Assembly: GCA_963840885.1 (NCBI GenBank)
Contig: CAWJAN010000006.1
Coordinates: 46,601-110,600, forward strand
Direction of reading: 5' to 3'
Length of the DNA stretch: 64,000 bases
Origin: an uncultured bacterium
GTDB taxonomy: Bacteria; Patescibacteriota; Minisyncoccia; Phycocordibacterales; GWA1-40-21
Translations under genes and position numbers: made by a program
Part shown: positions 1 through 64,000 of the stretch, piece by piece
Position numbering within the stretch: position 1 is the first letter of the stretch
Layout of the letters: the number at the start of each line of letters is the position of its first letter
The notes under the pieces: generated by a model
Databases searched by the model: none
The model's input: the letters and a program-made list of their open reading frames with translations, nothing else
What the model was told of the DNA's origin: nothing

Positions 1-184
1 ATTTTTCCATTTCAGGAGCGGTTATTAGAAGCTCCCGGTATTCCCTCCTCTTTTCTTCCGTAGGCTCGACTCCTACTTTTTCGAAACGGCTATTGCATGT
101 GTGGGTGCTTTCATCTATCGCAAGAATGCCTTTAGGCGACATAGTCAGGCGTTTTACGGTTTGAATTAAAATATCCTTGTCCAT
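1..184 (-). CDS. fba: Class I fructose-bisphosphate aldolase, N-terminal part. The gene runs off the window start.
   Basis: The reverse-complement translation from the ATG at 184 reads MDKDILIQTVKRLTMSPKGILAIDESTHTCNSRFEKVGVEPTEEKRREYRELLITAPEMEK. The GILAxDES...ENTEENRRxYRxLL pattern is diagnostic of class I aldolases. Confidence 0.75.
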   Translation of the reverse strand, partial: MDKDILIQTVKRLTMSPKGILAIDESTHTCNSRFEKVGVEPTEEKRREYRELLITAPEMEK

Positions 185-249
185 ACAGAGATTTTACCAA
201 GTAGCGGTGGAAATGTCTAAAGATATTTTACTTTTATGATTTAATCGGC

Positions 250-1941
250 CTACGCGTCAATATCCCAATTGACTACGCCGTTTTTTACATCCATTACCGG
301 AGAAGAAAATACTTCCGTATACGATTCATCATCGTTTTTCTTGTCTATCTTTATGTGATACCTGCCTTTAGGGACAAGGATGTAATAGCGTCCGAATTTG
401 TCGGCGACTTTCTTTGCTATCGGAGATTCTTGTCCTTCCATGAATATGTTTATCAGCGCAAATGACAAAGGAAGTCCGTTTGATTTTTCCAGCAGAGTTC
501 CTGCTTTCTTTGTCTTGAATACGACAAAATTAAGTAGATACACCGTGACATATGTTCCGGCAATTATTAAATTATAAGGGGCGGGGACAAAGATAAGGCC
601 TATAAGAGCGACGAAAGCGCCTATGACAAAAAGCGTATCGGAAATCTTGGCCCAAAGAACAGTACCCGCTCTTGTAAATGAAGTCATATTGGCGCGGTTT
701 TTGGCAAATTCATTCCAGTCGAATTTAAGCGGATCCATAGGAATATTTTTTGTTATGATTTCTCCTTCCGCAGTTACGGTTATTTCATCCCCAAAATATA
801 GATCATTGTATACGGCATCGTATAAAGAACCCTTCATCTTCATGGACGGGAAACTGTAATTGGTTTTCTGACCAAGAATCTTATATTTTCCCGGCTTTAC
901 CAAAAATCCGTATCTGCCATCGAGATCTGTGATTGCCGTAGAAACTGTTTTGCCCGTTGCCGCATCGGTCAAGGAAACATAAGCCGGATCAAGAGGCCGT
1001 TTCGTAATTGCATCATAAACCGTTCCCCAGGGCCGCGCCTTCTTCTTGAGGCCGAATAATTCAACCATCAGATCGAAAATCCTGAACAGAATCATCCATA
1101 TATCGGAAAGGGCGGCTTGGCTTGTAAGGATTATTGTCAAGATTGAAGCTGTAACTCCTGCAATAATGCCTATTGTAGAAATTGTCTTGGTGACAATAGA
1201 GCCTATTTTTGTATTTACTATATTTTTAATCTGTCCGATTAATTGGCTTATGCCAGAAATCGAATTGGAAGTTCCTTGTGAAGGTTGAGACGGCGAAGAA
1301 GGCGGCGCTTGGGTTTGTGTGGATTGCGCCGGAGGCGCTGCCTGCTGATTCTGCCCGGATGCGGGCGACGAGGACTGGGATGTATTATTCGATCCGGAAG
1401 AAGATGGCTGCGTCACTACCGGCTGGGCTGGCGGCTGAACAGGACTTCCTACTCCGCCTCCGCCTGATGCCGGCGGAGTTGAAGTTGATGAAGTTGAAAC
1501 TGTCGGGCGCCAATCAGTTTCCACATCGCAATTGCTGCAATCGAATGTAAGTATTCCTATCAAAGTTCCGGTTGCCTGTCCGCTGAATTTTCCCGTCGAA
1601 GTATTTATAGAAACTCCGGAAAAGCTTATCCAGCCTATATTGTCTCCCCAAGCTGTTCCGGAAAGATTCCCTTCTCCGTCGTTAATTACTCCGCCATTTG
1701 CTGGCGCAAAATTAATCCAGCCGTAATTTTCCGACCAAGCCGAGCCTGTGACGGCTGAATCAGTAATGGATAATCCGCCATTTGACGGAGCGAAATTCAC
1801 CCATCCTATTTCATTGCTCCATGCGGCACCTTTTCCTGAAAGAATCGTTCCTGTCGACGCGCTAACGGCCATCGGCATTGCAAAAACGGCAAATAAGAAA
1901 AGTGATATATATGTCTTATAAAAAATTGTAAAACGATTCAT
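250..1941 (-). CDS. Secreted surface protein of 563 aa. It has an N-terminal signal peptide, tandem ~20-aa 'GxAWSxxxGWINFAP' repeats and a P/S/Q-rich linker. Its conserved C-terminal multi-TM anchor module is paralogous to the C-terminus of the 10763..15079 product.
   Basis: ORF track. The signal peptide reads MNRF..AVSAS. The repeats are visible as AWSNEIGWVNFAP, AWSENYGWINFAP and AWGDNIGWISFSG. The last ~300 aa are about 75% identical to the C-terminus of the 1438-aa protein, including KKK(A/Q)R(P/K)WGTVYD, TDLDGRYGFLV, NIPMDPLKFDWNEFAKNRANM and GRYYIL. Confidence 0.8.
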   Translation of the reverse strand: MNRFTIFYKTYISLFLFAVFAMPMAVSASTGTILSGKGAAWSNEIGWVNFAPSNGGLSITDSAVTGSAWSENYGWINFAPANGGVINDGEGNLSGTAWGDNIGWISFSGVSINTSTGKFSGQATGTLIGILTFDCSNCDVETDWRPTVSTSSTSTPPASGGGGVGSPVQPPAQPVVTQPSSSGSNNTSQSSSPASGQNQQAAPPAQSTQTQAPPSSPSQPSQGTSNSISGISQLIGQIKNIVNTKIGSIVTKTISTIGIIAGVTASILTIILTSQAALSDIWMILFRIFDLMVELFGLKKKARPWGTVYDAITKRPLDPAYVSLTDAATGKTVSTAITDLDGRYGFLVKPGKYKILGQKTNYSFPSMKMKGSLYDAVYNDLYFGDEITVTAEGEIITKNIPMDPLKFDWNEFAKNRANMTSFTRAGTVLWAKISDTLFVIGAFVALIGLIFVPAPYNLIIAGTYVTVYLLNFVVFKTKKAGTLLEKSNGLPLSFALINIFMEGQESPIAKKVADKFGRYYILVPKGRYHIKIDKKNDDESYTEVFSSPVMDVKNGVVNWDIDA

Positions 1942-1944
1942 ATT

Positions 1945-4900
1945 TTAATTTCCAGAATCCGTGCTTGATGCTGTCGTATCTGTCGATGTTGCATCCGATG
2001 ATGAGTCTGCCGTATCGGTTGATGTCGCATCCGACGATGTCGCCGTATCATCGGTAGATGTCGCAAGTGATGCATCATTTGAAGACGTATCCGAAGTCGA
2101 GGTTGATACGATCGAATCATCCGTACTTGTCGAAGCATCGTCTGAAGAAGTAGTTGAAGTTGAAGTGGATGTCGCTATAGTATCGCTGCTTGATGTGCTT
2201 GTGGTTGTTGTACTTGCATCGTCGGTGCTTGATGCATCAGACGACTGAATTTCCGTAGTATCGCTTGCTACTGAATCGGATGATGAAATTTGGATCGAAC
2301 TGGTTGATTGCAATTGGCAGGCGCCGACCACATTCGTAAGTATGCCATTGCTTATTATGATGCAATACGGCTGGCCAGTAATCTGATCATACATGGTAAT
2401 TCCTTCCGGACTCTGGCTCGTGCCAATCGCGATTCCGGTAAGATGCGCTAAGCCGTCTCCCACCGAAGATATAAACGATCCGATTTCCTTGACTGCATTG
2501 ACGAGTGCAGCAATGATTGGTCTGTCAGCAAGAGTGAGATATCCTCTGGAATCAGTTGCCACTGCTTCGGGTATTACTGATTGAACATTTTGTGCAGAAA
2601 AGCCGGTGTATTGATTTGTCATATCAAGGCCGCTTATGGCATTCCAATGATAGTTGATAGGAGTAAGTCCCTTAACCGCATCTAAGCCAAGAGTGAAATC
2701 ACCATCAATATTTTTCAATCGTTCATCGGAAGAAACTGTAACATTACCTAAAGAATCGGTTATGAGCGTTGCTCCGGCACTGCCTAAGGAAGAAAATTGC
2801 AAAGTTCCGGAAACTGTAAGTAAAGCCGACGGAGTTGAAGTGCCTAGGCCGACATTGCCATAAGTAATCAGTCCTGTATCTAAACTGAATACTCCATTAT
2901 CCAAAGTAATGCTTTTTGTTATGGAAGATGTGGCGGCTGGCGGAGTAAACATCCCGCTTGACGTAAACGTATGAACTGTATAAGCGCCATCATGAGTAAT
3001 GGTTCCTCCGGTTCCGTCTCCGCTCACTGGAGTCAAATATCTGATGATTACGACGCCAGAGCCTCCGGCTCCGCCGGTTCCATTCGCAGCCGCTCCTCCT
3101 CCGCCTCCGCCTCCTGTATTTGTGGTTGCATCGCTTCCGCTTGAAGCTCCTACATAACCTCCGGCTCCGCCTCCGCCATTTCCGCCGTCGCCTGCAGGGC
3201 TTGGACCGCCGTCATATCCGCCTCCTCCTCCGCCGCCGCCATAATATGTAGGGGTTCCTGAAATTGAACTTGATGTTCCGACTCCTCCTGCGGGATCATT
3301 TGAACCGGTGCTATCAGTTCCGGCTGCTCCGGCTCCTCCTCCTCCCGATCCTTGGGGATTGCCTCCTGGATTATCTCCTCCTTTATTTCCCTGGCCAGCG
3401 GTTCCCGCAGAACCTGTTCCTCCGGAACCGGCTTCACCTCCTCCAGAACCTCCGGTATTTCCTGAACCTCCATAACTGCCTCCGGCTCCTCCGCCAATTG
3501 CTGTAATGCTTAGAATTGAAGAATCATCTCCATTGTTTCCTGGACTGCCTCCATCACCGACGGTAATGGTCTGAGAGCCGACTATGTCAGTTGTCGTAGA
3601 GACGACTCCTCCCGCTCCTCCTCCGCCTCCGCCGTTTGATCCTCCACCTCCGCCTCCGGCAACCGCGAGAATATCAAATGATGAAATGAGTGATGAACTT
3701 GCAATTCCCGACAATCCTAAAGAAGAATTTGAAACGATATCGCCTGATGCATAAACATTTCCAGCAACATCAAGAGCTTCGGAAGGAGTTGAGGTTCCAA
3801 TTCCTACATTTCCAAGATCATAATAGATATCTGAGCTTGTTGAAGTCCACTGTGATGATCCGCCGCTTGACGTTGTCGCTACTACATTTCCGTTTGAATC
3901 GACAGCGAGCAAGGTGTTTGAGAGCCCTGAAATATTTAAAGATGGAGTTACTATTCCAGAATCAAAATTAAATAAACTACTAGATGATGTTAATGAAATA
4001 TACTTAGTATTAACAGCAGAACCTGCAGGCGCCACAAAAGTCCCGCTTGACGTAAACGTATGAACTGTATAAGCGCCATCATGAGTAATGGTTCCTCCGG
4101 TTCCGTCTCCGCTCACTGGAGTCAAATATCTGATGATTACGACGCCAGAGCCTCCGGCTCCGCCGGTTCCATTCGCAGCCGCTCCTCCTCCGCCTCCGCC
4201 TCCTGTATTTGTGGTTGCATCGCTTCCGCTTGAAGCTCCTACATAACCTCCGGCTCCGCCTCCGCCATTTCCGCCGTCGCCTGCAGGGCTTGGACCGCCG
4301 TCATATCCGCCTCCTCCTCCGCCGCCGCCATAATATGTAGGGGTTCCTGAAATTGAACTTGATGTTCCGACTCCTCCTGCGGGATCATTTGAACCGGTGC
4401 TATCAGTTCCGGCTGCTCCGGCTCCTCCTCCTCCCGATCCTTGGGGATTGCCTCCTGGATTATCTCCTCCTTTATTTCCCTGGCCAGCGGTTCCCGCAGA
4501 ACCTGTTCCTCCGGAACCGGCTTCACCTCCTCCAGAACCTCCGGTATTTCCTGAACCTCCATAACTGCCTCCGGCTCCTCCGCCAATTGCTGTAATGCTT
4601 AGAATTGAAGAATCATCTCCATTGTTTCCTGGACTGCCTCCATCACCGACGGTAATGGTCTGAGAGCCGACTATGTCAGTTGTCGTAGAGACGACTCCTC
4701 CCGCTCCTCCTCCGCCTCCGCCGTTTGATCCTCCACCTCCGCCTCCGGCAACGACAAGCACATCCACTTGAACAGATGATTGGCTTAGTTTTAAAAATTG
4801 ATCGGAAAATACCGGCATTCCATTCTTATAAAAATCTGCTGCATTAACAATGCCGTTTACATCAAGAGGATATGCTGGAGTTGAAGTTCCTACACCCACT

Positions 4901-7900
4901 GAACCATCTGATGAAACATAGAGTACAGATTGGCTTGAGGAAGAAACGAAGTTGGCAATGGCTCCTCCGTCTATAGCGTCAATTTCAAATTGAGCGGTTG
5001 GTATAGTCGTTCCTAATCCAATGTGTCCGTCCCCTCCTATAAAAAATAATGACTGACTCGATGATGAAACAAAATTGGCAATGTTATTGCTATCCTTTCC
5101 ATCGATTTCAAACATGCCGATGGGATTCATAGTGCCTATGCCGAAATTTCCCAATAAATATGATGAGGAAGATGAAGTGACCGCAAGAGAACCGTTCGTA
5201 GTAAAACCAATCGAATTAAAGAAATCATTGCCGAGATCGATAACGGTAATATCATTACTACCAAAAGCGCCAACGTATGCGTGATTGCCGAATACTGCGA
5301 GACCCTGTGGAGCAGCTCCGGCTCCTACCGAGTCAAGGGTAATTGGATTTGTAGAAGATGATATATCAACTACAGACATGGTTCCTGATTCAGCATTAAC
5401 TAAATAAGCATAATTGCCTGAGACAGAGATATCCTGAGGATTAATATCAACAGTAGTTGTGGCTATCTGTATTGGATTGGAGGAAGATGAGATGTCAAAA
5501 ACTGCCATTTGGCCTAATGTGGAATGGCTATCAATATACTGATACGACGTGTACAAATACGAACCTGATACAACCATGCAGCTAGGATTGGAACCTGCGG
5601 GAGTTGTGGTTGTGGCAACGAGTACCGGATTACTAGAAGATGAAATATCAAATGTAGAAATAGAATCTGGAATAGTGCCGCTGCCCAAGTTTCCCCAGTT
5701 AGCTTCATATAAATAATTATTGTCAGCAGACATGGCAAGACCGAAAGCCTGATTTCCCCCGTCTGAAACTTTGGTTATGAATACGGGATTTGTGCCGGAT
5801 GTGATATCAAAAACTGAAACGCTGCTGACTGTGGAATCCGATTCTGGAGGATTCTCTTGATTCGAAATATACAAGTAGGAATGGTTATTCTCTTTCTTTA
5901 TGACCATTTTTTGAGAATATCCGCCCTGTGTGCTAAAAGTCGTAATTGATTTTGGAGATTTTGGAGAAGATATGTCAATAACACTTACGGTGGAATCTCC
6001 GCTGTTAAGTACATATAAATAATTATTGATGACTTGTATATCTTGGGGAAAACTTCCAACGGCGATAGCGGCGACCTCAACGGGAGATGCTGTATTTGAG
6101 TTATCAAAAATAGATACGCTGCCTCCTTCATTGTTTGTCGCATATAAATACTTACCGTAAACCGTTACATCAGTAGGACCGGCCCAATATTCATAAAGAA
6201 AATTCTCGATGCCTGGCGTATTGCCTTCATCGTATACTATCGAGGTGCTTGCGGTATAAACCGCATGATTGGAGAAATTAGGATCATCGACAACCACTCT
6301 ATAGCCGTCAACACCGGAAACTGCATTCCAGGATACGTCGATTGCATATGGACCGCTTGAAGTGCTGGTAAATGGTATATCAACATAATTTTGGGAAGGA
6401 ACTTTTATGCCATTGATGAGCTTATAGCCATAAACTTTGAAATCATAATCTCCAATATACGTTAAGGTTCCCGTAGCTTCATCATCGAGAGCGTCACCGA
6501 TTCCTGTTGGGCTTGGAACAATATATGCTGTGCCGCCTTGTGCAGTACCTATATCAGCTGGCGACAAAGATGAGTAGTTGATTCCGGTAATATAATTGGA
6601 TATAGATCCTGAAATGGTTAAGCTTGCATCGGGTGTGGAAGTACCGATTCCGACATTGCCGACAGAGTAATAAATATTTGAGCTTGTTGAAGTCCACTGG
6701 GAGGATCCGCTCGGGGCTGTTGTTGCTGTCACATTTCCATTTGCGTCCACCGCAAGAAAAGTATTGGAAAGATTTGAAATATTCAAACCTTGTGTGGTTG
6801 AGGTACCAACAACCGATAGTGCAGTTGCAGGAGTTGTTGTACCTATGCCTAAATTTCCTGCAAAATATGAAATTGTATTTGTTCCTGAAACGGATATTGC
6901 GCCGTTTGAAAGTATTCCTCCAGACCCGACTGAAAGAGTTGTTCCTACATTCAAGAAATCCTGGATATTAATTCCCCTGCTTACATTTACAGTTCCAGCC
7001 TCAATCGAACCGGCTTCAAGACCTTCTGCTGTAATGCCGCCGATGTCTACAACTGATATGGAACCTGCCGCAAAAGTATCTGAATTGAATTCGCTATTGG
7101 CAGAATATACATAATTTCCTGAAACGGCGACGCCTTGGCACCAAGTGCTGGTTTTTATGTTTCCAATAAGGTATGGGGACAGCGGATTGGAAATATTTAT
7201 GACTGATATGGAATTATCTTGCTGATTTGCAGTGTAGGCATAATCTCCGGAAACTGTGATATCTATAGGTGCAGCGCCGGAACCAACTGTCGTAGTGGCA
7301 ACAGGGAAAGGAGCATACGGATTTGAAATATCTACGACAGACATGGAATCGCCTTGGAAATTTGCCACGTATGCATAGCTGCCGGAAACAGAAATACTTG
7401 TCGGGACATATCCCACAGTCGTAGTGGCAATTTCCACCGGAGAATGAGGATTTGAAATATCCACTACTGAAATGGTGGTGCCGCGCACGCCGGTCAAATC
7501 GCCGCCGTTTGTAACATACGCATAGTTGCCGGAAATTGCTATGCCGGCAGGGCCGAATCCTACTGTCGTAGTAGCAATAATCGATGGAGCATAAGGATTT
7601 GAAATATCAAATACAGAAATAGTATTTCCATCGCCACTTAAGCCGCCGTCGGTCACGTATGCGTAGTGTCCGGAAATTGCTATGCCTGCCGGATATGTTC
7701 CGTATACCGATGATGTTGCAATAAGCTTTGGATCTGATGGATTGGCGACATCCATGACAGAGATATCGTGATCAAATTCACCATTATTTACTACATAAAC
7801 ATAGTGTCCTGATTTTGCGAGGCCTATAGATGAGGCGCCACCTACTGTCGTAGTAGCAATCTGCCGAGGAGCGGCAGGATTTGAAATGTCGACGACAGCG

Positions 7901-10686
7901 AATGGATTGGCTCCGGGTTCAAGTGGATTCGTACCTGGATCACCATTTGCGCGATTATCATAATTGCTCGAAACATAAGCATAATGACCGTCTATAATAA
8001 TATTTTGCGGATATAATCCGACAGATGTGGTTGCAATCTGAGAAATGTGATTAAAATCGCTATAGCTTGAGATTGCTCCGTTTACGGTCAGGACATTTTC
8101 CGGAGTCGTGGTGCCGATGCCGACATTTCCGCTTGAAGCTATGTACAAAGCGGAACGGCTGGAAGGCGATATAAAATTAGCAATATCGCTTGTCGATGAA
8201 CCGAAAACCTCCAAGCTAGCAGGCTGATTTATGGCGCTTGTATTTACAGACATGAAATTATTGTTCGGGCCAATGGCTGCAAAATAGTTTCCGCCGAAAG
8301 CTATGGCGTTCAACGGCGTAGATTCTGTAAAACTTTTTGTTGTCCAATCATTGCCATTTAAAGATTCACCGAATTCTTCGGGATTTCCGACTGCTATAAA
8401 CGTGCCGTTGCCATATGCAATGGAACTCCAAGAATCAATTGTAGGTGAATTGCCTAGAGACCAATTTATTCCGTCAGAAGAAGTGGCAAACCTGTTATGG
8501 CCTAAGGAATCGCTTCCTATAAGAATAAACATATTGTTGCCATAAACAATGGCCGTTCCACTGTTCATGGGTGATGGCACGTTTTCTGCAGTCCAGTTTA
8601 TTCCATCTGAAGACTCAATCGTATGCGAGTTATTGTTAGTTCCGACAAAAATTCCATTTGCATAAATGAAAGATGACCAGTTGGCTGCTGATGTTGGAAG
8701 ACTGCTTGTGGCCCAGTTAATACCGTCCGAAGAAGTGGCGAATTGATCGCCGCCCAGGGCGACAAACATGCCGTTGCCGTATGCAATTTGCCAAGCCCAA
8801 GTAAAATACGACGGATGCGGAGGCGGCATAGTTCCGCCAGTCCAGCTTATACCATCAGAAGAAACCGCTACATGATCACCGTTTGTACCAGCAGCTATAA
8901 ATTTACCATTCCCGTATATTAACGTTTCCCAATAATCTGATTCCGGCATGGTTCCTGATGTCCAATTTATTCCGTCGGAAGAGATTGCCAAATTGCTGCC
9001 ATTGCCGGTCGCTACAAATTTGCCATTTCCGTAGGCAATAGCGAGCCAATCGCTATTGGAGACAGGGAGAGTTCCCGTAGCAAGATTGCTTCCTTCAATA
9101 GGCTCGTGAGAATTGCCTGCTTTCACTCCGCCGGAATCATAATAAATATTCGAGCCTGAGGTCGTCCACTGTGAAAGAGACGAGCTTGCGGTAAAAACAT
9201 TCCCATTTGAATCCACACTAAGTAAGCCGCTTGAAATACCGGGAAGGGTTAATCCGAATAATGTGGTTGTTCCGGTAACGGATAGTGCTGACTCAGGTGT
9301 TGTAGTGCCGATACCTATGCGGCCGTCAGCGCCAATATAGAATACTGAAGCGGATGTCGATGAGAAAAAACTGGCGATTGTGCTTGTTCCTTGCCCGAAT
9401 ACCTGGAATGTATATGCGCCAGATGATGTTGTGGTGGATGTTGTGGTAGTGGAAATCCTTACAACAGAAATATCGCTGTCATCATCATTTGCGGTATAGG
9501 CATAATCGCCGGAAATAGCGATATCGAGCGGAAAACTGCCTACTGAAACTGTCGCACTCACTGATGGAGATGAAGGGCTGGAAATATCCAAGACTGAAAT
9601 CGTATCATCGCTACCATTCACAAGATAGGCATGCGTGCCGGAAATAGCAATGCCGCGGGGATGATTTCCAACGTTCACATCGGCAATATCGCTCGGCGAA
9701 AGCGGATTTGATATATTGATGACAGAAATCGCATCACTATTAACATCGGCTACATAGGCATAATTGCCGGAAATCGCTATGCCGTATGGGCTAGATCCCC
9801 CAGGAAGCACTGCTGTAGTGACCTCAACCGGAGCAAGCGGATTTGAAATATCTACAACGGAAACATCATCATCATCGGAGTTGGTCACATAGGCATAGTT
9901 GCCGGAAACAGCAACATCAAGAGGTGAACCGCCGACCGAAGTCGTAGCAACTTGAATTGGAGCAAGCGGATTTGAAATATCTATAACAGACATTATACTA
10001 TCGGACTCATCAGCAATATAAGCGTAATTACCGGATATTGCGATGCCTAGAGCCGTATCATAATTATTCGGATCATTACCAACAGTCGTCGTAGCGACTT
10101 GGACAGGAGCTGAAGGATTTGAAACATCAATGACAGAAAGATTGCTTGCGCCATTTGTAACATATGCATAGTTGCCGGAAACTGCGACATAGTATGAGTA
10201 ATCACCTGAATCACCTACGCTCGTCGTGGCTGTCTCGATTGGAGAGAGAGGATTTGAAACATCAAAAATGGAAAATACCGCATTGCAATTATCGGCAACA
10301 TAAACATGGTCACCTGAAGCCGCAATCCCCCATGGGCATGCATTGCCATTGTCTGTCTGAGCCGTGGTGTTTTCAACAGGAGACGCAATATAATCTACTG
10401 TCGTGGTAGAGCCGGTAGTAAAAAATGAATTCGTCGATGTGCCGACAGCAAAGTTTCCTACATTGAAAAGATTCTGATTATTTAAATCGATTGTAGATGT
10501 AGCTCCTGTAAAAGGTATAAATGTGGAAAAAAGGCTCACGCCGCAGTTCGATGTTCCCATCACGCAATCCGGATTCAGCGTTTCACCAGGAGTATAAACC
10601 GAAGCAGAAGCAAAAGTAAAAAATGCAAATATGAAATATATTGCAAATAATACAGAAGAAGTGAATTTTCTAAAGGAAATATTCAT
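1945..10686 (-). CDS. Giant secreted repeat protein of 2913 aa. It contains several blocks of LVIVD-type beta-propeller repeats, tail-fibre-like 'NVGIGTSTP' repeats and a duplicated Gly-rich module. A C-terminal intramolecular-chaperone/autoprocessing domain (peptidase S74-like) is followed by an S/T/D-rich tail.
   Basis: ORF track with an N-terminal signal peptide. Recurring LVIVD signature YAYV(A/T)...SVxDISNPxxPxxxATTxVG appears more than 20 times. 'LAVDxNGNVxATTxxSGSSQWTSTSSNIYYxxGNVGIGTSTP' appears at least three times. The C-terminal segment SDERLKNIDGDFTLGLD..INYHWN..TGFSAQNVQSVIPEAV..PIIAALVNAVKEI matches the endosialidase/tailspike chaperone-domain consensus (SDxRLKxNI...Y.W...GfiAQEV..V.PE.V...ALv.AiKEL). 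Confidence 0.9.
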   Translation of the reverse strand: MNISFRKFTSSVLFAIYFIFAFFTFASASVYTPGETLNPDCVMGTSNCGVSLFSTFIPFTGATSTIDLNNQNLFNVGNFAVGTSTNSFFTTGSTTTVDYIASPVENTTAQTDNGNACPWGIAASGDHVYVADNCNAVFSIFDVSNPLSPIETATTSVGDSGDYSYYVAVSGNYAYVTNGASNLSVIDVSNPSAPVQVATTTVGNDPNNYDTALGIAISGNYAYIADESDSIMSVIDISNPLAPIQVATTSVGGSPLDVAVSGNYAYVTNSDDDDVSVVDISNPLAPVEVTTAVLPGGSSPYGIAISGNYAYVADVNSDAISVINISNPLSPSDIADVNVGNHPRGIAISGTHAYLVNGSDDTISVLDISSPSSPSVSATVSVGSFPLDIAISGDYAYTANDDDSDISVVRISTTTTSTTTSSGAYTFQVFGQGTSTIASFFSSTSASVFYIGADGRIGIGTTTPESALSVTGTTTLFGLTLPGISSGLLSVDSNGNVFTASSSLSQWTTSGSNIYYDSGGVKAGNSHEPIEGSNLATGTLPVSNSDWLAIAYGNGKFVATGNGSNLAISSDGINWTSGTMPESDYWETLIYGNGKFIAAGTNGDHVAVSSDGISWTGGTMPPPHPSYFTWAWQIAYGNGMFVALGGDQFATSSDGINWATSSLPTSAANWSSFIYANGIFVGTNNNSHTIESSDGINWTAENVPSPMNSGTAIVYGNNMFILIGSDSLGHNRFATSSDGINWSLGNSPTIDSWSSIAYGNGTFIAVGNPEEFGESLNGNDWTTKSFTESTPLNAIAFGGNYFAAIGPNNNFMSVNTSAINQPASLEVFGSSTSDIANFISPSSRSALYIASSGNVGIGTTTPENVLTVNGAISSYSDFNHISQIATTSVGLYPQNIIIDGHYAYVSSNYDNRANGDPGTNPLEPGANPFAVVDISNPAAPRQIATTTVGGASSIGLAKSGHYVYVVNNGEFDHDISVMDVANPSDPKLIATSSVYGTYPAGIAISGHYAYVTDGGLSGDGNTISVFDISNPYAPSIIATTTVGFGPAGIAISGNYAYVTNGGDLTGVRGTTISVVDISNPHSPVEIATTTVGYVPTSISVSGSYAYVANFQGDSMSVVDISNPYAPFPVATTTVGSGAAPIDITVSGDYAYTANQQDNSISVINISNPLSPYLIGNIKTSTWCQGVAVSGNYVYSANSEFNSDTFAAGSISVVDIGGITAEGLEAGSIEAGTVNVSRGINIQDFLNVGTTLSVGSGGILSNGAISVSGTNTISYFAGNLGIGTTTPATALSVVGTSTTQGLNISNLSNTFLAVDANGNVTATTAPSGSSQWTSTSSNIYYSVGNVGIGTSTPDASLTISGSISNYITGINYSSLSPADIGTAQGGTAYIVPSPTGIGDALDDEATGTLTYIGDYDFKVYGYKLINGIKVPSQNYVDIPFTSTSSGPYAIDVSWNAVSGVDGYRVVVDDPNFSNHAVYTASTSIVYDEGNTPGIENFLYEYWAGPTDVTVYGKYLYATNNEGGSVSIFDNSNTASPVEVAAIAVGSFPQDIQVINNYLYVLNSGDSTVSVIDISSPKSPKSITTFSTQGGYSQKMVIKKENNHSYLYISNQENPPESDSTVSSVSVFDITSGTNPVFITKVSDGGNQAFGLAMSADNNYLYEANWGNLGSGTIPDSISTFDISSSSNPVLVATTTTPAGSNPSCMVVSGSYLYTSYQYIDSHSTLGQMAVFDISSSSNPIQIATTTVDINPQDISVSGNYAYLVNAESGTMSVVDISSSTNPITLDSVGAGAAPQGLAVFGNHAYVGAFGSNDITVIDLGNDFFNSIGFTTNGSLAVTSSSSSYLLGNFGIGTMNPIGMFEIDGKDSNNIANFVSSSSQSLFFIGGDGHIGLGTTIPTAQFEIDAIDGGAIANFVSSSSQSVLYVSSDGSVGVGTSTPAYPLDVNGIVNAADFYKNGMPVFSDQFLKLSQSSVQVDVLVVAGGGGGGSNGGGGGGAGGVVSTTTDIVGSQTITVGDGGSPGNNGDDSSILSITAIGGGAGGSYGGSGNTGGSGGGEAGSGGTGSAGTAGQGNKGGDNPGGNPQGSGGGGAGAAGTDSTGSNDPAGGVGTSSSISGTPTYYGGGGGGGGYDGGPSPAGDGGNGGGGAGGYVGASSGSDATTNTGGGGGGGAAANGTGGAGGSGVVIIRYLTPVSGDGTGGTITHDGAYTVHTFTSSGTFVAPAGSAVNTKYISLTSSSSLFNFDSGIVTPSLNISGLSNTLLAVDSNGNVVATTSSGGSSQWTSTSSDIYYDLGNVGIGTSTPSEALDVAGNVYASGDIVSNSSLGLSGIASSSLISSFDILAVAGGGGGGSNGGGGGGAGGVVSTTTDIVGSQTITVGDGGSPGNNGDDSSILSITAIGGGAGGSYGGSGNTGGSGGGEAGSGGTGSAGTAGQGNKGGDNPGGNPQGSGGGGAGAAGTDSTGSNDPAGGVGTSSSISGTPTYYGGGGGGGGYDGGPSPAGDGGNGGGGAGGYVGASSGSDATTNTGGGGGGGAAANGTGGAGGSGVVIIRYLTPVSGDGTGGTITHDGAYTVHTFTSSGMFTPPAATSSITKSITLDNGVFSLDTGLITYGNVGLGTSTPSALLTVSGTLQFSSLGSAGATLITDSLGNVTVSSDERLKNIDGDFTLGLDAVKGLTPINYHWNAISGLDMTNQYTGFSAQNVQSVIPEAVATDSRGYLTLADRPIIAALVNAVKEIGSFISSVGDGLAHLTGIAIGTSQSPEGITMYDQITGQPYCIIISNGILTNVVGACQLQSTSSIQISSSDSVASDTTEIQSSDASSTDDASTTTTSTSSSDTIATSTSTSTTSSDDASTSTDDSIVSTSTSDTSSNDASLATSTDDTATSSDATSTDTADSSSDATSTDTTASSTDSGN
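2941..4763. repeat. Tandem direct duplication inside the giant gene. The period is 1089 bp, and about 734 bp are nucleotide-identical (2941..3674 and 4030..4763).
   Basis: Identical sequence blocks are visible, for example ggttcctccggttccgtctccgctcactggagtcaaatatctgatgattacgacgcc at 2999 and 4088. Two byte-identical spurious plus-strand ORFs sit at 3150..3497 and 4239..4586, offset by 1089 bp. The encoded identical segment is about 245 aa, running from AGGGGGGSNGG to GVVIIRYLTPVSGDGTGGTITHDGAYTVHTFTSSG. Confidence 0.9.
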
Positions 10687-10703
10687 GACGTATTTATTGG
10701 ATA

Positions 10704-10709
10704 TATTAT
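10704..10709 (-). promoter_or_regulatory. Candidate -10 element (TATAAT) about 20 nt upstream of the giant gene ATG.
   Basis: The minus-strand sequence upstream of the ATG at 10686 reads ...ttattgcTATAATatatccaataaatacgtcATG. No convincing -35 box or Shine-Dalgarno sequence is present. Confidence 0.25.
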
Positions 10710-10762
10710 AGCAATAAATAAAAAATTTTCACTAACCAATGAATGGAGAAATTATTTATTCC

Positions 10763-13700
10763 TTACACCACCAAATTCTCATTCACAATCCCTCCTTTCA
10801 GGTCTACAACGGGAGATTTGAAGGCTTCCGTGTAAGATTCATCATCGTTCTTCCTATCGATCTTCAGATAGTATCTTCCTTGGGGGAGAAGGATGTAATA
10901 TCTGCCGTATTTGTCTGCGATTTTCTTGGCGATAGGAGAATCATCCTGGCCTTCCCTGTAGATCTTGATTACTGCAAATGAGAGCGGCAGGCCTGTTTTG
11001 GAATCCTTGATCGTTCCAGCTTTCTTCGTCCTGAAGACGACATAGTTCAGGAGATACGCGATGACATAGAGGCCGGCAACGATGAGGTTGTAAGGCGCTG
11101 GAGCGAAGATGAGGGCGATGAGCGCGACGAAAGCGCCGATGACGAAGAGCAGATCATATATCCTTGACCAGATTACTGTGGAACCTTTGGTGAAAGTATT
11201 CATGTTTGCCCTGTTCTTGGCGAACTCGTTCCAGTCGAATTTCAAAGGATCCATCGGGATATTCTTGGTGATGATTTCTCCGAGAGATCCGATGACGAGC
11301 TCTTCTCCGTGATAGAGGTCGTTGTAAACGTCGTCGAATGTGCCGAGAATCTTCTTTGACGGGAAAGAATAGTTGGTCTTCTGGGCCATGATCCTGTACT
11401 TGCCGGGCATTACGAGGAATCCGTATCTGCCGTCGAGGTCCGTGATTGCGGTGGCTGCGGTTTTGTTGGTCGCGATATCGATGAGCGTCACGTAAGCCGG
11501 ATCGAGAGGACGCTTCGTTACGGAATCATATACTGTTCCCCATTTTCTCTGCTTTTTCTTCAGGCCTAAGGATTCGGATAGCAAGCCGAAGAATCTTGCC
11601 GGTATGGTCCAGGTTTCAGACCAGGTCAGGGGGTTAACGAAAAGAAGCGCGGCTGAATATGCGATGCCTCCGATGACAAGGCCGACGGTCGAGATTACTT
11701 TGACCACTATGGAACCGACAGGATCGTTTACGGTAGAGCTTGCCATTCTGATTATTGGATTTAATGTATCCGATATTCCCTTGATGGCATTGTTGAAAGA
11801 TTGAGAATTCGATACTGGTGCCGTTGGTGCGGGAGTTGGAGTCGGAGTTGGCGCAGGTGCTGGAGTTGGCAAAGGTGTTGGCACAGGAGTTGGCAAAGGT
11901 GTTGGCGTAGGGGTTGGTGTCGGAGGTTCAGGAGGAACGACTGGAAGAGGTTCGGTCTGGCATCCGAGGATGTCATTGGCTTTCTTCCTTGAATAGTATC
12001 CGAAGTTTCCTGTTCCGCTTGAAAGTCCGTATGGAGAGAGGATGTCGCTTGCATATGCGTTCTGGAAATTGGTGACTGAATCTGCAGTTACTGTTCCGTA
12101 ATATTCCATCTCGGAACCTAGTGTTTCCGGACCGCTTGTGGCCTGATCGAATCCGTTGGTGTTCAGGAATATCTGGAGATCCTTAACGTCAGGATCAGAT
12201 GTTCCCGGCATGAGGTTCTTGGTGAAGCAGAATCCTTTAGGCAATGTCGGAGGGATGATTACTGGAGGGGTTGAGGTTGCAGGCGTGGTTGTTGCGGGGG
12301 TGGTGGTTGGAACGATAGGAGGTTCGGTTGAACCGCCGGATGGGCCTGTATATGGAGGCAAAACCGGTGTAGGCAGAGTCGTGGTTGCTCTTCTTCCGTG
12401 TGGACGATGGGGAAACAGCCAGTTGACGTCTGAGCCTCCGTCTACACAGCCGTTAGTGCAGTCGAAGGCGTCAGCGGAAAGATTGGTTGAGCCTGAGACA
12501 TCTAAAAATGAAAATGAAGATGTGCCTGAACCGGTTTGCAGTATATTGAAAGGAACTATAGCTGGTGGAGAAAACTTTTGAACATCGCCGCCATTATGCC
12601 CGTAGTCGGCAACATATATATTGTTATTCGAATCAACCGTTAATTGCGTAGGATTGGAAAATTGTCCATCGCTAGTCGTGCCGAATGTGCCGAATTGGCT
12701 AATCAATGAAAGATCCGAATCAAGCTTAACGACATTATGATTGCCTGAATCGGATACATATAAATATCCGTTTGAATCTACGGCTACGCCGTATGGTGAG
12801 CTGACATCTGTATATGAAGAAACGTAAGAAAGGTCGGATACATTAAATTTTACGATTCGATTATGCCCAGTATCGGCAAGATAAATAAAAGTTCCCGCCG
12901 GATCAACGGCGAGCGAACCGCTAGTCGAATTAAAGCTGAAACCTTGGCTGTTGGCGGAAGTGGTTGATGCAATAAGGTTAAAATTTGAATCCAATTTCAA
13001 TATTCCGCCGGTTGGGCCGTAATTGCTGGTGACATATATATTGCCGGATGAATCAACGGCAATGCCTCCGGAAATACCGGTGCTCTGAACTGATGGAATC
13101 GTAGTGATATCCGGGGAAGATATCAAAAAATTACCGCTGGGATCAAATTCCATAATTTTATTACTCGATCCGTTCGCTACGTACAAATTATCCGAAATAT
13201 CAGTGGATAATTGCACCGGATCAGAAAGCGAACTTGTCGCAATGGTGTTTATCAAATTGCCGGAACTGTCGAATTCTTTTATATAATTTCCAAAATAATC
13301 CGAAACATAGATATTATCTGCCGAATCATGGGCTACTCCAAAGGTTAAGCTAAGCGATGATAACAATTCGCTATTAAATTGAGGAATGGAAGCCCCTCCA
13401 GTATTTATTGAAAGAAGATTGCCAGAGCTTCCGGACAGAGAAATGCTGCCGGATATGGTTGTCGTGGCAGTCTGATCGAATAAAAGCGATGAGCCCGATG
13501 ATGAAAACTTGGTCAAATTAGGAAATGTGTTTGAACCGGAAATGGTTTGGGAGGATGTTCCTGTAAAATTAACCGTGCCTGAAGAGCTTGCGCTCGTATC
13601 TTCAAGTATTCCGCCTGTATTCGACCAATTGCCATAAACATTCAGTATATATCCGTTTAAATCAAGAGTTCCTCCGTCTACTAAAACAAGACTGCGAATA

Positions 13701-15079
13701 TTTTCATCCTGATAAAGTGTGACTGTTCCGGTGCTTATCGTCGCATCACTCGTCTCATCTGTCGATGTCGATATAAAATTTATTGCTCCCCCACCTGTTA
13801 TAAGCGTTCCGCCGGTGTTTATAAAATTCCACCAATGGCCGCTAAAATTTAATGTGTAAGATGACAGGTCTAGCGTTCCTCCGGATGCCAAAATAAGGCT
13901 ATTAACATTTTGATCTTGGGTCAGGTCGATAGTCCCAGTATTTATAGTTGCGCTGTCGGAAGATCCAGGAAAATCAATGCCTTCAACGGGAACATACCCT
14001 GATGGAAGCACGAGTCCGTTATAGGTGGTCGAAGCGGTGCCGTCCGGATTAACGACGGTTATATTATTGTTATGAGCATCGGTAACATAAATATATCCTG
14101 ATGTCGTGAGAGCCATACCAAAAGGCTGAGAAAATCCGAATGAAGAATAAGTTGTCGAAGCGGTGCCGTCCGGATTGTAGACCACGATACGATGCGATCC
14201 ATTGGATTCCAATGCGTATATATCTCCCGATGAGGAGAGTGCCACGTTTTCAGGGACGAAAAGTCCGCTGCCGTTATAGCTTGTCGAAGCGGTGCCGTCC
14301 GGATTTAAGATATCAATGCGGTTATTCGAAGCATCGGCAACATATATTTCTCCTGAAGGCGAAAAAGTTATGCCGAAAGGATATATCGGAGCCAGGCTTC
14401 CTCCGTCATAGCTTGTGGATGCTGTGCCGTCCGGATTTAAGATGACAATTCTGTTATTGCCTTCATCGGATACATAAATATCTCCGGATGGGGAAACTAT
14501 TACGTATCTAATATTGCTAAAAGGGGCCAGGCTTCCGCCGTTATAGCTTGTCGAAGCGGTGCCGTCCGGATTTAGGACAACGATTCTATTATTTGAAGCG
14601 TCTACTATGTACATTTCTCCTGACGGTGAGAGATTTATTCCTACGGGACCGATTGGAGCCAAGCTTCCGCCGTTATAGCTTGTGGATGCTGTGCCGTCCT
14701 GGTTCAGGACTACTATTCTATTATGTCCGTTATCAGCTATGTATATTTCTCCAGAGGTAGATGAAATCGCCAAATTATAAGGAGCGCTAAAACCAATTAA
14801 TCCTCCGTTTGTTCCCCAGGTAGTGGTGCTATTCCAGTCACCGCCTGAGCTTGTGTTGAAGGCGGTTGAAAAATTATTGCTGGAATTTGAAACGAATATC
14901 TTTTTAAAATTTTCGTTAGAAAATAAAAAAACTGCTGAAATTATTAAAATTATGAGTAGGAATATTGAAATAAATCCTGCTGGTTTCGCCTTTATTTCTG
15001 TAAATTTCATTTGGTGGATTAGGATTATTATTGCTACGGTGTTTATTATAATAGATTTTATAATAAAGACACTAATCAC
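10763..15079 (-). CDS. Large secreted surface protein of 1438 aa. It has two blocks of NHL-type beta-propeller repeats, a PT-rich linker and a putative peptidoglycan-binding-like segment. The conserved C-terminal multi-TM anchor module is shared with the 250..1941 product.
   Basis: NHL repeat signature SPSGE(I/M)Y(I/V)(A/S)DxxNNRIV(V/I)LNPDGTASTSY appears at least six times, and a second block reads IYVSDYFGNYIKEFDSSGN / LYVADTGHNRIVKF / LYVSDSGNHNVVKL. The linker is PTPTPTPTPLPTPVPTPLPTPAPAPTPTPTP. 'DVKDLQIFLNTNGF...YYGTVTADSVTNFQNAYASDIL' resembles a PG_binding_1 domain. The C-terminal module aligns with the 563-aa protein. Confidence 0.9.
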   Translation of the reverse strand: MISVFIIKSIIINTVAIIILIHQMKFTEIKAKPAGFISIFLLIILIISAVFLFSNENFKKIFVSNSSNNFSTAFNTSSGGDWNSTTTWGTNGGLIGFSAPYNLAISSTSGEIYIADNGHNRIVVLNQDGTASTSYNGGSLAPIGPVGINLSPSGEMYIVDASNNRIVVLNPDGTASTSYNGGSLAPFSNIRYVIVSPSGDIYVSDEGNNRIVILNPDGTASTSYDGGSLAPIYPFGITFSPSGEIYVADASNNRIDILNPDGTASTSYNGSGLFVPENVALSSSGDIYALESNGSHRIVVYNPDGTASTTYSSFGFSQPFGMALTTSGYIYVTDAHNNNITVVNPDGTASTTYNGLVLPSGYVPVEGIDFPGSSDSATINTGTIDLTQDQNVNSLILASGGTLDLSSYTLNFSGHWWNFINTGGTLITGGGAINFISTSTDETSDATISTGTVTLYQDENIRSLVLVDGGTLDLNGYILNVYGNWSNTGGILEDTSASSSGTVNFTGTSSQTISGSNTFPNLTKFSSSGSSLLFDQTATTTISGSISLSGSSGNLLSINTGGASIPQFNSELLSSLSLTFGVAHDSADNIYVSDYFGNYIKEFDSSGNLINTIATSSLSDPVQLSTDISDNLYVANGSSNKIMEFDPSGNFLISSPDITTIPSVQSTGISGGIAVDSSGNIYVTSNYGPTGGILKLDSNFNLIASTTSANSQGFSFNSTSGSLAVDPAGTFIYLADTGHNRIVKFNVSDLSYVSSYTDVSSPYGVAVDSNGYLYVSDSGNHNVVKLDSDLSLISQFGTFGTTSDGQFSNPTQLTVDSNNNIYVADYGHNGGDVQKFSPPAIVPFNILQTGSGTSSFSFLDVSGSTNLSADAFDCTNGCVDGGSDVNWLFPHRPHGRRATTTLPTPVLPPYTGPSGGSTEPPIVPTTTPATTTPATSTPPVIIPPTLPKGFCFTKNLMPGTSDPDVKDLQIFLNTNGFDQATSGPETLGSEMEYYGTVTADSVTNFQNAYASDILSPYGLSSGTGNFGYYSRKKANDILGCQTEPLPVVPPEPPTPTPTPTPLPTPVPTPLPTPAPAPTPTPTPAPTAPVSNSQSFNNAIKGISDTLNPIIRMASSTVNDPVGSIVVKVISTVGLVIGGIAYSAALLFVNPLTWSETWTIPARFFGLLSESLGLKKKQRKWGTVYDSVTKRPLDPAYVTLIDIATNKTAATAITDLDGRYGFLVMPGKYRIMAQKTNYSFPSKKILGTFDDVYNDLYHGEELVIGSLGEIITKNIPMDPLKFDWNEFAKNRANMNTFTKGSTVIWSRIYDLLFVIGAFVALIALIFAPAPYNLIVAGLYVIAYLLNYVVFRTKKAGTIKDSKTGLPLSFAVIKIYREGQDDSPIAKKIADKYGRYYILLPQGRYYLKIDRKNDDESYTEAFKSPVVDLKGGIVNENLVV

Positions 15080-15181
15080 TTGCGAATATTAGGCCGCTGA
15101 AACTGTATAGGAAAGATTAAATCATATCCCGGCATTTATATTACTGCGTTTCATGATGCCATGATATAATTTAAACTTATT

Positions 15182-15541
15182 ATGGAAACGCAAGCCACAG
15201 GCATTTGTCCCGTTTGCCACGAGCCGGTAAGGCCGGAATATTATTTTTGCCCGAATTGCGGGACAAAATTAAAACGAGCTCCGCTTCCAGTATCGATGGC
15301 GGAACAAATCAAAATATATGCTCACAGCATAATCCTTCCCTGGATTCTTTTTATTACCGTATCGAAATGGAAAGGGGTAGAATATATGAAATCAAAAGAT
15401 ATCAAAGAAAAGCAAATCGGCATCATTGCCTGCGTTCTATTAGCTCTCTCTACGATTATTACGATTTGGATGGCTTACGTTTTTACGCAGCAAATGATTC
15501 AATCCTCGATAGATAGTATCAACGCTGATCTGAATTTTTAA
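15182..15541 (+). CDS. Zinc-ribbon membrane protein, hypothetical.
   Basis: CPVCHEPVRPEYYFCPNCGTKL four-Cys ribbon followed by two hydrophobic helices. An AT-rich upstream region is present. Confidence 0.5.
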   Translation: METQATGICPVCHEPVRPEYYFCPNCGTKLKRAPLPVSMAEQIKIYAHSIILPWILFITVSKWKGVEYMKSKDIKEKQIGIIACVLLALSTIITIWMAYVFTQQMIQSSIDSINADLNF

Positions 15542-15669
15542 ATATTCAAACTCACCCATGTATCGAAAAACCCGGAGCAGTCCGGGTTTTTCTATCATTA
15601 GTAACGTCGCAGATGATGTTAGAGCTATTTTTTAAAGAAAAAATGACGCTACAATTTACATTCCTATTT

Positions 15670-16116
15670 TTACTTCACAACTTGTAATACCCAAATAAGT
15701 AAAATAAGAGCGTAGAGATTTATGAGTAAAGTTCGCAGCCAGTGTGTCCTCAAAATCTTTGCAAGATATGGACTTTGGGAGCCGAGAATATCTTTGCTCA
15801 ATTTAGCTTGCCATTGTCCCCAAAATAATATCGTAAAAAAAATGGATAATGCTTGCGCAAGAAAAGTTCCCCATATTGCCCAAAGAGGCGAACCGGCAGG
15901 ATGATACCAAAAAAGTATAATGGAACCAATAAGAGCTAGAGCTACCGGAGTGAAAATCCAATATGGAAGTTTTCTCCAATGCACTTCTTGAACTTTTTGA
16001 AAATCAACACCGACTAACTTCCACGAACGGAAAATATCAACTTCCATTGCCCAAATAGTTCCAACGTTGTAAAAACCAAGTGCAAGATTTATGATAAGAA
16101 ATGTCAACGGATTCAT
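15670..16116 (-). CDS. Integral membrane protein, hypothetical.
   Basis: ORF with about four hydrophobic helices. Confidence 0.45.
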   Translation of the reverse strand: MNPLTFLIINLALGFYNVGTIWAMEVDIFRSWKLVGVDFQKVQEVHWRKLPYWIFTPVALALIGSIILFWYHPAGSPLWAIWGTFLAQALSIFFTILFWGQWQAKLSKDILGSQSPYLAKILRTHWLRTLLINLYALILLIWVLQVVK

Positions 16117-16187
16117 AAATTAAATTTTATCAGGGTGGAACCGAAAAATCAAAGCCGGATATAGCTTAATTTCCAAAAAACATCGCT

Positions 16188-16260
16188 GGGTGCCTAACCG
16201 GATTCGGACCGGTGATAACGGATCCACAGACCGTTGTGTTACCACTACACCATAGGCACC
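16188..16260 (-). tRNA. tRNA-His (anticodon GTG) with an extra G-1. CCA is not encoded.
   Basis: The reverse complement is G-GTGCCTA..TGGTGTAGTGGTAACACA..ACGGT CTGTGGA TCCGT..CCGGTCCGAATCCGG..TAGGCACC-C. G-1 pairing with C73 is characteristic of tRNA-His. Confidence 0.85.
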
Positions 16261-16325
16261 ATATCGTTAAATCATAGATTTAACAGGATTGAATATAACA
16301 GATTTCTTCTTTTAATCAAAATAAT

Positions 16326-16868
16326 TTAATATGTCGGTGGTTTTTCTTTATTCCCTGATTTTGCGGCAGAAAATCTTGCGAGCGCATAAAGCAAGCTTGA
16401 TAAGCGGTTCAAAAAAGTAAGTGTATGCGGATCTATTTTTGCCAGCCCTTCTTCGCTTACTCCGACGACTCTTCTCTCTGCCCGCCTTGCGAGAGTCCTG
16501 GCAAAATCAAAATGCGCGGATATTTCGCTCGCTCCGGAAATGAAAAAAGTCTTTATTGCTGGCAATTCTTTTTCTATGCCGTCTACGATCTCCTCCATAT
16601 ATTTTATTTCACTCTCAGGAATTTTCTTGTCGGCTCCGGCAACCTGAGCCTGGACTATGAAAAGATCGTTCTGCATCCTCTCCGCAATATCCGAGATTTT
16701 TTCTTCCCCGAATTTCAAATCTCCCGATTTTGATTTTGCTACTCCGATATACGAATTGGTCTCATCCAGCGTTCCGAGCGCTTCCGCTACGGCCGAACTT
16801 TTTGAAATCCGCTGGTCACAGCCGAAAGTTTTCGTTGTTCCGCTGTCTCCCTTTCTAGTGTAAAGCAT
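16326..16868 (-). CDS. ATP:cob(I)alamin adenosyltransferase, PduO type.
   Basis: N-terminal MLYTRKGDSGTTKTFGCDQRISK plus the ALGTLDE..NS and ARRAERR motifs typical of the PduO/MMAB family. Confidence 0.8.
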   Translation of the reverse strand: MLYTRKGDSGTTKTFGCDQRISKSSAVAEALGTLDETNSYIGVAKSKSGDLKFGEEKISDIAERMQNDLFIVQAQVAGADKKIPESEIKYMEEIVDGIEKELPAIKTFFISGASEISAHFDFARTLARRAERRVVGVSEEGLAKIDPHTLTFLNRLSSLLYALARFSAAKSGNKEKPPTY

Positions 16869-16909
16869 GATGGGATTTTACCATAAAAAAGGAGCTGAAA
16901 AAATTACGC

Positions 16910-17107
16910 TTACAGCTCCTTTCCATACCACCTCGAATACTTGTGGCATTTTCCCTTTTTATGGCTTTTGCAGATATTTTTGCTGTTATATATGCTGAGG
17001 ACCGCTCCGCAAATATTACATCTGCGGCCGGCTTTGAAAACGCGCGGTTTCTTTTCGTATACATAATACGTTTCTTCGCTTACGTATTCCTTGCGCCGTC
17101 TTCCCAT
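16910..17107 (-). CDS. Small basic Cys-containing protein, hypothetical.
   Basis: 65 aa, K/R-rich. It carries a CNICG...CKSHKKGKCH zinc-binding-like pattern. Confidence 0.35.
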   Translation of the reverse strand: MGRRRKEYVSEETYYVYEKKPRVFKAGRRCNICGAVLSIYNSKNICKSHKKGKCHKYSRWYGKEL

Positions 17108-17216
17108 CTTTTTTCACCGCCTTTCGTTGGTAGCATCTTTACAGATTTTACAATTTTATTTTTTCATGCGAAAGGGGCGGCGGGCCAGATTGCCCGCCGC
17201 CCCTTATCTGTAAAAA

Positions 17217-17615
17217 TTATTTCTTCTCCTCAAGATCCATGCAAACGGAGTTTATGCAATATCTTTTTCCTGTCTTTGTTGGGCCGTCGTCGAAAACATG
17301 GCCTAAATGGGAACCGCATTTGGCGCATAATACTTCAGTCCTGTTCATTCCCAGGCTTTCGTCTTTTTCCAGTTTTACTGCTCCAGGCAAAGCTTCATCG
17401 AATGAAGGCCAGCCTGTCCCTGAATCGAACTTTTTATCGGAAGAAAAAATGGGGTTGCCGCAGGCAGAGCAGACATACATTCCCTCTTTGTTTTCATGCA
17501 CGTACTTTCCAGAAAAAGGAGCTTCTGTTCCCTTTTCTCGAAGCACTTTGTATTGCTCCGGCGTCAGCTTATTTTTCCAATCCGCTTCTTTCATTTGTTT
17601 TTCGTCTTTGTTCAT
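17217..17615 (-). CDS. msrB: Peptide-methionine (R)-S-oxide reductase MsrB.
   Basis: GTEAPFSGKY, CxxC...GWPSF and CAKCGSHLGHVFDDGP (SelR domain with a zinc CxxC pair). Confidence 0.9.
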   Translation of the reverse strand: MNKDEKQMKEADWKNKLTPEQYKVLREKGTEAPFSGKYVHENKEGMYVCSACGNPIFSSDKKFDSGTGWPSFDEALPGAVKLEKDESLGMNRTEVLCAKCGSHLGHVFDDGPTKTGKRYCINSVCMDLEEKK

Positions 17616-17619
17616 TTTT

Positions 17620-18174
17620 TTATTTATTAATAGTTTTTAAAAGATTCGCAAACTTTTTCTGGACCTTTTCTAATTTAGGATTTATGACGAGCTCGCAGTA
17701 CGGATTGCCAGGATGATTGGAAAAATAATCATGATGGTAATTCTCTGCTTCATAAAATTTTTTTAGCGGTGTTACTTCGGTTACAACCTGATCGCCTCCC
17801 GTATTGGAAGCATCTATTTCTTTTATAATGGCGAGGGCCTCTTTTTTCTGTTCGGGAGTCGTATAGAAAACTGCGGATCTGTACTGAGTTCCCACATCAT
17901 TCCCCTGGCGGTTCAAGGTCGTCGGATCATGAGAACCGAAAAAAACAGTCAGAAGATCGCGGTAAGAAACCTGCGATGGATCGTATTCCACTCTTGTCAC
18001 TTCCGCATGGCCTGTTTTTCCCGAACATACTTCTTCATATGTGGGATTTTCAGTCGTCCCTCCGGAATATCCTGGCAATACCGATGAAACCCCCTTCATC
18101 ATTTTGAATACCGCTTCAGTGCACCAGAAACATCCTCCGCCGAATACTGCTATTTCCTTTTGTTTTTCTGACAT
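17620..18174 (-). CDS. msrA: Peptide-methionine (S)-S-oxide reductase MsrA.
   Basis: AVFGGGCFWCTEAVF active-site motif and GYSGG. Confidence 0.9.
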   Translation of the reverse strand: MSEKQKEIAVFGGGCFWCTEAVFKMMKGVSSVLPGYSGGTTENPTYEEVCSGKTGHAEVTRVEYDPSQVSYRDLLTVFFGSHDPTTLNRQGNDVGTQYRSAVFYTTPEQKKEALAIIKEIDASNTGGDQVVTEVTPLKKFYEAENYHHDYFSNHPGNPYCELVINPKLEKVQKKFANLLKTINK

Positions 18175-18225
18175 ATGATAATTATAGCAGATAAAAAATA
18201 GGATTCATTATCCTGTTTAAATTTG

Positions 18226-18309
18226 TGCACGGGAGAGGACTCGAACCTCCAAAGGATTGCGCCCGCTACCACCTCAAGGTAGTGCGTCTACCAATTTCGC
18301 CACCCGTGC
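18226..18309 (-). tRNA. tRNA-Leu (anticodon GAG) with a long variable arm.
   Basis: The reverse complement is GCACGGGTGGCGAAATTGGTAGACGCACTACC TTGAGGT GGTAG + long arm CGGGCGCAATCCTTTGGAGG + GTTCGAGTCC..CCCGTGC A. Confidence 0.85.
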
Positions 18310-18376
18310 ATTAGGCTACATATTATAATAAAACTTTCTTTTTGCAATGAAAAACGCGGGCCTTGCCCGCGTTTTT

Positions 18377-18820
18377 TTATTCTTCTTTTTTCTCCGGCTT
18401 GGCTTCTTCTTTCTTTTTCGTATCGGTATTGCTTGTTCTTCTTGCCTCTAGAAGTTCTCCACCCAAATGCTTCCTGAGCTCTTTTGTGGCTTTGTTTCTT
18501 ACGTAGTAAAGCTTTGATCTCCTTACGTTTGAACGCTTCAGGACTTCTATTGAATCTATCATCGGAGAATAAAGCGGGAATATCCTTTCAACGCCTACTC
18601 CGTCGACGACTTTTCTTACTGTAAATGTAGCGCCGGCTTCTTTTCCGTGTTTTCTGGCAAGAACCATGCCTTCAAAAGCCTGGAGCCTGGTCTTGTCACC
18701 TTCCTTGATTTTTTGCCATACGATTACCGTATCTCCGGATTTCATATCGAGATCCTTCCTCTCATTCATGTCTACTGGTGAAATATTCATATATTTAAAT
18801 TGCGCTCTAAAATTTAGCAC
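18377..18820 (-). CDS. rplS: Ribosomal protein L19. The start is probably the internal Met at about 18790, and there is a K/E-rich C-terminal extension.
   Basis: [80 protein letters not shown] matches the L19 core. Confidence 0.85.
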
Positions 18821-18822
18821 AT

Positions 18823-19563
18823 TTATTTGGCTTTAGCAATTCCTATTTTCTTCATTGCGACCTCGAAATCCACCGGATAAGGAGCTTTTATGTTCAGGGT
18901 TTTTCCCGACGGTATCTTGATTTCAAGCTCTCTTGCATGAAGCGCCATCCTTTTGAAGCCCATTTGCTTCCTGCTCTTCAATAAAAAATCTCCGGCATAA
19001 AGCTGGTCCATGACAACGGGATGATTTACCGATTTGAAATGGACTCGTATCTGATGCGTCCTTCCTGTTTTCGGGATAGCCTCAAGAAATGTGAATCCGT
19101 CCGCTCTCTTAAGCACCCTGAAATATGTCACGGCCTCTCTCATTTCTCCTCTTGCGCCGCGCTGCGCGGTAAATTTCCTGAAATCGGTGGAACTTTTTCC
19201 TATCGGCCTGTCTATCATTCCCCTGTCTTCTTTTACGTCGCCGTAAACGAAAACATTATAAACTTTGTGAACTTCCCTGTTCTGGAACTGATCTTTCAAA
19301 AATTCATACGCCGGCTGGTTCTTCGCGATGATAAGCGCGCCGGTGGTATCTTTGTCTATCCTGTGCACTATTCCCGGGCGGAAAACTGTCGTGCCGTCGC
19401 CAAGCACGAGCGGCTCGCCTACTTTTTTTACTTTAGGGTATTTTTTCAAAATCCAATCGACCAAAGTTTTTGCTTTGGTCTTGCCATCCGGATGGACTAT
19501 TATTCCTGCCGGCTTGTTTATGACAATGACATCTTTGTCTTCGTATAGAATCGGGATTTTCAT
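18823..19563 (-). CDS. RluA-family pseudouridine synthase.
   Basis: [16 protein letters not shown] catalytic-Asp motif, and [18 protein letters not shown]. Confidence 0.85.
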
Positions 19564-19611
19564 GTGATTTGTCTTGATAATCTAGCACGAATGAGTTATT
19601 GTACAAAGCGC

Positions 19612-19684
19612 GGGCGATTAGCTCAGTTGGTAGAGCGCTTCATTTACACTGAAGATGTCGCAGGTTCAAGTCCTGCATCGCCCA
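19612..19684 (+). tRNA. tRNA-Val (anticodon TAC).
   Basis: GGGCGAT TA GCTCAGTTGGTAGAGC G CTTCA TTTACAC TGAAG ATGTC GCAGGTTCAAGTCCTGC ATCGCCC A. The 7-bp acceptor stem pairs cleanly. Confidence 0.85.
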
Positions 19685-19959
19685 CAGAAAAAAGAATCTC
19701 TTTTTTGATGCAGGACTTGAAAGCCGGAGCGCGGCGGCGCGAGGCGGGGTCGCGAGATTTTTCAGCAGAAAAATACTCGTGACCAAGTCCTGCATCGCCC
19801 ACAAATTTACAGCGTTTTTTCTTATGACAAACTTGCTCGGTAGGAACTCGACCCTTACAAGGTCAGTACCCGGATTGGACTTTTCCGTTCATTATCATTC
19901 CGGAAAAATACACAATCGGGCTTCGATTCCTACACGGAAGCGCCCCGCGCTTCCTCTCA

Positions 19960-20004
19960 GGCACATTTTAAAAAACCGCGATAAGCGGTTTTTTAAAATG
20001 TGCC
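19960..20004. terminator. Perfect 20-bp-stem palindrome (ggcacattttaaaaaaccgc / gcggttttttaaaatgtgcc) abutting the 3' end of tRNA-Arg(TCT). Likely a bidirectional terminator or repeated palindromic element.
   Basis: Read directly from the sequence. A related element with the same CACATTTTAAAAA core occurs at 51486..51543. Confidence 0.5.
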
Positions 20005-20072
20005 TCCGGTAGGAATCGAACCTACATCAAAGCCTTAGAAGAGCTCTGTTCTATCCATTGAACTACGAAGGC
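20001..20072 (-). tRNA. tRNA-Arg (anticodon TCT).
   Basis: The reverse complement is GCCTTCG TA GTTCAATGGATAGAAC A GAGCT CTTCTAA GGCTT TGATG TAGGTTCGATTCCTAC CGGAGGC A. Confidence 0.85.
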
Positions 20073-20104
20073 AAGTGCCAATAACAAAAAGAAATATAAC
20101 AGGT

Positions 20105-20437
20105 TTATAGGGACGGGTCAACCAAATTTTTTGGAGACATTTTGGAAATTTCAGTTTTTCTAGATTCGTAATCGTTTATTATAGATTGTATCTCATCGGT
20201 TTTCAGCATCTCGACTTTTATGGAAGAGGATGGAACGCTTATGTACATCTCGCCGCTAGTTATTCTGCTGTACATTATGCCGTCAAAAACAAGATCAAAA
20301 GCTACGAAAACTGAAAATATTATTATTATCGAAATCCAATCCCGGACAGGATTTATGATTTTTCTGGATGACAAGATTTTATTCAGGAATCCGTACTTCT
20401 CGCCAGTATTATTTTTTGTATTGTTTTTTTCGCTCAT
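20105..20437 (-). CDS. Small single-TM protein, hypothetical.
   Basis: ORF with one hydrophobic helix (WISIIIIFSVFVAFDLVF). It lies downstream of the pilMNO-like genes. Confidence 0.35.
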   Translation of the reverse strand: MSEKNNTKNNTGEKYGFLNKILSSRKIINPVRDWISIIIIFSVFVAFDLVFDGIMYSRITSGEMYISVPSSSIKVEMLKTDEIQSIINDYESRKTEISKMSPKNLVDPSL

Positions 20438-20545
20438 CCAAATTAGAAAATTTTAATTTTAAACTTATTTTCGACTTTGTTATCTAAAATATAATTTGTT
20501 GTTTTTTTCATTTTATTTATTTCATTGAATTTCTAACGGGACAAG

Positions 20546-21091
20546 TTATTTGAATTTTATTACCGTGAAATCCAGGCTTCCTGACCATTGCGGCGTCTTC
20601 GTGCCTGATGAAGCCGGTATGACATCCAGAGAAACGTCGTCAATATCTATCTTTAACGGATATTCTTCAAGAGTATCTATGAAAAAATGAATGTTTTTCC
20701 AGCTTCCCGTCATGCTCATGCTTATCTTTACGTATTCCATTCCAAGCGCCGAAAGCGCGTCAGAAGAATCGTAGCTTATCTGGCTTATGCTTTCCTTAAG
20801 ATTGCTCGATACGGCCGCATTTTCAACTGTTTTTATAAGATCAGAGACATTATCCTTTCCTACCACGTAGCTGTCCAGGTTGTTTTCATAATCATTCCCG
20901 TATTTTATGTCATTTTTCATCAGAAATGCGGTATCGCTTTTTATTATTTCTGATCTTATTTCGTTTCCGCTGCTGATGGTATCGGCAATCTGGTTTTTTG
21001 TAAAAGAAAACATGACAATCCAAAAAGCGAGAAGAGCCGTATCAAAGATGAGTATTATCACGACCAGTGCTTTTGTTTCTTTTCTTGGCAT
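20546..21091 (-). CDS. PilO-like type IV pilus assembly protein (putative).
   Basis: 181 aa with a short N-terminal cytoplasmic segment, one TM helix and a periplasmic domain. Its position immediately after PilM/PilN-like genes supports the call. Confidence 0.4.
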   Translation of the reverse strand: MPRKETKALVVIILIFDTALLAFWIVMFSFTKNQIADTISSGNEIRSEIIKSDTAFLMKNDIKYGNDYENNLDSYVVGKDNVSDLIKTVENAAVSSNLKESISQISYDSSDALSALGMEYVKISMSMTGSWKNIHFFIDTLEEYPLKIDIDDVSLDVIPASSGTKTPQWSGSLDFTVIKFK

Positions 21092-21105
21092 ATTTTTAAT
21101 GGATC

Positions 21106-21645
21106 TTATTTCTTATCGTAAACAAGCGTTATGGAAAAATTGGCATTAGTATTATTTATAAGATACGATACCGGCAGATCGACGTTCGTGAAAGTTCCAT
21201 CATCCACTAGAGCTTTATTGAAAGACGTGAGATCGTCTCTTGTGGACGCTATTCCTGATATTGTTATTTTCTGCGAATTTCCCGCGGCAGCTGATATGGA
21301 GAAAGAAGATATGGATATATTATTATTTTTTAAAGAAATTATTTTATCTATAATGCCGCTATCGGAAATATTTGCCGTATCTCTCTCCAGAATATCCGCC
21401 ATACTATTCAGCTTTTTGACCAGCGCAACGACATCGTTATTGCTTTTGGAGGCCAGCGACTCGGTTATATCAAGCTGGTTTGCCACCGTCTTGCTTTCAT
21501 ATTTAGAAAAGATAGCAGAAGGTATGAAAAGAAGTATGAGGAGGAACAGGCCGAGAAAAACCGCCACGAGAAGAAATATGAGGCCTCTTAATATATATTC
21601 GAGCGTTACCTGTCTCTTATTTTTTTGTGGCAGAAAATCAAGCAT
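21106..21645 (-). CDS. PilN-like type IV pilus assembly protein (putative).
   Basis: N-terminal MLDFLPQKNKRQ (INLLP-like motif) followed by a single TM helix and a periplasmic domain. It overlaps the pilM-like gene by 8 bp, indicating an operon. Confidence 0.5.
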   Translation of the reverse strand: MLDFLPQKNKRQVTLEYILRGLIFLLVAVFLGLFLLILLFIPSAIFSKYESKTVANQLDITESLASKSNNDVVALVKKLNSMADILERDTANISDSGIIDKIISLKNNNISISSFSISAAAGNSQKITISGIASTRDDLTSFNKALVDDGTFTNVDLPVSYLINNTNANFSITLVYDKK

Positions 21646-22690
21646 TTTTGTTGATATTTTTTAATTTCATGTAAGGCATGGCCAGGCCTACGGCAGTTGC
21701 AAAATTAAGCGATTCTTTGAAATCTATGGGGGGAAGATAATTGTTTATGTCAAAAGTGTTGGACCATACATTTGCCGGTACTATTTCCATATCTATATTC
21801 TGCCCTACGTGGTTCAAAAAACCGGGAAGATCGGCCGAATCGCCGCACGCTATAATCTTGCGTATCGCGTCATCTCCTCCTATTGATTTTGACTTCACAT
21901 AATCTATGAATTTTTCAAGTTCATCCTTTATTATTGAGTATATATTAAGCGAGGATGCCATTGAATTTTTATTCTGATTGGAAGGCGAGACTCCAGCTTT
22001 TTCCAGGCTTTCATCTATGTAGCTTTTTCCTATATTCAGTACCGATGTAAAACGCACGGTATTTCCGTCAACAAAGGAAAAAATAGTCGAACTATATTTG
22101 ACATTCAATATTACATAGCTTTTCTTGTCGTCTTTCGGTATTACCGATCTTGCCGTCATCCTAGATTCTATTTCAAAATTCACCGGAAAAAATCCTGAAG
22201 CTACTATGGCATCTGAATAACTTTCTATCGTGGTTTTAGGTATGACCGATACGCTTGCGAATATGCCGCCGTCCTGCTTGTCTTCTCCTATTATTTCATA
22301 TTCGAAAAGAACCTCGCCGGCTTTGAACGGAACGTTTTCTTCAAGATGGAACTCAAGGGCCTGCCTGATTTCGCCCTTGTTCATTTTCGGCAATCTTATT
22401 TCAAAAATATAGGTCTTCTGTTCCGGAACGGAAACGTTCAGGGATTCTACTGAAATCTTGTTTTTCAGCTCAGAAAAAACTTTTGTGAACGCATCCTTGT
22501 TCAGTATGTCTCCGTCTTTCATGGTATTTTCCGGAAAGACTATTTCTCCGAAGTTTTTTACCGATAATCTTCCGTGTTCATTGAAAAATTCCAAAAATCT
22601 CACCGAGTGGTTTGAAATTTCAACTCCTGCCACCCTTATGGAAAGATAATCTAGTGGATAGGCAATCTTTTTAAAAAAATCAAGCTTCAT
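21638..22690 (-). CDS. PilM-like type IV pilus assembly ATPase-fold (actin-like) protein (putative).
   Basis: 350 aa. The N-terminus (LDYLSIRVAGVEISNHSVRF) resembles the PilM/FtsA-like fold, and the gene sits upstream of the PilN/O-like genes. Confidence 0.5.
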   Translation of the reverse strand: MKLDFFKKIAYPLDYLSIRVAGVEISNHSVRFLEFFNEHGRLSVKNFGEIVFPENTMKDGDILNKDAFTKVFSELKNKISVESLNVSVPEQKTYIFEIRLPKMNKGEIRQALEFHLEENVPFKAGEVLFEYEIIGEDKQDGGIFASVSVIPKTTIESYSDAIVASGFFPVNFEIESRMTARSVIPKDDKKSYVILNVKYSSTIFSFVDGNTVRFTSVLNIGKSYIDESLEKAGVSPSNQNKNSMASSLNIYSIIKDELEKFIDYVKSKSIGGDDAIRKIIACGDSADLPGFLNHVGQNIDMEIVPANVWSNTFDINNYLPPIDFKESLNFATAVGLAMPYMKLKNINKNA

Positions 22691-22741
22691 AAAGCTTGAT
22701 ATATTATAACAGAAAAATATATAGGCTGTAACAGAAGATTC

Positions 22742-23341
22742 CTATTTTCTCCTGAATATTTGGAATGCCACCGGAAGCACGGATAATATTATTATCGCCA
22801 CTATTACCGGCAATATGTATTTGTCTATATCCGGAATAGCCTGTCCAAGAAAGTACCCCGTGAAAACCAGGCCGAATGACCACGCAAATCCTCCGAGCAT
22901 ATTGAAAAATGTGAAATCCGTGTATTTCATATTGCCGACTCCGGCAACTATGGGAGCAAAAGTTCTTACGATCGGCGTAAATCTGGCCATGACTATGGTC
23001 TTTTTGCCATATTTTTCATAAAACTTTTCCGCGCTTTCCAAATGTCTCTTATGGAAGAAAAAAGAATCCTCCTTAGTAAAAATCTTCGGCCCGACTTTTT
23101 TGCCGAACCAATATCCGGTATTGTCGCCAAGCACCGCGCATACAAAAGAGCCTACGGCAAGAAGACCTACGTCAAGATAATTCTGCGAAGCAAGGAATCC
23201 GGCAGTAAAAAGAAGCGAATCACCGGGAAAAAAGAAGCCGAAAAACAAGCCGGACTCCGCATAAACCACGAAAAATAGGCCTATGAGGCCGAGAGTCTTT
23301 ATGATAAGTATGGGATCCAAAAGGTTTGAAATATTAGGCAT
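22742..23341 (-). CDS. DedA-family (SNARE-associated) membrane protein.
   Basis: GLFFGFFFPGDSLLFTAGFLAS and VMARFTPIVRTFAPIVAGVGNMKY motifs. Confidence 0.8.
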   Translation of the reverse strand: MPNISNLLDPILIIKTLGLIGLFFVVYAESGLFFGFFFPGDSLLFTAGFLASQNYLDVGLLAVGSFVCAVLGDNTGYWFGKKVGPKIFTKEDSFFFHKRHLESAEKFYEKYGKKTIVMARFTPIVRTFAPIVAGVGNMKYTDFTFFNMLGGFAWSFGLVFTGYFLGQAIPDIDKYILPVIVAIIILSVLPVAFQIFRRK

Positions 23342-23347
23342 TTGTTT

Positions 23348-24103
23348 TTATTTGAATTTTGTTCCTTCCGGAATATATTCCGGCACTTCCATAAGAGCGA
23401 ATTTTTCTCCGCTTGATACAGCAAGTATCATGCCGTTTGAATCGAGACCCATCATTTTTCTTGGTTCAAGATTGGTGACGAAAGCGACTTTTTTCCCTAC
23501 AACGGAATCTGCGGAAGGAAAATATTTGGCTATTCCGGAAAGAATCTGCCTGGGTTCGCCTTCGGCAAAATCAACTGATAGCTTGAGCAGCTTGTCCGAG
23601 CCTTCTATCGGCTCCGCAGAAAGTATTTTCCCTACTTTCATCTCTATCTTGGAAAAATCGTCGATGCTGATTTTTTTATTTTTCCCGGCCTCGGCTTCAG
23701 CCTGATTTTTCTTTTCATTCCTTGCTTTTTCCTTGTCCAAAAAAGTCTGGAGTATTATGGAAGCGGCGGAAGCATCCAGCATATCCGTCTTGCCGAAAGT
23801 TTTTTCCACCTGCATGGAAGACATAAATTCCGGCTCCAGGAAAACCGGGAGCTTTGCGGCATTTCCCAGTTCGCGCTTGAAAGATATTATTTCCGGATTT
23901 ATCTTATTGTCTTCTCCCTTATAATCTTTTGATTCTCCTATAACCAGAGCCTCTGCGGCATTTTCAGCGCAGAAATCGGCTATATTTTTTATCAGGCTGC
24001 CATTGTTTTCCATTACTATCTTAGGGAAAGCCACCTTTCCTTCGCTGTCGGAAACGGCTATTCCAACCCTCTTTTCTCCGTAATCTATTCCGAGATATTT
24101 CAT
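23348..24103 (-). CDS. ruvX: Fusion protein. An N-terminal Holliday-junction resolvase-like RuvX/YqgF domain is joined to a C-terminal tRNA-binding (Myf/CsaA/EMAP-type OB-fold) domain. The start used here is the internal Met; the ORF track begins 37 codons upstream at 24214.
   Basis: The YqgF domain reads MKYLGIDYGEKRVGIAVSD...AEALVIGESKDYKGEDN...DASAASIILQTFL. The C-terminus KVGKILSAEPIEGSDKLLKLSVDFAEGEPRQILSGIAKYF...KKVAFVTNLEPRKMMGLDSNGMILA matches the tRNA-binding domain found at the MetRS C-terminus and in CsaA. Confidence 0.7.
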   Translation of the reverse strand: MKYLGIDYGEKRVGIAVSDSEGKVAFPKIVMENNGSLIKNIADFCAENAAEALVIGESKDYKGEDNKINPEIISFKRELGNAAKLPVFLEPEFMSSMQVEKTFGKTDMLDASAASIILQTFLDKEKARNEKKNQAEAEAGKNKKISIDDFSKIEMKVGKILSAEPIEGSDKLLKLSVDFAEGEPRQILSGIAKYFPSADSVVGKKVAFVTNLEPRKMMGLDSNGMILAVSSGEKFALMEVPEYIPEGTKFK

Positions 24104-24185
24104 ATTTTTATATAGCACATCATACATCAATAAGGTCATAATAAAAAGTTTTGCCAGCTGGAAAAATTTTGCTACAATAAGCGGC

Positions 24186-24443
24186 ATGAGCACAGATATA
24201 TTAAGCCAGTCCATGGCAACTTATATTTCATCCAATCCTTGGATAATATTGGTAATCATTTGGTCTGCGGTTTGGAAACTGATAGCCCTTTGGAAAGCCG
24301 CAAGGCATGGCCAGATGACTATATTTATAGTCCTTGCCTTATTGAACACCATAGGCATTCTTGAAATCATTTACATAATCTATCTTCATTACAAAGACAA
24401 GAAAGATTCGATGAATTCTCCGAAATCTCCTATGCAAAGTTAA
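24186..24443 (+). CDS. Small two-TM membrane protein, hypothetical.
   Basis: ORF with two hydrophobic helices, followed by a rho-independent terminator. Confidence 0.4.
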   Translation: MSTDILSQSMATYISSNPWIILVIIWSAVWKLIALWKAARHGQMTIFIVLALLNTIGILEIIYIIYLHYKDKKDSMNSPKSPMQS

Positions 24444-24454
24444 AACCAAAACAA

Positions 24455-24488
24455 AGAGCCGCGCCTGAAAGGCGCGGCTCTTTGTTTT
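24455..24488. terminator. Rho-independent terminator, bidirectional.
   Basis: agagccgcgcc-tgaaa-ggcgcggctct followed by TTGTTTT. It lies between convergent genes. Confidence 0.6.
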
Positions 24489-24508
24489 GGGCGAATAATA
24501 TTATCAGA

Positions 24509-25318
24509 TTAGAAACCGAAGAGATGCATGAAGAATCCTCCGATATTTCCTAAAAATCCTTTTATTCCTCCTGCTTTTGACGAAGCCACTGGTTTAGCCG
24601 ACTGGTCAATGACGAGTGAAGCTGTTACTGAATTTCCGTTTACCGTTCCCTGCACGAGAATATTATCTCCAATGGCGATACCAGAAACAGAACTTGTTGA
24701 ATTTCCTTTCGTTACCGTTGCGTTAGTAACATCGATTGTAAATTCCGTATTGCTGTTATTTTTTAAGGTTACCGTGTTTCCACTGATTGCAGAAACCGTT
24801 CCTGCCACAACAGGATTACCGTCTCCTGAAATCATAGATTCGGTCGATGTCGATCTGGATCCTTTTTGAAAACCTGAAGCGCCATTTCCCATTGTTGGCA
24901 TTTTTCCGTCACGGATTGTTTTTGCCACAACATTTGTTCCACTAACTGTTCCCTGTATCATTACGGTATCTCCTGAAGCGATAGATGAAACCGAGCTTGT
25001 GGCATTGTCTTTATAAACTGTCGCTGAACTTGCATCAACCGTATAAGTTGTTGCCGCTACTGCCGCAGTTGAGGTTCCGAAACCTTTTCTTGCCGGAGAA
25101 TTAACTGTAAGTGTGTTTCCGCTGACGGATGCTACCGTTCCGAATACTCCCTGGCCCATTCTCATTCCTCCCTGTATTGATCCTGGAGCTCCTCTGAAGC
25201 CCTGATGATTTGCATAAGGTGCGCTTGCGGGCGTATCGGCAAAAGCCATGCCTGCAAAACCTATCCCTGCAATCATAACTGATGCTGCTAATGTTCCTAA
25301 ATATTTTTTATTATTCAT
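24509..25318 (-). CDS. Secreted Gly/Thr/Ser-rich protein with an internal duplication, hypothetical.
   Basis: Signal peptide MNNKKYLGTLAASVMIAGIGFAGMAFA. The repeats SGDTVMIQGTVSGTNVVAKTI and IGDNILVQGTVNGNSVTASLVI are visible. Confidence 0.6.
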   Translation of the reverse strand: MNNKKYLGTLAASVMIAGIGFAGMAFADTPASAPYANHQGFRGAPGSIQGGMRMGQGVFGTVASVSGNTLTVNSPARKGFGTSTAAVAATTYTVDASSATVYKDNATSSVSSIASGDTVMIQGTVSGTNVVAKTIRDGKMPTMGNGASGFQKGSRSTSTESMISGDGNPVVAGTVSAISGNTVTLKNNSNTEFTIDVTNATVTKGNSTSSVSGIAIGDNILVQGTVNGNSVTASLVIDQSAKPVASSKAGGIKGFLGNIGGFFMHLFGF

Positions 25319-25430
25319 GTGTTTTGATTATCTGCTTATAAATCTAACCGTTCGTAAGCATTAATACGGCCTGCACTGAAAGCAGGGTGCAATAAAAATG
25401 CGGCTTTTATTGGCCGCATTTTTAAATTTT

Positions 25431-27548
25431 TTATAGCCTGTTTAGGAGCGCTCTCGTACCAGGACCGACTTGGCCTAGCTGGTCGAGGCCATATGCTTTT
25501 TGCAAAGCCTTAACCGCAGCAACGGTTACGCTTCCGAAGTAGCCCGTATCGGTAGGATATGTAAAGTATCCGAGTTGTCTCAGTTTGGCTTGCAGCTGAG
25601 TTACTGCCGTTCCTGAATATCCGAGCTGCAAATGTTCCGTGAACGCAAATGATGAAGCAGAACTTGAAGTCGTTGTCGTAGTCGTTACGCCAAGAATTGA
25701 AACTGAAATTGAAGAACAAACATTGGACGATGAGCAGACAGAAAGCACTGCGGATCCGGCTTGATTGCCTGTAATATTCAATGCGCTTCCGCTTACATAA
25801 ACCCCGACAGCGTTAGGATTAGAATTGTATGAAATATAATATCCCACTCCGGAGCCGCCATATATATTTACATTCTTATTTCCGCCAACATATAAGCTGA
25901 CAGAATTCTGGTCAAATGTTATAGGAGCAGCGCTTACATTACTCACTGCATTTCCGACCGATACGTACAAAGAATTGCACTGGCCTCCGGTCTGGCATAC
26001 GAGCAGATTCGCAGAACCGGCGGCAATGCCCGTAAGCACTATACTGGAACCGCTTATAGAGCCGGAAACAATTCCGGGATTCGAATTATTTGAGATGAAA
26101 TATCCTCCATTGCCTACGAGATATACCGCAGCTGTCTGGCTCGGACCAAGAACCACATTGTTCTGACTGAAAGTCGGCTGGACAGTTGAAACTGTTGTGC
26201 CGTTTCCGTTTACATTAACATTAAGCGTTATACATCCTCCGGCATTTGAACAAACGCTTGCCGACGATGCGCCTTGGCTTATACCAGTAATGGTGACGAT
26301 TTGCCCATTTAAGCTATAGCTTGCTTTTCCGTCATTATTCTGAATAACAGCGTAAGGCATCGTTCCGCCCGTAACAGAAATGCTTATGACTTGTCCCGCA
26401 GTAAGAGACAGATTATTCTGGCTTAAATTTATTGCTCCTCCTGATGCACCGCTCACCGTAACGGAAACTGTTCCGCAATTTCCGGAAACTGAACATACCG
26501 TTATAGAAGAATTTCCCGGAGTATTTCCGTAAATTACCAGGCTGCTCGTGGAAATATATGTCTGCGCGGAATTGGTATTTGAATTTGAAGAAACGTAATA
26601 ATTTCCTGAGCCGCCATAAACAGTGATGTTTTGCGTCTGGCCTGTGATAACGATTGCGTTGTTATTGCTGAAAGTGAGGCCTGTTGAAGAATATGTTCCT
26701 ATTGATGCCGTTATCACTCCGCATGCGGAAGAATCCGTCGAACAAACAGTAATAGTTGATGAACCCGTAGTGCCGATAGCAGACAGCGTAAGAGTCGGTC
26801 CGTTAAAGCTCGTGCCTATGATGCTTGGAGCGGAATTATATTGGGCCGTATAAAATCCGTTTCCTCCTGAAATGGAAATCTGGACGCTCTGACCGCTCAC
26901 TACGCTTACATTATTCCGGCTGAAATTCAGGGTATTAGATGAGGATTGCACTATCACATAGATGCTGGCGCAATTGGAATTCGATGAAGAGTTTATAAGG
27001 CAGACATTTGCCGTCGTCTGTCCCGCAGAAAGTCCGGTTACAGTTATTTGGTTTCCGCTGAAAGAGACATTGGCGACCTGCGGATTCGTATTGCTCGAAA
27101 GATAAAGCAATTGCGAGCCTGTATTTTGCGCAGTGAGGGTGGAAGATTGCCCGGCATTAAGGACGACGCTTGACTGGCTCAGGCTGAAATTAGACGATAC
27201 GGCATTTCCATATGACCACGATATGGGAGACGATGTCTGATTGTTTACGGAAACGCTTACATTGCTGTTTTCCACTATGTCATAGTCGGAAACGCCGAAT
27301 GATGTGGAAAAATTACCGGTTGAATTCGTTGTTCCGATGTATTTCCCCTGCAGCCCAGATGCATTGGACGAATAGTAATACATTATTACGCCGGAATTTG
27401 CATCGCCTACTACGTTCATATCTATAGTATTGGAATTGCTGCTGTCTACGGACATGTAAAGGGACGGGGTCATCGCATAAGCGGTGCCGGCCGAAAGAGC
27501 CGAGATAATGATGAGTAATGCCGTCAAATTTCTGAATAGTGCTTTCAT
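25431..27548 (-). CDS. Secreted surface protein. It has about seven tandem ~100-aa Ig-like (Big-type) repeats and a C-terminal peptidoglycan-binding domain (PG_binding_1).
   Basis: Signal peptide. The repeat pattern FSQNNVSL..GQSxxI.ISGG.G.Y.....NSNP....ISGS.LxLTGxxAGSxxITVCSxxGxC...V.V recurs about seven times. The C-terminus AVTQLQAKLRQLGYFTYPTDTGYFGSVTVAAVKALQKAYGLDQLGQVGPGTRALL fits the PG_binding_1 consensus. Confidence 0.8.
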   Translation of the reverse strand: MKALFRNLTALLIIISALSAGTAYAMTPSLYMSVDSSNSNTIDMNVVGDANSGVIMYYYSSNASGLQGKYIGTTNSTGNFSTSFGVSDYDIVENSNVSVSVNNQTSSPISWSYGNAVSSNFSLSQSSVVLNAGQSSTLTAQNTGSQLLYLSSNTNPQVANVSFSGNQITVTGLSAGQTTANVCLINSSSNSNCASIYVIVQSSSNTLNFSRNNVSVVSGQSVQISISGGNGFYTAQYNSAPSIIGTSFNGPTLTLSAIGTTGSSTITVCSTDSSACGVITASIGTYSSTGLTFSNNNAIVITGQTQNITVYGGSGNYYVSSNSNTNSAQTYISTSSLVIYGNTPGNSSITVCSVSGNCGTVSVTVSGASGGAINLSQNNLSLTAGQVISISVTGGTMPYAVIQNNDGKASYSLNGQIVTITGISQGASSASVCSNAGGCITLNVNVNGNGTTVSTVQPTFSQNNVVLGPSQTAAVYLVGNGGYFISNNSNPGIVSGSISGSSIVLTGIAAGSANLLVCQTGGQCNSLYVSVGNAVSNVSAAPITFDQNSVSLYVGGNKNVNIYGGSGVGYYISYNSNPNAVGVYVSGSALNITGNQAGSAVLSVCSSSNVCSSISVSILGVTTTTTTSSSASSFAFTEHLQLGYSGTAVTQLQAKLRQLGYFTYPTDTGYFGSVTVAAVKALQKAYGLDQLGQVGPGTRALLNRL

Positions 27549-27646
27549 GGTTTTATATTTATACGTCTGATAATCTCTTGTGGTGCATATTATAGCAAAA
27601 GAAAACCGCGGCTTAAACCCGCGGAAAGTTCATAATCTTTTTTCTT

Positions 27647-27808
27647 TTATCCTTTGAATGCAAAAGCCATAAGCACTATGGTCAAAGCATTCAAGATCAC
27701 CAATGCTATCGCCATCTGTGGTTTAGTTGGAAGCGGATGAATCAAAATATAAACCGTGTAGATTATTGCAACGATTGCCGCACCTATAAAATTCCCTCTT
27801 ATTATCAT
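27647..27808 (-). CDS. Possible 53-aa two-TM micro-protein. It is below the ORF-track cutoff.
   Basis: Manual translation gives MIIRGNFIGAAIVAIIYTVYILIHPLPTKPQMAIALVILNALTIVLMAFAFKG. Confidence 0.25.
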   Translation of the reverse strand: MIIRGNFIGAAIVAIIYTVYILIHPLPTKPQMAIALVILNALTIVLMAFAFKG

Positions 27809-27891
27809 AATTTAGTTTTGTGTTAATTAAATGTCCCGGCCTTTGGATAATCATATCATTTTTTATTCAGGCAGGTATCTTGTTATAATAT

Positions 27892-28125
27892 ATGAATCTT
27901 ATTTATCAGCTCATTAATTCACTTACAGATATGAAATCAATTGAACCTGTTTTGCCGCTCTGGGGATATGTCATCATGGTTATCATTGTATGGGCAATCG
28001 TCCTATTCGTCGTATCGCAACTTATTCCAGCAAAATTCATAGTAGCTGTCGGCATCTGCGCCGGTTTTTTTATAAGTATGAGATATATGTATCTTCGCAT
28101 GCGCGTATCGCATCTCGAAAAGTAA
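27892..28125 (+). CDS. Small two-TM membrane protein, hypothetical.
   Basis: ORF with hydrophobic helices. Confidence 0.35.
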   Translation: MNLIYQLINSLTDMKSIEPVLPLWGYVIMVIIVWAIVLFVVSQLIPAKFIVAVGICAGFFISMRYMYLRMRVSHLEK

Positions 28126-28129
28126 ACTG

Positions 28130-28216
28130 CGGAGAGGGCGAGATTCGAACTCGCGAGACCGTTTCCGGCCCTCTAGTTTTCAAGACTAGTGCTTTCAACC
28201 ACTCAGCCACCTCTCC
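28130..28216 (-). tRNA. tRNA-Ser (anticodon TGA) with a long variable arm.
   Basis: The reverse complement is GGAGAGGTGGCTGAGTGGTTGAAAGCACTAGT CTTGAAA ACTAG + long arm AGGGCCGGAAACGGTCTC + GCGAGTTCGAATCTCGC CCTCTCC G. Confidence 0.85.
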
Positions 28217-28316
28217 AATAGCAAACAATTTAACCTAAAACCGCAATATTATCAAGAATAAATTAACTTTGGTATAATCACATAAATTAACAGCAAGTAA
28301 AAAATTATTAAAACTT

Positions 28317-28619
28317 ATGAAAGGATTCATGGATTTCATCAGAGGACAAGGCGTCGTAGGGCTTGCTTCCGGATTTATTCTGGGAGGAGCGGTTTCAAAA
28401 GTCGTCGCAGCCATAGTGACTGATTTGGTAAATCCTATTTTAGGATTGGCGCTCGGCCAGATCAAAGGACTGGAAACGGCATCGCTAGATATCGCCTCTG
28501 CTCATATAATGTATGGCGACCTCATCAGCGTTCTGATAGATTTTTTTGCCGTGGCATTCGTCGTCTACTTCGGCGTCAAGGCTATACATTTGGATAAGCT
28601 GGATAAGCCGAAAGTCTAG
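28317..28619 (+). CDS. mscL: Large-conductance mechanosensitive channel MscL.
   Basis: MKGFMDFIRGQGVVGLASGFILGGAVSKVV...DLVNPILG is the canonical MscL N-terminus and TM1. Confidence 0.85.
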   Translation: MKGFMDFIRGQGVVGLASGFILGGAVSKVVAAIVTDLVNPILGLALGQIKGLETASLDIASAHIMYGDLISVLIDFFAVAFVVYFGVKAIHLDKLDKPKV

Positions 28620-28620
28620 A

Positions 28621-30348
28621 TTAAAATATATCCGCTATCCTGAGCCTTACTTCCGGCCTGCCGCGGAAAAAAGATTTTTCAATATTTGCGAGCAGATTGA
28701 TTTTTTCTCCTTTCTCAATCTTTACGGAATAATTTTCCGGCTTAGTGAAAAAACCTATTGCCGATACGGAATAGCCTCTTGAATTTTTGAAATCAATCTT
28801 CAGATGGTCGCCTTTCTTGCCGAATAGTTTTGCATCATGCACCTCCGCGTTCTGAAACGCAAAAACCGGCTTCGGATTGTCCATGCCAAACGGCGCAAGC
28901 TTGCCAAGCTCGTTGGCAAGCCTCATGTTCACATCATCAATGGAAAGTTTCGCATCTGCTATCATTTCTTTTGAGATTTCTTTATTTTCTATTGATAATT
29001 TTTTATATGATAGCTCGAGCGCATCGGCAAGCACATCTATTTTTTCAAAATTTACCGTGAAACCGCCTGATGCCGCATGTCCGCCGTACTCGTCAAATAT
29101 ATCTCCTGCTTCGCGCATGGTGTCGACGACGCTGACGCAACCGTCTCCGCGGCACGAGCCTTTCAGATTTTTCCCCTCTTCTCTGCCCCAGAGGTAAACC
29201 GGCCCGGAGTGATCATCCATCAGTGAGCTAGCAACAAGGCCTAGAAGCGACGGCTTCCAATCGGGATTGCCCGCCACGAGGACTTTTCTTTTTTTCTCCG
29301 GATCGAATTTCTTCCAGTGGCTTTTTATCTCCTTGACCATTGCGGCGACAATTACCTTTCTGTCGTCGTTTATGGAATTCAGATGCCTGGCGTATTTTTC
29401 GGCTTCTTCATCATTGTCCGCAACAAGCATGCGGAAAGCGTCTTCCGGTATTCCCATGCGAGATGCCGCGTTTATTCTCGGAGAAATCATGAAGCCGATA
29501 TCGTCTTCGGTTAGATTTTTCTGATCGATTTTCAAGATCGACAAAAGTTTTTGGAGCCCTAAGCGCGGAGTTTTGCGCAAAACTTTCAGGCCATAGTATG
29601 CAAAAATCCTGTTCTCGCCGATAAGAGGAACCATGTCGGAGACAGTGGCGATGGCGACCATATCTAGAAGCCACTTTTCCCAGCCTTCTTTAATATCCCA
29701 ATCTTTTCCGTGCTTTTTCAAAAGCGCTTGGACCAGCTTGAAAGATATTCCGGATGCGCAGAGTATTTTTTCCGGATAGCGGCAGCTCGATTGCTTATGA
29801 TTGAGAAGAGCGACCGCTTCAGGCAATTTTTCTTTTCCGTTTACGATTGTAGGAAGATGGTGGTCTATGATAATAAGGTCTATTCCGTGCTTTTTTATCC
29901 TGTCCGCTTCTTTTATATTCGCGGTTCCGCAATCTATTGTTATGATGAGCTTGAATTTTTTCTCGGCAAAAACATCTATAGCATCGTCATTGAGGCCGAA
30001 TCCCTCAAGAACCCGATGCGGGATATAATTCTCGAAATTCCCGTATCCGATTTTTTTGAAAAAATCATGAAGCACCACCGCGCCAGGAATGCCGTCGGCA
30101 TCATAGTCGCTGTAAATAAGGATCTTTTCGTTATTTTTTACGGCGTCATATATCCTTTTGACAGCTTTGTCCATATCATGCATCAAAAATGGATCGTGAT
30201 TCTCCTCAAAAACAGGATTCATAAAATCCCTGGCTTTCTCGGATGTCTTTATTCCGCGGTAAAAAAGGAGTTTCCGTAAAAGTTCAGGATATGCTTTCAA
30301 TTCCTCGCTTGCGCTTTCCGGAATATCTTCTCGAATGGAATACGGCAT
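28621..30348 (-). CDS. recJ: Single-stranded-DNA-specific exonuclease RecJ.
   Basis: DHH motifs (IYSDYDADGIPG, DLIIIDHH) and a DHHA1 region (GGHAASGG). Confidence 0.9.
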   Translation of the reverse strand: MPYSIREDIPESASEELKAYPELLRKLLFYRGIKTSEKARDFMNPVFEENHDPFLMHDMDKAVKRIYDAVKNNEKILIYSDYDADGIPGAVVLHDFFKKIGYGNFENYIPHRVLEGFGLNDDAIDVFAEKKFKLIITIDCGTANIKEADRIKKHGIDLIIIDHHLPTIVNGKEKLPEAVALLNHKQSSCRYPEKILCASGISFKLVQALLKKHGKDWDIKEGWEKWLLDMVAIATVSDMVPLIGENRIFAYYGLKVLRKTPRLGLQKLLSILKIDQKNLTEDDIGFMISPRINAASRMGIPEDAFRMLVADNDEEAEKYARHLNSINDDRKVIVAAMVKEIKSHWKKFDPEKKRKVLVAGNPDWKPSLLGLVASSLMDDHSGPVYLWGREEGKNLKGSCRGDGCVSVVDTMREAGDIFDEYGGHAASGGFTVNFEKIDVLADALELSYKKLSIENKEISKEMIADAKLSIDDVNMRLANELGKLAPFGMDNPKPVFAFQNAEVHDAKLFGKKGDHLKIDFKNSRGYSVSAIGFFTKPENYSVKIEKGEKINLLANIEKSFFRGRPEVRLRIADIF

Positions 30349-30352
30349 ATCT

Positions 30353-31123
30353 TTATGCTGCTTCGCGGATGAGCTCGGAAAAATCCCCGGTATTCAAACT
30401 GTCTCTTCCGATAAGAAGGCCGCTGACATCTCCCTTCTCCACGAGTTCTTTTGCATTTGCTTTTGTCACGGAACCGCCGTATAGAACAGGAATTTTTTCA
30501 GGGTCGCTTATTTTCAATGTATCGTTCAAAACTCTTCTTATGAAAATCGCCATTTCGTGGAGTTCAGCAGGCTTCATAGCTTGTTTTTCCGACTTTCCTA
30601 TAGCCCATACTGGTTCATATGCGACAATGAGATTTTTTATGAATTTTTTCGGCAATTTTTCTATGGCATTTTTCAGCTGCTTATCCAGCTCGACAAAATA
30701 TTGTCCGTGCTCATTCCTCTCTTTTTCGCCGATGCAAAGTATGGTCTTGAATCCGGCCTTAAGAGATCCGAAAAGCTTATTCCTGACTATTTCATCAGTA
30801 TCTCCTGAAGCGCGTTTTTCGGAATGTCCGACTATCACGTACTTTACTCCGGCGCTTCGGAGCATTTCCGGGCCTATCTCTCCGGTATGGGAAACTCCTT
30901 CGCCCAAAAAAACGTCTTGAGCTCCGAGTGCGGCTATTTTTGATTTATTCAATATATCCGAAACTTCATTTATATACACGAAAGGCGGGCAAATGACCAT
31001 TTTTACCGATTTTATGCCTTTTGTCTTACGCAAAGTCTCTGAAGCTATCCTTTTTGCTTCAGCGGCTGACTTCGGATTCATCTTCCAATTGGCCACTATG
31101 AATTTTGATTTGCTTTTCATCAT
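30353..31123 (-). CDS. tpiA: Triosephosphate isomerase.
   Basis: IVANWKMN, VAYEPVWAIG and VLYGGSV motifs. Confidence 0.9.
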   Translation of the reverse strand: MMKSKSKFIVANWKMNPKSAAEAKRIASETLRKTKGIKSVKMVICPPFVYINEVSDILNKSKIAALGAQDVFLGEGVSHTGEIGPEMLRSAGVKYVIVGHSEKRASGDTDEIVRNKLFGSLKAGFKTILCIGEKERNEHGQYFVELDKQLKNAIEKLPKKFIKNLIVAYEPVWAIGKSEKQAMKPAELHEMAIFIRRVLNDTLKISDPEKIPVLYGGSVTKANAKELVEKGDVSGLLIGRDSLNTGDFSELIREAA

Positions 31124-31247
31124 GTTTACCCTGTTAAATAAGATTTGTTTAATCTTAGCTTAATTTTACTATGATATGTTAAAACAATACAGTACTTATG
31201 GAGTTTGGACCTATTTAACAGGGTGAATTATATCATTTTGAAAATAT

Positions 31248-31724
31248 TTGATATACTGTTCCCATATGAACAAGCTTTCTTGGCAAATACTCGAGTACAA
31301 GAAAAGAGAAAAAACTGTCGACTGGTATTGGGCGGTCGGAGTTATAGCCGTTTCTCTGGCTATAATAGCGGTGATAATGGGCGACGGGCTATTTTCAATT
31401 TTTATAATCATAGCAACCGCCATACTTCTGACTTTTTCTTCCAGAGAGCCTAGAACTTTCGAAGTATCGGTAGACAAAAGAGGAATAATCGTGGGAGCAG
31501 AATCCTACCCTTTCGCAACGCTAGAAGATTTCTGGGTGGACATAAGCGAGCACAATAATCCGAAAATACTCCTGAAATCAAAAAAATTGATAATGCCTCT
31601 TATAGTGATACCCATAGAAGATTACGACCATATGGATATAAGGGATTTTCTTCTCGAATATCTTCCGGAAAAAGAAATGCATGAGCCTTTGTCGCAGAAA
31701 ATCATGGAAGGGCTAGGCTTCTAG
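31248..31724 (+). CDS. Membrane protein, hypothetical.
   Basis: ORF with two N-terminal TM helices and a soluble C-terminal domain. The start may be the second Met, giving MNKLSWQIL. Confidence 0.45.
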   Translation: MIYCSHMNKLSWQILEYKKREKTVDWYWAVGVIAVSLAIIAVIMGDGLFSIFIIIATAILLTFSSREPRTFEVSVDKRGIIVGAESYPFATLEDFWVDISEHNNPKILLKSKKLIMPLIVIPIEDYDHMDIRDFLLEYLPEKEMHEPLSQKIMEGLGF

Positions 31725-31793
31725 CTGTGGCTTTTTGCCTTTTGAAATGATAAATTAGGGCCGGCGAAACTTTCAGTTTCGCCGGCTGATATC

Positions 31794-31865
31794 GCTCCCA
31801 TCGTTCAATGGATAGGATAAATCCTTGCGAAGGATTTGATGTAGGTTCGATTCCTACTGGGAGCA
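31794..31865 (+). tRNA. tRNA-Arg (anticodon GCG).
   Basis: GCTCCCA TC GTTCAATGGATAGGAT AA ATCC TTGCGAA GGAT TTGATG TAGGTTCGATTCCTAC TGGGAGC A. Its body is paralogous to the TCT tRNA-Arg at 20001..20072. Confidence 0.7.
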
Positions 31866-31954
31866 CATGCATGCCTGCAGAACTATGGCCGAAAAAGGAG
31901 ATTGTGCGACTTCAAAAGCGCCCAGTTGGGCGCTTTTAAATTTAATAACAAAAA

Positions 31955-32167
31955 CTATTTTAAACCAATTTTTATGCCTTTTTTAACATCTTTTCCAAAT
32001 TGAACGGATTTATCAACGATTGATTTTCTTTTTGACGCACTATTGTTCCATTTTTTCTTTAAATCTTTTGCAATCTTTTCCCCTTTGTTTTTTAAAACCG
32101 AATACTCTTTTGCACTATTGGAAACAATTTTACTTACCGCTTTTACTACTTTTTTGTTTTCTTTCAT
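31955..32167 (-). CDS. Small lysine-rich protein, hypothetical.
   Basis: 70-aa ORF only. Low complexity. Confidence 0.25.
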   Translation of the reverse strand: MKENKKVVKAVSKIVSNSAKEYSVLKNKGEKIAKDLKKKWNNSASKRKSIVDKSVQFGKDVKKGIKIGLK

Positions 32168-32199
32168 TTTTGTTTATATTAACTATTAAATTATATGAT

Positions 32200-32837
32200 T
32201 TAATTTTCTCTATCAGCATACACAACGAGTCTATTGGAATAACTTTTCTTTGCTGCATTCCAGATCCCCTCACAAGTGATAAGATTTAGATGCGACTTAC
32301 CATCTTTCGAATCAAACACATTTGTAGAATTTCCATTCTCAGTGTATGTCCCAAGCTCTCCTACCACAAAGGTAGTTGTAGCTCCTTTATCATCCACCAC
32401 ATAAATTTTATCCCTTATATGCAGCTTGTATAAATTATCAAACACTGCAGGTATATTATTTTTCCAGCCATAGTGCCCAGCGACTACCGCACTGCCAATA
32501 TCTCCTGGACGTGGTCCCAAATCAAACCAAGCCACGTCATTTGGGCCTTTTGGTACAGCCATGGCTCCATCTGATGTTAAACCAACATATTCGAATGTTG
32601 CATCAACATTAATGTGTGGACGGACAAGCGAATCGGAAGTCGAGGCTGACGGCTTGTAGATGTACCGCTTTTTGATCTTACATTAATCAAATCTTGCAAG
32701 GCTTGGCTTATTGTCGGTGGAATCGGTATAGGTGCAGTGTAAGAATCCTGAGTGATAATATTTGTATTTAGAAGATATATGTAGGTTGCAGACAATATAA
32801 CTATAATACTGACTGTAATATATAGTGATAATTTCAA
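32200..32837 (-). pseudogene. Sortase (transpeptidase) gene interrupted by a frameshift near 32563..32601. The N-terminal TM/linker part is at 32577..32837 and the catalytic domain at 32200..32562.
   Basis: The catalytic-domain ORF carries the sortase His (AVVAGHYGW), Cys (HLNLITCEG = TLxTC motif) and Arg (NRLVVYADR) signatures, but lacks its own N-terminal anchor. The upstream ORF (MKLSLYITVSIIVILSATYIYLL...) supplies a TM anchor and linker but is in a different frame. Stops are at 32577 in one frame and 32602 in the other. Combined length of about 226 aa fits a class E/F sortase. Confidence 0.45.
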
Positions 32838-32957
32838 TGATATTTTTTCCTTGCATATTTTTCAATACTATCGGAAAAGTAAAGTCCTCTAAGGCAGAGA
32901 TTTTACTTCCTCTAGCTTAAACAAATTTATTTTAACAATAAATTCTATACTAGATTT

Positions 32958-34598
32958 TTATTCTTCTTTGGAAAACTCACAAACTAAAGAAACAACCAGT
33001 ACGAGTATGATAGCTGAAAGCAATACTGTAAGCCATGAGACAGTTACTCCTTCTGGTGTAATCCCTGTATTAGGGAGATTCGGTGTGTTAACAAGAACGT
33101 TAGCAAAAGCAAAGGCTACCGCCGATAAACCATTTGCATCTCCTTTGACCGTAGCAATATTATCTGTTGAAACATTAATGTTTGTTTTACAGGTATATGT
33201 CCATATTTCATTTGAATCAAGTAATTTATTTCCATTGTTATCACCGGAAATAAATGTTATTGCTGCACATTTATTATCAGTAAGTGAAACATTGTGAATT
33301 GGAACTGTTCCTGAATTAATTACTGTATATTTATAAGTAACATCACCACCTCCAAAAGTAAACGGTGTTAACTGATTAGGAACTACTACGAGATTAATGA
33401 GTGGTGGCTGTATTGAACTTCCAACTACTACAGTGGCTATCGCAGTAGCAATCGCTGTATGATAATAAGCATCATCGCTATGACCAGTTGCTATGGCAGT
33501 ATTTGTAGTAGTGCTAGTAAGTGTTGTTGAACAAGTATATTTCCAATTTTCTCCGGGATCAAGCTTCTTATCACCGTTCAAATCACCAGAAGAATAAACG
33601 ACGGGAATACATTTATCATCAACAACCGTAACATCAACTAATGCCTGCTGTCCACCAACATTCCAAACATTGTAATTATATGTGACTTTTCCAGATCCAG
33701 CTGATAAAGCTAAAGGACTAGGAACTTTTGTAATTCCAATTAATGGAATTATTGATACTACACCCGGTCTATGTCCTTTAGCAGTAACAACAACCGGTGC
33801 ATTAGATAGTGAAATTGTGTTGCTAATAAGTGTAACTGCGGTTTGTGCCAATGCTCTTCCATTTAATGTCGCACCTGCTCGCATCGCAATATCCGTTTGA
33901 GCTAAAATGATACCTTGCATTTGTGAACCGGCTAAAAGATTTACTGTTCCTGCAACCTGCCAGAAAACATTCTTGGCTTGAGCGCCTCCGCTTAATATGA
34001 TTTTTTTACCGACTGCAAGATCAAGTGTCCCTGATATTTGGAAAACCCAAACATCATTTGCTCCACCTGAAAGTGTGACGTCATTTGTTATTGTTACATT
34101 ACTGCCCCAGGTATAAACACCGGGAGCAAGTGTCATAGTTCCTACTGTTCCGGCACCAATATTTAAATTTGGACCAACTCCAGCTGGTGTTGCTGGTGCT
34201 GAAGCATTGGTATATGCGATTCCCATATCTGAAACAGCATTATCAACTAAAGTTTTGTTTGCTCCAGGTCCAGGCATTACACAAGTATTATCAAAACTTC
34301 CTCCGGGACCACCTGCAAATGTAGCTAATGCATCAACTGTATAAATTGAACCAGTAATTTCTCCGCAAGTAACGCCAATTTGCGCACCACTACCAGCACT
34401 ATTACCAATATTTCCGGTAATAATCGAAGTCGGTACATCAGTAATTCCTGTTTCACCAAGAATTACAAAATTATTCGTATCTATTGATCCCAAATTTATT
34501 GGTGCTGGACCAGCAGCAAATGCAGCAACAGGACCAATAAAACCAATGACTAGAGAAACAATTATCGTTGATATTGAACTCTGACTAAATTTTTTCAT
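32958..34598 (-). CDS. LPXTG-anchored surface protein. It has an N-terminal ice-binding-like beta-helix domain (DUF3494), two DUF11-like Ig-fold repeats and a C-terminal LPNTG sorting signal.
   Basis: After the signal peptide, AAGPAPINLGSIDTNNFVILGETGITDVPTSIITGNIGNSAG and ...NDVWVFQISGTLDLAVGKKIILSGGAQAKNVFWQVAGTVNLLAGSQMQGIILAQT...GRALAQTAVTL match DUF3494. Two repeats read GxVTYxYxVxNxG...VxDxKC...SGDxNGxxxLDxxExWxYTC. The C-terminus LPNTG is followed by a hydrophobic helix and a short charged tail. Confidence 0.85.
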   Translation of the reverse strand: MKKFSQSSISTIIVSLVIGFIGPVAAFAAGPAPINLGSIDTNNFVILGETGITDVPTSIITGNIGNSAGSGAQIGVTCGEITGSIYTVDALATFAGGPGGSFDNTCVMPGPGANKTLVDNAVSDMGIAYTNASAPATPAGVGPNLNIGAGTVGTMTLAPGVYTWGSNVTITNDVTLSGGANDVWVFQISGTLDLAVGKKIILSGGAQAKNVFWQVAGTVNLLAGSQMQGIILAQTDIAMRAGATLNGRALAQTAVTLISNTISLSNAPVVVTAKGHRPGVVSIIPLIGITKVPSPLALSAGSGKVTYNYNVWNVGGQQALVDVTVVDDKCIPVVYSSGDLNGDKKLDPGENWKYTCSTTLTSTTTNTAIATGHSDDAYYHTAIATAIATVVVGSSIQPPLINLVVVPNQLTPFTFGGGDVTYKYTVINSGTVPIHNVSLTDNKCAAITFISGDNNGNKLLDSNEIWTYTCKTNINVSTDNIATVKGDANGLSAVAFAFANVLVNTPNLPNTGITPEGVTVSWLTVLLSAIILVLVVSLVCEFSKEE

Positions 34599-34840
34599 AT
34601 TTTATTTATTGTTAATTTATAATTATTATTAATTTATTTTCAAACTTACTTAATATATTCTAGTTGAAATTTGACGATTATTTTTATATTTATGTATTTT
34701 ATTCGACCAAAAGTAGATATTTAGATGCTTTTTGAATAGAATCGCGATTGATTCATCAGCAATACCTGCACATAGTGTATCAATAATATGAATTTACTAC
34801 TAATATAGATATGTTTACAAGATATTATTTATATTTAAAA

Positions 34841-35298
34841 GTCGCACAATCTCCTTTTTCGGCCATAGTTCTGCAGGGATGACATTGATAGTCTCTGGGA
34901 AGAAAGACAAGAGCAAATAGAAATTGAAGAACTTGATGCAAATGGAGAGAATCTTGAAGTTGATGAGGGACTAGAGGTGTGTCTTTGTGATATAGATAAA
35001 GATGCTTGCCCATTACATAATATGGAAGAAAATGAAGAATAAATCACAAAAACAATGCGATGATTTACTCACTCCCATAATAAAGAAGTTGTTTCCTAAA
35101 TGTTTGCTTTGTGGTGGTGAAACGCAGGTGGCACACCATCACTGCCATAAAAGTAAAAGTTTAGTTCTTCGGTATGATTTAAAAAATTTAATTCCGCTTT
35201 GTAATAGTTGTCATTTCAAACTTCATTTTAATGAAAGTTTCTGGGCATCAAAGATAGTTCAGTCGCACAATCTCCTTTTTCGGCCATAGTTCTGCAGG
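34841..35298. mobile_element. Small cassette bounded by perfect 37-bp direct repeats (gtcgcacaatctcctttttcggccatagttctgcagg at 34841..34877 and 35262..35298). It carries an HNH nuclease ORF.
   Basis: Both copies were read directly from the sequence, with 421-bp spacing. The flanking sequence differs. The cassette sits in an intergenic island between the LPXTG protein gene and ppa. Confidence 0.4.
35032..35289 (+). CDS. Small freestanding HNH endonuclease. The start used here is the second Met; the ORF track begins at 35002.
   Basis: MKNKSQKQCDDLLTPIIKKLFPKCLLCGGETQVAHHHCHKSKSLVLRYDLKNLIPLCNSCHFKLH. The CxxC...HH...N...CxxCH pattern is an HNH/zinc-finger nuclease motif. The last nine codons read into the right-hand direct repeat. 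Confidence 0.6.
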   Translation: MKNKSQKQCDDLLTPIIKKLFPKCLLCGGETQVAHHHCHKSKSLVLRYDLKNLIPLCNSCHFKLHFNESFWASKIVQSHNLLFRP

Positions 35299-35354
35299 TT
35301 AATGAGAACAAAAAACCTGTGACCGATTCATTTAATTCCGACCAGTAAAAATTT

Positions 35355-35909
35355 TTATATTTCCTCCTGAAATCTCTTTTCCCCTTCCTCTATGATTTTA
35401 AATGCTTCCTTTTTGCCGAACCATTTTTTGAAACTGACCTTCTTATTCTCAAGTATCTTGTATTCCTCAAAAAAGTGCTGGACTTCTTTCTTGAAATGCT
35501 CTCCGAGGTCTGACAACTCTTCCACCTCTTTCAATCGCGGATCATTTTCGGCAACTGCGATAATCTTCCAGTCCTGGCCGTTTTCGTCTTCCATATCGGC
35601 AATTCCTATAGGGCGAGCAGGAACGACGCATCCGGAAAAAAGCTCTGTGGAAATAATCACGAGTATATCTAGATGATCTCCGTCCTGTCCTCTTGTCTGA
35701 GGAATGAATCCGTAATCGAACGGATATCTCATTGACGAATGCAGTACGCGGTCCAGGCGTATTTCATCTGTGCTTTCTTCGTATTCATATTTATTGCCGG
35801 ATCCCTTTGGTATTTCGATGACGGCGTTTATTGTTTTTCCCTGCTTAAACCAGGTTTTTATTTTGTGAAAACTCATTGGTCTTAAACGATAAAAGCATTT
35901 GTCTTGCAA
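35355..35909 (-). CDS. ppa: Inorganic pyrophosphatase, family I.
   Basis: IEIPKGSGNKYEYE and DGDHLDILVI (the DGDPLD signature) are present. Confidence 0.9.
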   Translation of the reverse strand: MQDKCFYRLRPMSFHKIKTWFKQGKTINAVIEIPKGSGNKYEYEESTDEIRLDRVLHSSMRYPFDYGFIPQTRGQDGDHLDILVIISTELFSGCVVPARPIGIADMEDENGQDWKIIAVAENDPRLKEVEELSDLGEHFKKEVQHFFEEYKILENKKVSFKKWFGKKEAFKIIEEGEKRFQEEI

Positions 35910-35933
35910 ATGCTTTTATCGAAAAAATTATAT

Positions 35934-36206
35934 TTACTTCTTTCCTTTTGCTTTGTTTATCAAGACGGTGATTCTGGATTTCAATCTTGCTGCCGTGTTT
36001 TTCTTCAGGAACTTTGTCTTGACGGCTTTGTCTATTGCTTTGTAAGCCGATGACAGCTTGGCCTCGGCTTCTTTGGCTTTTCCGCCCTTTACGAGCTTTT
36101 TTATTTCACGCACGGAATTTTCTATGGCTTTTGCCCTGCGGGAATTGAAGACTTCTTTTCTCTCCGCCACGCGCAACGCTTTTTTTGCTGATGATGTTAT
36201 AGGCAT
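35934..36206 (-). CDS. rpsT: Ribosomal protein S20.
   Basis: MPITSSAKKALRVAERKEVFNSRRAKAIENSVRE... fits the S20 family pattern. Confidence 0.85.
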   Translation of the reverse strand: MPITSSAKKALRVAERKEVFNSRRAKAIENSVREIKKLVKGGKAKEAEAKLSSAYKAIDKAVKTKFLKKNTAARLKSRITVLINKAKGKK

Positions 36207-36409
36207 GATATTTGTATTTGGATAAGGAATAAATTAGCATACTTATGCTTTAGAAGCAAATGAATTTCATTAATATAATTTATCCGATATAATCTTTTAG
36301 AATATATTCAAATTAAATTATTGCATGATACTTGACATAGTTTATAATGTATGACATCATGCTAACAGAAAGCAAATGACTTAAAATTGAACTTTGAAAG
36401 GATTGATCA

Positions 36410-36841
36410 ATGAAAAAGAGCTCCGTTACATACGAAAAACCACTTCCGTCGATTTTTAAAATGGTGGGTGAACTTTTTATCTCAAAGGGATTTGATTTAG
36501 CTTGGCCAAGTGGAATAGCAATCGACATGAAAGAAGAACCTAATTGGTTCGATTCATATACATATGGATTAGGTATGCTGAAAAAAGATCCGAAAATGAA
36601 GCCGGAGAAATATTTTTTCGGTCTTTTCGAAAAAAAGGTAAGGCGAAATTTTCTTGGAGCTTTTACTTTTGAGGAGGACGAGAAAAAATTCATTTTTTTA
36701 GTTTATGGTCGAGATAATATTAAGTTAGCCAAGCAATTGGCCGACAAGATAGCATCGATGTACAAGATCAAGATTGTCATTCGTCTTGATTCTGTGAAAA
36801 CTGGAATTGAATATTTTCATTCAGATCATTCAGGAACTTGA
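36410..36841 (+). CDS. Hypothetical protein.
   Basis: 143-aa ORF with a GGA-type RBS and a downstream terminator. This ORF is chosen over the overlapping antisense ORF at 36313..36693. Confidence 0.5.
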   Translation: MKKSSVTYEKPLPSIFKMVGELFISKGFDLAWPSGIAIDMKEEPNWFDSYTYGLGMLKKDPKMKPEKYFFGLFEKKVRRNFLGAFTFEEDEKKFIFLVYGRDNIKLAKQLADKIASMYKIKIVIRLDSVKTGIEYFHSDHSGT

Positions 36842-36852
36842 GTAAGTTGGGT

Positions 36853-36890
36853 GAGCTCCCGCAGTTAATTCTGCCGGGAGCTCTTTTTTA
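36853..36890 (+). terminator. Rho-independent terminator.
   Basis: gagctcccgcag..ctgccgggagctc followed by TTTTTTA. Confidence 0.6.
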
Positions 36891-37017
36891 TTTCTTATTT
36901 TTGTTTTATTCTACAAACGCTATGAGCAAATATAAATCTATGGATTATGTTATAATCCTAGTAATGATAATTGGTCAAATGTAAGTAATTTTTATTGGCA
37001 AAAATTTTATCAAGTAA

Positions 37018-37581
37018 ATGATTTCCAAAATAATCGGCACTGTCTGGGATACGAACGGTAAATTTATGACAGTAGGAGTCGGCGGTGTCGGCTTCAAGAT
37101 TTTTACTACCGCCGAAACAAAAGAAACGGCGATAAAAGGTTCGGAAATTTCTTTGCATACCTACCTTGCGGTACGCGAAGACGCGCTAGACCTTTACGGA
37201 TTTCTATCAGAAGAGGAGCTCGGTTTTTTTGAAATGCTAATTTCTATTTCGGGAATAGGGCCGAAAACTGCTCTGAACATTTTAAGCATCAGCTCGGTGA
37301 CTGCGCTCAAAAGAGCGGTTTCCACTTCCGACGTATCTCACCTCGTAAAAGTTTCCGGCATCGGCAAAAAAATCGCCGATAAAATTGTTCTTGAACTTAA
37401 AGATAAAATTGGTGGCAGCGATGAAGGCGGACCGACACTCCGTGAAGAAGTAGATGCGATAGAAGCGCTCAAAGCTCTTGGCTATTCTCAAAAAGAAGCC
37501 CGCGACGCGCTGAAGCAGGTGGAAGTGAAAACCGGCACAAGCGACAGGATAAAAGAAGCGCTGAAAATACTCGGGAAATAA
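37018..37581 (+). CDS. ruvA: Holliday junction DNA helicase RuvA.
   Basis: MISKIIGTV...GVGFKIF, a HhH pair (ISGIGPKTALNILS, VSGIGKKIADKI) and the C-terminal ALKALGYSQKEARDAL. Confidence 0.9.
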   Translation: MISKIIGTVWDTNGKFMTVGVGGVGFKIFTTAETKETAIKGSEISLHTYLAVREDALDLYGFLSEEELGFFEMLISISGIGPKTALNILSISSVTALKRAVSTSDVSHLVKVSGIGKKIADKIVLELKDKIGGSDEGGPTLREEVDAIEALKALGYSQKEARDALKQVEVKTGTSDRIKEALKILGK

Positions 37582-37590
37582 TTTCAAATT

Positions 37591-37632
37591 AAAAAGCGGA
37601 TTTTTCGCAAAGCGAAAAATCCGCTTTTTTAA
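37591..37632. terminator. Bidirectional rho-independent terminator.
   Basis: aaaaagcggatttttcgc-aaa-gcgaaaaatccgctttttt, lying between the convergent ruvA and mutM genes. Confidence 0.6.
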
Positions 37633-37636
37633 ATAT

Positions 37637-38539
37637 CTATTTCTGATGGCAATCGCAGAAGCTGGCGCTTCGTCCGCCGACTTTTATTTTTTTTATTATT
37701 CCAGTGCATCCTTTCATGCTGCATTTTTCTCCTTCACGCCCGTAAACCTGCTGGATCCTGTGATATCCTCCTTCTTCGCCTAAAGGATTCCTGTAATCGG
37801 ACATAGAATCTCCCCCGACTTTTATGGATTTTTTCAGCACCGCAATGATTGAATGGTAAAGTTTTTTAAGTTTTTCTTCATTTATTTTTCCTACAAGAGT
37901 AAGTGGGTGTATTTCCGCCATCCAAAGCGCTTCATCGGAATAAATATTACCTATTCCCGCGATAAGTTCCTGGTCCATAAGGACAGTTTTTATTTTTCCT
38001 TTCGGTTTTTTGTATAGCCTTTCTTTGAAAGCCTTGTAAGTGAAATTATTTGAAAGCGGTTCGGGCCCTAGCTTTTTCAGGTCCGGCAAATCATTCATCT
38101 TGTCCGTATCAAAAACGAAAACTTTGGCGAATTTTCTCGTATCCGACAAAACCAGATCTTTTCCATCCGAAAGACTGAATACGAGATGTATGAAACGGTT
38201 ATAAGGATCGGCAAGCGGGCCAGATATCGGGGGAAGCCACTTCTTGTTTTTAAACAGGTATTTTCCATATAAAAGATGTCCCGTCATCTTCATGTGCACG
38301 AGTATTGTCTTGTCTCCGGACAGATTGATGAGTACATTCTTTGCTCTGCGTGAAACACTTATGACTTTCCTGTTAATGACCGATTTTCTGAAAACCGGAA
38401 AATATTTCTTGTTCTTCACATCGTCTTTTCCGGCGTAAAAAGAAGAATCATAATCGGTCCAGACATCCAGGATTTTAAGCCCTTTTATTTTCCTGTCTAA
38501 GATGCTGGCTGTAGTTTGTACTTCGGGTAATTCCGGCAT
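37637..38539 (-). CDS. mutM: Formamidopyrimidine-DNA glycosylase (Fpg/MutM).
   Basis: MPELPEVQT N-terminus (catalytic Pro2, Glu3) and the C-terminal CxxC...C..C zinc finger. Confidence 0.9.
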   Translation of the reverse strand: MPELPEVQTTASILDRKIKGLKILDVWTDYDSSFYAGKDDVKNKKYFPVFRKSVINRKVISVSRRAKNVLINLSGDKTILVHMKMTGHLLYGKYLFKNKKWLPPISGPLADPYNRFIHLVFSLSDGKDLVLSDTRKFAKVFVFDTDKMNDLPDLKKLGPEPLSNNFTYKAFKERLYKKPKGKIKTVLMDQELIAGIGNIYSDEALWMAEIHPLTLVGKINEEKLKKLYHSIIAVLKKSIKVGGDSMSDYRNPLGEEGGYHRIQQVYGREGEKCSMKGCTGIIKKIKVGGRSASFCDCHQK

Positions 38540-38543
38540 AAGA

Positions 38544-39809
38544 TTAAAATCGTTTTTTTAATTCCTCCCTGGAAACTTCCGCATCGCTCCATTTTTCCTT
38601 GTGGCCGTTTGCGCGCATTATGTAAGGATCAGTTCCCTTTCCGGTGATTATAACTATTTTCTCGCTGTCGGCATAGCTTATGGCTTTTGCGATGGCTTGC
38701 CTCCTGTCCAGGATTATTTCCTGCTTCTTGTTCTTGAAAAATCTCGCCATGTCTTCCAAAATTTCTTTCGGATCATCATCATAAGGATCTTCGTCAGTAA
38801 GTATCACGGTATCGCACATTTTTTCCGCCACCTCCGCCATGGCTTTTCTTTTCCATTTGTCGCGTCCGCCTCCGCAGCTTCCAAGAACCCCGATTATTTT
38901 TTTGCCAGGGAAAGCTTCATAAATTGCGGTAAGAGATTCCGGAGTATGGGCATAATCCACTATCAGCTTGAAATTCTGATTTTCAGAAACTTTTATGCTT
39001 TCAGCCCTGCCTTTTATCTGCCTCAATTTTTCCACGGCTGATTTTATAATTTTCATATCTATCCCTTCGGATTCTGCATATTTTATGGCGCCTAAGATAT
39101 TGTAGATGTTGAATTTTCCGGAAAGCGGAGATTTTATTTCATTTCCTTTGTAAAAGAAGCTTATCTCATCATTGGCCAGGGAAATCTTTTCCGCATCCTT
39201 TATGGAAAAAGTTATTTTTTCGGCATTTTTAGTTTCAAAAAATCTCCATGCTTCCGCATCATCTGCATTCACCACGACAGCCTTGTTCTTTTTCGGCGAC
39301 TTCTCTAGACCTTTAGCGATAGAAACTTTTGCCGCAACGTATTTTTCATAGCTGCCGTGGGATTCTATATGCTCAGCGGCAAGATTTGTGAAAATAAGCG
39401 CATTCATATAGACGAATTTATTCCTATACTGCTTTGCGGCTTCCGAAGAAATTTCGATTATTGCGTATTCGCATTTCTGATTAACTGCCTGCCTTAAAAA
39501 CTTCTGTATGAAAAATCTTCCCGGCATCGTCATCTTGTGAAGATTCGGCTTTGAATTTTCTCCTATCTTGAAGCGCAAGGTTCCTGCAAGCGCAGTTTTC
39601 TTTCCGGCTTCTTCCAGAATCGCATTTACGAGCTCCACTGTGGAAGTCTTTCCTTTCGTGCCGGTTACCGCAACCACTTTTATCTTCCTTGAAGGAAATC
39701 TGTATATCAAGACCCCTATAAGCGCAAGCTTGTAATGGTAAATCGGCTGAGCAAGATTAAAAATCTTTTTCGGTATAAATTTTTTTGCTGTGCGTAAAAT
39801 CTTATCCAT
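38544..39809 (-). CDS. murE: Mur ligase family protein, most like UDP-MurNAc-tripeptide synthetase MurE. The family call is firm; the specific paralogue is less certain.
   Basis: VAVTGTKGKTST P-loop, and DYAHTPESL...GSCGGGRDKWKR...ILTDEDPYDD in the C-terminal domain. Confidence 0.7.
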   Translation of the reverse strand: MDKILRTAKKFIPKKIFNLAQPIYHYKLALIGVLIYRFPSRKIKVVAVTGTKGKTSTVELVNAILEEAGKKTALAGTLRFKIGENSKPNLHKMTMPGRFFIQKFLRQAVNQKCEYAIIEISSEAAKQYRNKFVYMNALIFTNLAAEHIESHGSYEKYVAAKVSIAKGLEKSPKKNKAVVVNADDAEAWRFFETKNAEKITFSIKDAEKISLANDEISFFYKGNEIKSPLSGKFNIYNILGAIKYAESEGIDMKIIKSAVEKLRQIKGRAESIKVSENQNFKLIVDYAHTPESLTAIYEAFPGKKIIGVLGSCGGGRDKWKRKAMAEVAEKMCDTVILTDEDPYDDDPKEILEDMARFFKNKKQEIILDRRQAIAKAISYADSEKIVIITGKGTDPYIMRANGHKEKWSDAEVSREELKKRF

Positions 39810-40305
39810 TTCTTTTGAAAATAATATATGCGCTTATTCCGAATGACACGCTGACATTGAGCGATTCCTTCTTTCCGAGCATAGGTATTTCGGCAATAAT
39901 ATCACAAAGTCCGAGTATTTCCTCGCTTATTCCTCCGACCTCGTTGCCAAGTACCAGAGCGGTATTTTTTTCCATTTTTATATTTTCAATATCAACTGAT
40001 TTTTTGTCCTGCTCAACAGCGATTATCCTAAAGCCGTTTTTTTTCAGTTTTTTCAAAGCTTCCGCCGTATCCTTGCAATATTCCCATTCTACATAATCCT
40101 CCGCCCCGAGAGCCACTTTCGCTAAATCTTTTCTTTTTCTTCCGAATCTGTCTGTGGGAGCCGGAGTCGTTCCGCAAAGATAAAGTTTGCCGACGCCAAG
40201 CGCGTCAGCGGTCCTGAAGATTGAGCCGACATTATATACGCTCCTTATATTGTCGAGCACCACGGCTTTTTCGTATTCCTGATTCATTTGTCCAGATATT
40301 ATCAA
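39802..40305 (-). CDS. TrmH/SpoU-family RNA 2'-O-methyltransferase.
   Basis: VVLDNIRSVYNVGSIFRTADALGV and LVLGNEVGGISEE motifs. Confidence 0.8.
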   Translation of the reverse strand: MIISGQMNQEYEKAVVLDNIRSVYNVGSIFRTADALGVGKLYLCGTTPAPTDRFGRKRKDLAKVALGAEDYVEWEYCKDTAEALKKLKKNGFRIIAVEQDKKSVDIENIKMEKNTALVLGNEVGGISEEILGLCDIIAEIPMLGKKESLNVSVSFGISAYIIFKRNG

Positions 40306-40392
40306 AAAGCCCGAAAATTAAAAGTTGCGTTGACATAAGCGCTTAAAATACTATACTTCGGCTAAGAGTTCTATAAAAAACGGAGGTATTAA

Positions 40393-40641
40393 ATGCCAGA
40401 AACACTGGGTGTTGAAGACAGGATAAAAAAAGTGGTCGCCAAGCATTTCGGCGTGGAAACAGCCGAATTGAATCACGATACCACTTTCGTGAACGATCTC
40501 GGGGCGGATTCTCTCGATATTGGGGAGCTCGAGATGGCTCTCGACGATGAGTTTCCCGGAATCGAAACCGAAGTTAGAATCGAGGAGGTTAAAAACGTCG
40601 GCCAGCTGGTTGATTACATGATCAAGCTCAACCCCGCATGA
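40393..40641 (+). CDS. acpP: Acyl carrier protein.
   Basis: LGADSLDIGELEMALDDEF, carrying the DSLD phosphopantetheine-attachment site. Confidence 0.85.
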   Translation: MPETLGVEDRIKKVVAKHFGVETAELNHDTTFVNDLGADSLDIGELEMALDDEFPGIETEVRIEEVKNVGQLVDYMIKLNPA

Positions 40642-40711
40642 TTTCGTGCCGATTGAAACCCCTGCCTATACAGCAGGGGTTTAAAATTGGAAACTTTTAT
40701 CTTTTAGCTTT

Positions 40712-41137
40712 ATGTCATATAATACTGGCATGATATTAAATACATTCCCGGATTTGCTGACATTTTCAATATTGTCCCCGCTCATACTGAGAGTCGCTCT
40801 CGGACTTATAGCGGTAAATCTCGGCAGGCTGAAGCTTGCATCGGAGAAAACGGCGTGGCGGGAACTTTTCGAAACGATACATTTCCAGCCAGCCGAATAT
40901 TATGTAAAGGGAATGGCTTTCGTAGAGATAATCGGCGGACTTTTTATACTTGTCGGAGCATACACACAGATAGCGGCTATAGTATTTTCAGTAGTTTTCT
41001 TCTGCGAGATGGTTCTTGAATTCAGGGAAGAAGCTCTTGAAAAGAGGAATCTTTCCTTTTACATGCTGATGTTCGCCATTTCACTCTCTCTTGTCTTTTT
41101 AGGCGCCGGGGCATTCGCTTTCGACAGCATGCTATAA
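40712..41137 (+). CDS. DoxX-like membrane protein (putative).
   Basis: Four hydrophobic helices with a DoxX-like arrangement. The assignment is weak. Confidence 0.4.
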   Translation: MSYNTGMILNTFPDLLTFSILSPLILRVALGLIAVNLGRLKLASEKTAWRELFETIHFQPAEYYVKGMAFVEIIGGLFILVGAYTQIAAIVFSVVFFCEMVLEFREEALEKRNLSFYMLMFAISLSLVFLGAGAFAFDSML

Positions 41138-41385
41138 AAAAAGCGGACGGGAGCTGACCCCATTCCGCTTTGGATTTTTCAGGAGATTATTGGCCTTCGG
41201 AACGCAATCACAGTTAACGGCATCGTACCCTCAAGCAGCAATCAGCGTCCAAAGATTAAATTTTTTTACGGCGTTTTTCCAGCCTTACCTCCTTCATATG
41301 AACTAATGGATAAATTTATCAGAATATTTTTTAAATGCAATAAAAGCGGCGGGCCGAAGGCCCGCCGCTTTTATCTTATTGAAAT

Positions 41386-41598
41386 TTATTTAAGCATGCA
41401 GTGAGAGCAGCATTTGCACATTTTCATAAAGCCGAGAACGATTACTATTATCGGCCAAACGATATTTACAGTGTATGCACTCAAGTAGCCAAATGTCCCT
41501 AGCAAAAAAACAAGGCCGAAAAGAACTATGAGCCAGGAAACCAGCTTGTGGTGTCCGCAGCCGCATACTTTTGCACCTCCATTATTTTGATCCATCAT
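41386..41598 (-). CDS. Small Cys-rich two-TM protein, hypothetical.
   Basis: 70 aa with VCGCGHH at the N-terminus and KMCKCCSHC at the C-terminus. It is flanked by a strong GC-rich hairpin at 41343..41375. Confidence 0.4.
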   Translation of the reverse strand: MMDQNNGGAKVCGCGHHKLVSWLIVLFGLVFLLGTFGYLSAYTVNIVWPIIVIVLGFMKMCKCCSHCMLK

Positions 41599-42361
41599 AA
41601 ATAGTTTATTTTTGATTAAGCTTAATCATTTGTTTCGACCATACATATTATACCAGTTTGCAAAACAAATAAAAAAACCGCATGTGTGCAAATGACCATG
41701 CGGTTTTTCAGCAAACCATCGCTATGTCTTTGTTTCGCATGCCGTCTCCTTCTTCGCCTTGATCAAATGGAAGACCAAAATTATCCCTTCTGCAGATTTC
41801 TGCAGGAAAACATTCCTGCATCGGTCGCAAAATAATTTTTCAATTCCCGGCGAATGAACATGGTACCGCGGCGGGATTTGAGGCGGAAGTTTGACCAATC
41901 GTTCAAACTTCATGCTAAGCATATCGGTTTACCTCCTTTCTCTATTTAAAGAAAATTCACATCTTGTACTCCTGCATACAGTATACCCCAACCAAATGTT
42001 TTTAAAAAATAGCCCGGGGTTTAAACCCCGGGCTTGATCATTATCCTTTCTCTATATTTAAGCTTCCTTTCAAGAAGCTTCCCTTTGCTCGCGCACGGCA
42101 GCGCTGTAGGCTTTCGGAGTAACCTCCTTCCAATCCTTCCCATCATAAATTCGTTTCGATTCGTTCGCCTTTTGACTCCTTTGAATTTGATCGAATGCGA
42201 TATTATGTTTGGGAGGAACAATATAACCACCCACTTTGCTTCCCTTCAACCTATCACTATTTTGAGACATGCGACCCTTTCTTACATCTCAAAATTAACT
42301 TCCTTGTAAATTTTACCGCCGGCAAATATGGGTGTCAATGAAAATACTGTGGAGAAAACCA

Positions 42362-43570
42362 TTAATTTTCTTTTTCGTCGTAAATTGCGTTCAATAAGCT
42401 GAATGTTTTTTGGCCAAAAGTATTTTCTCCGGTAATGCCGTATTTTTTCTGAAAAGCTTTTACCGAAAGATTCGTGCATGTTCCTATGGCTCCGCTGTGA
42501 GGGCATTCGTTTCTCGTCATGCCGGCTGGCGGATAATCCCCGTCCATTATAAGCGCGGTCTGCATGGCATAAATATCTTCAGCATTCGAGCTTGCACTCG
42601 TCACCGGCTCGGTCCAATCATATATATTCTTGCTCGGCTCATATGAAGAAGTGGCCGTAACATTGTCATTTCCGGTGTAGTAGTCTTGCAAACCAAGATA
42701 TGTCTGGTATGCAAGATCTTTGAGAGCGATGCTGCGCGTCAGCGGATTTACGAATTGCGGTTCATATATGTAATCGTATTCTATAAGTATAGCTGCCGGC
42801 TTTGCGGTATTATAAGCGCCGATTCCGATAAGCTGAGGATCGGCAACGAGGCCTGGCTCTTGCACAGGAAGATCGCTTGTCGGATTATACAGACTCAATC
42901 TTTTAAAAACCGCTTCGGCAACAGGTTTTGTGGTGGAACCGTTATCGTAAATATCAGGCGGCATATATTCCACAAAACCGGTGTATTTGCCGACAGCATT
43001 GTATGAATTGCCGCGATAATTATTTACGCAGATATTTATCATGAAGTTTATATCGTTTTCATTCGCCCACTTGGTGGCTCCGTAGATTCTTATGGCATCG
43101 TCTGTCGGCGCTGTATTATGGACTTCGCCGTCGTTGAAAATAGCAGCAATCGCGGGATTTTGAAGAGAGGATTGTTTTGACGCTTGTTCCCAACTTACAA
43201 TATCGTTCCAGTTATTCTGAAAATATTCGGTGAAAGTAGGACTCCATGATTTCGTGTCTCTGGTCGTTGTAGCATTATAGTTTCCGTCAGCTTGCAGAAA
43301 AGCCTGCAGATCCTGGCCGATTTCCACGGCCAAATCGCGCTCATATATTTCGCCGGACGGTGTTGCCATTTCAGTTCCTCCTTCGTCCGGTTCATGCGCG
43401 GGCACGATAAGGACATTTATTTTTTTTGAACTGCTTGCCGATGTATCTGAGGCTGGAACATTCGCCGTCATTGTCGGCGCGAACTTGAAAATATAATGAT
43501 TAGCGGCATATAAAACGCCTGCTATCGCAACGATTCCCAAAAATAATTTAAAAATCAGTTCTTTTTTCAT
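42362..43570 (-). CDS. Secreted cell-wall hydrolase-like protein (possibly amidase-like) with a C-terminal peptidoglycan-binding domain.
   Basis: N-terminal TM/signal. VLIVPAHEPDEGG...ERDLAVEIGQDLQAFLQADGNYNATTTRD loosely resembles the MurNAc-LAA (Amidase_3) N-terminal pattern. The C-terminus IYAMQTALIMDGDY...TCTNLSVKAFQKKYGITGENTFGQKTFSLL fits PG_binding_1. Confidence 0.55.
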   Translation of the reverse strand: MKKELIFKLFLGIVAIAGVLYAANHYIFKFAPTMTANVPASDTSASSSKKINVLIVPAHEPDEGGTEMATPSGEIYERDLAVEIGQDLQAFLQADGNYNATTTRDTKSWSPTFTEYFQNNWNDIVSWEQASKQSSLQNPAIAAIFNDGEVHNTAPTDDAIRIYGATKWANENDINFMINICVNNYRGNSYNAVGKYTGFVEYMPPDIYDNGSTTKPVAEAVFKRLSLYNPTSDLPVQEPGLVADPQLIGIGAYNTAKPAAILIEYDYIYEPQFVNPLTRSIALKDLAYQTYLGLQDYYTGNDNVTATSSYEPSKNIYDWTEPVTSASSNAEDIYAMQTALIMDGDYPPAGMTRNECPHSGAIGTCTNLSVKAFQKKYGITGENTFGQKTFSLLNAIYDEKEN

Positions 43571-43590
43571 TATTTAAATTCTTTTTACTG

Positions 43591-43663
43591 TGCGCCCAGT
43601 AGGAATCGAACCTACGACCGTCTCCTTAAAAGGGAGCTGCTCTACCGACTGAGCTATGGGCGC
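43591..43663 (-). tRNA. tRNA-Lys (anticodon TTT).
   Basis: The reverse complement is GCGCCCA TA GCTCAGTCGGTAGAGC A GCTCC CTTTTAA GGAGA CGGTC GTAGGTTCGATTCCTAC TGGGCGC A. Confidence 0.85.
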
Positions 43664-43896
43664 GTTAGCTTTTAGCAATCAAACTGCTTTGATTGCTCAA
43701 AGACTTACGCGAGCCGGAGCTATGCTTTCTCAGCAAAGAAAGTAAGCGGGGGCAGGGTCGTGGAAGTTTTCTTGCGGCGGCAAGAAAACTATTCCTAACC
43801 ATGATTGCGTCGAAAAAATATAACAATTTTTTAGTCAAAAGTCCAATTTGGCAATGAAAAAACCGCTCTTCATTTCTGAAGAGCGGCGAATATTTC

Positions 43897-44328
43897 TTAC
43901 TCATTGAAGCAATCAGAAGCGCCGAAGCCGTCTCGTATCGCTTGTCCGATTTCTGTCCAATCAGTTTCCGGCCCGGCAGTTATGAGCTCGTGCCCGACCA
44001 TTTCCCTCACCGCTTTAACGGGAGAGATCTTGGCGACAAGATTCATCACATGCCGATACTTTATATAATTAAGATGCGCTTTGACCTGACGCATCATGAC
44101 AAGCACATGACCGGGCTTTGAAATATCGTATACTCCGATAGGCCCGATCCACGGATTATCTGTATACAGAAGCTGATGATGATCATGTTCGCCGACTGAA
44201 AACCTCCATGACGGGTCATTTTTGAAAAACCAGTCCTTCTTGCCGGGAAAAAATTGTATTTCCTTGGGCTGTTCTTCGGTAATGATGACATCGTTTTCCG
44301 TACGCACTACGTATGCAAGCTTTGCCAT
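43897..44328 (-). CDS. Hypothetical protein.
   Basis: 143-aa ORF with a downstream hairpin plus T-run terminator on the minus strand at about 43860..43890. Confidence 0.45.
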   Translation of the reverse strand: MAKLAYVVRTENDVIITEEQPKEIQFFPGKKDWFFKNDPSWRFSVGEHDHHQLLYTDNPWIGPIGVYDISKPGHVLVMMRQVKAHLNYIKYRHVMNLVAKISPVKAVREMVGHELITAGPETDWTEIGQAIRDGFGASDCFNE

Positions 44329-44462
44329 TCAATCCTCCTTGATGTGCCTCTGAAAACGATATTAGCCGAGTAGATGAAAAAGTCAAACTCTGAGTTAAAT
44401 AAAAAAGCCCTGCATTCATAAGAATACAGGGCTTAACTTTTTACAACTTCACACGCAATTAA

Positions 44463-44834
44463 TCATGGCGTAGTAGTCGGTGTTTCCGTCGGCGTTTCAG
44501 TCGGAGTCTCCGTTGGTGTTTCCGTAAATGTCTCCGTCGGAGTGACTGTAAACGTATCGGTAACTGTCGGCGTCTCTGTAACCGTATCCGTCGGTGTTTG
44601 CGTCGGCGTATTAGTAACAGTAGAAGTCGGTGTTTGCGTCAGTGTCGGCGTACTTGTCGGCAACGGCGTGTTCGTAATCGTCGGCGTCGGCGTTTTAGTC
44701 GGCGTGTTTGTCGGCGTATTCGTCGGCGGCGGATATGTCGGCTTTTCCGGGCTCGATTTGGACGAGCAGGAAACTTGCGCGAGCATTCCTGAAACGATTA
44801 TCATGCTGGCAAAAAACAGCGGCAAGATTTTCAT
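44463..44834 (-). CDS. Secreted TP-dipeptide-repeat protein, possibly a lipoprotein.
   Basis: A signal peptide ends LAQVSCSS (lipobox-like). It is followed by about 45 'TP' dipeptide repeats (PTNTPTNTPTKTPTPTITNTP...TETPTETPTETPTETPTTTP). Confidence 0.55.
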   Translation of the reverse strand: MKILPLFFASMIIVSGMLAQVSCSSKSSPEKPTYPPPTNTPTNTPTKTPTPTITNTPLPTSTPTLTQTPTSTVTNTPTQTPTDTVTETPTVTDTFTVTPTETFTETPTETPTETPTETPTTTP

Positions 44835-44855
44835 ACGTTCCTCCTTTCAAAGAAT

Positions 44856-45491
44856 TTATGGGCGCATGGAAAGGCCGATAAGAGCCTCTCCTCTCCATGA
44901 GACTGCCGAGTCGCCAATATTCCAATGAACCCTGATATTCGGCGGATTAGCGTCGAACTCAATATTCCATGGTATCCGGTACTCAGCTGAAACGGCGAAT
45001 GTATCGTCAAAAGGAATATCGATGCCTGGACTCCACATAAAGCTCCACCTGCTCTTGCCGTTATCCAGATAATCTCCGGAAATATCGGTATAAGCGAGAG
45101 CGAGGTCTAAGCTAAAAATAATCCCTGACTCTCCAAGCGGCGAGCATAGCCTGAGCATTGCACCCGCTTGATAATTGATCTTCGCCAAAGGAACAGAACC
45201 CTCAGTCGTTTCTATCTCGATAGTGGGCGTGCCGAAATCGGCAAACAATCCCAGACCAAACCTTTTGTCCGGAAAATACAAGATGGAAACATCAGGGCCC
45301 GCGTCCCACTTGGAAGCTATCACCGTGCCTGGCCGTATAATCGGATATTCAATCTCGTTCCAAACGATTCCCTCGACGGAAATCTGGACCGGCTTGTCGG
45401 CATACGATTGCTTCGGTACGAATGAATCAGCACGCGTTTCTGCCGAGAGCAAAGAAACAAAAAGCGTTAAAAGCAAAACGAGCTTTTTCAT
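44856..45491 (-). CDS. Secreted beta-rich protein, hypothetical.
   Basis: Signal peptide MKKLVLLLTLFVSLLSAETRA and a C-terminal aromatic residue pattern. Confidence 0.5.
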   Translation of the reverse strand: MKKLVLLLTLFVSLLSAETRADSFVPKQSYADKPVQISVEGIVWNEIEYPIIRPGTVIASKWDAGPDVSILYFPDKRFGLGLFADFGTPTIEIETTEGSVPLAKINYQAGAMLRLCSPLGESGIIFSLDLALAYTDISGDYLDNGKSRWSFMWSPGIDIPFDDTFAVSAEYRIPWNIEFDANPPNIRVHWNIGDSAVSWRGEALIGLSMRP

Positions 45492-45658
45492 CTTATCCTC
45501 CTATTAGCAAACTTAGAACGTCCTTCTGCTTAAGATGTTAGGCGCAATAAAGCATTATGTCAATCAGAATTTCAGGATGAAATCTTTAAGCATTAAAATA
45601 TGGAAATATATTTTGAATATGCTATTGTGCCTATAGAAACAGCTGATTCCGATTTTAC

Positions 45659-45853
45659 TTGGAGGAATACATGGGATTGCCAAAATCATTAGCTTCTCTT
45701 ATAAAAAATAAGGTCATTCATCTTGCCGTCACCGTCTATTCAAGTACAGGCTACAATGAATGCCGTATCAATAAGGGTTTTTGGACAACAGATATAAAAC
45801 TTGTGACATGCAAGAAATGCCTTGCTCGATGCAAAAGAAAACCCCGGCAATAG
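45659..45853 (+). CDS. Small Cys-containing protein, hypothetical.
   Basis: 64-aa ORF followed by the terminator aaaaccccggcaatagtcggggtttt. Confidence 0.35.
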   Translation: MEEYMGLPKSLASLIKNKVIHLAVTVYSSTGYNECRINKGFWTTDIKLVTCKKCLARCKRKPRQ

Positions 45854-45861
45854 TCGGGGTT

Positions 45862-46596
45862 TTATAATTCCAAAATGAGTTTCTCCAGACCTGCAAGAAA
45901 ATCGGCATTCCCCCGGTGCGCTTCGTGATACATGGATACGAGCTTCAAAGAAACTCTTTCGAGCTCGCCATCTTTAAAATTTTTCAGGTATCCCTTCGCT
46001 TTCTGATAAGGAAACGGGCTCATTCCGGCTTCTGCGGCGGATTTTGAAGATTTGGCCAGAAGCAGATTTTTCATTTCCCAAAAAAGCATGCTGTGTATCT
46101 CCTCTGCGGCCATGTCTTCCGCGAGCGCATCCTGGAACATCACCCACAAATTTTTCTTGTCTTTCCTGCCGAAAGCGTCGGCGAATTCGAAAAAGCTTAT
46201 TTTTCCTTCAGCTGCCGTCTTTCTTTCCTTAGATTTTTCCGGTTTTGAAAATTCCTCCGCTTTCTCGGCATATTTTTCTATTTTAGAAAGTGAAGCTTTG
46301 TCCATTTTTCCTTCCGCGAAAATAAAAATATTTTCGGAAGCGCCTATTTCCTTTACATACTTCATTATGATCTCCTTGTTTCCCTTGTTTTCAAAAGTCC
46401 TGTAAAAATAAATTATGAATTTGCTTAAAAAAAGCGCCTGGCCTTTGGAAAGCTCTTCCAGCTTGGCGCTGGAAATTTCTTCATCTCCTATTTTGACGAA
46501 TGCGGCATCCGGTTTTTTCGCCAAAAGAGAATCAGCAGTGGCTCTGGCCTTTTTCCTGGCCGATTCCGCATCGGTTCCGTAATAAAAATAAATCAT
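45862..46596 (-). CDS. holA: DNA polymerase III delta subunit-like protein (short HolA, putative).
   Basis: N-terminal MIYFYYGTDAESARKK (the IYLLYGED-type start), then an AAA-lid-like middle region and C-terminal LAGLEKLILEL. At 244 aa it is shorter than canonical HolA. Confidence 0.45.
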   Translation of the reverse strand: MIYFYYGTDAESARKKARATADSLLAKKPDAAFVKIGDEEISSAKLEELSKGQALFLSKFIIYFYRTFENKGNKEIIMKYVKEIGASENIFIFAEGKMDKASLSKIEKYAEKAEEFSKPEKSKERKTAAEGKISFFEFADAFGRKDKKNLWVMFQDALAEDMAAEEIHSMLFWEMKNLLLAKSSKSAAEAGMSPFPYQKAKGYLKNFKDGELERVSLKLVSMYHEAHRGNADFLAGLEKLILEL

Positions 46597-46710
46597 TTGA
46601 TTTTAAGTATAGATTATGGGAGGAAAAATGAGTAATTGACTTTTTGATTATTTAATGATTTAATTGTAAACGGAGTTCATCTATCAAGATTCTAGGGTGG
46701 AGGTACTGAA

Positions 46711-47262
46711 ATGCTAACTTTCATGGGAATCCTTTTTTCAAGCCTGGTTCTGACGGCCATCTCGGCCTTCATTATTAAAGCTTCGGAAAGAGAAAAGCCG
46801 GCGAAGCTTCAGGCTGAAATGCCTGAAGAAGTAGTGATGCGTCCCGCTGAAAATACAGAGGAACATCTGCGGATGGAGGATATTATTTCTCCGGAAACGC
46901 ATATTCCCCTTTTTATAAAAGTAATAATTGGAGATGGATTCGTGTTCTATGAAGCTTTAGTTGCGCCTTTGGATGAAAATCTAGTAGACGCAATGATGGA
47001 AAACTTCTATAAGGAAACGGATGACATTTTTCCAAATTGGGGAGAAGAGCGGTATCCTGGCGTTTACTGCAAAGGATACGCGGCCATAGTCCTTGCGGAC
47101 AAAAGGCTCGCGCCAAAAGCCGCTATTCTGGATATCATAGGCCGATGTGAAGAGGTCTATGCGGAAAAAGTGGATATGGAGCTCGCCGAAAGGCAGATAG
47201 TTGAGGTAAACGGCTCGTATCTCGCCGTTATGAGATTCAGGCATATTTGCCCATGGCCGTGA
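46711..47262 (+). CDS. Hypothetical protein with an N-terminal TM anchor.
   Basis: ORF only. Confidence 0.45.
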   Translation: MLTFMGILFSSLVLTAISAFIIKASEREKPAKLQAEMPEEVVMRPAENTEEHLRMEDIISPETHIPLFIKVIIGDGFVFYEALVAPLDENLVDAMMENFYKETDDIFPNWGEERYPGVYCKGYAAIVLADKRLAPKAAILDIIGRCEEVYAEKVDMELAERQIVEVNGSYLAVMRFRHICPWP

Positions 47263-47313
47263 AGTTTGCGGCCAACAAAAATGCAAACGCGCATCCTAAA
47301 AAAGTGCGCGTTT

Positions 47314-48012
47314 TTATTTGAGCAAAAATAGTGCCGCTGCCGCTATGGCTGCCGTTTCGGCGCGCAGCACCTGCAGGCCGAGAGAAAATGATTTTATATT
47401 CTTATGCTCGAAAAAATCTCGCTCGTTTTCCGTCCATCCTCCCTCAGGGCCGATTAGAATTCCGATTTTACTTCCCTTCTTAAGTTTCAGTGATTTTATT
47501 TCTTTTCCATCAAAATCAAGCGCAAAAATCTGCCCGCCAAAGTTCTCAGCTGCCGATTCTAAACTTGCCGGCCCGTATATTTCCGGAATGAATGCTCTTC
47601 CGGATTGTTCAGCAGCCTCAATGGAGATTTTTTTAATCCTTTCAATATTTAAATCTTTCTTCTCGCTTCTTTCGGCAAGAATAGGATGAAACGCCGAAGC
47701 TCCTATCTCAGTGCATTTCTCCACAACTGTTTCGAAATTGTCTTTTTTAAGTATTGATTGGAATATGTGAAGCTCGTATGCCGGCTTATTTTTTATTTTT
47801 CTTTCTTTATCGATCACGAGAATAGCTTCGCCTCTGTTCAAGACCTTGAAATATCCTTCGAAATCCGAACCATTGCCGTTGAAAAGTACAACCCTGTCGC
47901 TTCCAGCGAGCCTAAAAACTTTTACCCATTGATAAATGAGTCCCTCATTTTCTATTCTGGCTTCCGTTCCTTTTTTCAGTTCCTGTTCAATATAAAATCT
48001 GTGCAAGCGCAT
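47314..48012 (-). CDS. rsmE: 16S rRNA (uracil1498-N3)-methyltransferase RsmE.
   Basis: MRLHRFYIEQ N-terminus (PUA-like) and GILIGPEGGWTENE SPOUT motif. Confidence 0.85.
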   Translation of the reverse strand: MRLHRFYIEQELKKGTEARIENEGLIYQWVKVFRLAGSDRVVLFNGNGSDFEGYFKVLNRGEAILVIDKERKIKNKPAYELHIFQSILKKDNFETVVEKCTEIGASAFHPILAERSEKKDLNIERIKKISIEAAEQSGRAFIPEIYGPASLESAAENFGGQIFALDFDGKEIKSLKLKKGSKIGILIGPEGGWTENERDFFEHKNIKSFSLGLQVLRAETAAIAAAALFLLK

Positions 48013-48056
48013 TGCGTTAGTATAAAGTAAACGGTTTTCTTGTCAAAAGGTTTGCA

Positions 48057-48647
48057 TTGTTATATATTTCGAGTATGAACTTGATACCTACGGTAATAGA
48101 AAAATCGCAATTTGGGGAAAGGGCCTATGATATTTATTCCAGGCTTCTTCGTGAAAACATAATATTTCTGGGCGGGCCTATAGACGATGAGACCGCAAAC
48201 ATTGTCATTGCCCAGCTTCTTTTCCTGCAATCTGAAGATTCGAAAAAAGATATAAAGCTATATATAAATTCTCCAGGCGGCTCGGTAACGGCAACTTTAG
48301 CTATTGTCGATACGATGAATCATATCAAAAACGACGTTTCCACTCTTTGTGTTGGAATTGCCGCATCCGGCGCAGCTATAATCCTTTCCGCCGGCAAAAA
48401 AGGCAAGAGACACATACTTGAGAATGCCGAAGTCATGATTCATCAGCCTATAGGAGGAGCCGAGGGGCAAGCGACCGACATAGCCATTTCTGCAAAGCAT
48501 ATTTTAAAAACCAGGGAAAATCTAAATAAGATGCTGTCAAAAAATACCGGCCAGCCTCTAGCTAAAATCGAGAAGGACGTGGAGCGCGATTTCTTCATGA
48601 CAGCCGAAGAAGCCAAGAAATACGGCATTGTTGATGCGATAATATAA
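48057..48647 (+). CDS. clpP: ATP-dependent Clp protease proteolytic subunit.
   Basis: [31 protein letters not shown] (active Ser) and MIHQP (His) motifs, followed by a terminator at 48662..48700. Confidence 0.9.
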
Positions 48648-48909
48648 GCTATTATCCATAAAAAGCCCGGTTTTACTTCGCAAAACCGGGCTTTTTTATT
48701 GTTTTTCTCTTCTAGACATTTGGCCCGAATGGGGTTAATATCTAATTGTTAGCAATTTAATTTTGAAAGATTCCGTTTTTTAGTAAAAATCCAAAGCAAA
48801 GTATGTTTTTTAGAAAAAATACAAATTACCTAAGAAAAACCAGTTCTACTGCGGGAAAAACACATAAGCTCGATAAAAAAGTCTAGAAGGCGAAATCTTT
48901 TCGCATAAA

Positions 48910-50439
48910 ATGTCGTTAAAAATAATAGCACTGATTGCAGCTGCCGTTGGCATCTTGGGCATTGCAATCGGATATTATCTTCGTCTGATAATTTCCCTCG
49001 GAAAAAAAGGTTCGATGGAACTTGAAATCAGGAGAATGATGATTGAGGCCGAAGAAAAGGCCAAGAAGACGGTTATTGAAGCGGAAACCAAATCCGTAGA
49101 AATAATCAAAGAAGCCAAAGAGGAAGCCAGGCAAAAAGAAGAAAAATTAAAATTCACTGAAGACCGGCTTATCAAAAAAGAAGGCTTGCTTGACCAAAGA
49201 CAAGTCGATATCGACGATGAAGTTGAAAATATCAAGCAAAAAATCTCCGAGATAAAGGAAATCAGGGAAAAAACCGAGAAAATAGAAGCCGACAAGAACG
49301 TCGAGTTGATGAATATTGCCAAAATGAGCGAAGAGGAAGCAAAGAATTCACTTCTTTCTTCCATAGAAAAGAAATATGGGGAAGACCTTATGGGCAGGAT
49401 GAAAAAACTCGAGGAAAGCGGGGAGGAAAAGCTTAAAAACGTAGCAAGGGAAATACTTATCACTTCAATTCAGAGAATGTCCGCCTCTGTTGCTCCGGAC
49501 GTAATGACAACCATACTTTCTTTGCCTTCGGATGATCTTAAAGGAAAGATCATCGGTAAGGAAGGAAAAAACATCAAAGCATTCGAAAGAGCGACGGGTG
49601 TGGAGGTCATCGTAGATGATACCCCGGGAATAATAACCATATCTTCATTCGATCCGATCAGAAGGCAGATTGCCAGGGTCGCTCTTGAAAATCTTCTTAT
49701 AGACGGAAGAATCCAGCCTGCAAAGATAGAAAAGACCGTGGAAAAAGCCCAGCAGGAAATAAACAAGATTATCAAAGAAAAAGGAGAGCAGGCCGCTTAT
49801 GAATGCGGAGTGTTCAATATGGATCCTAGAGTAATAGCGATTCTTGGAAGGCTTCATTTCAGGACAAGTTACGGACAGAATGTTTTGCAGCATTCCATAG
49901 AAATGGCCCATATTTCAAGAATGATTGCCGAGGAAACCGGGGCAAACGTTCCAGTAGCGGTTGCCGGTTCTTTGGTTCACGACATAGGAAAAGCCCTTAC
50001 GCATGAAGTCGCCGGAACTCACGTGGAAATCGGAAGAAGAATACTTCAGAAATTCGGCGTATCAGAAGACATCATCAAAGCCATGCAATCGCATCATGAG
50101 GAATATCCTTATGAAACTCTTGAATCCATCATTGTAAAAGTTGCCGACAATATCTCCGGTGGAAGGCCGGGGGCAAGATCCGACAGCGTTGAAAATTACA
50201 TAAAGAGGCTTGGAGACTTGGAGGCTTTGGCAAACTCCTTTGCCGGAGTCGAAAAATCCTATGCACTTGAAGCTGGAAGAGAAATAAGGGTATTCGTATC
50301 GCCTGAAAAAATATCCGACATAGAATCCCTTAAACTCGCCCGGGATATAGCGGAAAAAGTTGAATCGGAGCTTAAATATCCAGGTGAAATAAGAATCATG
50401 GTCATAAGAGAGAGCAGAATCATAGAATATGCAAGATAA
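48910..50439 (+). CDS. rny: Ribonuclease Y.
   Basis: N-terminal TM helix, a long coiled coil, a KH domain (GKEGKNIKAFERATGVEVIVDDTPG) and an HD domain (H..HSIEMAHISRMIAEE...VHDIGKA). A terminator follows at 50453..50483. Confidence 0.9.
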   Translation: MSLKIIALIAAAVGILGIAIGYYLRLIISLGKKGSMELEIRRMMIEAEEKAKKTVIEAETKSVEIIKEAKEEARQKEEKLKFTEDRLIKKEGLLDQRQVDIDDEVENIKQKISEIKEIREKTEKIEADKNVELMNIAKMSEEEAKNSLLSSIEKKYGEDLMGRMKKLEESGEEKLKNVAREILITSIQRMSASVAPDVMTTILSLPSDDLKGKIIGKEGKNIKAFERATGVEVIVDDTPGIITISSFDPIRRQIARVALENLLIDGRIQPAKIEKTVEKAQQEINKIIKEKGEQAAYECGVFNMDPRVIAILGRLHFRTSYGQNVLQHSIEMAHISRMIAEETGANVPVAVAGSLVHDIGKALTHEVAGTHVEIGRRILQKFGVSEDIIKAMQSHHEEYPYETLESIIVKVADNISGGRPGARSDSVENYIKRLGDLEALANSFAGVEKSYALEAGREIRVFVSPEKISDIESLKLARDIAEKVESELKYPGEIRIMVIRESRIIEYAR

Positions 50440-50532
50440 AAAATAAAATTCGAAAGGCCGATTTGCGAAGCAAATCGGCCTTTCGTTTAATTAAAAACCC
50501 CGTTATTTTTCTATAACGAGGTTTAGTTTTAT

Positions 50533-50853
50533 TCAACCTTTCTTTTTTTTCTGTTTCTCAATGTCTTCAATAGCTTTATCCATATGATACTGGGTCTTCA
50601 AATTATCCACGAGCCCGTAGCCAAGAATCTTTTTGGCTAACTTTTGGACAGCGGGCGCAGCCAAAAATTTCTGCCATCTTTTAGATTTGGACTGAAAGTC
50701 TAAACCGATAGAACGATCAGTGGAATATTTAATATAAATGGCCAGATCCAGAGGATATTTTAACTTTTTTAAAGACTTCTCCCAAAATTGAAGTTGTCTC
50801 TCGTCAACCATAAACTTGACCGGAACTAAAACTACCTTCTTTTGCTTTGCCAT
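50533..50853 (-). CDS. Hypothetical protein.
   Basis: 106-aa ORF. Confidence 0.45.
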   Translation of the reverse strand: MAKQKKVVLVPVKFMVDERQLQFWEKSLKKLKYPLDLAIYIKYSTDRSIGLDFQSKSKRWQKFLAAPAVQKLAKKILGYGLVDNLKTQYHMDKAIEDIEKQKKKKG

Positions 50854-51152
50854 TTAAACCACCAACCTTTCTTTTTACTTTATAAAATATGAAGAACCGC
50901 TTGTTTAGAATAGTCGCATTATCAAATATCAAAGTCAACTTTTTTACTGATAACAAAAATATCCTTATTTTAAGCCATTTTTTAAGGACAAAAATACCCT
51001 TATTCTTCAACATATTTTAACTTCATAGCTTTTAACTATAAACTTGTTCACCTCTATTGTGCTAAAAAACCTTTATATTATAATGATATTAAGGGTTATT
51101 TATAGAAATCTTGGTCGAGTTTAAAAGTTATTTTAACCATAATTGATAAACC

Positions 51153-51425
51153 ATGAACAAACAAGGTATTGTCGAAGCCGTACACAAAGTTCTCGGAGGA
51201 ACAAAAGTGCAGGCTGAACAAGTAGTTGATGCTGTCCTTGAATCAATAGTATCTTCTTTGAAGAAAGGAGACGAGGTTTCAATCGCAGGACTTGGAATCT
51301 TCTCAGTAAAAACAAGAGCTGCAAGACAGGCAAGAAACCCAAGAACCGGAGAAACGGTACAGGTCAAAGCAATGAAAGTTCCAAAATTCAGAGCAGCAAA
51401 AGCTTTGAAGGACGCAGTCAAATAA
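51153..51425 (+). CDS. hup: DNA-binding protein HU.
   Basis: MNKQGIVEAV...GDEVSIAGLGIFSVKTRAARQARNPRTGETVQV is the canonical HU fold sequence. Confidence 0.9.
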   Translation: MNKQGIVEAVHKVLGGTKVQAEQVVDAVLESIVSSLKKGDEVSIAGLGIFSVKTRAARQARNPRTGETVQVKAMKVPKFRAAKALKDAVK

Positions 51426-51485
51426 TTTCTTTAGCTAAGGAAAATCAAAAAACCGCCAGTGGCGGTTTTTTGATTTTAAGCACTT

Positions 51486-51543
51486 CCCTGCCCGCACATT
51501 TTAAAAACCCCTAAAAAGGGGTTTTTAAAATGTGCGGGCAGGG
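51486..51543. terminator. Long perfect palindrome (ccctgcccgcacattttaaaaacccc / ggggtttttaaaatgtgcgggcaggg). It overlaps the 3' acceptor strand of tRNA-Gly(GCC) and lies downstream of hup, so it is likely a bidirectional terminator.
   Basis: Read directly from the sequence. It shares the CACATTTTAAAAA core with the element at 19960..20004. Confidence 0.5.
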
Positions 51544-51603
51544 AGAATCGGACTCCCATCTAATCCTTGGCAAGGACTCATTCTACCACTAAACTATGCC
51601 CGC
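51533..51603 (-). tRNA. tRNA-Gly (anticodon GCC).
   Basis: The reverse complement is GCGGGCA TA GTTTAGTGGTAGAAT G AGTCC TTGCCAA GGATT AGAT GGGAGTCCGATTCTCCC TGCCCGC A. Confidence 0.85.
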
Positions 51604-51622
51604 ATTTGTAAAAAATATCCTA

Positions 51623-51931
51623 TCAGATATTCTGTTTTTTTGCTATATCCAAAGCCGCAGAAAAATTATCTTCATTGCCGAAAGTGTTTCTTTTTTCGCT
51701 TCCGCATTTCTCGCATTTATGCACAAGGATAAATTTTCCCTTTTCAAAGACAAGTTTGTCCGGGCACATCATTCCGCCGCATTTTTCCTCCCTGTCACCG
51801 GGATTTATATCAACATGCTTCGACCAAAGGCATTTCGGGCAATGATTGGTATAGCCGTTACCTTTGACTTCCTCGCCGCATTTTTCACAAATGAAATCTT
51901 CTGTTCTTTTTTGGAATTTTTTCGTTTTCAT
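51623..51931 (-). CDS. RNHCP-domain zinc-ribbon protein.
   Basis: FICEKCGEEV...GYTNHCPKCLWSKHVD matches the RNHCP motif, and a second CxxC pair (HKCEKCGSEK) follows. Confidence 0.55.
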   Translation of the reverse strand: MKTKKFQKRTEDFICEKCGEEVKGNGYTNHCPKCLWSKHVDINPGDREEKCGGMMCPDKLVFEKGKFILVHKCEKCGSEKRNTFGNEDNFSAALDIAKKQNI

Positions 51932-52612
51932 TTAAATTATCTTGATGATTTTGGCCATATCTTCCGACCTGTGTATATTTATTTCGTCTCCGTCACTGAG
52001 CCTTATATCTTCATCACTATTGTCGGAATAGGCAAAAGCTATTCCTCGTATTATTTTTACAAGTATTTTAGAATCTTCCTTTATAACCATGTGGTCAGAC
52101 TGTTCCGTGCTGTTATTGAAGGCTACTCCCATGCCGACTTCGAAGAAGCTGTCTGTTATAGACCTGTAATATCCAGTGGAGCCATAAGGCGTGGAAACGA
52201 CGACCCCATCGCCTATTATTTCCTTTCCTATCTGCTTGCCGTTTAGATAAATCTCATATCTTATGGCTCTTCTAGGATCTGAATTATGCACTATTATTTC
52301 ATTCATGCCCTCTATTTTCTTTCCGTTTGAAAACGCTTCTATCTTTATTTCTTCATTAACGCTGTATCTGCCTCTTGATATGTTCTTCAATATTTCTTCC
52401 GGGCTCATATCATGGCCCTTCTTTGATGTAACGCTTTTGTGAAGTATGAATTTAGGAATTCCCGGAAAATCTTTCTCGGCCCTCATAAAAGTTCCGTCGC
52501 CTCCGCACGATGCGATCATTTCCGGATCGTCCTTGACTATTTCAAAGCCTTCCTTTTTGGCAAGTTCTTCCATTTCCTCCCTGTCTTTATTTCCATAAAT
52601 TAAAAGCCTCAT
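51932..52612 (-). CDS. nadK: NAD kinase (short form).
   Basis: SCGGDGTFMRA (GGDGT) and VSTPYGSTGY (NAD kinase C-terminal motif). Confidence 0.85.
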   Translation of the reverse strand: MRLLIYGNKDREEMEELAKKEGFEIVKDDPEMIASCGGDGTFMRAEKDFPGIPKFILHKSVTSKKGHDMSPEEILKNISRGRYSVNEEIKIEAFSNGKKIEGMNEIIVHNSDPRRAIRYEIYLNGKQIGKEIIGDGVVVSTPYGSTGYYRSITDSFFEVGMGVAFNNSTEQSDHMVIKEDSKILVKIIRGIAFAYSDNSDEDIRLSDGDEINIHRSEDMAKIIKII

Positions 52613-52628
52613 CTTATTTCAAAATATA

Positions 52629-55167
<2,539 letters not shown>

Positions 55168-55168
55168 T

Positions 55169-56641
55169 TCAGCTGTTTATTACGAATTCCCCTTTAAAAT
55201 CTTCTACCATTTTCTTTACTTCCCCCTTTACCTCGTCGGTAAAACCGTCTTTTCTTATTTTTTCAATCATGCCGTCATACCTGTGGTTTACGAGTTCCAG
55301 AAGAAATTTTTCGAACGACACCCATTTGTCTTTGTCTATGTCGTCAAAAAGCCCTTGGCTTACCGAATAAAATAATATGGATTGCTCCGGCCATTCCACA
55401 TTCGTATGCTTGTCCTGCTTGAGAAGTTCAACCGTCAGGTCTCCGCGGTTTAATTTATTTTTGGTTTCTTCGCTCATAGTTGTTTCGAGCTGCAGAAGTT
55501 TCTGCAGCTCTTTATGCTGAGAAAGGGTTAGCCTGAGGCTGCCTACTACCTGCTCCAGGGCTTTTGGCTGAGCTTGAGATCCTACGCGCGAGACTGAAAG
55601 TCCTACATTTATCGCAGGCAAAAATCCTTTTTGGAAAAGACCGTTTTCCAGGTAAATCTGCCCGTCCGTTATTGAAATGAGATTTGTAGGTATGAAAGAA
55701 GCTATATCTCCTTCCTGGGTTTCCGCTATCGGAAGCGCAGTGAGCGATCCCCCGCCTTTTTCCTTGGAAATCTTTGCTGCTCTTTCCAAAAGCTTGGCAT
55801 GCAGGAAAAATATATCCCCCGGATAAGCTTCACGGCCGGGAGCCCGCTCAAGCAAAAGAGAAATATCCCTGTAGGCCTTTGCATGTTTGGTAAGATCGTC
55901 ATAAATTACAAGGGCATCTTTTCCTTCGTCCCTGAAATATTCTCCCACCGCACACCCTACAAACGGAGCAAGATATTGTTCGGCAAAAGATGAACCGGCC
56001 GGAGCGGCAACTATGGTCGTATATAAAAATGCATTTTCTTTTTCGAAAATCGCTATGAGTTCTTCGAGTGTCTGCTGTTTTTGTCCGCAGATAACATATA
56101 TGCAATTCACCGGCTTATCGGCATTTTTCTGGTTCAAAACCGTATCTATGGTAATGGTGCTTTTTCCTAGCTTTCTGTCGCCTATCACGAGTTCGCGCTG
56201 GCCTCTTCCAAGAGGAAGGTTTGAATCGATAATTTTTATACCGGTTGAAAGCGGTTCAACAACCGGCTCTCTTGCTATTATTGGCGGCGCTTCACGGAAC
56301 ACATTCATGATTTTGCCTTGGGTTCTTCCTAGTCCGTCCCAGGCTTCCCCTACTCCGTTTAAAACCCTGCCCACAAGATTATCTGAAACATTTATCGAAA
56401 ATGATTTTAATGTCCTGTATACAGGCTTGGATAAATCGAATTTTTCATCAAAAAATAAGGCTTCGATAAATTTTTCGTCAAAACCTATGACTATTGCCGA
56501 CTGAACTCCTTTTTCGTCCGCAAGAACTTCATTAAGGAACACACTGGTAAGGCCTTGGATCTTTGCAACCCCGGAAAAAAAAGAAACTATGGTGCCTGAT
56601 TCTGAATTATTTTTATTTTTTGTTGTTTTCGCCATTTTCAA
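55169..56641 (-). CDS. atpA: ATP synthase F1 alpha subunit.
   Basis: GDRKLGKSTITIDTVLNQK Walker A motif and a full-length alpha N-terminal beta-barrel. Confidence 0.95.
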   Translation of the reverse strand: MKMAKTTKNKNNSESGTIVSFFSGVAKIQGLTSVFLNEVLADEKGVQSAIVIGFDEKFIEALFFDEKFDLSKPVYRTLKSFSINVSDNLVGRVLNGVGEAWDGLGRTQGKIMNVFREAPPIIAREPVVEPLSTGIKIIDSNLPLGRGQRELVIGDRKLGKSTITIDTVLNQKNADKPVNCIYVICGQKQQTLEELIAIFEKENAFLYTTIVAAPAGSSFAEQYLAPFVGCAVGEYFRDEGKDALVIYDDLTKHAKAYRDISLLLERAPGREAYPGDIFFLHAKLLERAAKISKEKGGGSLTALPIAETQEGDIASFIPTNLISITDGQIYLENGLFQKGFLPAINVGLSVSRVGSQAQPKALEQVVGSLRLTLSQHKELQKLLQLETTMSEETKNKLNRGDLTVELLKQDKHTNVEWPEQSILFYSVSQGLFDDIDKDKWVSFEKFLLELVNHRYDGMIEKIRKDGFTDEVKGEVKKMVEDFKGEFVINS

Positions 56642-56996
56642 CTTCAGTTAAGCGATCTTTAATCTGCTTGATAACAGCTTCTTTTTCTTTTTCCGCCTCA
56701 GATCTTGACTGGCTTTTTATTTTTTCCGCTATGCTTTCCGCTTCTTCTATGATGTCTTTGGCTTTTTTGCCGGCGCTATTGCGTCCTTCTGTTTGTTCCG
56801 TATTGAAGATTTTCTTCTCTTTTTCCAGCTCATCTTTCAGAGTCTCTGCCTGTTTCAGTTCGGTTTCGTCCTTTTCCACCCTGTCTACTATGGGCTTGTA
56901 TAAGAATTTGCTGAGCAACCATAAAAGCAATGCGAAATTTACGATTTGCGCCATAAGAAGTTTTACATCGATGCCGAGATTGCCTAGAAAATTCAT
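56613..56996 (-). CDS. atpF: ATP synthase Fo subunit b (short, 127 aa).
   Basis: N-terminal TM helix followed by a charged coiled coil. It lies between atpE and atpA and overlaps atpA by 29 bp. Confidence 0.65.
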   Translation of the reverse strand: MNFLGNLGIDVKLLMAQIVNFALLLWLLSKFLYKPIVDRVEKDETELKQAETLKDELEKEKKIFNTEQTEGRNSAGKKAKDIIEEAESIAEKIKSQSRSEAEKEKEAVIKQIKDRLTEVENGENNKK

Positions 56997-57012
56997 ATTT
57001 ATATGTTATTTA

Positions 57013-57228
57013 TTACGCGACAAACTTAAGAATAAGTGCCACGACAAGGGCATAAATCGCTATAGCTTCAGCAAAAGCTATAGCTATAATCATAGCAATC
57101 TGGATTTTTTCTGAATTTTCCGGATTGCGCGCCATTCCTATGAGAGCTGCTGCTCCTATCATTCCTATGGCAAGAGCCGGACCGATTGTTCCGATTGCCA
57201 TTGTAAACGCTGATGGGTTCTGAATCAT
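57013..57228 (-). CDS. atpE: ATP synthase Fo subunit c.
   Basis: Two-helix hairpin with [13 protein letters not shown]...[18 protein letters not shown], carrying the conserved carboxylate (E). Confidence 0.85.
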
Positions 57229-57243
57229 ATTTTATTTGATAAA

Positions 57244-58005
57244 TTAATTTTCTGATAAATTATGCGCACCGGACTCAAGGTGGCGCATCGTACCTGTTTT
57301 TATAAATGTTAACGTAAGTACGGCAAATATAAAAGCCTGAATCACTCCGACAAATATCTCCAGTATCATGAAAGGAACCGGTATTATATATGGGACAAGG
57401 AATGCTACGACAAGCAAAAGGACTTCTCCGGCAAACATATTGCCGAATAACCTGAATGAAAAGGACAGGACTTTTACCGCTTCTGAAATCATGTCGAAAA
57501 ACCCAAGTATGAATTTTACGGGGCCGCTGAAATCAAGAAATCTTTTTATATATCCTCTTATTCCCAGAATCTTGAGTGAAAAAAACTGTATGGACAATAC
57601 GGAAACCACTGTCAGAGCCAATGTTGTCGTAAGATCGCTATTAGGAGATCTCAGAAGCGCTATGTTCCCGCCTGGAGTTGAAACGAAAAAAGAGCCGAGA
57701 AATCCTGGTAAAAGCGCTAGAAGATTTGCTGTAACTATGAAAAGGAAGAATGTGGCCATGATTGGCAGGATTTTCTTTGATAATTCCCTGTCCCCTGTAA
57801 CACCGTCAGTAAGTCTTAGTAATTCAAATATCAGGATTCTTAATGCATTTATAACTATATTGTTGCTCTTATCCCTGTGTATATAAAAAACTATCGCAAA
57901 GATTCCCAGTATTATTGTTACAAAAATTGATGTCAAAAATGTATTGGTTACCATGACGCCAAAAACCGACAAAATATATTCCGATTTTAAACCTACATTA
58001 ATCAT
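57244..58005 (-). CDS. atpB: ATP synthase Fo subunit a.
   Basis: RLFGNMFAGE motif (essential Arg) in the penultimate helix. Confidence 0.9.
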   Translation of the reverse strand: MINVGLKSEYILSVFGVMVTNTFLTSIFVTIILGIFAIVFYIHRDKSNNIVINALRILIFELLRLTDGVTGDRELSKKILPIMATFFLFIVTANLLALLPGFLGSFFVSTPGGNIALLRSPNSDLTTTLALTVVSVLSIQFFSLKILGIRGYIKRFLDFSGPVKFILGFFDMISEAVKVLSFSFRLFGNMFAGEVLLLVVAFLVPYIIPVPFMILEIFVGVIQAFIFAVLTLTFIKTGTMRHLESGAHNLSEN

Positions 58006-58267
58006 TATTTTTTTCTTTTAGCAAAATCATAAGCTGATGGTAGACCTCGTAAATCGTGACTGAAATCCCTGTTATAGCTCCGGAAATTATAAACAAAGGG
58101 GAAGTCCTGAAGAAATTATCTAGGAGATAGCCGAAAAAAAGGAAGAGGCATAAAGGAATCGCGATAAGGAAGCCCAATTGCCAGGCGAATGACAATAAAT
58201 AAAAAGTTTTGAAATTATTTTTCTCTTTCATAAACGAAAAATGAATCGGCAACTGTTTGCATCCCAT
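57998..58267 (-). CDS. AtpI/AtpZ-like small membrane protein (putative).
   Basis: Two-TM 89-aa ORF immediately upstream of atpB, overlapping it by 8 bp. Confidence 0.4.
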   Translation of the reverse strand: MGCKQLPIHFSFMKEKNNFKTFYLLSFAWQLGFLIAIPLCLFLFFGYLLDNFFRTSPLFIISGAITGISVTIYEVYHQLMILLKEKNND

Positions 58268-58378
58268 TTATCATTATACTCGCCTAGCGGACATTGGCAA
58301 AATTTTAAAGCAAAATATTCATTAAAATTCAAAAAATCTCGCATAATTGGCGATTTATAAGTATATATTTACTAATTG

Positions 58379-58449
58379 TCGGAGTGCCGGGATTTGAACC
58401 CGGATCGCATGCTCCCAAAGCATGAATGCTACCGTTACACTACACTCCG
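58379..58449 (-). tRNA. tRNA-Pro (anticodon TGG).
   Basis: The reverse complement is CGGAGTG TA GTGTAACGGTAGCAT T CATGC TTTGGGA GCATG CGAT CCGGGTTCAAATCCCGG CACTCCG A. The C1:G72 pair with A73 is typical of bacterial tRNA-Pro. Confidence 0.85.
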
Positions 58450-58512
58450 ATATCCGAAAAATACTAACACAAAAGGATTGATTAGGCGAGAAAAAACGTT
58501 AAAAAACCTTAA

Positions 58513-60042
58513 TTATTCGACTCTATGCGACTTTCTTATTTCTTTTACTTCTCCCTCATTTTCTTCCTCCTTTTTCTTTTTGCCTTCCTCGCCAAGAGCT
58601 TCCAGTTCTTTTTCCGGCAATTTAAACAATTCAAGCGATCTTTTTTCCAAATATTCGTCTGTGTTCAATTTCGGATCTTCAAGGACATCTTCCAAAAGAG
58701 CGTGCAAAACATATCCGAGCCTTGGGCCGGGATTTTCCCCGGAAATTTTAATGAGTTTCTTGCCGTCCATTTTAAGCATTCCTACGGATATAGGGTCGCG
58801 TAGAGCTTCTTCTATCATTGCGTGATATTTCCTGAGTCTGTAAGGATCGGCTTTAGGCCTTCCCATTCCCTTTCTGTCCGAAACGCGCAGATTCATCAGA
58901 TCCCATATGTTTTCTTTCCCTATTTTGGCTATGACTCTTCTTACGGCGGACAGAGTGATGGTTGAGGTATCGGAGAAAAACATATGCATTCTAACGAGTT
59001 TTTTGACCTTTTCAATAGTTTTTTGCGGATATCTAAGATCCTGAAGTATTTTTTCCGCCATTCTTGCTCCGACCACTTCGTGTCCATAAAAAGTCCATTC
59101 TTTTTGGCCTTCTTCTCCCTTCCTTCTGGCCTTAGGTTTTCCTATATCGTGAAAAAGCGAGGCCAATCTCAAATCCAAATCCCAATTTTCATCTGCTGAA
59201 TGCTGTACCGCGCGCAAAGTATGTTCCCAGACATCGTAAACATGCGCTCCTCCCTGGGCGACTCCGACCATCTTTTCCAATTCCGGAGAAATATAATTTA
59301 ATATTCCGAATTTTCTGCAGAGTTCAAGCCCGCGCATAGGGTGCGTAGACATTATTATTTTCGTAAACTCATCACGGATCCTTTCTTTGGAAATTTTTTC
59401 CAAAAGTTTTGATTCTTTTTTAATGGCTTCTTCCGTTTCCTTGTCTATTTTGAATCCTTCGTAATTGGCAAATCTTATGGCTCTCAAAATTCTGAGCCCG
59501 TCTTCACTGAATCTTTCTTCCGGATTACCAACTGTCTTTAATACCTTATTCTTCAAATCTTCTTGTCCTTTATATGGATCAACTATTTGTCCGTTATAAA
59601 AATCTTCTTTATTTACCTTGTCTTTTATATCAAGAGCAATAGCATTTATCGTAAAATCTCTTCTTTTCAAATCATCGTCCAGTTTTTTGCTGAAAATAAC
59701 CTTATCCGGCCTTCTTTGGTCGGAATATTCCGATTCAAGCCTGTATGGAGTAACTTCAATAACCTTAACCGTTTCATCTGCCTGCCCGGCCAGGGAAACG
59801 GAATCGTTCACCACGCCGACAGTTCCGTAAACATTTTCATAAAACGTTTCAGGAAATATCTTTATTATTTCTTCAGGTATGGCATTTGTAGTAAAATCCC
59901 AGTCTTTTGGCTTTATGCCGAGCAAAAGATCCCTGACGCATCCACCTATAAGATAGGCTTCAAATCCGGCGTTTTTCAGCTTATTTGAGGTGTCCCAGAC
60001 CTCTTTGGGTATGGGTCCGTACTCTTCTAGAGTTTTGTTCAT
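58513..60042 (-). CDS. cca: CCA-adding tRNA nucleotidyltransferase with a C-terminal HD domain.
   Basis: GGCVRDLLLG / DWDFTT head-domain motifs and a C-terminal HD (HDIGKP). Neighbouring tRNAs lack an encoded CCA. Confidence 0.85.
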   Translation of the reverse strand: MNKTLEEYGPIPKEVWDTSNKLKNAGFEAYLIGGCVRDLLLGIKPKDWDFTTNAIPEEIIKIFPETFYENVYGTVGVVNDSVSLAGQADETVKVIEVTPYRLESEYSDQRRPDKVIFSKKLDDDLKRRDFTINAIALDIKDKVNKEDFYNGQIVDPYKGQEDLKNKVLKTVGNPEERFSEDGLRILRAIRFANYEGFKIDKETEEAIKKESKLLEKISKERIRDEFTKIIMSTHPMRGLELCRKFGILNYISPELEKMVGVAQGGAHVYDVWEHTLRAVQHSADENWDLDLRLASLFHDIGKPKARRKGEEGQKEWTFYGHEVVGARMAEKILQDLRYPQKTIEKVKKLVRMHMFFSDTSTITLSAVRRVIAKIGKENIWDLMNLRVSDRKGMGRPKADPYRLRKYHAMIEEALRDPISVGMLKMDGKKLIKISGENPGPRLGYVLHALLEDVLEDPKLNTDEYLEKRSLELFKLPEKELEALGEEGKKKKEEENEGEVKEIRKSHRVE

Positions 60043-60062
60043 TTACTTATTGTTTTTATTTG

Positions 60063-60133
60063 TGCGGGCAGGGTGAATCGGACACCCGACCGAAGTTTGG
60101 AAAACTTCTGTTTTACCACTAAACTATGCCCGC
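60063..60133 (-). tRNA. tRNA-Gly (anticodon TCC).
   Basis: The reverse complement is GCGGGCA TA GTTTAGTGGTAAAAC A GAAGT TTTCCAA ACTTC GGTC GGGTGTCCGATTCACCC TGCCCGC A. Confidence 0.85.
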
Positions 60134-60289
60134 AAAACTGGGAACATTATACATAAAATACGGATTTTTTCAAAATAAAAAATGGCCACGCTCTAGATTG
60201 CGTGGCCCATTCCAATTTTCCGTTAGCTACTCGAAAAATAAGAACGCCGCTGTTATTTTTGCTTTCTCCATCCGCGAAACGCTGGAGAA

Positions 60290-60640
60290 ATCCTATCCTT
60301 CCCTGTTTTCTGGCTTGGGTAGGAAATAGTTGCCGATTCCGCATTGGTCTGCTGGGCACGGAACAACCCCTCATCTTTGTTTTTTGTACCGGTACAAGAG
60401 CGAAAACCTACCTCATTGTTTAAGGCACAAAGAGTTAAGCCTTTGAAACTTTTTCCTATTATTTTCGCCTCAGAGAAAGCTGGAAACGTCTCCAAAACCG
60501 CTAACGAGGCTAGCCCCTTTTAACTGCATTGGCACCAGTAAGTGACTCCTATTTTATTTCGCCTATAAGCTTAGAGCCTATACTACACGCTTAGTCGGCT
60601 AACCCATGTTATGGTGTTGGGTAGAACACTCGGAGATCGA
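60290..60640 (+). ncRNA. Candidate structured ncRNA in a ~700-bp ORF-free region. It may be a divergent RNase P-like RNA. This call is very tentative.
   Basis: No credible ORF lies between 60134 and 60835. Several RNase P-like islands are present. 'ggtAGGAAAtagttgccg' (60318) resembles the P4 5' strand, and 'tcggctaaccc' (60595) can pair with it (GUUGCCG / CGGCUAAC). 'GGCACGGAACAACCCCTC' (60354) and 'AGAGCGAAAACC' (60397) resemble the CGGUAAACCCC / GAGCAAG-AACC J11-12 region. The spacing is atypical. Confidence 0.2.
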
Positions 60641-60795
60641 TGAACACCTTCTTCCCTTAGTTATCAAATCTACTGATACTCGCTCTTGAGCTCCAAACAG
60701 AGCGACAAAAAGAAAAGAATTTTGTGGTGTTGCTTACATATTATCAAATACATATTTAAATCAAATTTATTTTTGTTTATAAAATGTTTACAGCT

Positions 60796-60823
60796 TTGAT
60801 TTATTGAATTTTTAGCGTATATT
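60796..60823 (+). promoter_or_regulatory. Candidate sigma70-like promoter (TTGATT-N16-TATATT) upstream of tRNA-Arg(TCG).
   Basis: Read from the sequence. The predicted TSS is a few nt before the tRNA 5' end. Confidence 0.35.
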
Positions 60824-60835
60824 ATCGCAGTATAA

Positions 60836-60907
60836 GCACCCGTAGTGAAATGGATATCACAACAGTCTTCGGAACTGTCGTTGGGGGTTCGAATCCTCCC
60901 GGGTGCA
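60836..60907 (+). tRNA. tRNA-Arg (anticodon TCG).
   Basis: GCACCCG TA GTGAAATGGATATCAC A ACAGT CTTCGGA ACTGT CGTTG GGGGGTTCGAATCCTCC CGGGTGC A. Confidence 0.8.
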
Positions 60908-61526
60908 CAAATTGCAAACAGTTGAAAAACCACTCCTATCCTAAGGCGGTTTTCTTTTGCAATTTGTGAGACGGACGAGCAGAGCGAGGAGTCGGGACCG
61001 ACGGCTTTTCTTTGAGTTCACGAGAAGAAAAAGCTGTTGGCCAAAACAAAAAATATTATTTTATATTTCTCTCCCCTATTTTTATTTTTTAATTCCAAAA
61101 ACTCAAAAATTTTTAACGGACATTAAAAAAATGTGCTAAAATGTTTTTTTAATCCCCAATTCTATTTTGGCCTTATTTTAAGAGCTTTTTTTGACCTAAA
61201 CTGTGGATAACTCTGTGTATATGTGAATTAAAGACAGCTTATCGGACTATTACAAAATTCTTATTTTTAGCGTCTTTTATTAAAAATATGGCTCTAAATA
61301 ATGGTATTATATGAAGTACGTCCTTTTGAAATAAAAAGTCCTATTAAAAACGTTTCTAAGAAACGTTTTTAACGTTTCATGTGAAAAGAATCAACTAAAA
61401 GATAAGATTTTATTGGTTTAAATATCATGATAATTATCTTCCGATATAATATATGTTTAATAACAAGGATATTATGACAATTTCTATATTAGACAAAAAA
61501 TTGTTACTATATAAGCCAATAAGACA

Positions 61527-61925
61527 ATGGATAATAAATATAATACTAAAATTACAGGTAATCTAGGAGAAGATCTTGCTTGTAGATACATTGAAACAAA
61601 GGGATTTAGCATTATAAAAAGAAACTATTGGAAAAAATGGGGAGAAATAGACATAATAGCTGAAAAGAATAGGGAAACACATTTTATAGAAGTTAAAAGT
61701 GTTTCATGTGAAAACATTGACGATATAACAGATAAAACTAACGATTACAGGCCTGAAGATAATATGCATCCCTGGAAACTTCAGAGACTGGCTAGAACAA
61801 TACAATCATATATTGCCGAAAACGATGTTTTAGGTGAAACATGGCATTTTGATCTAATAACAGTATATATGGATCGTAAAAAGCTTATTTCTAAGATAAA
61901 TATGCTTGAAAACATCGTTTTATAG
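61527..61925 (+). CDS. yraN: YraN-family (UPF0102) endonuclease.
   Basis: GNLGEDLACRYIETKGFSIIKRNYWKKWGEIDIIAEK...HFIEVKS matches the YraN signature GE..A..YL...G..IL.RN.R...GEIDLIA. Confidence 0.85.
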   Translation: MDNKYNTKITGNLGEDLACRYIETKGFSIIKRNYWKKWGEIDIIAEKNRETHFIEVKSVSCENIDDITDKTNDYRPEDNMHPWKLQRLARTIQSYIAENDVLGETWHFDLITVYMDRKKLISKINMLENIVL

Positions 61926-62397
61926 GGTGTTTCACACGAAACGTTATATAAAAAGCCTTATTTTACAACAAAAAACCGCCTGTAAGACGTTTTTGAGCAA
62001 AAGGTCTTGCAGACGGTGCGAAGGGGTAAGTTCCGCGATAATTTATTTCCAAACATCAAACCATTTTCAAATATAAAATTTAAGTGAGAATGATGTGTAA
62101 GCGAAGACGAAATAAGATATCACCGAGCTATCCTTTCATTTCGAAAGTTAGCTAAACTTTCTTAAAGATCAATATTGGATTTAAGACACTTGGAGTTTTA
62201 ATAGAACAATCCAGTTGCAAAGATTCTTCTATTCGTGTCCAACCAATTCCGATTACAAGTATATGTCCTTTATTAAGCAGTGTAAAGGACATAATTGTGG
62301 ATAACTTGACAAAAGGACATTATACTTAAAAGACATGCATTTTATGGCTCTAAATAATGATATCTTATTATATTGACTTGCCTAAAATAATGTAAAT

Positions 62398-62427
62398 TTG
62401 ACAGGAAATTGAGCGGAGGAGTATAAT
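62398..62427 (+). promoter_or_regulatory. Strong consensus sigma70-type promoter TTGACA-N18-TATAAT with no annotated gene downstream.
   Basis: ttgaca at 62398..62403 and tataat at 62422..62427. TSS predicted at about 62434. Confidence 0.5.
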
Positions 62428-62433
62428 ACTAAT

Positions 62434-62733
62434 GTAGATCTTCGGCAACGTTTGATCTGCAAGTCGGTTCGGCAGGATCGACAGTTCTCTCGGAAATATT
62501 TTCATTCTTTGAAATACTTTCCAGTGTTGGTGCGATTCGCAAATGCCTTCCGGCTACCACACTCTAATCATATCGCCACCGTTCTTTCAAATCGACATTC
62601 ATAATCAATATTTAATATTTTTTCCTTCCTCTTTTTTTTCTTCCATTCTCTTATTCCTTTCTACCTTTTCGTTCTTTCGTTCCTTTCATTGATTATCTTT
62701 GTCGTCCGGCACCAATAGGTGGCCGGTTTTTTT
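62434..62733 (+). ncRNA. Candidate ~300-nt transcript bounded by a consensus promoter and an intrinsic terminator. The 5' half is structured and the 3' half is CU-rich. It is either an ncRNA or a 49-aa hydrophobic micro-protein gene.
   Basis: No ORF of 60 aa or more on either strand between 61930 and 62760. The terminator ccggcacc-aata-ggtggccgg plus TTTTTTT lies at 62706..62733. A ~110-nt pyrimidine tract runs 62620..62700. The only ATG ORF (62528..62677) encodes MPSGYHTLIISPPFFQIDIHNQYLIFFPSSFFSSILLFLSTFSFFRSFH. Confidence 0.3.
62706..62733 (+). terminator. Rho-independent terminator.
   Basis: ccggcacc aata ggtggccgg followed by seven T residues. Confidence 0.6.
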
Positions 62734-62760
62734 ATGTAAAATAACCCTTAAAATAAGGTT

Positions 62761-63528
62761 TTATTTCAATTCAAGTAAAACTGGAGCATGATCTGAACCT
62801 AAAATATTATCAAAAATTTCAGCTTTCTTGATTCTGTCTTTCATATTTTTTGAAACGAAGAAATAATCTATCCTCCAGCCGACATTTCTGTCGCGCGCAA
62901 AAGATTTCATATCCCACCAGCTGTATATTCCAGATTTATCCGGATGAAAAAATCTAAACGTATCTATAAATCCTTCTTTTACTACTTCGTCCAACCATTT
63001 CCTCTCTTCCGGTAAAAATCCAGAAGTTTTCTGATTTTCCTTCGGCCGGGCAAGGTCGATTTCCATATGTGCCGTATTCACATCACCGCAAAACACTATA
63101 TTTTTAGCCATTTTTTCAAGCTTTTTCAAAAATTTTAGATATGCGCTGTAGAATTCAATCTTGAATGCCAAACGTTCAGGACCTTGGCCGCCGTTCGGAA
63201 AATAGGTATTTAAAAGAATAAAATCCTTGTAGTGGGCGACCAGAGTTCTGCCCTCCTGATCGAACTTTTTTATGCCGATTCCGTATTCTACTTTCTCTGG
63301 CTTTATTTTTGAAAAAATTGCCACGCCGCTATATCCTTTTTTAAGTTTTGAATGGTCAAAATAAGAAAAATATCCGGCAGGGTAGCGGACTTCGTCCGGA
63401 AGCTGGTCTTCATGGGCTTTTGTTTCCTGAAGACAGATGATATCCGGATCAAGCTCAAAAACAGAACCTAGAGCGCCTTTTTTATGAACCGCTCGCAAAC
63501 CGTTTACGTTCCAGGAAATGAGTTTCAT
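62761..63528 (-). CDS. xth: Exodeoxyribonuclease III.
   Basis: MKLISWNVNGLRA N-terminus, LQETK, and the C-terminal SDHAPV motif. Confidence 0.9.
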   Translation of the reverse strand: MKLISWNVNGLRAVHKKGALGSVFELDPDIICLQETKAHEDQLPDEVRYPAGYFSYFDHSKLKKGYSGVAIFSKIKPEKVEYGIGIKKFDQEGRTLVAHYKDFILLNTYFPNGGQGPERLAFKIEFYSAYLKFLKKLEKMAKNIVFCGDVNTAHMEIDLARPKENQKTSGFLPEERKWLDEVVKEGFIDTFRFFHPDKSGIYSWWDMKSFARDRNVGWRIDYFFVSKNMKDRIKKAEIFDNILGSDHAPVLLELK

Positions 63529-63558
63529 ACGGCAATTATATCATATTTAAGCCATATA

Positions 63559-63996
63559 TCAGGCCACTTTTTCCTTTTTTTTCTTGGTAGAAGCGGATTG
63601 CATATTTTCTATCTGATTCCTGATTTCCTTTATTCCGGCAAGGGCTTTTTCCTTGCTTCCTCCCATATCATCTACATCATCGCCTATCCATCCGCCGTTT
63701 TCTATAAGAGATTCGAATATTTCTTCTTTGCCGTGCTGTCCTGGGTCTCCAACTACAATCGGTATGAAATTTTTATGATGCAGGCATTCTCCGAGAAATT
63801 TTCTGGCATTGGTCCAGGAATTTTTTACCTGTATATCGGCAACTCCCGGCACATTTTCTATGACAATATCCTTGCCTTTGTCGCCGAATCCGCCTACGAT
63901 TTTTCCGCCCAAAAGCTCGGCATAAGATTTTTCAAGCTCCGTTCCGCGGAATTCTGCAGATTCAACCGTGAAAGATTCCAGTCCTTTTTTATTCAT
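63559..63996 (-). CDS. Hypothetical protein.
   Basis: 145-aa ORF with a K-rich C-terminal tail. Confidence 0.45.
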   Translation of the reverse strand: MNKKGLESFTVESAEFRGTELEKSYAELLGGKIVGGFGDKGKDIVIENVPGVADIQVKNSWTNARKFLGECLHHKNFIPIVVGDPGQHGKEEIFESLIENGGWIGDDVDDMGGSKEKALAGIKEIRNQIENMQSASTKKKKEKVA

Positions 63997-64000
63997 AAAA

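Follow-up and report, generated by a model that had tools for sequence, protein, structure and literature searches.

The central question raised by this locus is how three consecutive minus-strand genes, all encoding exported proteins (P1, P2, and P3), relate to one another, and what the C-terminal region shared by the first and the third contributes at the membrane. In the window (the whole 64-kb stretch of DNA that was analyzed), the reading frames are exactly those of the initial annotation (563, 2913, and 1438 aa):

250..1941, minus strand: P1 ORF (563 aa), consisting of a signal peptide, GW β-barrel head, low-complexity linker, and C-terminal module
1945..10686, minus strand: P2 ORF (2913 aa), an exported fiber or giant surface protein (ORF, Pfam, hydropathy)
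10763..15079 from GTG (1438 aa) or 10763..15013 from ATG (1416 aa), minus strand: P3 ORF

The spacing is 3 nt between P1 and P2 and 76 nt between P2 and P3. All three proteins had been described as giants with signal peptides; P1, with 563 residues, is not giant. Hydrophobic N-terminal segments are present in each (residues 4-34 in P1, 7-32 in P2, and 6-37 in P3) and AxA-type cleavage sites in P1 and P2, but P3 may carry an uncleaved signal anchor instead of a cleaved signal. A TATAAT-like box within the GTG extension makes the ATG at 15013 the probable true start of P3. The reported dissimilarity of the ectodomains agrees with Pfam, which assigns eleven LVIVD repeats (2.4e-76), two Gly_rich_2 domains, and Peptidase_S74 (residues 2653-2709) to P2, and NHL (1.7e-41) and PG_binding_1 to P3; the Pfam search found no family for the GW(I/V)NF repeats of P1.

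P1 is a 100% match to the database protein P0001, and its AF2 model has a mean pLDDT of 77. Rather than the adhesin-like giant originally envisaged, it is the canonical (default) architecture of its family, with a conserved 120-aa β-barrel as the head:

1858..1941, minus strand: signal peptide, aa 1-28 (translation and hydrophobic segment; putative cleavage between AVSA and S)
1492..1857, minus strand: head, aa 29-150, four GW(I/V)NF repeats
1264..1491, minus strand: S/T/P/Q-rich linker, aa 151-226 (pLDDT <50; 0% charged residues)
253..1281, minus strand: copy of the shared C-terminal module, aa 221-563 (BLASTP against P3; family searches)
1123..1185, minus strand: TMa, aa 253-273, weakly hydrophobic and G/A/S/T-rich
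1048..1101, minus strand: TMb, aa 281-298, amphipathic helix with conserved E/D280 and invariant R287, then KKKxRPWG
718..1029, minus strand: transthyretin-like sandwich 1, aa 305-408 (Pfam CarboxypepD_reg match)
517..645, minus strand: helical hairpin of TMc (aa 433-452), a PxPYN loop, and TMd (aa 458-475)
253..516, minus strand: transthyretin-like sandwich 2, aa 476-563, an internal duplicate of sandwich 1

The head is predicted to be a small closed up-and-down β-barrel with a conserved Cys pair. The linker presumably spans the wall; across the family, the median PTSGQNA fraction of this region is 0.60. P3 is a derived paralog that carries the same module as P1:

12590..14812, minus strand: ectodomain, two NHL β-propeller regions flanking a β-helix-like middle (approximate bounds; Pfam NHL, Vgb_lyase, SGL)
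12053..12196, minus strand: PG_binding_1-like domain, then a Pro/Thr-rich linker
10766..11806, minus strand: shared module copy (BLASTP against P1)
11636-11698 (TMa), 11561-11614 (TMb), 11102-11152 (TMc), and 11033-11086 (TMd), minus strand: module helices
from 11542 (sandwich 1) and 10766-11032 (sandwich 2), minus strand: module sandwiches

The P3 head is homologous to the heads of loci L017, L022, and L026. Its PF01471 match (E 2.1e-4, 21.8 bits) falls slightly under the cut-off of 23; a PG_binding_1-like segment also precedes the module in L007, L008, L011, L012, L020, and L026.

The C-termini of P1 and P3 are indeed shared (BLASTP: 63% identity and 78% positives over 346 aa, E 2e-149; 65.5% identity in a core of 311 aa), although at about 63-66% identity and not at the about 75% first given, and the motifs quoted for them (KKKxRxWGTVYD, TDLDGRYGFLVxPGKY, and GRYYILxPxGRYxxKI) are all present. 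The module starts with an amphipathic pre-helix, TMa, TMb (weakly hydrophobic, with conserved E280 and R287), and KKKxRPWG, and continues with sandwich 1, an FDWNEFAK helix, the strongly hydrophobic TMc/TMd hairpin, KxKK, and sandwich 2. Hence its hydrophobic segments number four instead of the three TM helices proposed, the second (TMb) being amphipathic with an invariant Arg. The segment compared earlier to a carboxypeptidase-regulatory-like fold does match PF13620 (44.9 bits in P1, cut-off 32.3; pLDDT about 90), and Foldseek relates P1 sandwich 1 to transthyretin and the carboxypeptidase D TTL domain; it is, however, not the only one, since both β segments are homologous transthyretin-like sandwiches (hhalign probability 98.3%, E 1.4e-14). 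Both have high-confidence predicted 7-8-stranded prealbumin-like folds (pLDDT 93-98 for P1 sandwich 2), and only the first matches a named model (Pfam CarboxypepD_reg). The module is a tandem duplication of a unit composed of two hydrophobic helices, a K-rich flank, and a transthyretin-like sandwich. In the named-family searches no model spans the whole module, in keeping with the initial remark that it was not recognized as a named family.

The first search for the module family gave 283 hits. Species-representative genomes hold 497 loci, and clustering at 50% identity yields at least 2147 clusters (E<=1e-30). Every source with a name belongs to the Patescibacteria (Parcubacteria/Paceibacteria-type MAGs), as the earlier guess of a small-genome lineage anticipated, and the family appears confined to these ultra-small bacteria. 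In 85 loci and 150 library representatives the module is invariably C-terminal (median distance of 2 residues from the protein end), behind exported heads of about 468-3040 aa, and an N-terminal hydrophobic signal is found in 82 of 84 complete module ORFs. Candidate 'stand-alone' modules were rejected as assembly artefacts. The preceding heads include the GW barrel, NHL propellers, PG-binding, FN3, cohesin, TIG, Laminin_G_3, DUF285, Big_2, and GLUG domains, and the module is much better conserved than they are. In the module tree, head types are interleaved, and modules group by genome and not by head type; in four of four genomes with two paralogs, each module is nearer to its partner in the genome than to same-head orthologs elsewhere. 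This supports the swappable cassette suggested at the outset, a C-terminal membrane unit reused behind unrelated exported heads.

As for its topology, a fairly likely arrangement, as far as sequence can tell, has the head outside, both sandwiches in the cytoplasm, and only one of TMa/TMb crossing the membrane. Cytoplasmic sandwiches are favored because of charge bias and composition. Family-wide, the sandwich-facing flanks hold 11.7-13.6 K/R versus 0.2 in the two short loops, and charged residues account for 25-26% of the sandwiches (11-16% K/R), 28% of TM-less ORFs, and 13% of the heads (3% K/R). Composition alone is not decisive, since the charged fraction of exported proteins in these genomes ranges over 9-29%. 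Also against cytoplasmic sandwiches are the matching median hydropathies of TMa and TMb and the duplicated architecture, which implies two hairpins and an even number of crossings and would leave the sandwiches outside with the head.

The module could accordingly form an extracytoplasmic pedestal, in which the four segments make two spanning hairpins, both sandwiches lie beside the head in a wall-proximal position, and the Lys-rich flanks bind anionic lipids or wall polymers, the module being a purely structural anchor. In its favor, the duplicated units align collinearly across both helices and sandwich; given that the head is certainly exported, an even crossing number would keep the whole protein outside; and CarboxypepD_reg/transthyretin-like domains are usually extracytoplasmic, their fold being typical of secreted and surface proteins. 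Such an arrangement is nevertheless rather unlikely, as it would violate the positive-inside rule to an extreme degree (~13.6 K/R outside versus 0.2 inside) and would expose sandwiches of cytoplasm-like charge, compared with 3-11% charged residues in every clearly exported domain of the window. A single unpaired Cys is present in most modules (54 of 85), and TMb, with its invariant Arg and acidic residue, is never predicted to insert, its summed insertion energy being never <=0 in any family member. Moreover, one in-frame fusion sets a histidine kinase right behind sandwich 2.

With cytoplasmic sandwiches as the preferred placement, the membrane cassette of the initial annotation stands, but the module probably does more than anchor passively: it is far better conserved than the heads, its K/R pattern and its composition place the sandwiches in the cytoplasm as the favored side, and paralogous modules co-vary within genomes. 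A role as transmembrane receptor, where the head or a docked fiber senses contact and the cytoplasmic sandwiches relay to a sensor-less soluble histidine kinase, seems improbable. Six of 85 loci (L004, L005, L061, L069, L071, and L072) have a same-strand histidine kinase gene <=50 nt downstream, a convergent 232-aa kinase without TM or sensor domain occurs in L050, L067, and L079, and P0144 from a groundwater contig unites GW head, module, HisKA, and HATPase_c in a single 943-aa ORF. However, this fusion is a singleton, with no second fused protein among 1518 hits, and it keeps the kinase's own start Met, 24 codons past the normal stop position, so a recent stop-codon loss or sequencing error is possible; no kinase is nearby in most loci, nor in this window. 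Regulated intramembrane proteolysis, by which an upstream site-2 (M50) protease would cut the module helices and free a cytoplasmic fragment, is very improbable. An M50 peptidase gene directly precedes the anchor gene or the fiber-anchor pair in at least 13 loci, but this adjacency is possibly mere conserved gene order beside the str operon, and no M50 gene was found near the cluster in this window. Besides, the TMc/TMd hairpin would keep the sandwiches tethered, and the first crossing of the module would be type I, unlike the type II orientation typical of S2P substrates.

The middle gene encodes a protein devoid of a membrane anchor of its own, as only its N-terminal hydrophobic segment scores >1.6:

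10543..10596, minus strand: conserved N-terminal motif YTPGETLNPDCVMGTSNC, immediately behind the signal peptide
2953..4761, minus strand: tandem near-identical duplication with two Gly_rich_2 domains (aa 1976-2215 and 2339-2578; period 363 aa)
2560..2730, minus strand: Peptidase_S74 intramolecular-chaperone domain, aa 2653-2709, opening S2653-DERL-K2658
1948..2559, minus strand: C-terminal remainder including an acidic S/T/D-rich tail (translation, composition)

The duplicated segments of P2 share 238 of 240 amino acids and 98% nucleotide identity over 300 nt. Its S74 domain matches PF13884 with 38.2 bits (cut-off 22; profile positions 1-57 matched). Pfam membership and the S-x4-K motif suggest that P2 probably cleaves itself and forms a trimer; by the known behavior of S74 domains, the C-terminal remainder is predicted to be released if such cleavage occurs. 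That the genes are a prophage or tailocin tail-fiber cassette instead of cellular envelope genes is hardly credible: P2 has Peptidase_S74, weak PHROG tail-fiber matches, and a strong match to two function-unknown PHROGs, but PHROG matches are absent for P1 and P3, neither 50,697 phage records nor IMG/VR contigs contain a match to the module, the neighbors are housekeeping genes and tRNAs, and the P1 ortholog of other genomes lies in conserved synteny with an M50 peptidase and the rpsL-rpsG-fusA operon.

The pairing of P1-like and P2-like genes is recurrent, a feature that the initial annotation had missed and that ties the middle gene to P1. Of 64 GW-head loci, 30 have a same-strand S74 gene within 600 nt, versus 1 of 21 other-head loci (Fisher p=4e-4); the fiber gene occurs on either side of the anchor gene, and the anchor-fiber gap is <=70 nt in 21 of 35 S74 ORFs. 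Most S74 fiber proteins adjoining GW-module genes, P2 included, open with the motif Y.PGETL[DN]P.C.PG..NC. An adjacent fiber gene is missing in about half of the GW-type loci, and in five further GW loci another kind of giant protein is encoded 6-82 nt upstream. The pairing may be partly inherited synteny (M50 peptidase, fiber, anchor, rpsL) and in that case would not be independent evidence. Because the pairing favors GW-type anchors, P1 is regarded as the putative membrane dock of the fiber.

On balance, the best explanation of the locus, held with moderate confidence, is a Patescibacteria-specific membrane module with separate roles for P1, P2, and P3. The module would hold Sec-exported heads on the cytoplasmic membrane, with a low-complexity linker crossing the wall in between, and at the cytoplasmic face the highly conserved surfaces of the sandwiches would bind each other or a conserved partner. 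As the gene pairing suggests, the small GW barrel of P1 is a probable membrane socket for the anchorless P2, which would probably trimerize, cut off its own S74 chaperone domain, and possibly contact P1 through its conserved N-terminal Cys motif. In P3, the barrel seems to have been swapped for NHL propellers and a PG-binding domain, giving a different head on the same base.

Among known systems, CarboxypepD_reg/transthyretin-like domains (PF13620, PF13715; carboxypeptidase D TTL 5aq0, transthyretin) have the fold common to both sandwiches. In contrast to these domains, each module sandwich follows a membrane helix pair and a Lys-rich flank, carries module-specific invariant motifs (WGTVYD, TDLDGRYGF, and NIPMDPxxFDWNEFAK), and is probably cytoplasmic; no characterized protein is known with the two-sandwich arrangement. 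For the P1 head, the small 8-stranded β-barrels of Slam-dependent surface lipoproteins (HpuA, TbpB, fHbp, and hemophilin) and other up-and-down barrels are among the closest systems. Phage endosialidase and tail-fiber proteins, with their virion attachment adaptors, offer another parallel: P2 resembles these fibers in its S74 domain with S-x4-K at the domain start, its long repetitive β-rich segments, and, being anchorless, its need for an N-terminal docking partner; unlike them, it is chromosomal, Sec-exported, 2913 aa long, and equipped with LVIVD propellers, and its proposed partner is a cell-membrane protein and not a baseplate. In Mycoplasma mobile, a wall-reduced or minimal bacterium, the very large TM-held surface gliding proteins Gli123, Gli349, and Gli521 are encoded in a tandem cluster, to which the P1-P3 cluster is analogous in organization only. 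LPXTG/sortase signals of Gram-positive bacteria combine a wall-spanning Pro/Thr-rich region, a TM helix, and a positively charged tail. The module shares with such anchors the exported head, the low-complexity wall-spanning linker, the hydrophobic helix leading to a KKKxR cluster, and the reuse of one C-terminal element behind many unrelated heads. In the P1 and P3 translations, no LPXTG or other sorting motif was found ahead of the helix, and there is no sign of cleavage or wall transfer; in place of a few basic residues, the 'tail' of the module is a conserved 260-aa two-domain multi-helix unit.

The window opens with three consecutive minus-strand genes for exported proteins, separated by 3 nt (P2/P1) and 76 nt (P3/P2), and a hydrophobic segment stands at the N-terminus of each product (3/3):

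250-1941, minus strand: P1, ORF of 563 aa
1945-10686, minus strand: P2, ORF of 2913 aa
10763-15079, minus strand: P3, ORF of 1438 aa from a GTG codon

For P3, the ATG at 15013 (1416 aa) is a more likely start than the GTG at 15079; the GTG extension (15013-15079) contains a TATAAT-like box. The P3-P2 gap holds a promoter-like site (GTGAAA-16-TGnTATAAT, 10705-10732), and therefore P2 and P1 may be transcribed separately from P3, with the reservation that promoter and terminator scans gave counts not above the shuffled expectation. On the 3' side of P1 (window 1-249, minus strand), the translation looks on inspection like the beginning of a class I fructose-bisphosphate aldolase.

The head types that the initial annotation assigned to P2 (LVIVD/tail-fibre) and P3 (NHL) are borne out by Pfam: P2 contains eleven LVIVD repeats, two Gly_rich_2 domains and a Peptidase_S74 domain, while the head of P3 combines NHL repeats with a near-threshold PG_binding_1 match. 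The GW(I/V)NF repeats of P1 correspond to no Pfam family. The C-terminal segment common to P1 and P3 is real (BLASTP: 63% identity, 78% positives, 346 aa, E 2e-149); its identity, 65.5% across the 311-aa core, is lower than the ~75% first estimated.

This segment of ~330 aa, hereafter the module, represents a large, uncharacterised Patescibacteria-specific family of duplicated helix-sandwich design. A module search returned 283 matches, and none of the 120 listed exceeded 600 aa; those few that bear names, labelled 'hypothetical' or 'carboxypeptidase regulatory-like domain-containing' proteins, come from Nomurabacteria, Taylorbacteria, Paceibacterota or Patescibacteria, in agreement with the lineage guessed originally. 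Species-representative genomes contain 497 confirmed module loci, and an exhaustive search at 50% identity gave 2147 module representatives (E<=1e-30). P1 and P3 match the family end to end (TMa/TMb, KKKxRPWG, sandwich 1, FDWNEFAK, TMc/TMd, sandwich 2), the family profile scoring 622 bits for P1 and 534 bits for the 1438-aa protein that is presumably P3. In the 85 loci studied in detail, the protein extends a median of 2 residues beyond the module, and an N-terminal hydrophobic signal is present in 82 of the 84 complete ORFs. The heads preceding it range from 468 to 3040 aa. A GW barrel, the P1-type head with four GW(I/V)NF repeats, occurs in 64/85 loci; other heads carry NHL propellers, a PG-binding segment, FN3, cohesin, TIG, Laminin_G_3, DUF285, Big_2, Flg_new_2 or GLUG domains. 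The modularity and lineage reading of the initial annotation was largely right.

Matches of ~315-330 aa that resembled stand-alone modules without a head turned out to be assembly artefacts: at locus L084 an NHL-head gene is split by an N-run gap, and L085 is situated at the end of a contig. A phage origin of the module is contradicted by the lack of tblastn matches in phage records, of IMG/VR relatives and of a PHROG for P1 or P3.

P1 was modelled with AlphaFold2 on the basis of 120 homologues. Its head (aa 30-145) is predicted with confidence to be all-beta (pLDDT about 96) and the S/T/P/Q linker (151-226) to be disordered; the helices that come next (227-295) are of low to middling confidence. 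A beta sandwich (320-400, pLDDT about 90), a short helix at 409-416 and a long helical hairpin at 425-474 precede the second sandwich (481-563, pLDDT 93-98). In the family alignment, four hydrophobic segments fall within the module (P1 numbering):

253-273: TMa, rich in G/A/S/T
281-298: TMb, preceded by D/E280 (96%), with R287 inside (99%) and KKKxRPWG after it
433-452: TMc
458-475: TMd, followed by KxKK

Sandwich 1 of P1 matches PF13620 (CarboxypepD_reg) above the gathering cut-off (44.9 bits versus 32.3); P3, ~66% identical to P1 across the domain, stays below the cut-off of PF13715 (CarbopepD_reg_2; 21.5 versus 32.2 bits). The resemblance to a known family applies to sandwich 1, and the module as a whole is without a named family, as the initial annotation had it: the Pfam model spans ~55 of its 330 residues, no NCBIfam model covers it, and Foldseek against the PDB retrieved single transthyretin-like domains only and no whole-module structure. 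The two sandwiches are homologous (profile-profile probability 98.3%, E 1.4e-14) and their alignment continues collinearly back into the helix pairs, for which reason the module is regarded as a tandem duplication of a unit of two helices, a basic flank and a transthyretin-like sandwich; the helix pairs compared alone gave no significant similarity. The sole recurrent Cys of the module replaces P1 I521 in 66% of the family (GRYYCLVP).

Both sandwiches are predicted, somewhat more probably than the opposite, to be cytoplasmic, as judged from sequence features. K/R residues number 11.7-13.6 on the sandwich-side flanks, as opposed to 0.2 in the two short loops between helices. Charged residues make up 24-33% of the sandwiches of P1 and P3 (family medians 25-26%, K/R 11-16%), compared with 28% in ORFs without TM segments, 13% (K/R 3%) in the heads and 3-11% in every clearly exported domain of the window. 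Exactly one Cys is found in the sandwiches of 54/85 modules, while the head has a conserved Cys pair. The positive-inside count, the composition and the unpaired Cys all favour a cytoplasmic C-terminus, with an odd number of crossings from the exported head to sandwich 1. The competing arrangement, with the sandwiches outside together with the head, follows from the duplicated architecture, which suggests two true hairpins and hence an even number of crossings; the transthyretin-like fold is also usually extracytoplasmic, which counts against cytoplasmic sandwiches. In favour of cytoplasmic sandwiches, in turn, the summed insertion energy of TMb, calculated from hydrophobicity scale values, is never 0 or below, and in P1 and P3 this segment bears a charged stripe (R287, D290/G290, E294).

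Histidine kinases touch upon the same question. On the groundwater contig L088 (962-3793), a single ORF (P0144) combines a GW head, the module, HisKA and HATPase_c; as these kinase domains must be cytoplasmic, their fusion behind sandwich 2 lends slight support to a cytoplasmic C-terminus. As proof of topology the fusion was rejected: no second module-kinase fusion was found, and P0144 keeps the kinase's own Met, 24 codons past the usual module stop position. Separate histidine kinase genes start no further than 50 nt past the 3' end of the module gene in 6/85 loci (L004, L005, L061, L069 at 9590-9700, L071 and L072), and a sensor-less 232-aa kinase is convergent with the module gene in three more. 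Some of the adjoining kinases have no TM or sensor domain. The 64-kb window contains no such kinase gene.

The proposal that the module is a swappable cassette agrees with the module tree, in which head types are interleaved. In all genomes with two paralogues (4/4), the modules are nearer to each other than to same-head modules of other genomes:

P1 and P3: mutual identity 0.65, best elsewhere 0.61 or less
L022 and L023: mutual identity 0.79, best elsewhere 0.74
L026 and L008: mutual identity 0.82, best elsewhere 0.73
L040 and L075: mutual identity 0.60, best elsewhere 0.47 or less

A recent conversion event was dismissed as the source of the similarity between P1 and P3: across 20-codon windows nucleotide identity varies between 0.55 and 0.78, no tract of high identity stands out, and identity at the third codon positions of conserved residues is 0.43. 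P3, L017, L022 and L026 have homologous NHL heads (31-49% identity over 500-1300 aa). Since modules pair by genome while NHL heads are homologous across genomes, either heads move onto a resident module or the modules of one cell co-evolve; both options support the cassette idea. Co-evolution could possibly proceed via a shared partner or hetero-oligomerisation, and would hint at a module function beyond tethering.

P1 is the canonical member of the family, and its cassette is genetically linked to fibres, i.e., P2-like proteins with a Peptidase_S74 domain. An S74 protein is encoded within 600 nt on the same strand at 30/64 GW-head loci versus 1/21 other-head loci (Fisher p=4e-4), the single exception being P3 itself; the gap to the anchor gene (the gene of the GW-head module protein) is at most 70 nt for 21 of the 35 S74 ORFs, and the fibre gene may lie upstream or downstream of it. 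Many genomes share the gene order M50 peptidase, optional fibre, GW-anchor, rpsL, rpsG and fusA. Because of this recurrent order, the GW-anchor is considered a conserved chromosomal gene, and the pairing may in part reflect an inherited gene order. The arrangement, with a short M50 (site-2) peptidase, is seen at L002 (6721-12743) and about 13 other loci; it is absent from the window.

In P2, the S74 domain (PF13884, 38.2 bits versus a cut-off of 22) occupies residues 2653-2709, corresponding to profile positions 1-57. S2653-D-E-R-L-K2658 lies at its exact start, a Ser with a Lys five residues on, which we take to be the catalytic dyad by analogy with endosialidases. A comparison of the P2 C-terminus with PDB sequences matched no solved S74 relative. 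In the fibre proteins the signal peptide leads straight into a common motif, Y.PGETL[DN]P.C.PG..NC (YTPGETLNPDCVMGTSNC in P2), and no hydrophobic anchor was found in P2 beyond the signal peptide. The GW-barrel anchor is thus a candidate membrane socket for such anchorless fibres. A segment of P2 is also duplicated in tandem almost perfectly, at a period of 363 aa (1089 nt; 238/240 residues identical, 98% nucleotide identity), each copy with one Gly_rich_2 domain:

2953-3672, minus strand: copy at aa 2339-2578
4042-4761, minus strand: copy at aa 1976-2215

The duplication suggests that the fibre has expanded very recently or that its repeats are prone to recombination.

At five GW loci (L027, L030, L036, L038 and L039) a second class of giant neighbours, 877 to more than 3311 aa, ends 6-82 nt upstream of the GW-anchor gene. 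No S74 domain was detected in these proteins, which share a conserved C-terminus (...SWKTDEPSTSVVYYEEGSG...ESIVDVIFKNFNESFNFINNVK) and may be alternative cargo of the same anchor. The GW barrel, for which Pfam has no model, additionally occurs in stand-alone secreted proteins of 143-211 aa (L086 4808-5443, L087 8001-8441, proteins P0252-P0272), some from MAGs labelled Desulfobacterota; two of their genes adjoin Lcl_C-domain proteins and mobile-element genes. On inspection of the barrel sequence, the strands are short and Gly-rich, without the alternating hydrophobic face of a membrane-inserting barrel.

The rest of the window is housekeeping, with 11 tRNA genes, ribosomal protein L19, RecJ, RNase Y, PilM/PilN and, from ORF translations, likely ATP-synthase genes at 52.9-57.0 kb. 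The PilN-like and PilM genes of type IV pilus assembly (21106-22690), encoded on the same strand as the cluster, are separated from it by ~6 kb. Several further exported proteins with signal peptides are poor in charged residues (3-11%):

24509-25318: DUF5666 protein
25431-27548: 705-aa protein with PG_binding_1 and T2SS-T3SS_pil_N
32958-34598: ice-binding-like protein with DUF7507
44463-44834: small lipoprotein-like ORF

The exported and cytoplasmic proteomes of the organism are compositionally distinct. A 211-aa signal-peptide protein (44856-45491) has a sub-threshold OMP_b-brl match (24.0 bits versus a cut-off of 28.7), which is odd as, to our knowledge, the lineage is generally regarded as having no outer membrane.

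Most lineage-specific proteins of Paceibacteria-type Patescibacteria are unannotated, and the locus reveals a very large lineage-specific family that provides a common membrane base for dozens of surface heads and whose canonical member is genetically paired with predicted self-cleaving fibre proteins. A speculative extension, less likely than not yet with a real chance, is that the module acts as a more elaborate transmembrane coupler, whose duplicated cytoplasmic transthyretin-like platform, co-evolving within each genome, would oligomerise, hold interchangeable heads and docked S74 fibres outside, and recruit soluble partners such as sensor-less histidine kinases. In that case the module would not only anchor episymbiont-host contact mechanically but also signal it to the cytoplasm; cytoplasmic sandwiches would be an uncommon role for the transthyretin-like fold and could offer an outside-to-inside signalling route. 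If the reading holds, a C-terminal module could serve as a handle to list surface-displayed proteins in these genomes, and the locus would offer a candidate fibre-plus-socket attachment apparatus as well as a case in which module swapping and co-variation within genomes can be tested. Host contact is discussed essentially only through type IV pili in a 2026 review of Minisyncoccota (PMC13293708).

Among literature on carboxypeptidase-regulatory, tail-fibre, LVIVD or intramolecular-chaperone proteins of Patescibacteria, Paceibacteria, Parcubacteria or CPR, no description of the module family was found. NCBIfam has no family for P1, and its matches in P3 are confined to the head (ScyE_fam, a weak 81.8 bits against a cut-off of 80 in the NHL region; others sub-threshold). 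Neither P1 nor P3 matches the NCBIfam sorting-signal models, and neither contains PEP-CTERM, T9SS CTD, GlyGly-CTERM or similar sorting domains by NCBIfam or Pfam; the 40 residues that precede TMa hold no LPXTG-like motif in either protein. In kind, the module is classed here with the already known C-terminal membrane anchors of surface proteins; unlike the short basic tail of LPXTG proteins, ~265 residues follow the basic cluster in P1 and P3.

Follow-up and report, generated by a model that had tools for sequence, protein, structure and literature searches.

An unbroken open reading frame on the minus strand of the 64-kb window (the whole stretch of DNA analysed) encodes a protein of 2913 aa, an identical copy of which is already on record (cluster look-up). 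Around this gene lie genes for surface and membrane proteins, tRNA genes and housekeeping genes: the window carries 11 scattered tRNAs together with genes for MsrA, an RluA-type protein, PilM/N, RuvX, RecJ, TIM, Fpg, a Mur ligase and RNase Y, and contains no structural genes of a phage or injection system. Other listed proteins have 72-88% identity to the RNase Y, and those with an organism name belong to Patescibacteria/Paceibacterota. This context bears out the sequence-only reading of the locus, which had taken the product for a chromosomal, cellular surface protein. A prophage origin was rejected on the context; the base composition of the locus is unremarkable. The stop codon of the gene is in frame with the ATG of the next gene (TAA AAT ATG); readthrough or fusion was considered, and the match was treated as coincidence, since the next ORF opens with its own typical signal peptide. 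The features of the gene are listed from the N-terminus to the C-terminus of the product:

1945..10686 (-): whole gene, with its stop codon, for a secreted mosaic surface protein of 2913 aa (ORF list and translation)
10600..10686 (-): signal-peptide-like N-terminal segment, residues 1-29 (MNISFRKFTSSVLFAIYFIFAFFTFASA, followed by SV; hydropathy scan)
9442..10389 (-): LVIVD-repeat β-propeller 1, residues ~100-415, approximate boundaries (Pfam LVIVD and Lactonase; DNA repeats)
9295..9324 (-): stalk motif 1, GRIGIGTTTP, residue 455 (motif count)
8197..9099 (-): SSDG(I)(N/S)W-motif repeat module, residues ~530-830, approximate boundaries (read from the translation)
8101..8130 (-): stalk motif 2, GNVGIGTTTP, residue 853 (motif count)
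7042..8049 (-): LVIVD-repeat β-propeller 2, residues ~880-1215 (Pfam, DNA repeats, comparison with relatives)
6829..6858 (-): stalk motif 3, GNLGIGTTTP, residue 1277 (motif count)
6631..6660 (-): stalk motif 4, GNVGIGTSTP, residue 1343 (motif count)
5167..6219 (-): third LVIVD/lactonase-like propeller, residues ~1490-1840 (Pfam SBP56 and Lactonase stretches; phrog_19989)
4876..5151 (-): stalk motifs 5-7, residues 1846, 1887 and 1928, three 41-aa units in tandem
4126..4776 (-): glycine-rich domain 1 (PF21722), residues 1971-2187 (Pfam, phrog, AF2)
3784..3813 (-): stalk motif 8, GNVGIGTSTP, residue 2292 (motif count)
3037..3687 (-): glycine-rich domain 2, residues ~2334-2550, near-identical tandem copy of domain 1 (DNA repeat)
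2731..2901 (-): last stalk unit before the predicted cut, residues 2596-2652, with motif 9 (GNVGLGTSTPSALLTV) and then LQFSSLGSAGATLITDSLGNVTVS
2713..2730 (-): catalytic motif S2653-D-E-R2656-L-K2658 (translation, alignments, spacing)
2452..2730 (-): intramolecular chaperone/S74 domain, residues 2653 to ~2745, with a C-terminal helix at 2721-2743
2314..2415 (-): post-chaperone 2-Cys β mini-domain, residues ~2758-2791, with C2775 and C2790 (GITMYDQITGQPYC2775IIISNGILTNVVGAC2790)
1948..2313 (-): S/T/D-rich low-complexity tail, residues 2792-2913, lacking LPXTG or a membrane anchor (composition, hydropathy)

In a hydropathy scan, residues 1-29 form the sole hydrophobic segment of the protein, and none follows after residue 30. 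The first 110 aa are common to only 6 of 259 relatives. Propeller 1 matches Pfam LVIVD over 10 stretches (E 2.4e-76) as well as Lactonase, and its region carries the DNA repeat families D1-D5. The SSDG(I)(N/S)W module, which recurs in only 2 of the 259 relatives, is probably a propeller, too. Glycine-rich domain 1 is recognized by PF21722 (E 1.1e-33), a family for which a literature search returned no mention, and by phrog_2295 (E 5e-83); its AF2 model has a pLDDT of 90.7, and the fold weakly matches the tail tip of phage Bxb1 (prob 0.95) and the fibre of Pam3. When the glycine-rich alignment was searched as a profile against the PDB, the sole match was a low-complexity one to Snf7, which was disregarded. 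The tandem copy of this domain is visible in the DNA, where 2944-3676 and 4033-4765 are 98.6% identical at an offset of 1089 nt. Among the 259 relatives, the chaperone is shared by 255 and the stalk by 113, each globular module by only 2-10. The relatives thus form a mosaic family with shuffled globular modules.

Tail-fibre-like "NVGIGTSTP" repeats and a glycine-rich module upstream of the chaperone had been noticed before; we count nine stalk motifs of the GxVGIGTxxP type (G-N-V-G-I-G-T-x-x-P) and two glycine-rich domains. At the sequence level, all nine motifs match one described for mosaic adhesive trimer (MAT) fibres of Bdellovibrio, V-G-(G/N)-x-x-x-P-x-x-x-L, which forms the capping loop of a β-helix and is shared with MyRF (PMC10769870). 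A profile of the C-terminal module matches crystal structures of MAT fibre tips, 8ojn (Bd3182, E 1e-4), 8ond, 8oml and 8ol4; these matches run through the stalk motif, and the stalk of MyRF was matched as well. Units that resemble the last stalk unit occur near residues 491, 1313 and 2262, where each is followed by SQW and not by a chaperone. Within the last unit, an alignment of 19 sequences shows no variation at D2644, G2647 or N2648; the last stalk segment has a pLDDT of 54-78 in the monomer model.

The C-terminal domain is an intramolecular chaperone of the S74 type, as the sequence-only reading had proposed. PF13884 (Peptidase_S74, Pfam-A) aligns to residues 2653-2709 over profile positions 1-57 of 58, scoring 38.2 bits (E 1.8e-9) with the whole protein and 41.7 bits (E 1.4e-10) with the last 351 aa alone, above the gathering cut-off of 22; no NCBIfam model matches these 351 aa at E<=0.001. 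The predicted monomer has the fold of the chaperone, a β core and a C-terminal helix, and continues past the 57 aa covered by Pfam through the helix that ends near residue 2743; the original figure of ~140 aa was a fair estimate. Structural alignments with phage chaperones of this type give sequence identities of 13-19%, and the chaperone is 50-70% identical to proteins of Patescibacteria versus 30-35% to phage tail fibres. Within SDERLK, the Ser, Asp and Lys do not vary among the 19 aligned sequences and reach at least 90% conservation in an alignment of 121; the Arg is nearly invariant in the smaller alignment. S2653 (codon tcc, 2730-2728) is the predicted nucleophile and K2658, at +5, the predicted base, with R2656 as the Arg at +3. 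The catalytic Ser-Lys dyad expected of such a domain is therefore present, with the spacing of S587/K592 in MyRF, S911/K916 in endoNF and S1264/K1269 in T5.

The interval 1945-2730 that had first drawn attention to the domain spans exactly the codon of S2653 through the stop codon. Cleavage had been placed at the Ser-Asp junction, with a product beginning at the Asp. A C-terminal piece of ~260 aa would still be expected, but the bond is probably one residue off: T5 pb1 is cut between Thr1263 and Ser1264, with the Ser departing together with the chaperone, K1F is cut N-terminal to the Ser in the same way according to the T5 paper (PMC4690869), and MyRF is cut between P586 and S587 (PMC8326128). 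By analogy, the scissile bond here is most likely S2652-S2653, and the released piece of ~261 aa would probably begin at S2653 (SDERLK...), because T5, K1F and MyRF are all cut N-terminal to the Ser. In MyRF, the catalytic residues are S587, R590 and K592, with S587/K592 equivalent to S911/K916 of endoNF (PMC8326128). In endoNF and T5, an Arg from the β-helix of the neighbouring chain (Arg897 and Arg1250, respectively) couples cleavage to correct folding of the helix (PMC8326128; PMC4690869). The 40 residues before S2653 contain neither Arg nor Lys. Coupling without an upstream Arg would have to be MyRF-like or make use of the invariant D2644/N2648.

Two further elements follow the chaperone. 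The 2-Cys mini-domain has three predicted strands (block pLDDT ~79-87) and is present in 53 of the 259 relatives; among 221 relatives, exactly two Cys follow the chaperone in 130, none in 89 and one in 1. The S/T/D-rich tail, previously put at 120 aa, measures about 122-123 aa (34% S, 26% T, 16% D), and the closest relatives, P0122, P0124, P0126 and P0131, have anchorless tails of like type. The 2-Cys module and the tail are left unexplained by a plain phage model.

Taken together, the protein is probably a mosaic fibre of the cell surface, exported via Sec by a Paceibacteria-type (Patescibacteria/CPR) bacterium and matured by the route of phage tail fibres; we infer its trimerisation, cleavage, release and adhesive function from homology. 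The S74 chaperone (2653 to ~2745) would gather three chains and template the short triple-β-helix stalk unit that directly precedes it. It would probably do the same for the eight similar stalk motifs; the globular modules, namely the three LVIVD-type propellers, the SSDGINW-repeat module and both glycine-rich domains, would be carried between the stalk units. After trimer formation, the Ser2653/Lys2658 dyad would cut the chain at S2653, most likely between S2652 and S2653, and the C-terminal piece of ~261 aa, comprising the chaperone, a disulfide-bonded 2-Cys mini-domain and the S/T/D tail, would dissociate. The mature fibre would then end in a glycine-rich domain and a β-helix tip, and it would likely serve to adhere to another cell or to recognise one, by analogy with the MAT fibres of Bdellovibrio. 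Whether a fibre that is trimeric over its full length could accommodate the large β-propellers is uncertain. If the signal peptide is cleaved, no feature apparent in the sequence would account for the mature fibre staying on the cell.

A MyRF-like sequence of events, in which the C-terminal extension holds nascent chains at the membrane or wall for trimerisation and self-cleavage then frees the tip or sheds the whole fibre, appears unlikely for this protein, although the layout of some relatives speaks for it. Seven close relatives (P0123, P0127-P0130, P0132 and P0133; E 1e-73 to 1e-60) share the chaperone, the 2-Cys module and an S/T-rich linker; behind the linker come a (G/S)A(T/S)V(F/L)(G/N/D)A motif, which is conserved, then a transmembrane helix and finally a basic tail. 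S74 thus has the ectodomain on one side and a membrane anchor at the C-terminus on the other, an arrangement shared with MyRF; moreover, a tail rich in S/T/P/D/E/N follows the chaperone in 110 of 164 long-tailed relatives. However, the 2913-aa protein and its closest relatives P0122, P0124, P0126 and P0131 have no anchor, LPXTG or hydrophobic segment after the chaperone, and anchors of this sort are rare, being present in 7 of 133 long relatives and at 1 of 79 genome loci. Nor do sorting-signal models give an above-cut-off match on the anchor of the relatives; LPXTG-anchor and PEF-CTERM models match its TM/basic part below threshold.

It is less probable still that S74 is kept uncleaved as a permanent C-terminal trimerisation cap, with the S/T/D tail remaining in the mature protein. 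The absence of the upstream Arg that triggers cleavage in endoNF and T5 would fit such a cap, as would the long post-chaperone extension, which is conserved in type and would be odd for a discarded piece. On the other hand, Ser, Asp and Lys are conserved over the 121 relatives and the Arg at +3 is nearly invariant among the 19 aligned sequences; conservation of the Ser/Lys dyad is hard to account for without catalysis, and the S74 domains with an intact dyad tested to date all cleave (PMC10769870; PMC8326128; PMC4690869). Finally, S74 domains are typical of tail fibres of phages and contractile injection systems (eCIS), and both phrog_2295 and the glycine-rich domain are found in phages, but a tail fibre gene of a phage, prophage or contractile injection system is highly improbable here, given the flanking housekeeping genes and tRNAs without structural genes of such a particle in the 64-kb window, the predicted N-terminal signal peptide and a best phage match of 34% identity versus 50-70% for many paralogues in Patescibacteria genomes.

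The S74-matching family comprises about 17,000 protein clusters at 50% identity, many members being giant (up to 6467 aa), and Patescibacteria genomes carry many paralogues each; some relatives are labelled "tail fiber domain-containing protein" by NCBI. Membrane-module genes such as those flanking the present gene were rejected as regular partners of S74 genes: their C-terminal module is found in none of 80 related loci, and just 4 of these 80 have the N-terminal part of the downstream gene close to an S74 gene. Literature searches found no papers that join S74 or intramolecular chaperones with Patescibacteria or CPR. A preprint describes all cultivated Patescibacteria as obligate episymbionts and their host recognition as largely unknown. 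The present gene belongs to a family of phage-like, self-processing mosaic fibres that is very large and has many paralogues in these organisms, which makes the fibres reasonable candidates for host-binding structures, a role shown for the MAT fibres of Bdellovibrio. We further suggest, tentatively and as a doubtful possibility, that patescibacterial S74 fibres constitute a lineage-specific class, in which the chaperone is followed by a disulfide-bonded 2-Cys mini-domain, an S/T-rich linker of wall-spanning type and, in a few relatives, a membrane anchor resembling a sorting signal. The C-terminal piece would provide a temporary tether that brings three chains together at the envelope, so that they can trimerise, and is later cut. 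If true, such a class would parallel the MyRF topology in bacteria and outside the cell, and the paralogous mosaic fibres would be the organelles by which these episymbionts recognise their hosts, similar to MAT fibres. For the present locus, the value lies mainly in annotation: the mature protein is predicted to end at S2652, and its distal end, the glycine-rich domain and β-helix tip, is the place to look for ligand binding.

Among known systems, phage proteins with this chaperone (CIMCD/ICA; MEROPS S74; PF13884), such as K1F endoNF, the T5 L-shaped tail fibre pb1 and the GA-1 neck appendage, share the domain, and endoNF and T5 pb1 also the spacing of the Ser/Lys dyad. However, they are only 13-19% (structural alignments) or 30-35% (best phage proteins) identical, and the present protein lacks the upstream catalytic Arg, is cellular, has a signal peptide and carries an extra C-terminal extension. 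The ICA domain of MyRF (7dc3) is cytoplasmic and has a DNA-binding domain on one side and an anchor in the ER membrane on the other, and its cleavage frees a transcription factor, whereas the 2913-aa protein is predicted to be extracellular and lacks an anchor C-terminal to the domain, which a few relatives do possess. Another close likeness is to the S74 subgroup of the MAT fibres of Bdellovibrio bacteriovorus, which are also chromosomal, signal-peptide-bearing surface proteins with the capping-loop motif in their β-helix stalks and with swapped globular modules; a conserved β-rich domain of ~130 aa right after the signal peptide defines MAT fibres (PMC10769870). Bd3182, a cellular S74 fibre with an SDxxxK motif like the one described here, cleaves itself at S782, and cleavage is abolished by S782A (Caulton et al. 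2024, PMC10769870). With 2913 aa against roughly 1000, the present protein has about three times the length; it carries LVIVD propellers and glycine-rich domains as passengers, it belongs to Patescibacteria, and its chaperone is followed by the 2-Cys mini-domain and the S/T/D tail, whereas the S74 domain of Bd3182 (782-922) is terminal. The novelty of a cellular protein that uses the maturation of phage fibres was therefore overstated: the S74 mechanism is textbook, its cellular use has been published for Bd3182, and the domain is very common in Patescibacteria. The 2913-aa protein is an ordinary addition to an existing kind, whose design is shared by thousands of cellular proteins, with some lineage-specific extras.

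The gene for the giant surface protein is an open reading frame of 8742 nt on the minus strand (1945..10686) with a product of 2913 aa, and the feature singled out by the sequence-only reading is its 3' end. It runs from 2730, where the codon for S2653 starts (in ...GNVTVS-S2653-D-E-R-L-K2658-N-I...), to 1945, where the stop codon ends, so that the feature is exactly the C-terminal piece predicted to release itself. The elements concerned are:

Residues 2653-2709 of the giant protein: PF13884 Peptidase_S74 ('chaperone of endosialidase'), profile positions 1-57 of 58 (Pfam-A)
2314-2415, minus strand: 2-Cys mini-domain, GITMYDxxTGxPYC...G.C
3037-3687 and 4126-4776, minus strand: two glycine-rich PF21722 domains
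250-1941 and 10763-15079, minus strand: the genes flanking the giant gene

The S74-type chaperone that had been proposed at this C-terminus is real, far beyond chance: PF13884 scores 38.2 bits on the giant protein (E 1.8e-9; gathering score 22) and 41.7 bits on the last 351 aa alone (Pfam-A). The postulated Ser-Lys dyad is present as well. S2653, D2654 and K2658 are invariant in an alignment with 18 relatives (19 sequences), in which R2656 is nearly so, and at least 90% conserved in one with 120 relatives (121 sequences). An AlphaFold2 model of residues 2580-2790, computed from 121 input sequences, has a mean pLDDT of 81.4, with a chaperone core at 94-98 and a terminal 23-residue helix; in a Foldseek search against the PDB, it retrieves the intramolecular chaperone (ICA) domain of MyRF first (E 7.7e-6, prob 1.00) and the chaperone of the phage K1F endosialidase endoNF (3gw6) second. 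In profile match, catalytic residues and fold, the giant protein conforms to the S74/ICA family.

That the gene is cellular rather than viral, as initially proposed, is borne out by its surroundings: 11 tRNA genes are scattered across the window, along with housekeeping genes (cobalamin adenosyltransferase, MsrA, pseudouridine synthase, PilM/PilN, RuvX, RecJ, triosephosphate isomerase, Fpg, Mur ligase, RNase Y). A phage or prophage gene can be rejected, since phage structural genes are absent from all 64 kb. RNase Y is 72-88% identical to the other proteins listed, of which the named ones belong to Patescibacteria, Paceibacterota, Taylorbacteria or Minisyncoccia. The same-strand flanking genes encode a 1438-aa NHL-repeat/PG-binding protein and a 563-aa protein, which have in common a C-terminal module of 346 aa (63% identical) with TM segments and a CarboxypepD_reg domain; this membrane module occurs in none of 80 related loci. 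The N-terminal part of the 563-aa protein contains repeats such as WSENYGWINF and WGDNIGWISF and has homologues in 4 of the 80 (L005, L025, L043, L050). The stop codon of the giant gene is in frame with the start of the next gene (1939-1947, minus strand; TAA AAT ATG), probably by coincidence, because the next ORF has its own signal peptide. Another secreted beta-helix-type surface protein of this genome, of 546 aa (32958-34598, minus strand), combines a strong Ice_binding match (PF11999, E 4e-55) with DUF7507. Type IV pili are the attachment organelles known from cultivated Patescibacteria; in the window, their assembly genes PilM and PilN are accompanied by a 705-aa protein with PG_binding_1 and a pilus-formation N-terminal domain (21106-22690 and 25431-27548, minus strand).

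By homology, the reading best supported for the giant protein is the standard S74 pathway acting on a cellular fibre: the chaperone would trimerise and template the beta-helix directly N-terminal to it, whereupon the Ser/Lys dyad would cut the chain and the C-terminal piece would depart. This pathway has been demonstrated in phage proteins (PMC4690869), in MyRF (PMC8326128) and in Bd3182, a cellular fibre of Bdellovibrio that runs as two bands in the wild type and as one in the S782A mutant (PMC10769870). In MyRF, cleavage is abolished by S587A and K592A, residues equated with endoNF S911/K916 (PMC8326128). The initial proposal of phage-fibre-type maturation is supported overall, with the putative cut site shifted by one residue. 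A cut at the Ser-Asp junction, with a product starting at D2654, had been suggested; however, the scissile bond is Thr1263-Ser1264 in T5 pb1, where Ser departs with the chaperone, K1F is likewise reported to be cut before Ser (PMC4690869), and MyRF is cut at P586|S587 (PMC8326128), so that the predicted product starts at S2653. The Ser/Lys spacing equals that of the T5 dyad S1264/K1269, and the Ser/Arg+3/Lys+5 spacing that of MyRF S587/R590/K592. In endoNF and T5, an upstream Arg couples cleavage to helix folding, whereas the giant protein lacks a counterpart, as the 40 residues preceding S2653 contain neither R nor K. This absence and the first rank of MyRF among the structural matches suggest an active site of the MyRF type.

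The chaperone helix is followed by a small beta module with C2775 and C2790, two of only eight Cys in the giant protein. Among 221 motif-bearing relatives, exactly two Cys follow the chaperone in 130 and none in 89, with a single relative having one, a strict parity which suggests that the mini-domain is disulfide-bonded; other relatives carry a second variant, LC(L/V)DDVC(I/V)TK(D/E)(Q/E)(L/F). The S/T/D-rich tail, foreseen at 120 aa, comprises 122 aa (about 34% S, 26% T and 16% D over residues 2791-2913), and no hydrophobic segment or LPXTG was found in it. Such an extension recurs among the mostly patescibacterial relatives and is not peculiar to the giant protein: S/T/P/D/E/N exceed 55% in 110 of 164 tails of at least 170 aa. 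In seven close relatives (P0123, P0127, P0128, P0129, P0130, P0132, P0133), chaperone, 2-Cys module and S/T-rich linker are followed by a conserved (G/S)A(T/S)V(F/L)(G/N/D)A, a TM helix and a basic tail; the related genome locus L001 (about 8225-9120) is also anchored. This end resembles a sorting signal or membrane anchor, and no NCBIfam sorting-signal model matched it above its own cut-off. The N-terminus of P0127 matches HTH_17 below threshold, and that of P0133 is similar in sequence. With a self-cleaving module between ectodomain and C-terminal membrane anchor, the anchored relatives resemble MyRF, and one might imagine that Patescibacteria assemble host-recognition fibres by a 'tether, trimerise, cut' route, which we consider rather unlikely. 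Since the anchored form is rare (7/133 long relatives, 1/79 genome loci) and absent from the giant protein and its nearest relatives, the simplest view is that the tail of the giant protein is lost together with the chaperone; a passing role in tethering or solubilisation is conceivable.

Upstream, the tail-fibre-like 'NVGIGTSTP' repeats noted earlier resolve into nine copies of G-x-[VILF]-G-[VIL]-[GN]-T-x-x-P (residues 455, 853, 1277, 1343, 1846, 1887, 1928, 2292 and 2610), a motif absent from the rest of the window in all six reading frames. The ninth copy precedes the catalytic Ser by 43 residues, and the unit from there to the cut ends in (V/T)D(S/A)(N/L)GNV; it recurs at about residues 491, 1313 and 2262, followed by SQW in place of the chaperone. 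Through this motif, a profile of the C-terminal module matches crystal structures of tips of Bdellovibrio mosaic adhesive trimer (MAT) fibres (8ojn, Bd3182, E 1.1e-4; 8ond, Bd2133; 8oml; 8ol4), and through the chaperone it matches the phage tail fibre 8jov and MyRF 7dc3. The stalk units are separated by three LVIVD/lactonase-like propellers (LVIVD repeats, E 2.4e-76, ten stretches; Pfam-A), one SSDGINW-repeat module and two glycine-rich domains (PF21722, E 1.1e-33; Pfam-A), the latter accounting for the Gly-rich module of the sequence-only reading. They form a tandem duplication with a 1089-nt period (2944-3676 and 4033-4765, minus strand; 98.6% identical over 732 nt), which reflects either recent expansion or a site prone to recombination or to assembly collapse. 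The glycine-rich domain is modelled confidently (pLDDT 90.7), and its fold matches are all weak: the tail tip of mycobacteriophage Bxb1 (prob 0.95) leads, the fibre of cyanophage Pam3 (prob 0.72) comes second, and glycine-rich domains of ALK/LTK rank below these. PF21722 is very widespread (>2500 matches), with Laminin_G_3, TIG, He_PIG and pilin N-methylation as partner domains.

The S74 fibre family is mosaic: among 259 collected relatives, the chaperone is common to 255, the stalk to 113, and each globular module to 2-10. A full HMMER scan of residues 2580-2790 against 1.84 billion representative proteins returned 17,128 clusters (E<=1e-3), of which 3360 pass E<=1e-10 and 420 pass E<=1e-30, with proteins of up to 6467 aa and the chaperone near the C-terminus. 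The best 80 loci in GTDB species-representative genomes belong mostly to Paceibacterota, Kaiserbacteria, Parcubacteria and other Patescibacteria, with others in Methylocystis, Flavobacteriales, Saprospirales and Omnitrophota; many share a genome with others of the set (eight in MAG JAZKFG01, six in MAG JAQBRI01), and several encode >3100 aa upstream of the cut. Relatives already bear the NCBI name 'tail fiber domain-containing protein', and identity to phage tail fibres is only 30-35%.

The giant protein belongs to an already described kind, the fibres terminated by S74/ICA. A MyRF-like anchored protein is rejected, as the giant protein has no C-terminal membrane anchor. Its stalk motif is exactly the beta-helix 'capping loop' V-G-G/N-π-x-x-P-x-x-x-L common to MAT fibres and MyRF (Caulton et al., 2024, PMC10769870), and it has most features of the MAT concept, in a comparison that covers the fibre outside the MAT N-terminal domain. 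Giant size, LVIVD propeller passengers, the duplication of the glycine-rich tip domain and the extension of 2-Cys module and S/T/D tail are lineage-specific, and none of them alters the predicted S74 mechanism, for which self-processing in a cellular fibre has already been published with Bdellovibrio Bd3182 (PMC10769870).

Follow-up and report, generated by a model that had tools for sequence, protein, structure and literature searches.

Why should one bacterial gene carry the same long run of nucleotides twice, without a single difference, in two places whose surroundings have clearly diverged? This question is raised by a giant open reading frame in the stretch of DNA analysed here (the window, 64 kb in all), which encodes two copies of a glycine-rich module. 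A duplication, an overwriting of one copy by the other and an effect of the assembly would all yield two identical blocks, and they differ in what is expected at the edges of the identity and in the DNA between the copies.

The repeat and its edges

Direct comparison and self-blastn of the window both give an exact direct repeat in which 712 of 712 positions are identical (Table 1); the perfect identity and the copy number are those of a single metagenome-derived assembly (a 210-kb contig). The repeat lies on the minus strand, within the frame of a 2913-residue protein. Its copies are offset by 1089 bp, that is 363 codons, so that they stand in the same frame, and each consists of 237 whole codons plus one base, with glycine accounting for 40.5% of the tract. 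By tblastn, the two copies match at the protein level with 97.6% identity over 247 residues. The initial annotation had given the spacing correctly, and its two perfect blocks of 734 bp (2941-3674 and 4030-4763) contain the exact run of 712 bp, but 11 of the 734 positions are mismatches, all at the two ends. The strand was left unstated there; the gene is on the minus strand.

This is the sole long perfect repeat of the 64-kb window. The runner-up self-match (self-blastn) covers merely 188 bp at 79%, which excludes chance as the origin of the 712-bp repeat; the repeat is real, non-random and far above chance. Two overlapping open reading frames of 115 aa (3150-3497 and 4239-4586) were taken as by-products of the glycine-codon-rich repeat and set aside.

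Directly outside the tract, blocks of 50 nt compared at the 1089-bp offset are 12-48% identical, which is the chance level. In this sense the earlier statement on the divergence of the other ~355 bp of each unit is right, but the flanks are still homologous at the protein level: those on the N-terminal side share 47% of amino acids and 52% of nucleotides over 53 aligned residues, those on the C-terminal side 34% of amino acids over 32 residues, and in both cases none of 1000 shuffles reaches the score. Judged from these alignments, the flanks are significantly homologous, yet old. The 377-bp spacer between the copies has no identical twin (window comparison and self-blastn); its core (3785-3940) is an old paralogue, with 73% nucleotide identity, of another linker of the same gene (6632-6787; repeat family D7).

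Table 1. Position of the giant gene, its domains and the repeated tract in the window
Feature	Position	Strand	Basis or content
Giant ORF, 2913 aa	1945..10686	-	ORF list, translation, Pfam scan, motif scan
Predicted N-terminal signal peptide MNISFRKFTSSVLFAIYFIFAFFTFASA	10603..10686	-	read from the translation
Gly_rich_2 (PF21722) domain 1, aa 1968-2225	4012..4785	-	Pfam scan, query-free profile, AlphaFold model
Perfect-identity tract, gene-proximal copy, within domain 1	4041..4752	-	exact comparison and self-blastn; aa 1979-2215 plus one base
Unique 377-bp spacer, aa 2216-2341	3664..4040	-	C-terminal edge of domain 1, linker with DIYYDLGNVGIGTSTP, N-terminal edge of domain 2
Gly_rich_2 (PF21722) domain 2, aa 2332-2587	2926..3693	-	profile alignment (192.1 bits); tblastn
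Perfect-identity tract, gene-distal copy, within domain 2	2952..3663	-	exact comparison and self-blastn; aa 2342-2578 plus one base
Peptidase_S74 intramolecular chaperone domain, aa 2653-2709	2560..2730	-	Pfam, 38.2 bits (cut-off 22)
Ser/Thr/Asp-rich low-complexity C-terminal tail, aa 2795-2913	1948..2304	-	41 Ser, 32 Thr and 20 Asp among 119 residues

The giant protein and its repeated module

The window, a piece of bacterial chromosome, has genes for RecJ, MurE, RNase Y, the alpha and beta subunits of ATP synthase, the CCA-adding enzyme and PilM, together with 11 scattered tRNA genes (an Rfam scan of the window returned tRNAs only). The beta subunit of ATP synthase has a 100% match on an NCBI/ENA contig of 210,238 bp, and its named relatives, about 65-72% identical, belong to Patescibacteria such as Wolfebacteria and Woesebacteria. 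Two further genes for large secreted proteins flank the giant gene on its own strand; by Pfam, the product of 563 aa has a CarboxypepD_reg domain, and that of 1438 aa combines NHL repeats with a peptidoglycan-binding domain. The locus is a surface-protein cluster, not a prophage.

From its N-terminus, the protein consists of the predicted signal peptide, three LVIVD beta-propeller blocks, a block of 'SSDGINW' repeats, nine linkers of the GxVGIGTSTP type, two Gly_rich_2 domains, a Peptidase_S74 domain and a tail rich in Ser, Thr and Asp, in the region of which Tandem Repeats Finder reports a 36-nt tandem repeat (1971-2039). The S74 domain opens with the S-D-x-R-x-K motif in the form SDERLK (aa 2653-2658, motif scan). 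The C-terminal 211 residues match tail-fibre C-terminal families of the PHROG collection (E down to 1.4e-11), and no PDB sequence matched the S74 region. In phage fibres, members of the S74 family assist the folding of the trimer and then cleave themselves off at the serine of the SDxRxK motif. From such homology and from the predicted fold described below, we infer a similar function, trimerisation and cleavage for the giant protein, which would make it a giant secreted fibre or adhesin of a Patescibacteria-like bacterium; we consider this probable as part of one joint explanation that includes gene conversion between the modules.

Each 712-bp copy corresponds to most of one Gly_rich_2 domain. 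In a Pfam scan of the whole protein, this family (PF21722) is found in two stretches with 117.6 bits and an E-value of 1.1e-33 (gathering cut-off, 24.3 bits), and a family profile from which the query was left out gives 200.5 bits for domain 1 and 192.1 bits for domain 2. The family is very large: of 8,000 candidates that were scored, more than 3,700 proteins reached E <= 0.001, and the named homologues include several from Patescibacteria. Literature searches with 'PF21722', 'Gly_rich_2' and 'glycine-rich domain-containing protein' returned plant papers only. An alignment of 25 sequences has 36 invariant columns (34 of them glycine), conserved motifs near the start (LVVAGGGG(GG)) and towards the end (GSGVVIIRY, then HTFTSSGTF), and variable segments without consensus between the glycine runs.

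The AlphaFold model of residues 1960-2230 (pLDDT 90.7, pTM 0.89) predicts folded strands from residue 1972 to 2218, arranged as a beta-sandwich with a lattice of extended glycine-rich segments, a fold of the phage receptor-binding type. It resembles the 'tail wing brush' protein gp33 of mycobacteriophage Bxb1 (9D93; fold-match values 12.7 and 38%), the tail fibre gp24 of cyanophage Pam3 (7YPX; 11.8 and 31%), the tail spike gp29 of Bxb1 (9D93; 7.7 and 21%) and the glycine-rich domain of ALK (7LRZ; 4.7 and 21%). The model also matches predicted structures of pelagiphages, cyanophages and algal viruses, at least 120 in all. The domain profile matched no chain among the PDB sequences, so that the relation is visible by fold comparison only. 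Pam3 gp24 combines a TNF-like sandwich and a glycine-rich lattice, with a conserved stem and a variable distal tip for which its authors proposed a role in recognition of the host receptor; they also compared it with S16 gp38 and ALK (PMC9608196). Bxb1 gp33 and gp29 have been placed in the same polyproline-II bundle class as S16 gp38 (PMC13243192). The module is thus best read as a putative binding head of the phage tail-fibre type, the binding being suggested by the predicted fold and by analogy with the role proposed for Pam3 gp24. A widespread and uncharacterised domain is thus predicted to have the fold of tail-fibre heads that are proposed to bind receptors, and this likeness makes attachment a testable role of the 'glycine-rich domain-containing proteins', of which there are thousands.

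Origin of the identity

The edges of the tract are the most informative part of the data. The query-free profile aligns both domains, in register, from about 11 residues before the tract to 9-10 residues after it. Within the tract 237 of 237 residues are identical, against 6 of 20 at the outer positions of the domains: the first strands read VDVLVV in domain 1 and FDILAV in domain 2, and the last strands TFVAPAGSAV and MFTPPAATS. As the first and last strands of the model lie at residues 1972-1979 and 2215-2218, the tract is internal to the fold. A block of full identity with abrupt edges and with older homologous flanks in register is the pattern expected of a conversion tract. A fresh tandem duplication was considered and rejected, because it would have given identity over the whole period, spacer included, and we observe 712 bp of identity for a period of 1089 bp, with the 377-bp spacer unduplicated. 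Of the two processes named in the initial annotation, very recent duplication or gene conversion, we therefore favour the latter; simple tandem duplication fits neither the single spacer nor the diverged, in-register edges.

These edges and the single old spacer indicate that two Gly_rich_2 domains already existed before 712 bp were overwritten, and we think that a recent gene conversion between two old tandem copies is the probable origin of the identity. The ancestral gene would have had two old modules in tandem, followed by the S74 chaperone of trimerisation and auto-cleavage. A recent non-reciprocal homologous exchange (intragenic gene conversion) would have copied 712 bp of one module onto the other, in register, erasing every difference within the tract and leaving the outermost strands and the 377-bp linker diverged. 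The result would be two identical putative binding heads per polypeptide, or six per fibre if the S74 domain trimerises the chain, and two direct repeats of 712 bp that could act as substrate for the in-frame gain or loss of one 363-codon unit. The mechanism of conversion and the instability of the repeat are what we infer from this pattern; as to the former, the copies may have been too diverged beforehand for classical RecA-dependent exchange.

Are there parallels among relatives? The protein search found no close relative of the giant protein, and no orthologue appeared among genome and metagenome contigs, where the C-terminal segment of 871 aa gave short matches only (37-70% identity). The best 120 homologues usually have from two to six copies of Gly_rich_2 in each protein, and the 194 pairs of copies within these proteins have a median identity of 58% (range 40-81%), none reaching 90%, in a sample that is possibly biased because short-read assemblies break at perfect repeats. 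Four related loci (L017 to L020) were compared at the DNA level, and one has a clear conversion tract. This is L018 (an ENA metagenome contig encoding protein P0022), in which two domains about 74% identical share a perfect tract of 203 bp with sharp edges (2459-2661 = 3287-3489). In L017 an exact run of 52 bp occurs between copies that are 79% identical, and L019 and L020 have no long exact tract between their domain copies. The mosaic in L018 indicates that intragenic conversion of Gly_rich_2 is not unique to the window; the near-complete homogenisation in the window gene is an extreme case. A further candidate parallel, L007, has a 1.1-kb repeat at 98.5% and was dropped: its largest ORF lacks Gly_rich_2, and it matches the query over the DIYYDLGNVGIGTSTP linker motif.

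An unlikely alternative, but the first that must be faced with such data, is that the assembly itself made the copies identical, either by merging near-identical modules during bubble-popping or polishing or by collapsing more than two (module + spacer) units into a minimal path. The contig is metagenome-assembled, and the protein it encodes is a singleton cluster in the public protein collection (on the same 210,238-bp contig as the match of the ATP synthase beta subunit). An exact repeat of 712 bp exceeds the typical length of short reads, and the minimal path through an assembly graph of the form A-R-B-R-C is the same for any number of (R-B) units. Indeed, the short-read Logan assembly of run ERR12036782, which represents the same population and has the neighbouring genes, breaks into a 3.7-kb contig within another internal repeat of the gene. 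However, the spacer, which is unique, runs in frame and in register from the C-terminal edge of one domain into the N-terminal edge of the other, so that at least two copies must be present. Merging, moreover, would hide only a few per cent of divergence, and the conclusion of a recent homogenisation would hold; the same mosaic is also found in L018, which was assembled independently. Homogenisation by the assembler is plausible, as is instability of the copy number, and as a caution for assembly we note that the copy number at such a site may be misreported.

Conversion presupposes an earlier second domain, and one may ask if this is really needed. A copy of the 712-bp module could have been inserted recently into a linker that had none, by illegitimate recombination or template switching. 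As the protein is a mosaic of repeated GxVGIGTSTP linkers, the homology around the tract could be generic, and no orthologue from the protein, genome and metagenome searches shows the ancestral state. But both breakpoints would have to fall inside the domain, in register, beside FDILAV and MFTPPAATS, which were already there and already diverged; both segments align to the family profile, and the modelled strands of the proximal copy suggest that the residues flanking the distal copy belong to the fold. A classical tandem duplication would, for its part, have doubled the spacer too. We consider this insertion scenario improbable. We give still less credit, indeed very little, to the idea that the identity is actively maintained by programmed variation of the heads, through cassette-like recombination or a diversity-generating retroelement. 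Host-dependent bacteria often vary their surface proteins by recombination, and the recurrence of conversion tracts in the family (L018) could be seen in this light; against this, the 64-kb window contains two Gly_rich_2 copies only and no silent cassettes, and the copies have no mismatch that could form an adenine-specific pattern of template and variable repeats. The variable repeats of such retroelements are also far shorter than 712 bp. A template/variable repeat pair was accordingly rejected, with 0 differences in 712 bp. This leaves gene conversion between two old modules as our preferred reading.

Consequences and comparison with known systems

Long perfect direct repeats that lie close together are classically prone to unequal homologous exchange or replication slippage. 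Here, where 377 bp separate the copies, either process would add or remove exactly 363 codons and thus keep the frame, and the idea of a copy-number hotspot at these in-frame 712-bp repeats is a reasonable one. No copy-number variant of the window gene was found, the protein being a singleton without close relative in the collections searched. In relatives, S74 is again found after one, two or three Gly_rich_2 domains (P0009, P0075 and P0073), which indicates that the number of modules varies across the family. The effect first proposed for such changes, a different fibre length, probably rests on a misreading of the module. The fold predicted for it is shared with the glycine-rich distal domain of the Pam3 fibre, for which receptor binding has been proposed, so that a change in copy number would probably affect how many putative binding heads there are more than how long the fibre is.

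Should the S74 domain work as in phage fibres, the mature fibre would bear six identical putative heads close to the distal end. Provided that the repeat is real, a bacterium with a small genome could change the number or the identity of these heads by a single in-frame recombination step, and the locus is a candidate for population studies of surface variation in Patescibacteria. One can go further and imagine a host-dependent, Patescibacteria-like cell whose giant trimeric fibre, matured by S74, presents phage-type heads at its distal end, with head exchange tuning avidity or switching host specificity. This is speculative, and we would not call it likely; if true, head exchange would be a cellular counterpart of the evolution of host range in phage tail fibres.

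The domain family and the evolutionary process are both already known, and the case is real but ordinary for repeat-rich surface proteins. Among PF21722 proteins (from Patescibacteria, tailed phages and algal viruses), the two window copies share the conserved motifs and score well above the Pfam cut-off. Like the window protein, these relatives often have several copies, but within the 120 relatives such copies are at most 81% identical in amino acids, against 100% of nucleotides over 712 bp here, and in many of them the modules abut, whereas here a linker of about 105 aa lies between. The phage proteins with a glycine-rich lattice (Pam3 gp24, Bxb1 gp33 and gp29, S16 gp38) are phage-encoded, whereas the window protein is chromosomal, among housekeeping genes; unlike these tail proteins, it has two heads in series, and its putative chaperone is an intramolecular S74 domain instead of a separate protein such as gp25 in Pam3. 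With the endosialidase tailspikes and phage tail fibres it shares the Pfam match to S74, the S-D-x-R-x-K motif and the PHROG tail-fibre C-terminal families, but its S74 domain sits within a cellular protein of 2913 aa and is followed by a Ser/Thr/Asp-rich tail of 119 aa.

Wall proteins of staphylococci and streptococci provide the closest precedent for the process, with near-identical repeats that evolve in concert by intragenic conversion and unequal exchange. As in such repeated-domain adhesins, the tandem paralogous units of the window gene share a perfect tract that is in register and sharply delimited, with flanks that are older, and these units are in frame, so that their number could change. 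It differs from the staphylococcal and streptococcal repeats in that there are two units only, separated by a linker that was not homogenised, and in that its bearer is a small-genome, Patescibacteria-like bacterium.

The giant gene and its neighbours

In the giant gene, the two glycine-rich modules are separated by a linker, LAVDSNGNVVATT...GNVGIGTSTP, that is a paralogue of the linker at residues ~1300-1352 of the same protein (Table); the gene is built as a mosaic of linker units used repeatedly. The genes on either side of it, encoding proteins of 563 and 1438 amino acids, share a segment of their C-terminal parts (family D6), and CarboxypepD_reg-type Pfam matches lie at residues 306-358 of the shorter protein and 1181-1243 of the longer one. 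The giant gene and its two neighbours look like one surface-protein cluster. The 1438-aa NHL-repeat gene carries internal repeats of ~132 bp (14270-14724, 73-79% identity), and it is within one of these, at about position 14546, that the Logan short-read contig of run ERR12036782 stops.

Features of the window
Feature	Position	Strand	Remark
Shared segment, 269 nt (family D6)	497-765 and 11013-11281		73% identity, genes either side of giant gene
Paralogous linkers, giant gene	3785-3940 and 6632-6787		73% identity
Palindrome, 45 nt	24446-24490		near-perfect
38-nt element, copy 1	31874-31911	+	directly abuts tRNA-Arg(gcg) 3' end
Ice-binding-like gene, 546 aa	32958-34598	-	NCBIfam IBP_CFB match and DUF11-type repeat
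38-nt element, copy 2	34840-34877	-	upstream of ice-binding-like gene
38-nt element, copy 3	35261-35298	-	upstream of ice-binding-like gene
Palindrome, 60 nt	51485-51544		near-perfect; overlaps tRNA-Gly(gcc) 3' end by ~12 nt

Short repeats and the ice-binding-like gene

The window has three copies of a 38-nt element, CCTGCAGAACTATGGCCGAAAAAGGAGATTGTGCGACT, and a further two copies reach 46-47 nt at 96% identity; the element includes a Shine-Dalgarno-like AAAGGAG and matched no family in Rfam. The ice-binding-like protein downstream of two of the copies matches the NCBIfam ice-binding model IBP_CFB with an E-value of 8.4e-62 and a score of 209 bits, which is under the 400-bit cut-off of that model, and it also contains a repeat of DUF11 type. 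The two palindromes (93% identity) look like bidirectional terminator hairpins.

Genes at other loci

The largest open reading frame of L007, a high-GC metagenome contig, has linker motifs of the GNVGIGTSTP type and no detectable Gly_rich_2 domain; the contig carries a 1.1-kb direct repeat (2886-3982 and 5526-6620, offset 2640 bp) of 98.5% identity. At another locus (L020, 1-8613), all three adjacent genes encode Gly_rich_2, two of the three S74 as well, and two of them match each other at 88% over 365 nt in their 5' regions. At the related locus L019 (1-330), the product of the neighbouring gene is 5329 aa long and has an S74 domain; from this array and this neighbour we conclude that clusters of such fibre genes recur. 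Finally, an unrelated metagenomic Gly_rich_2 gene (L018, protein P0022) contains a perfect tract of 203 bp, 2459-2661 being identical to 3287-3489, outside which its two domain copies are ~74% identical, and it is a second conversion mosaic among Gly_rich_2 genes.
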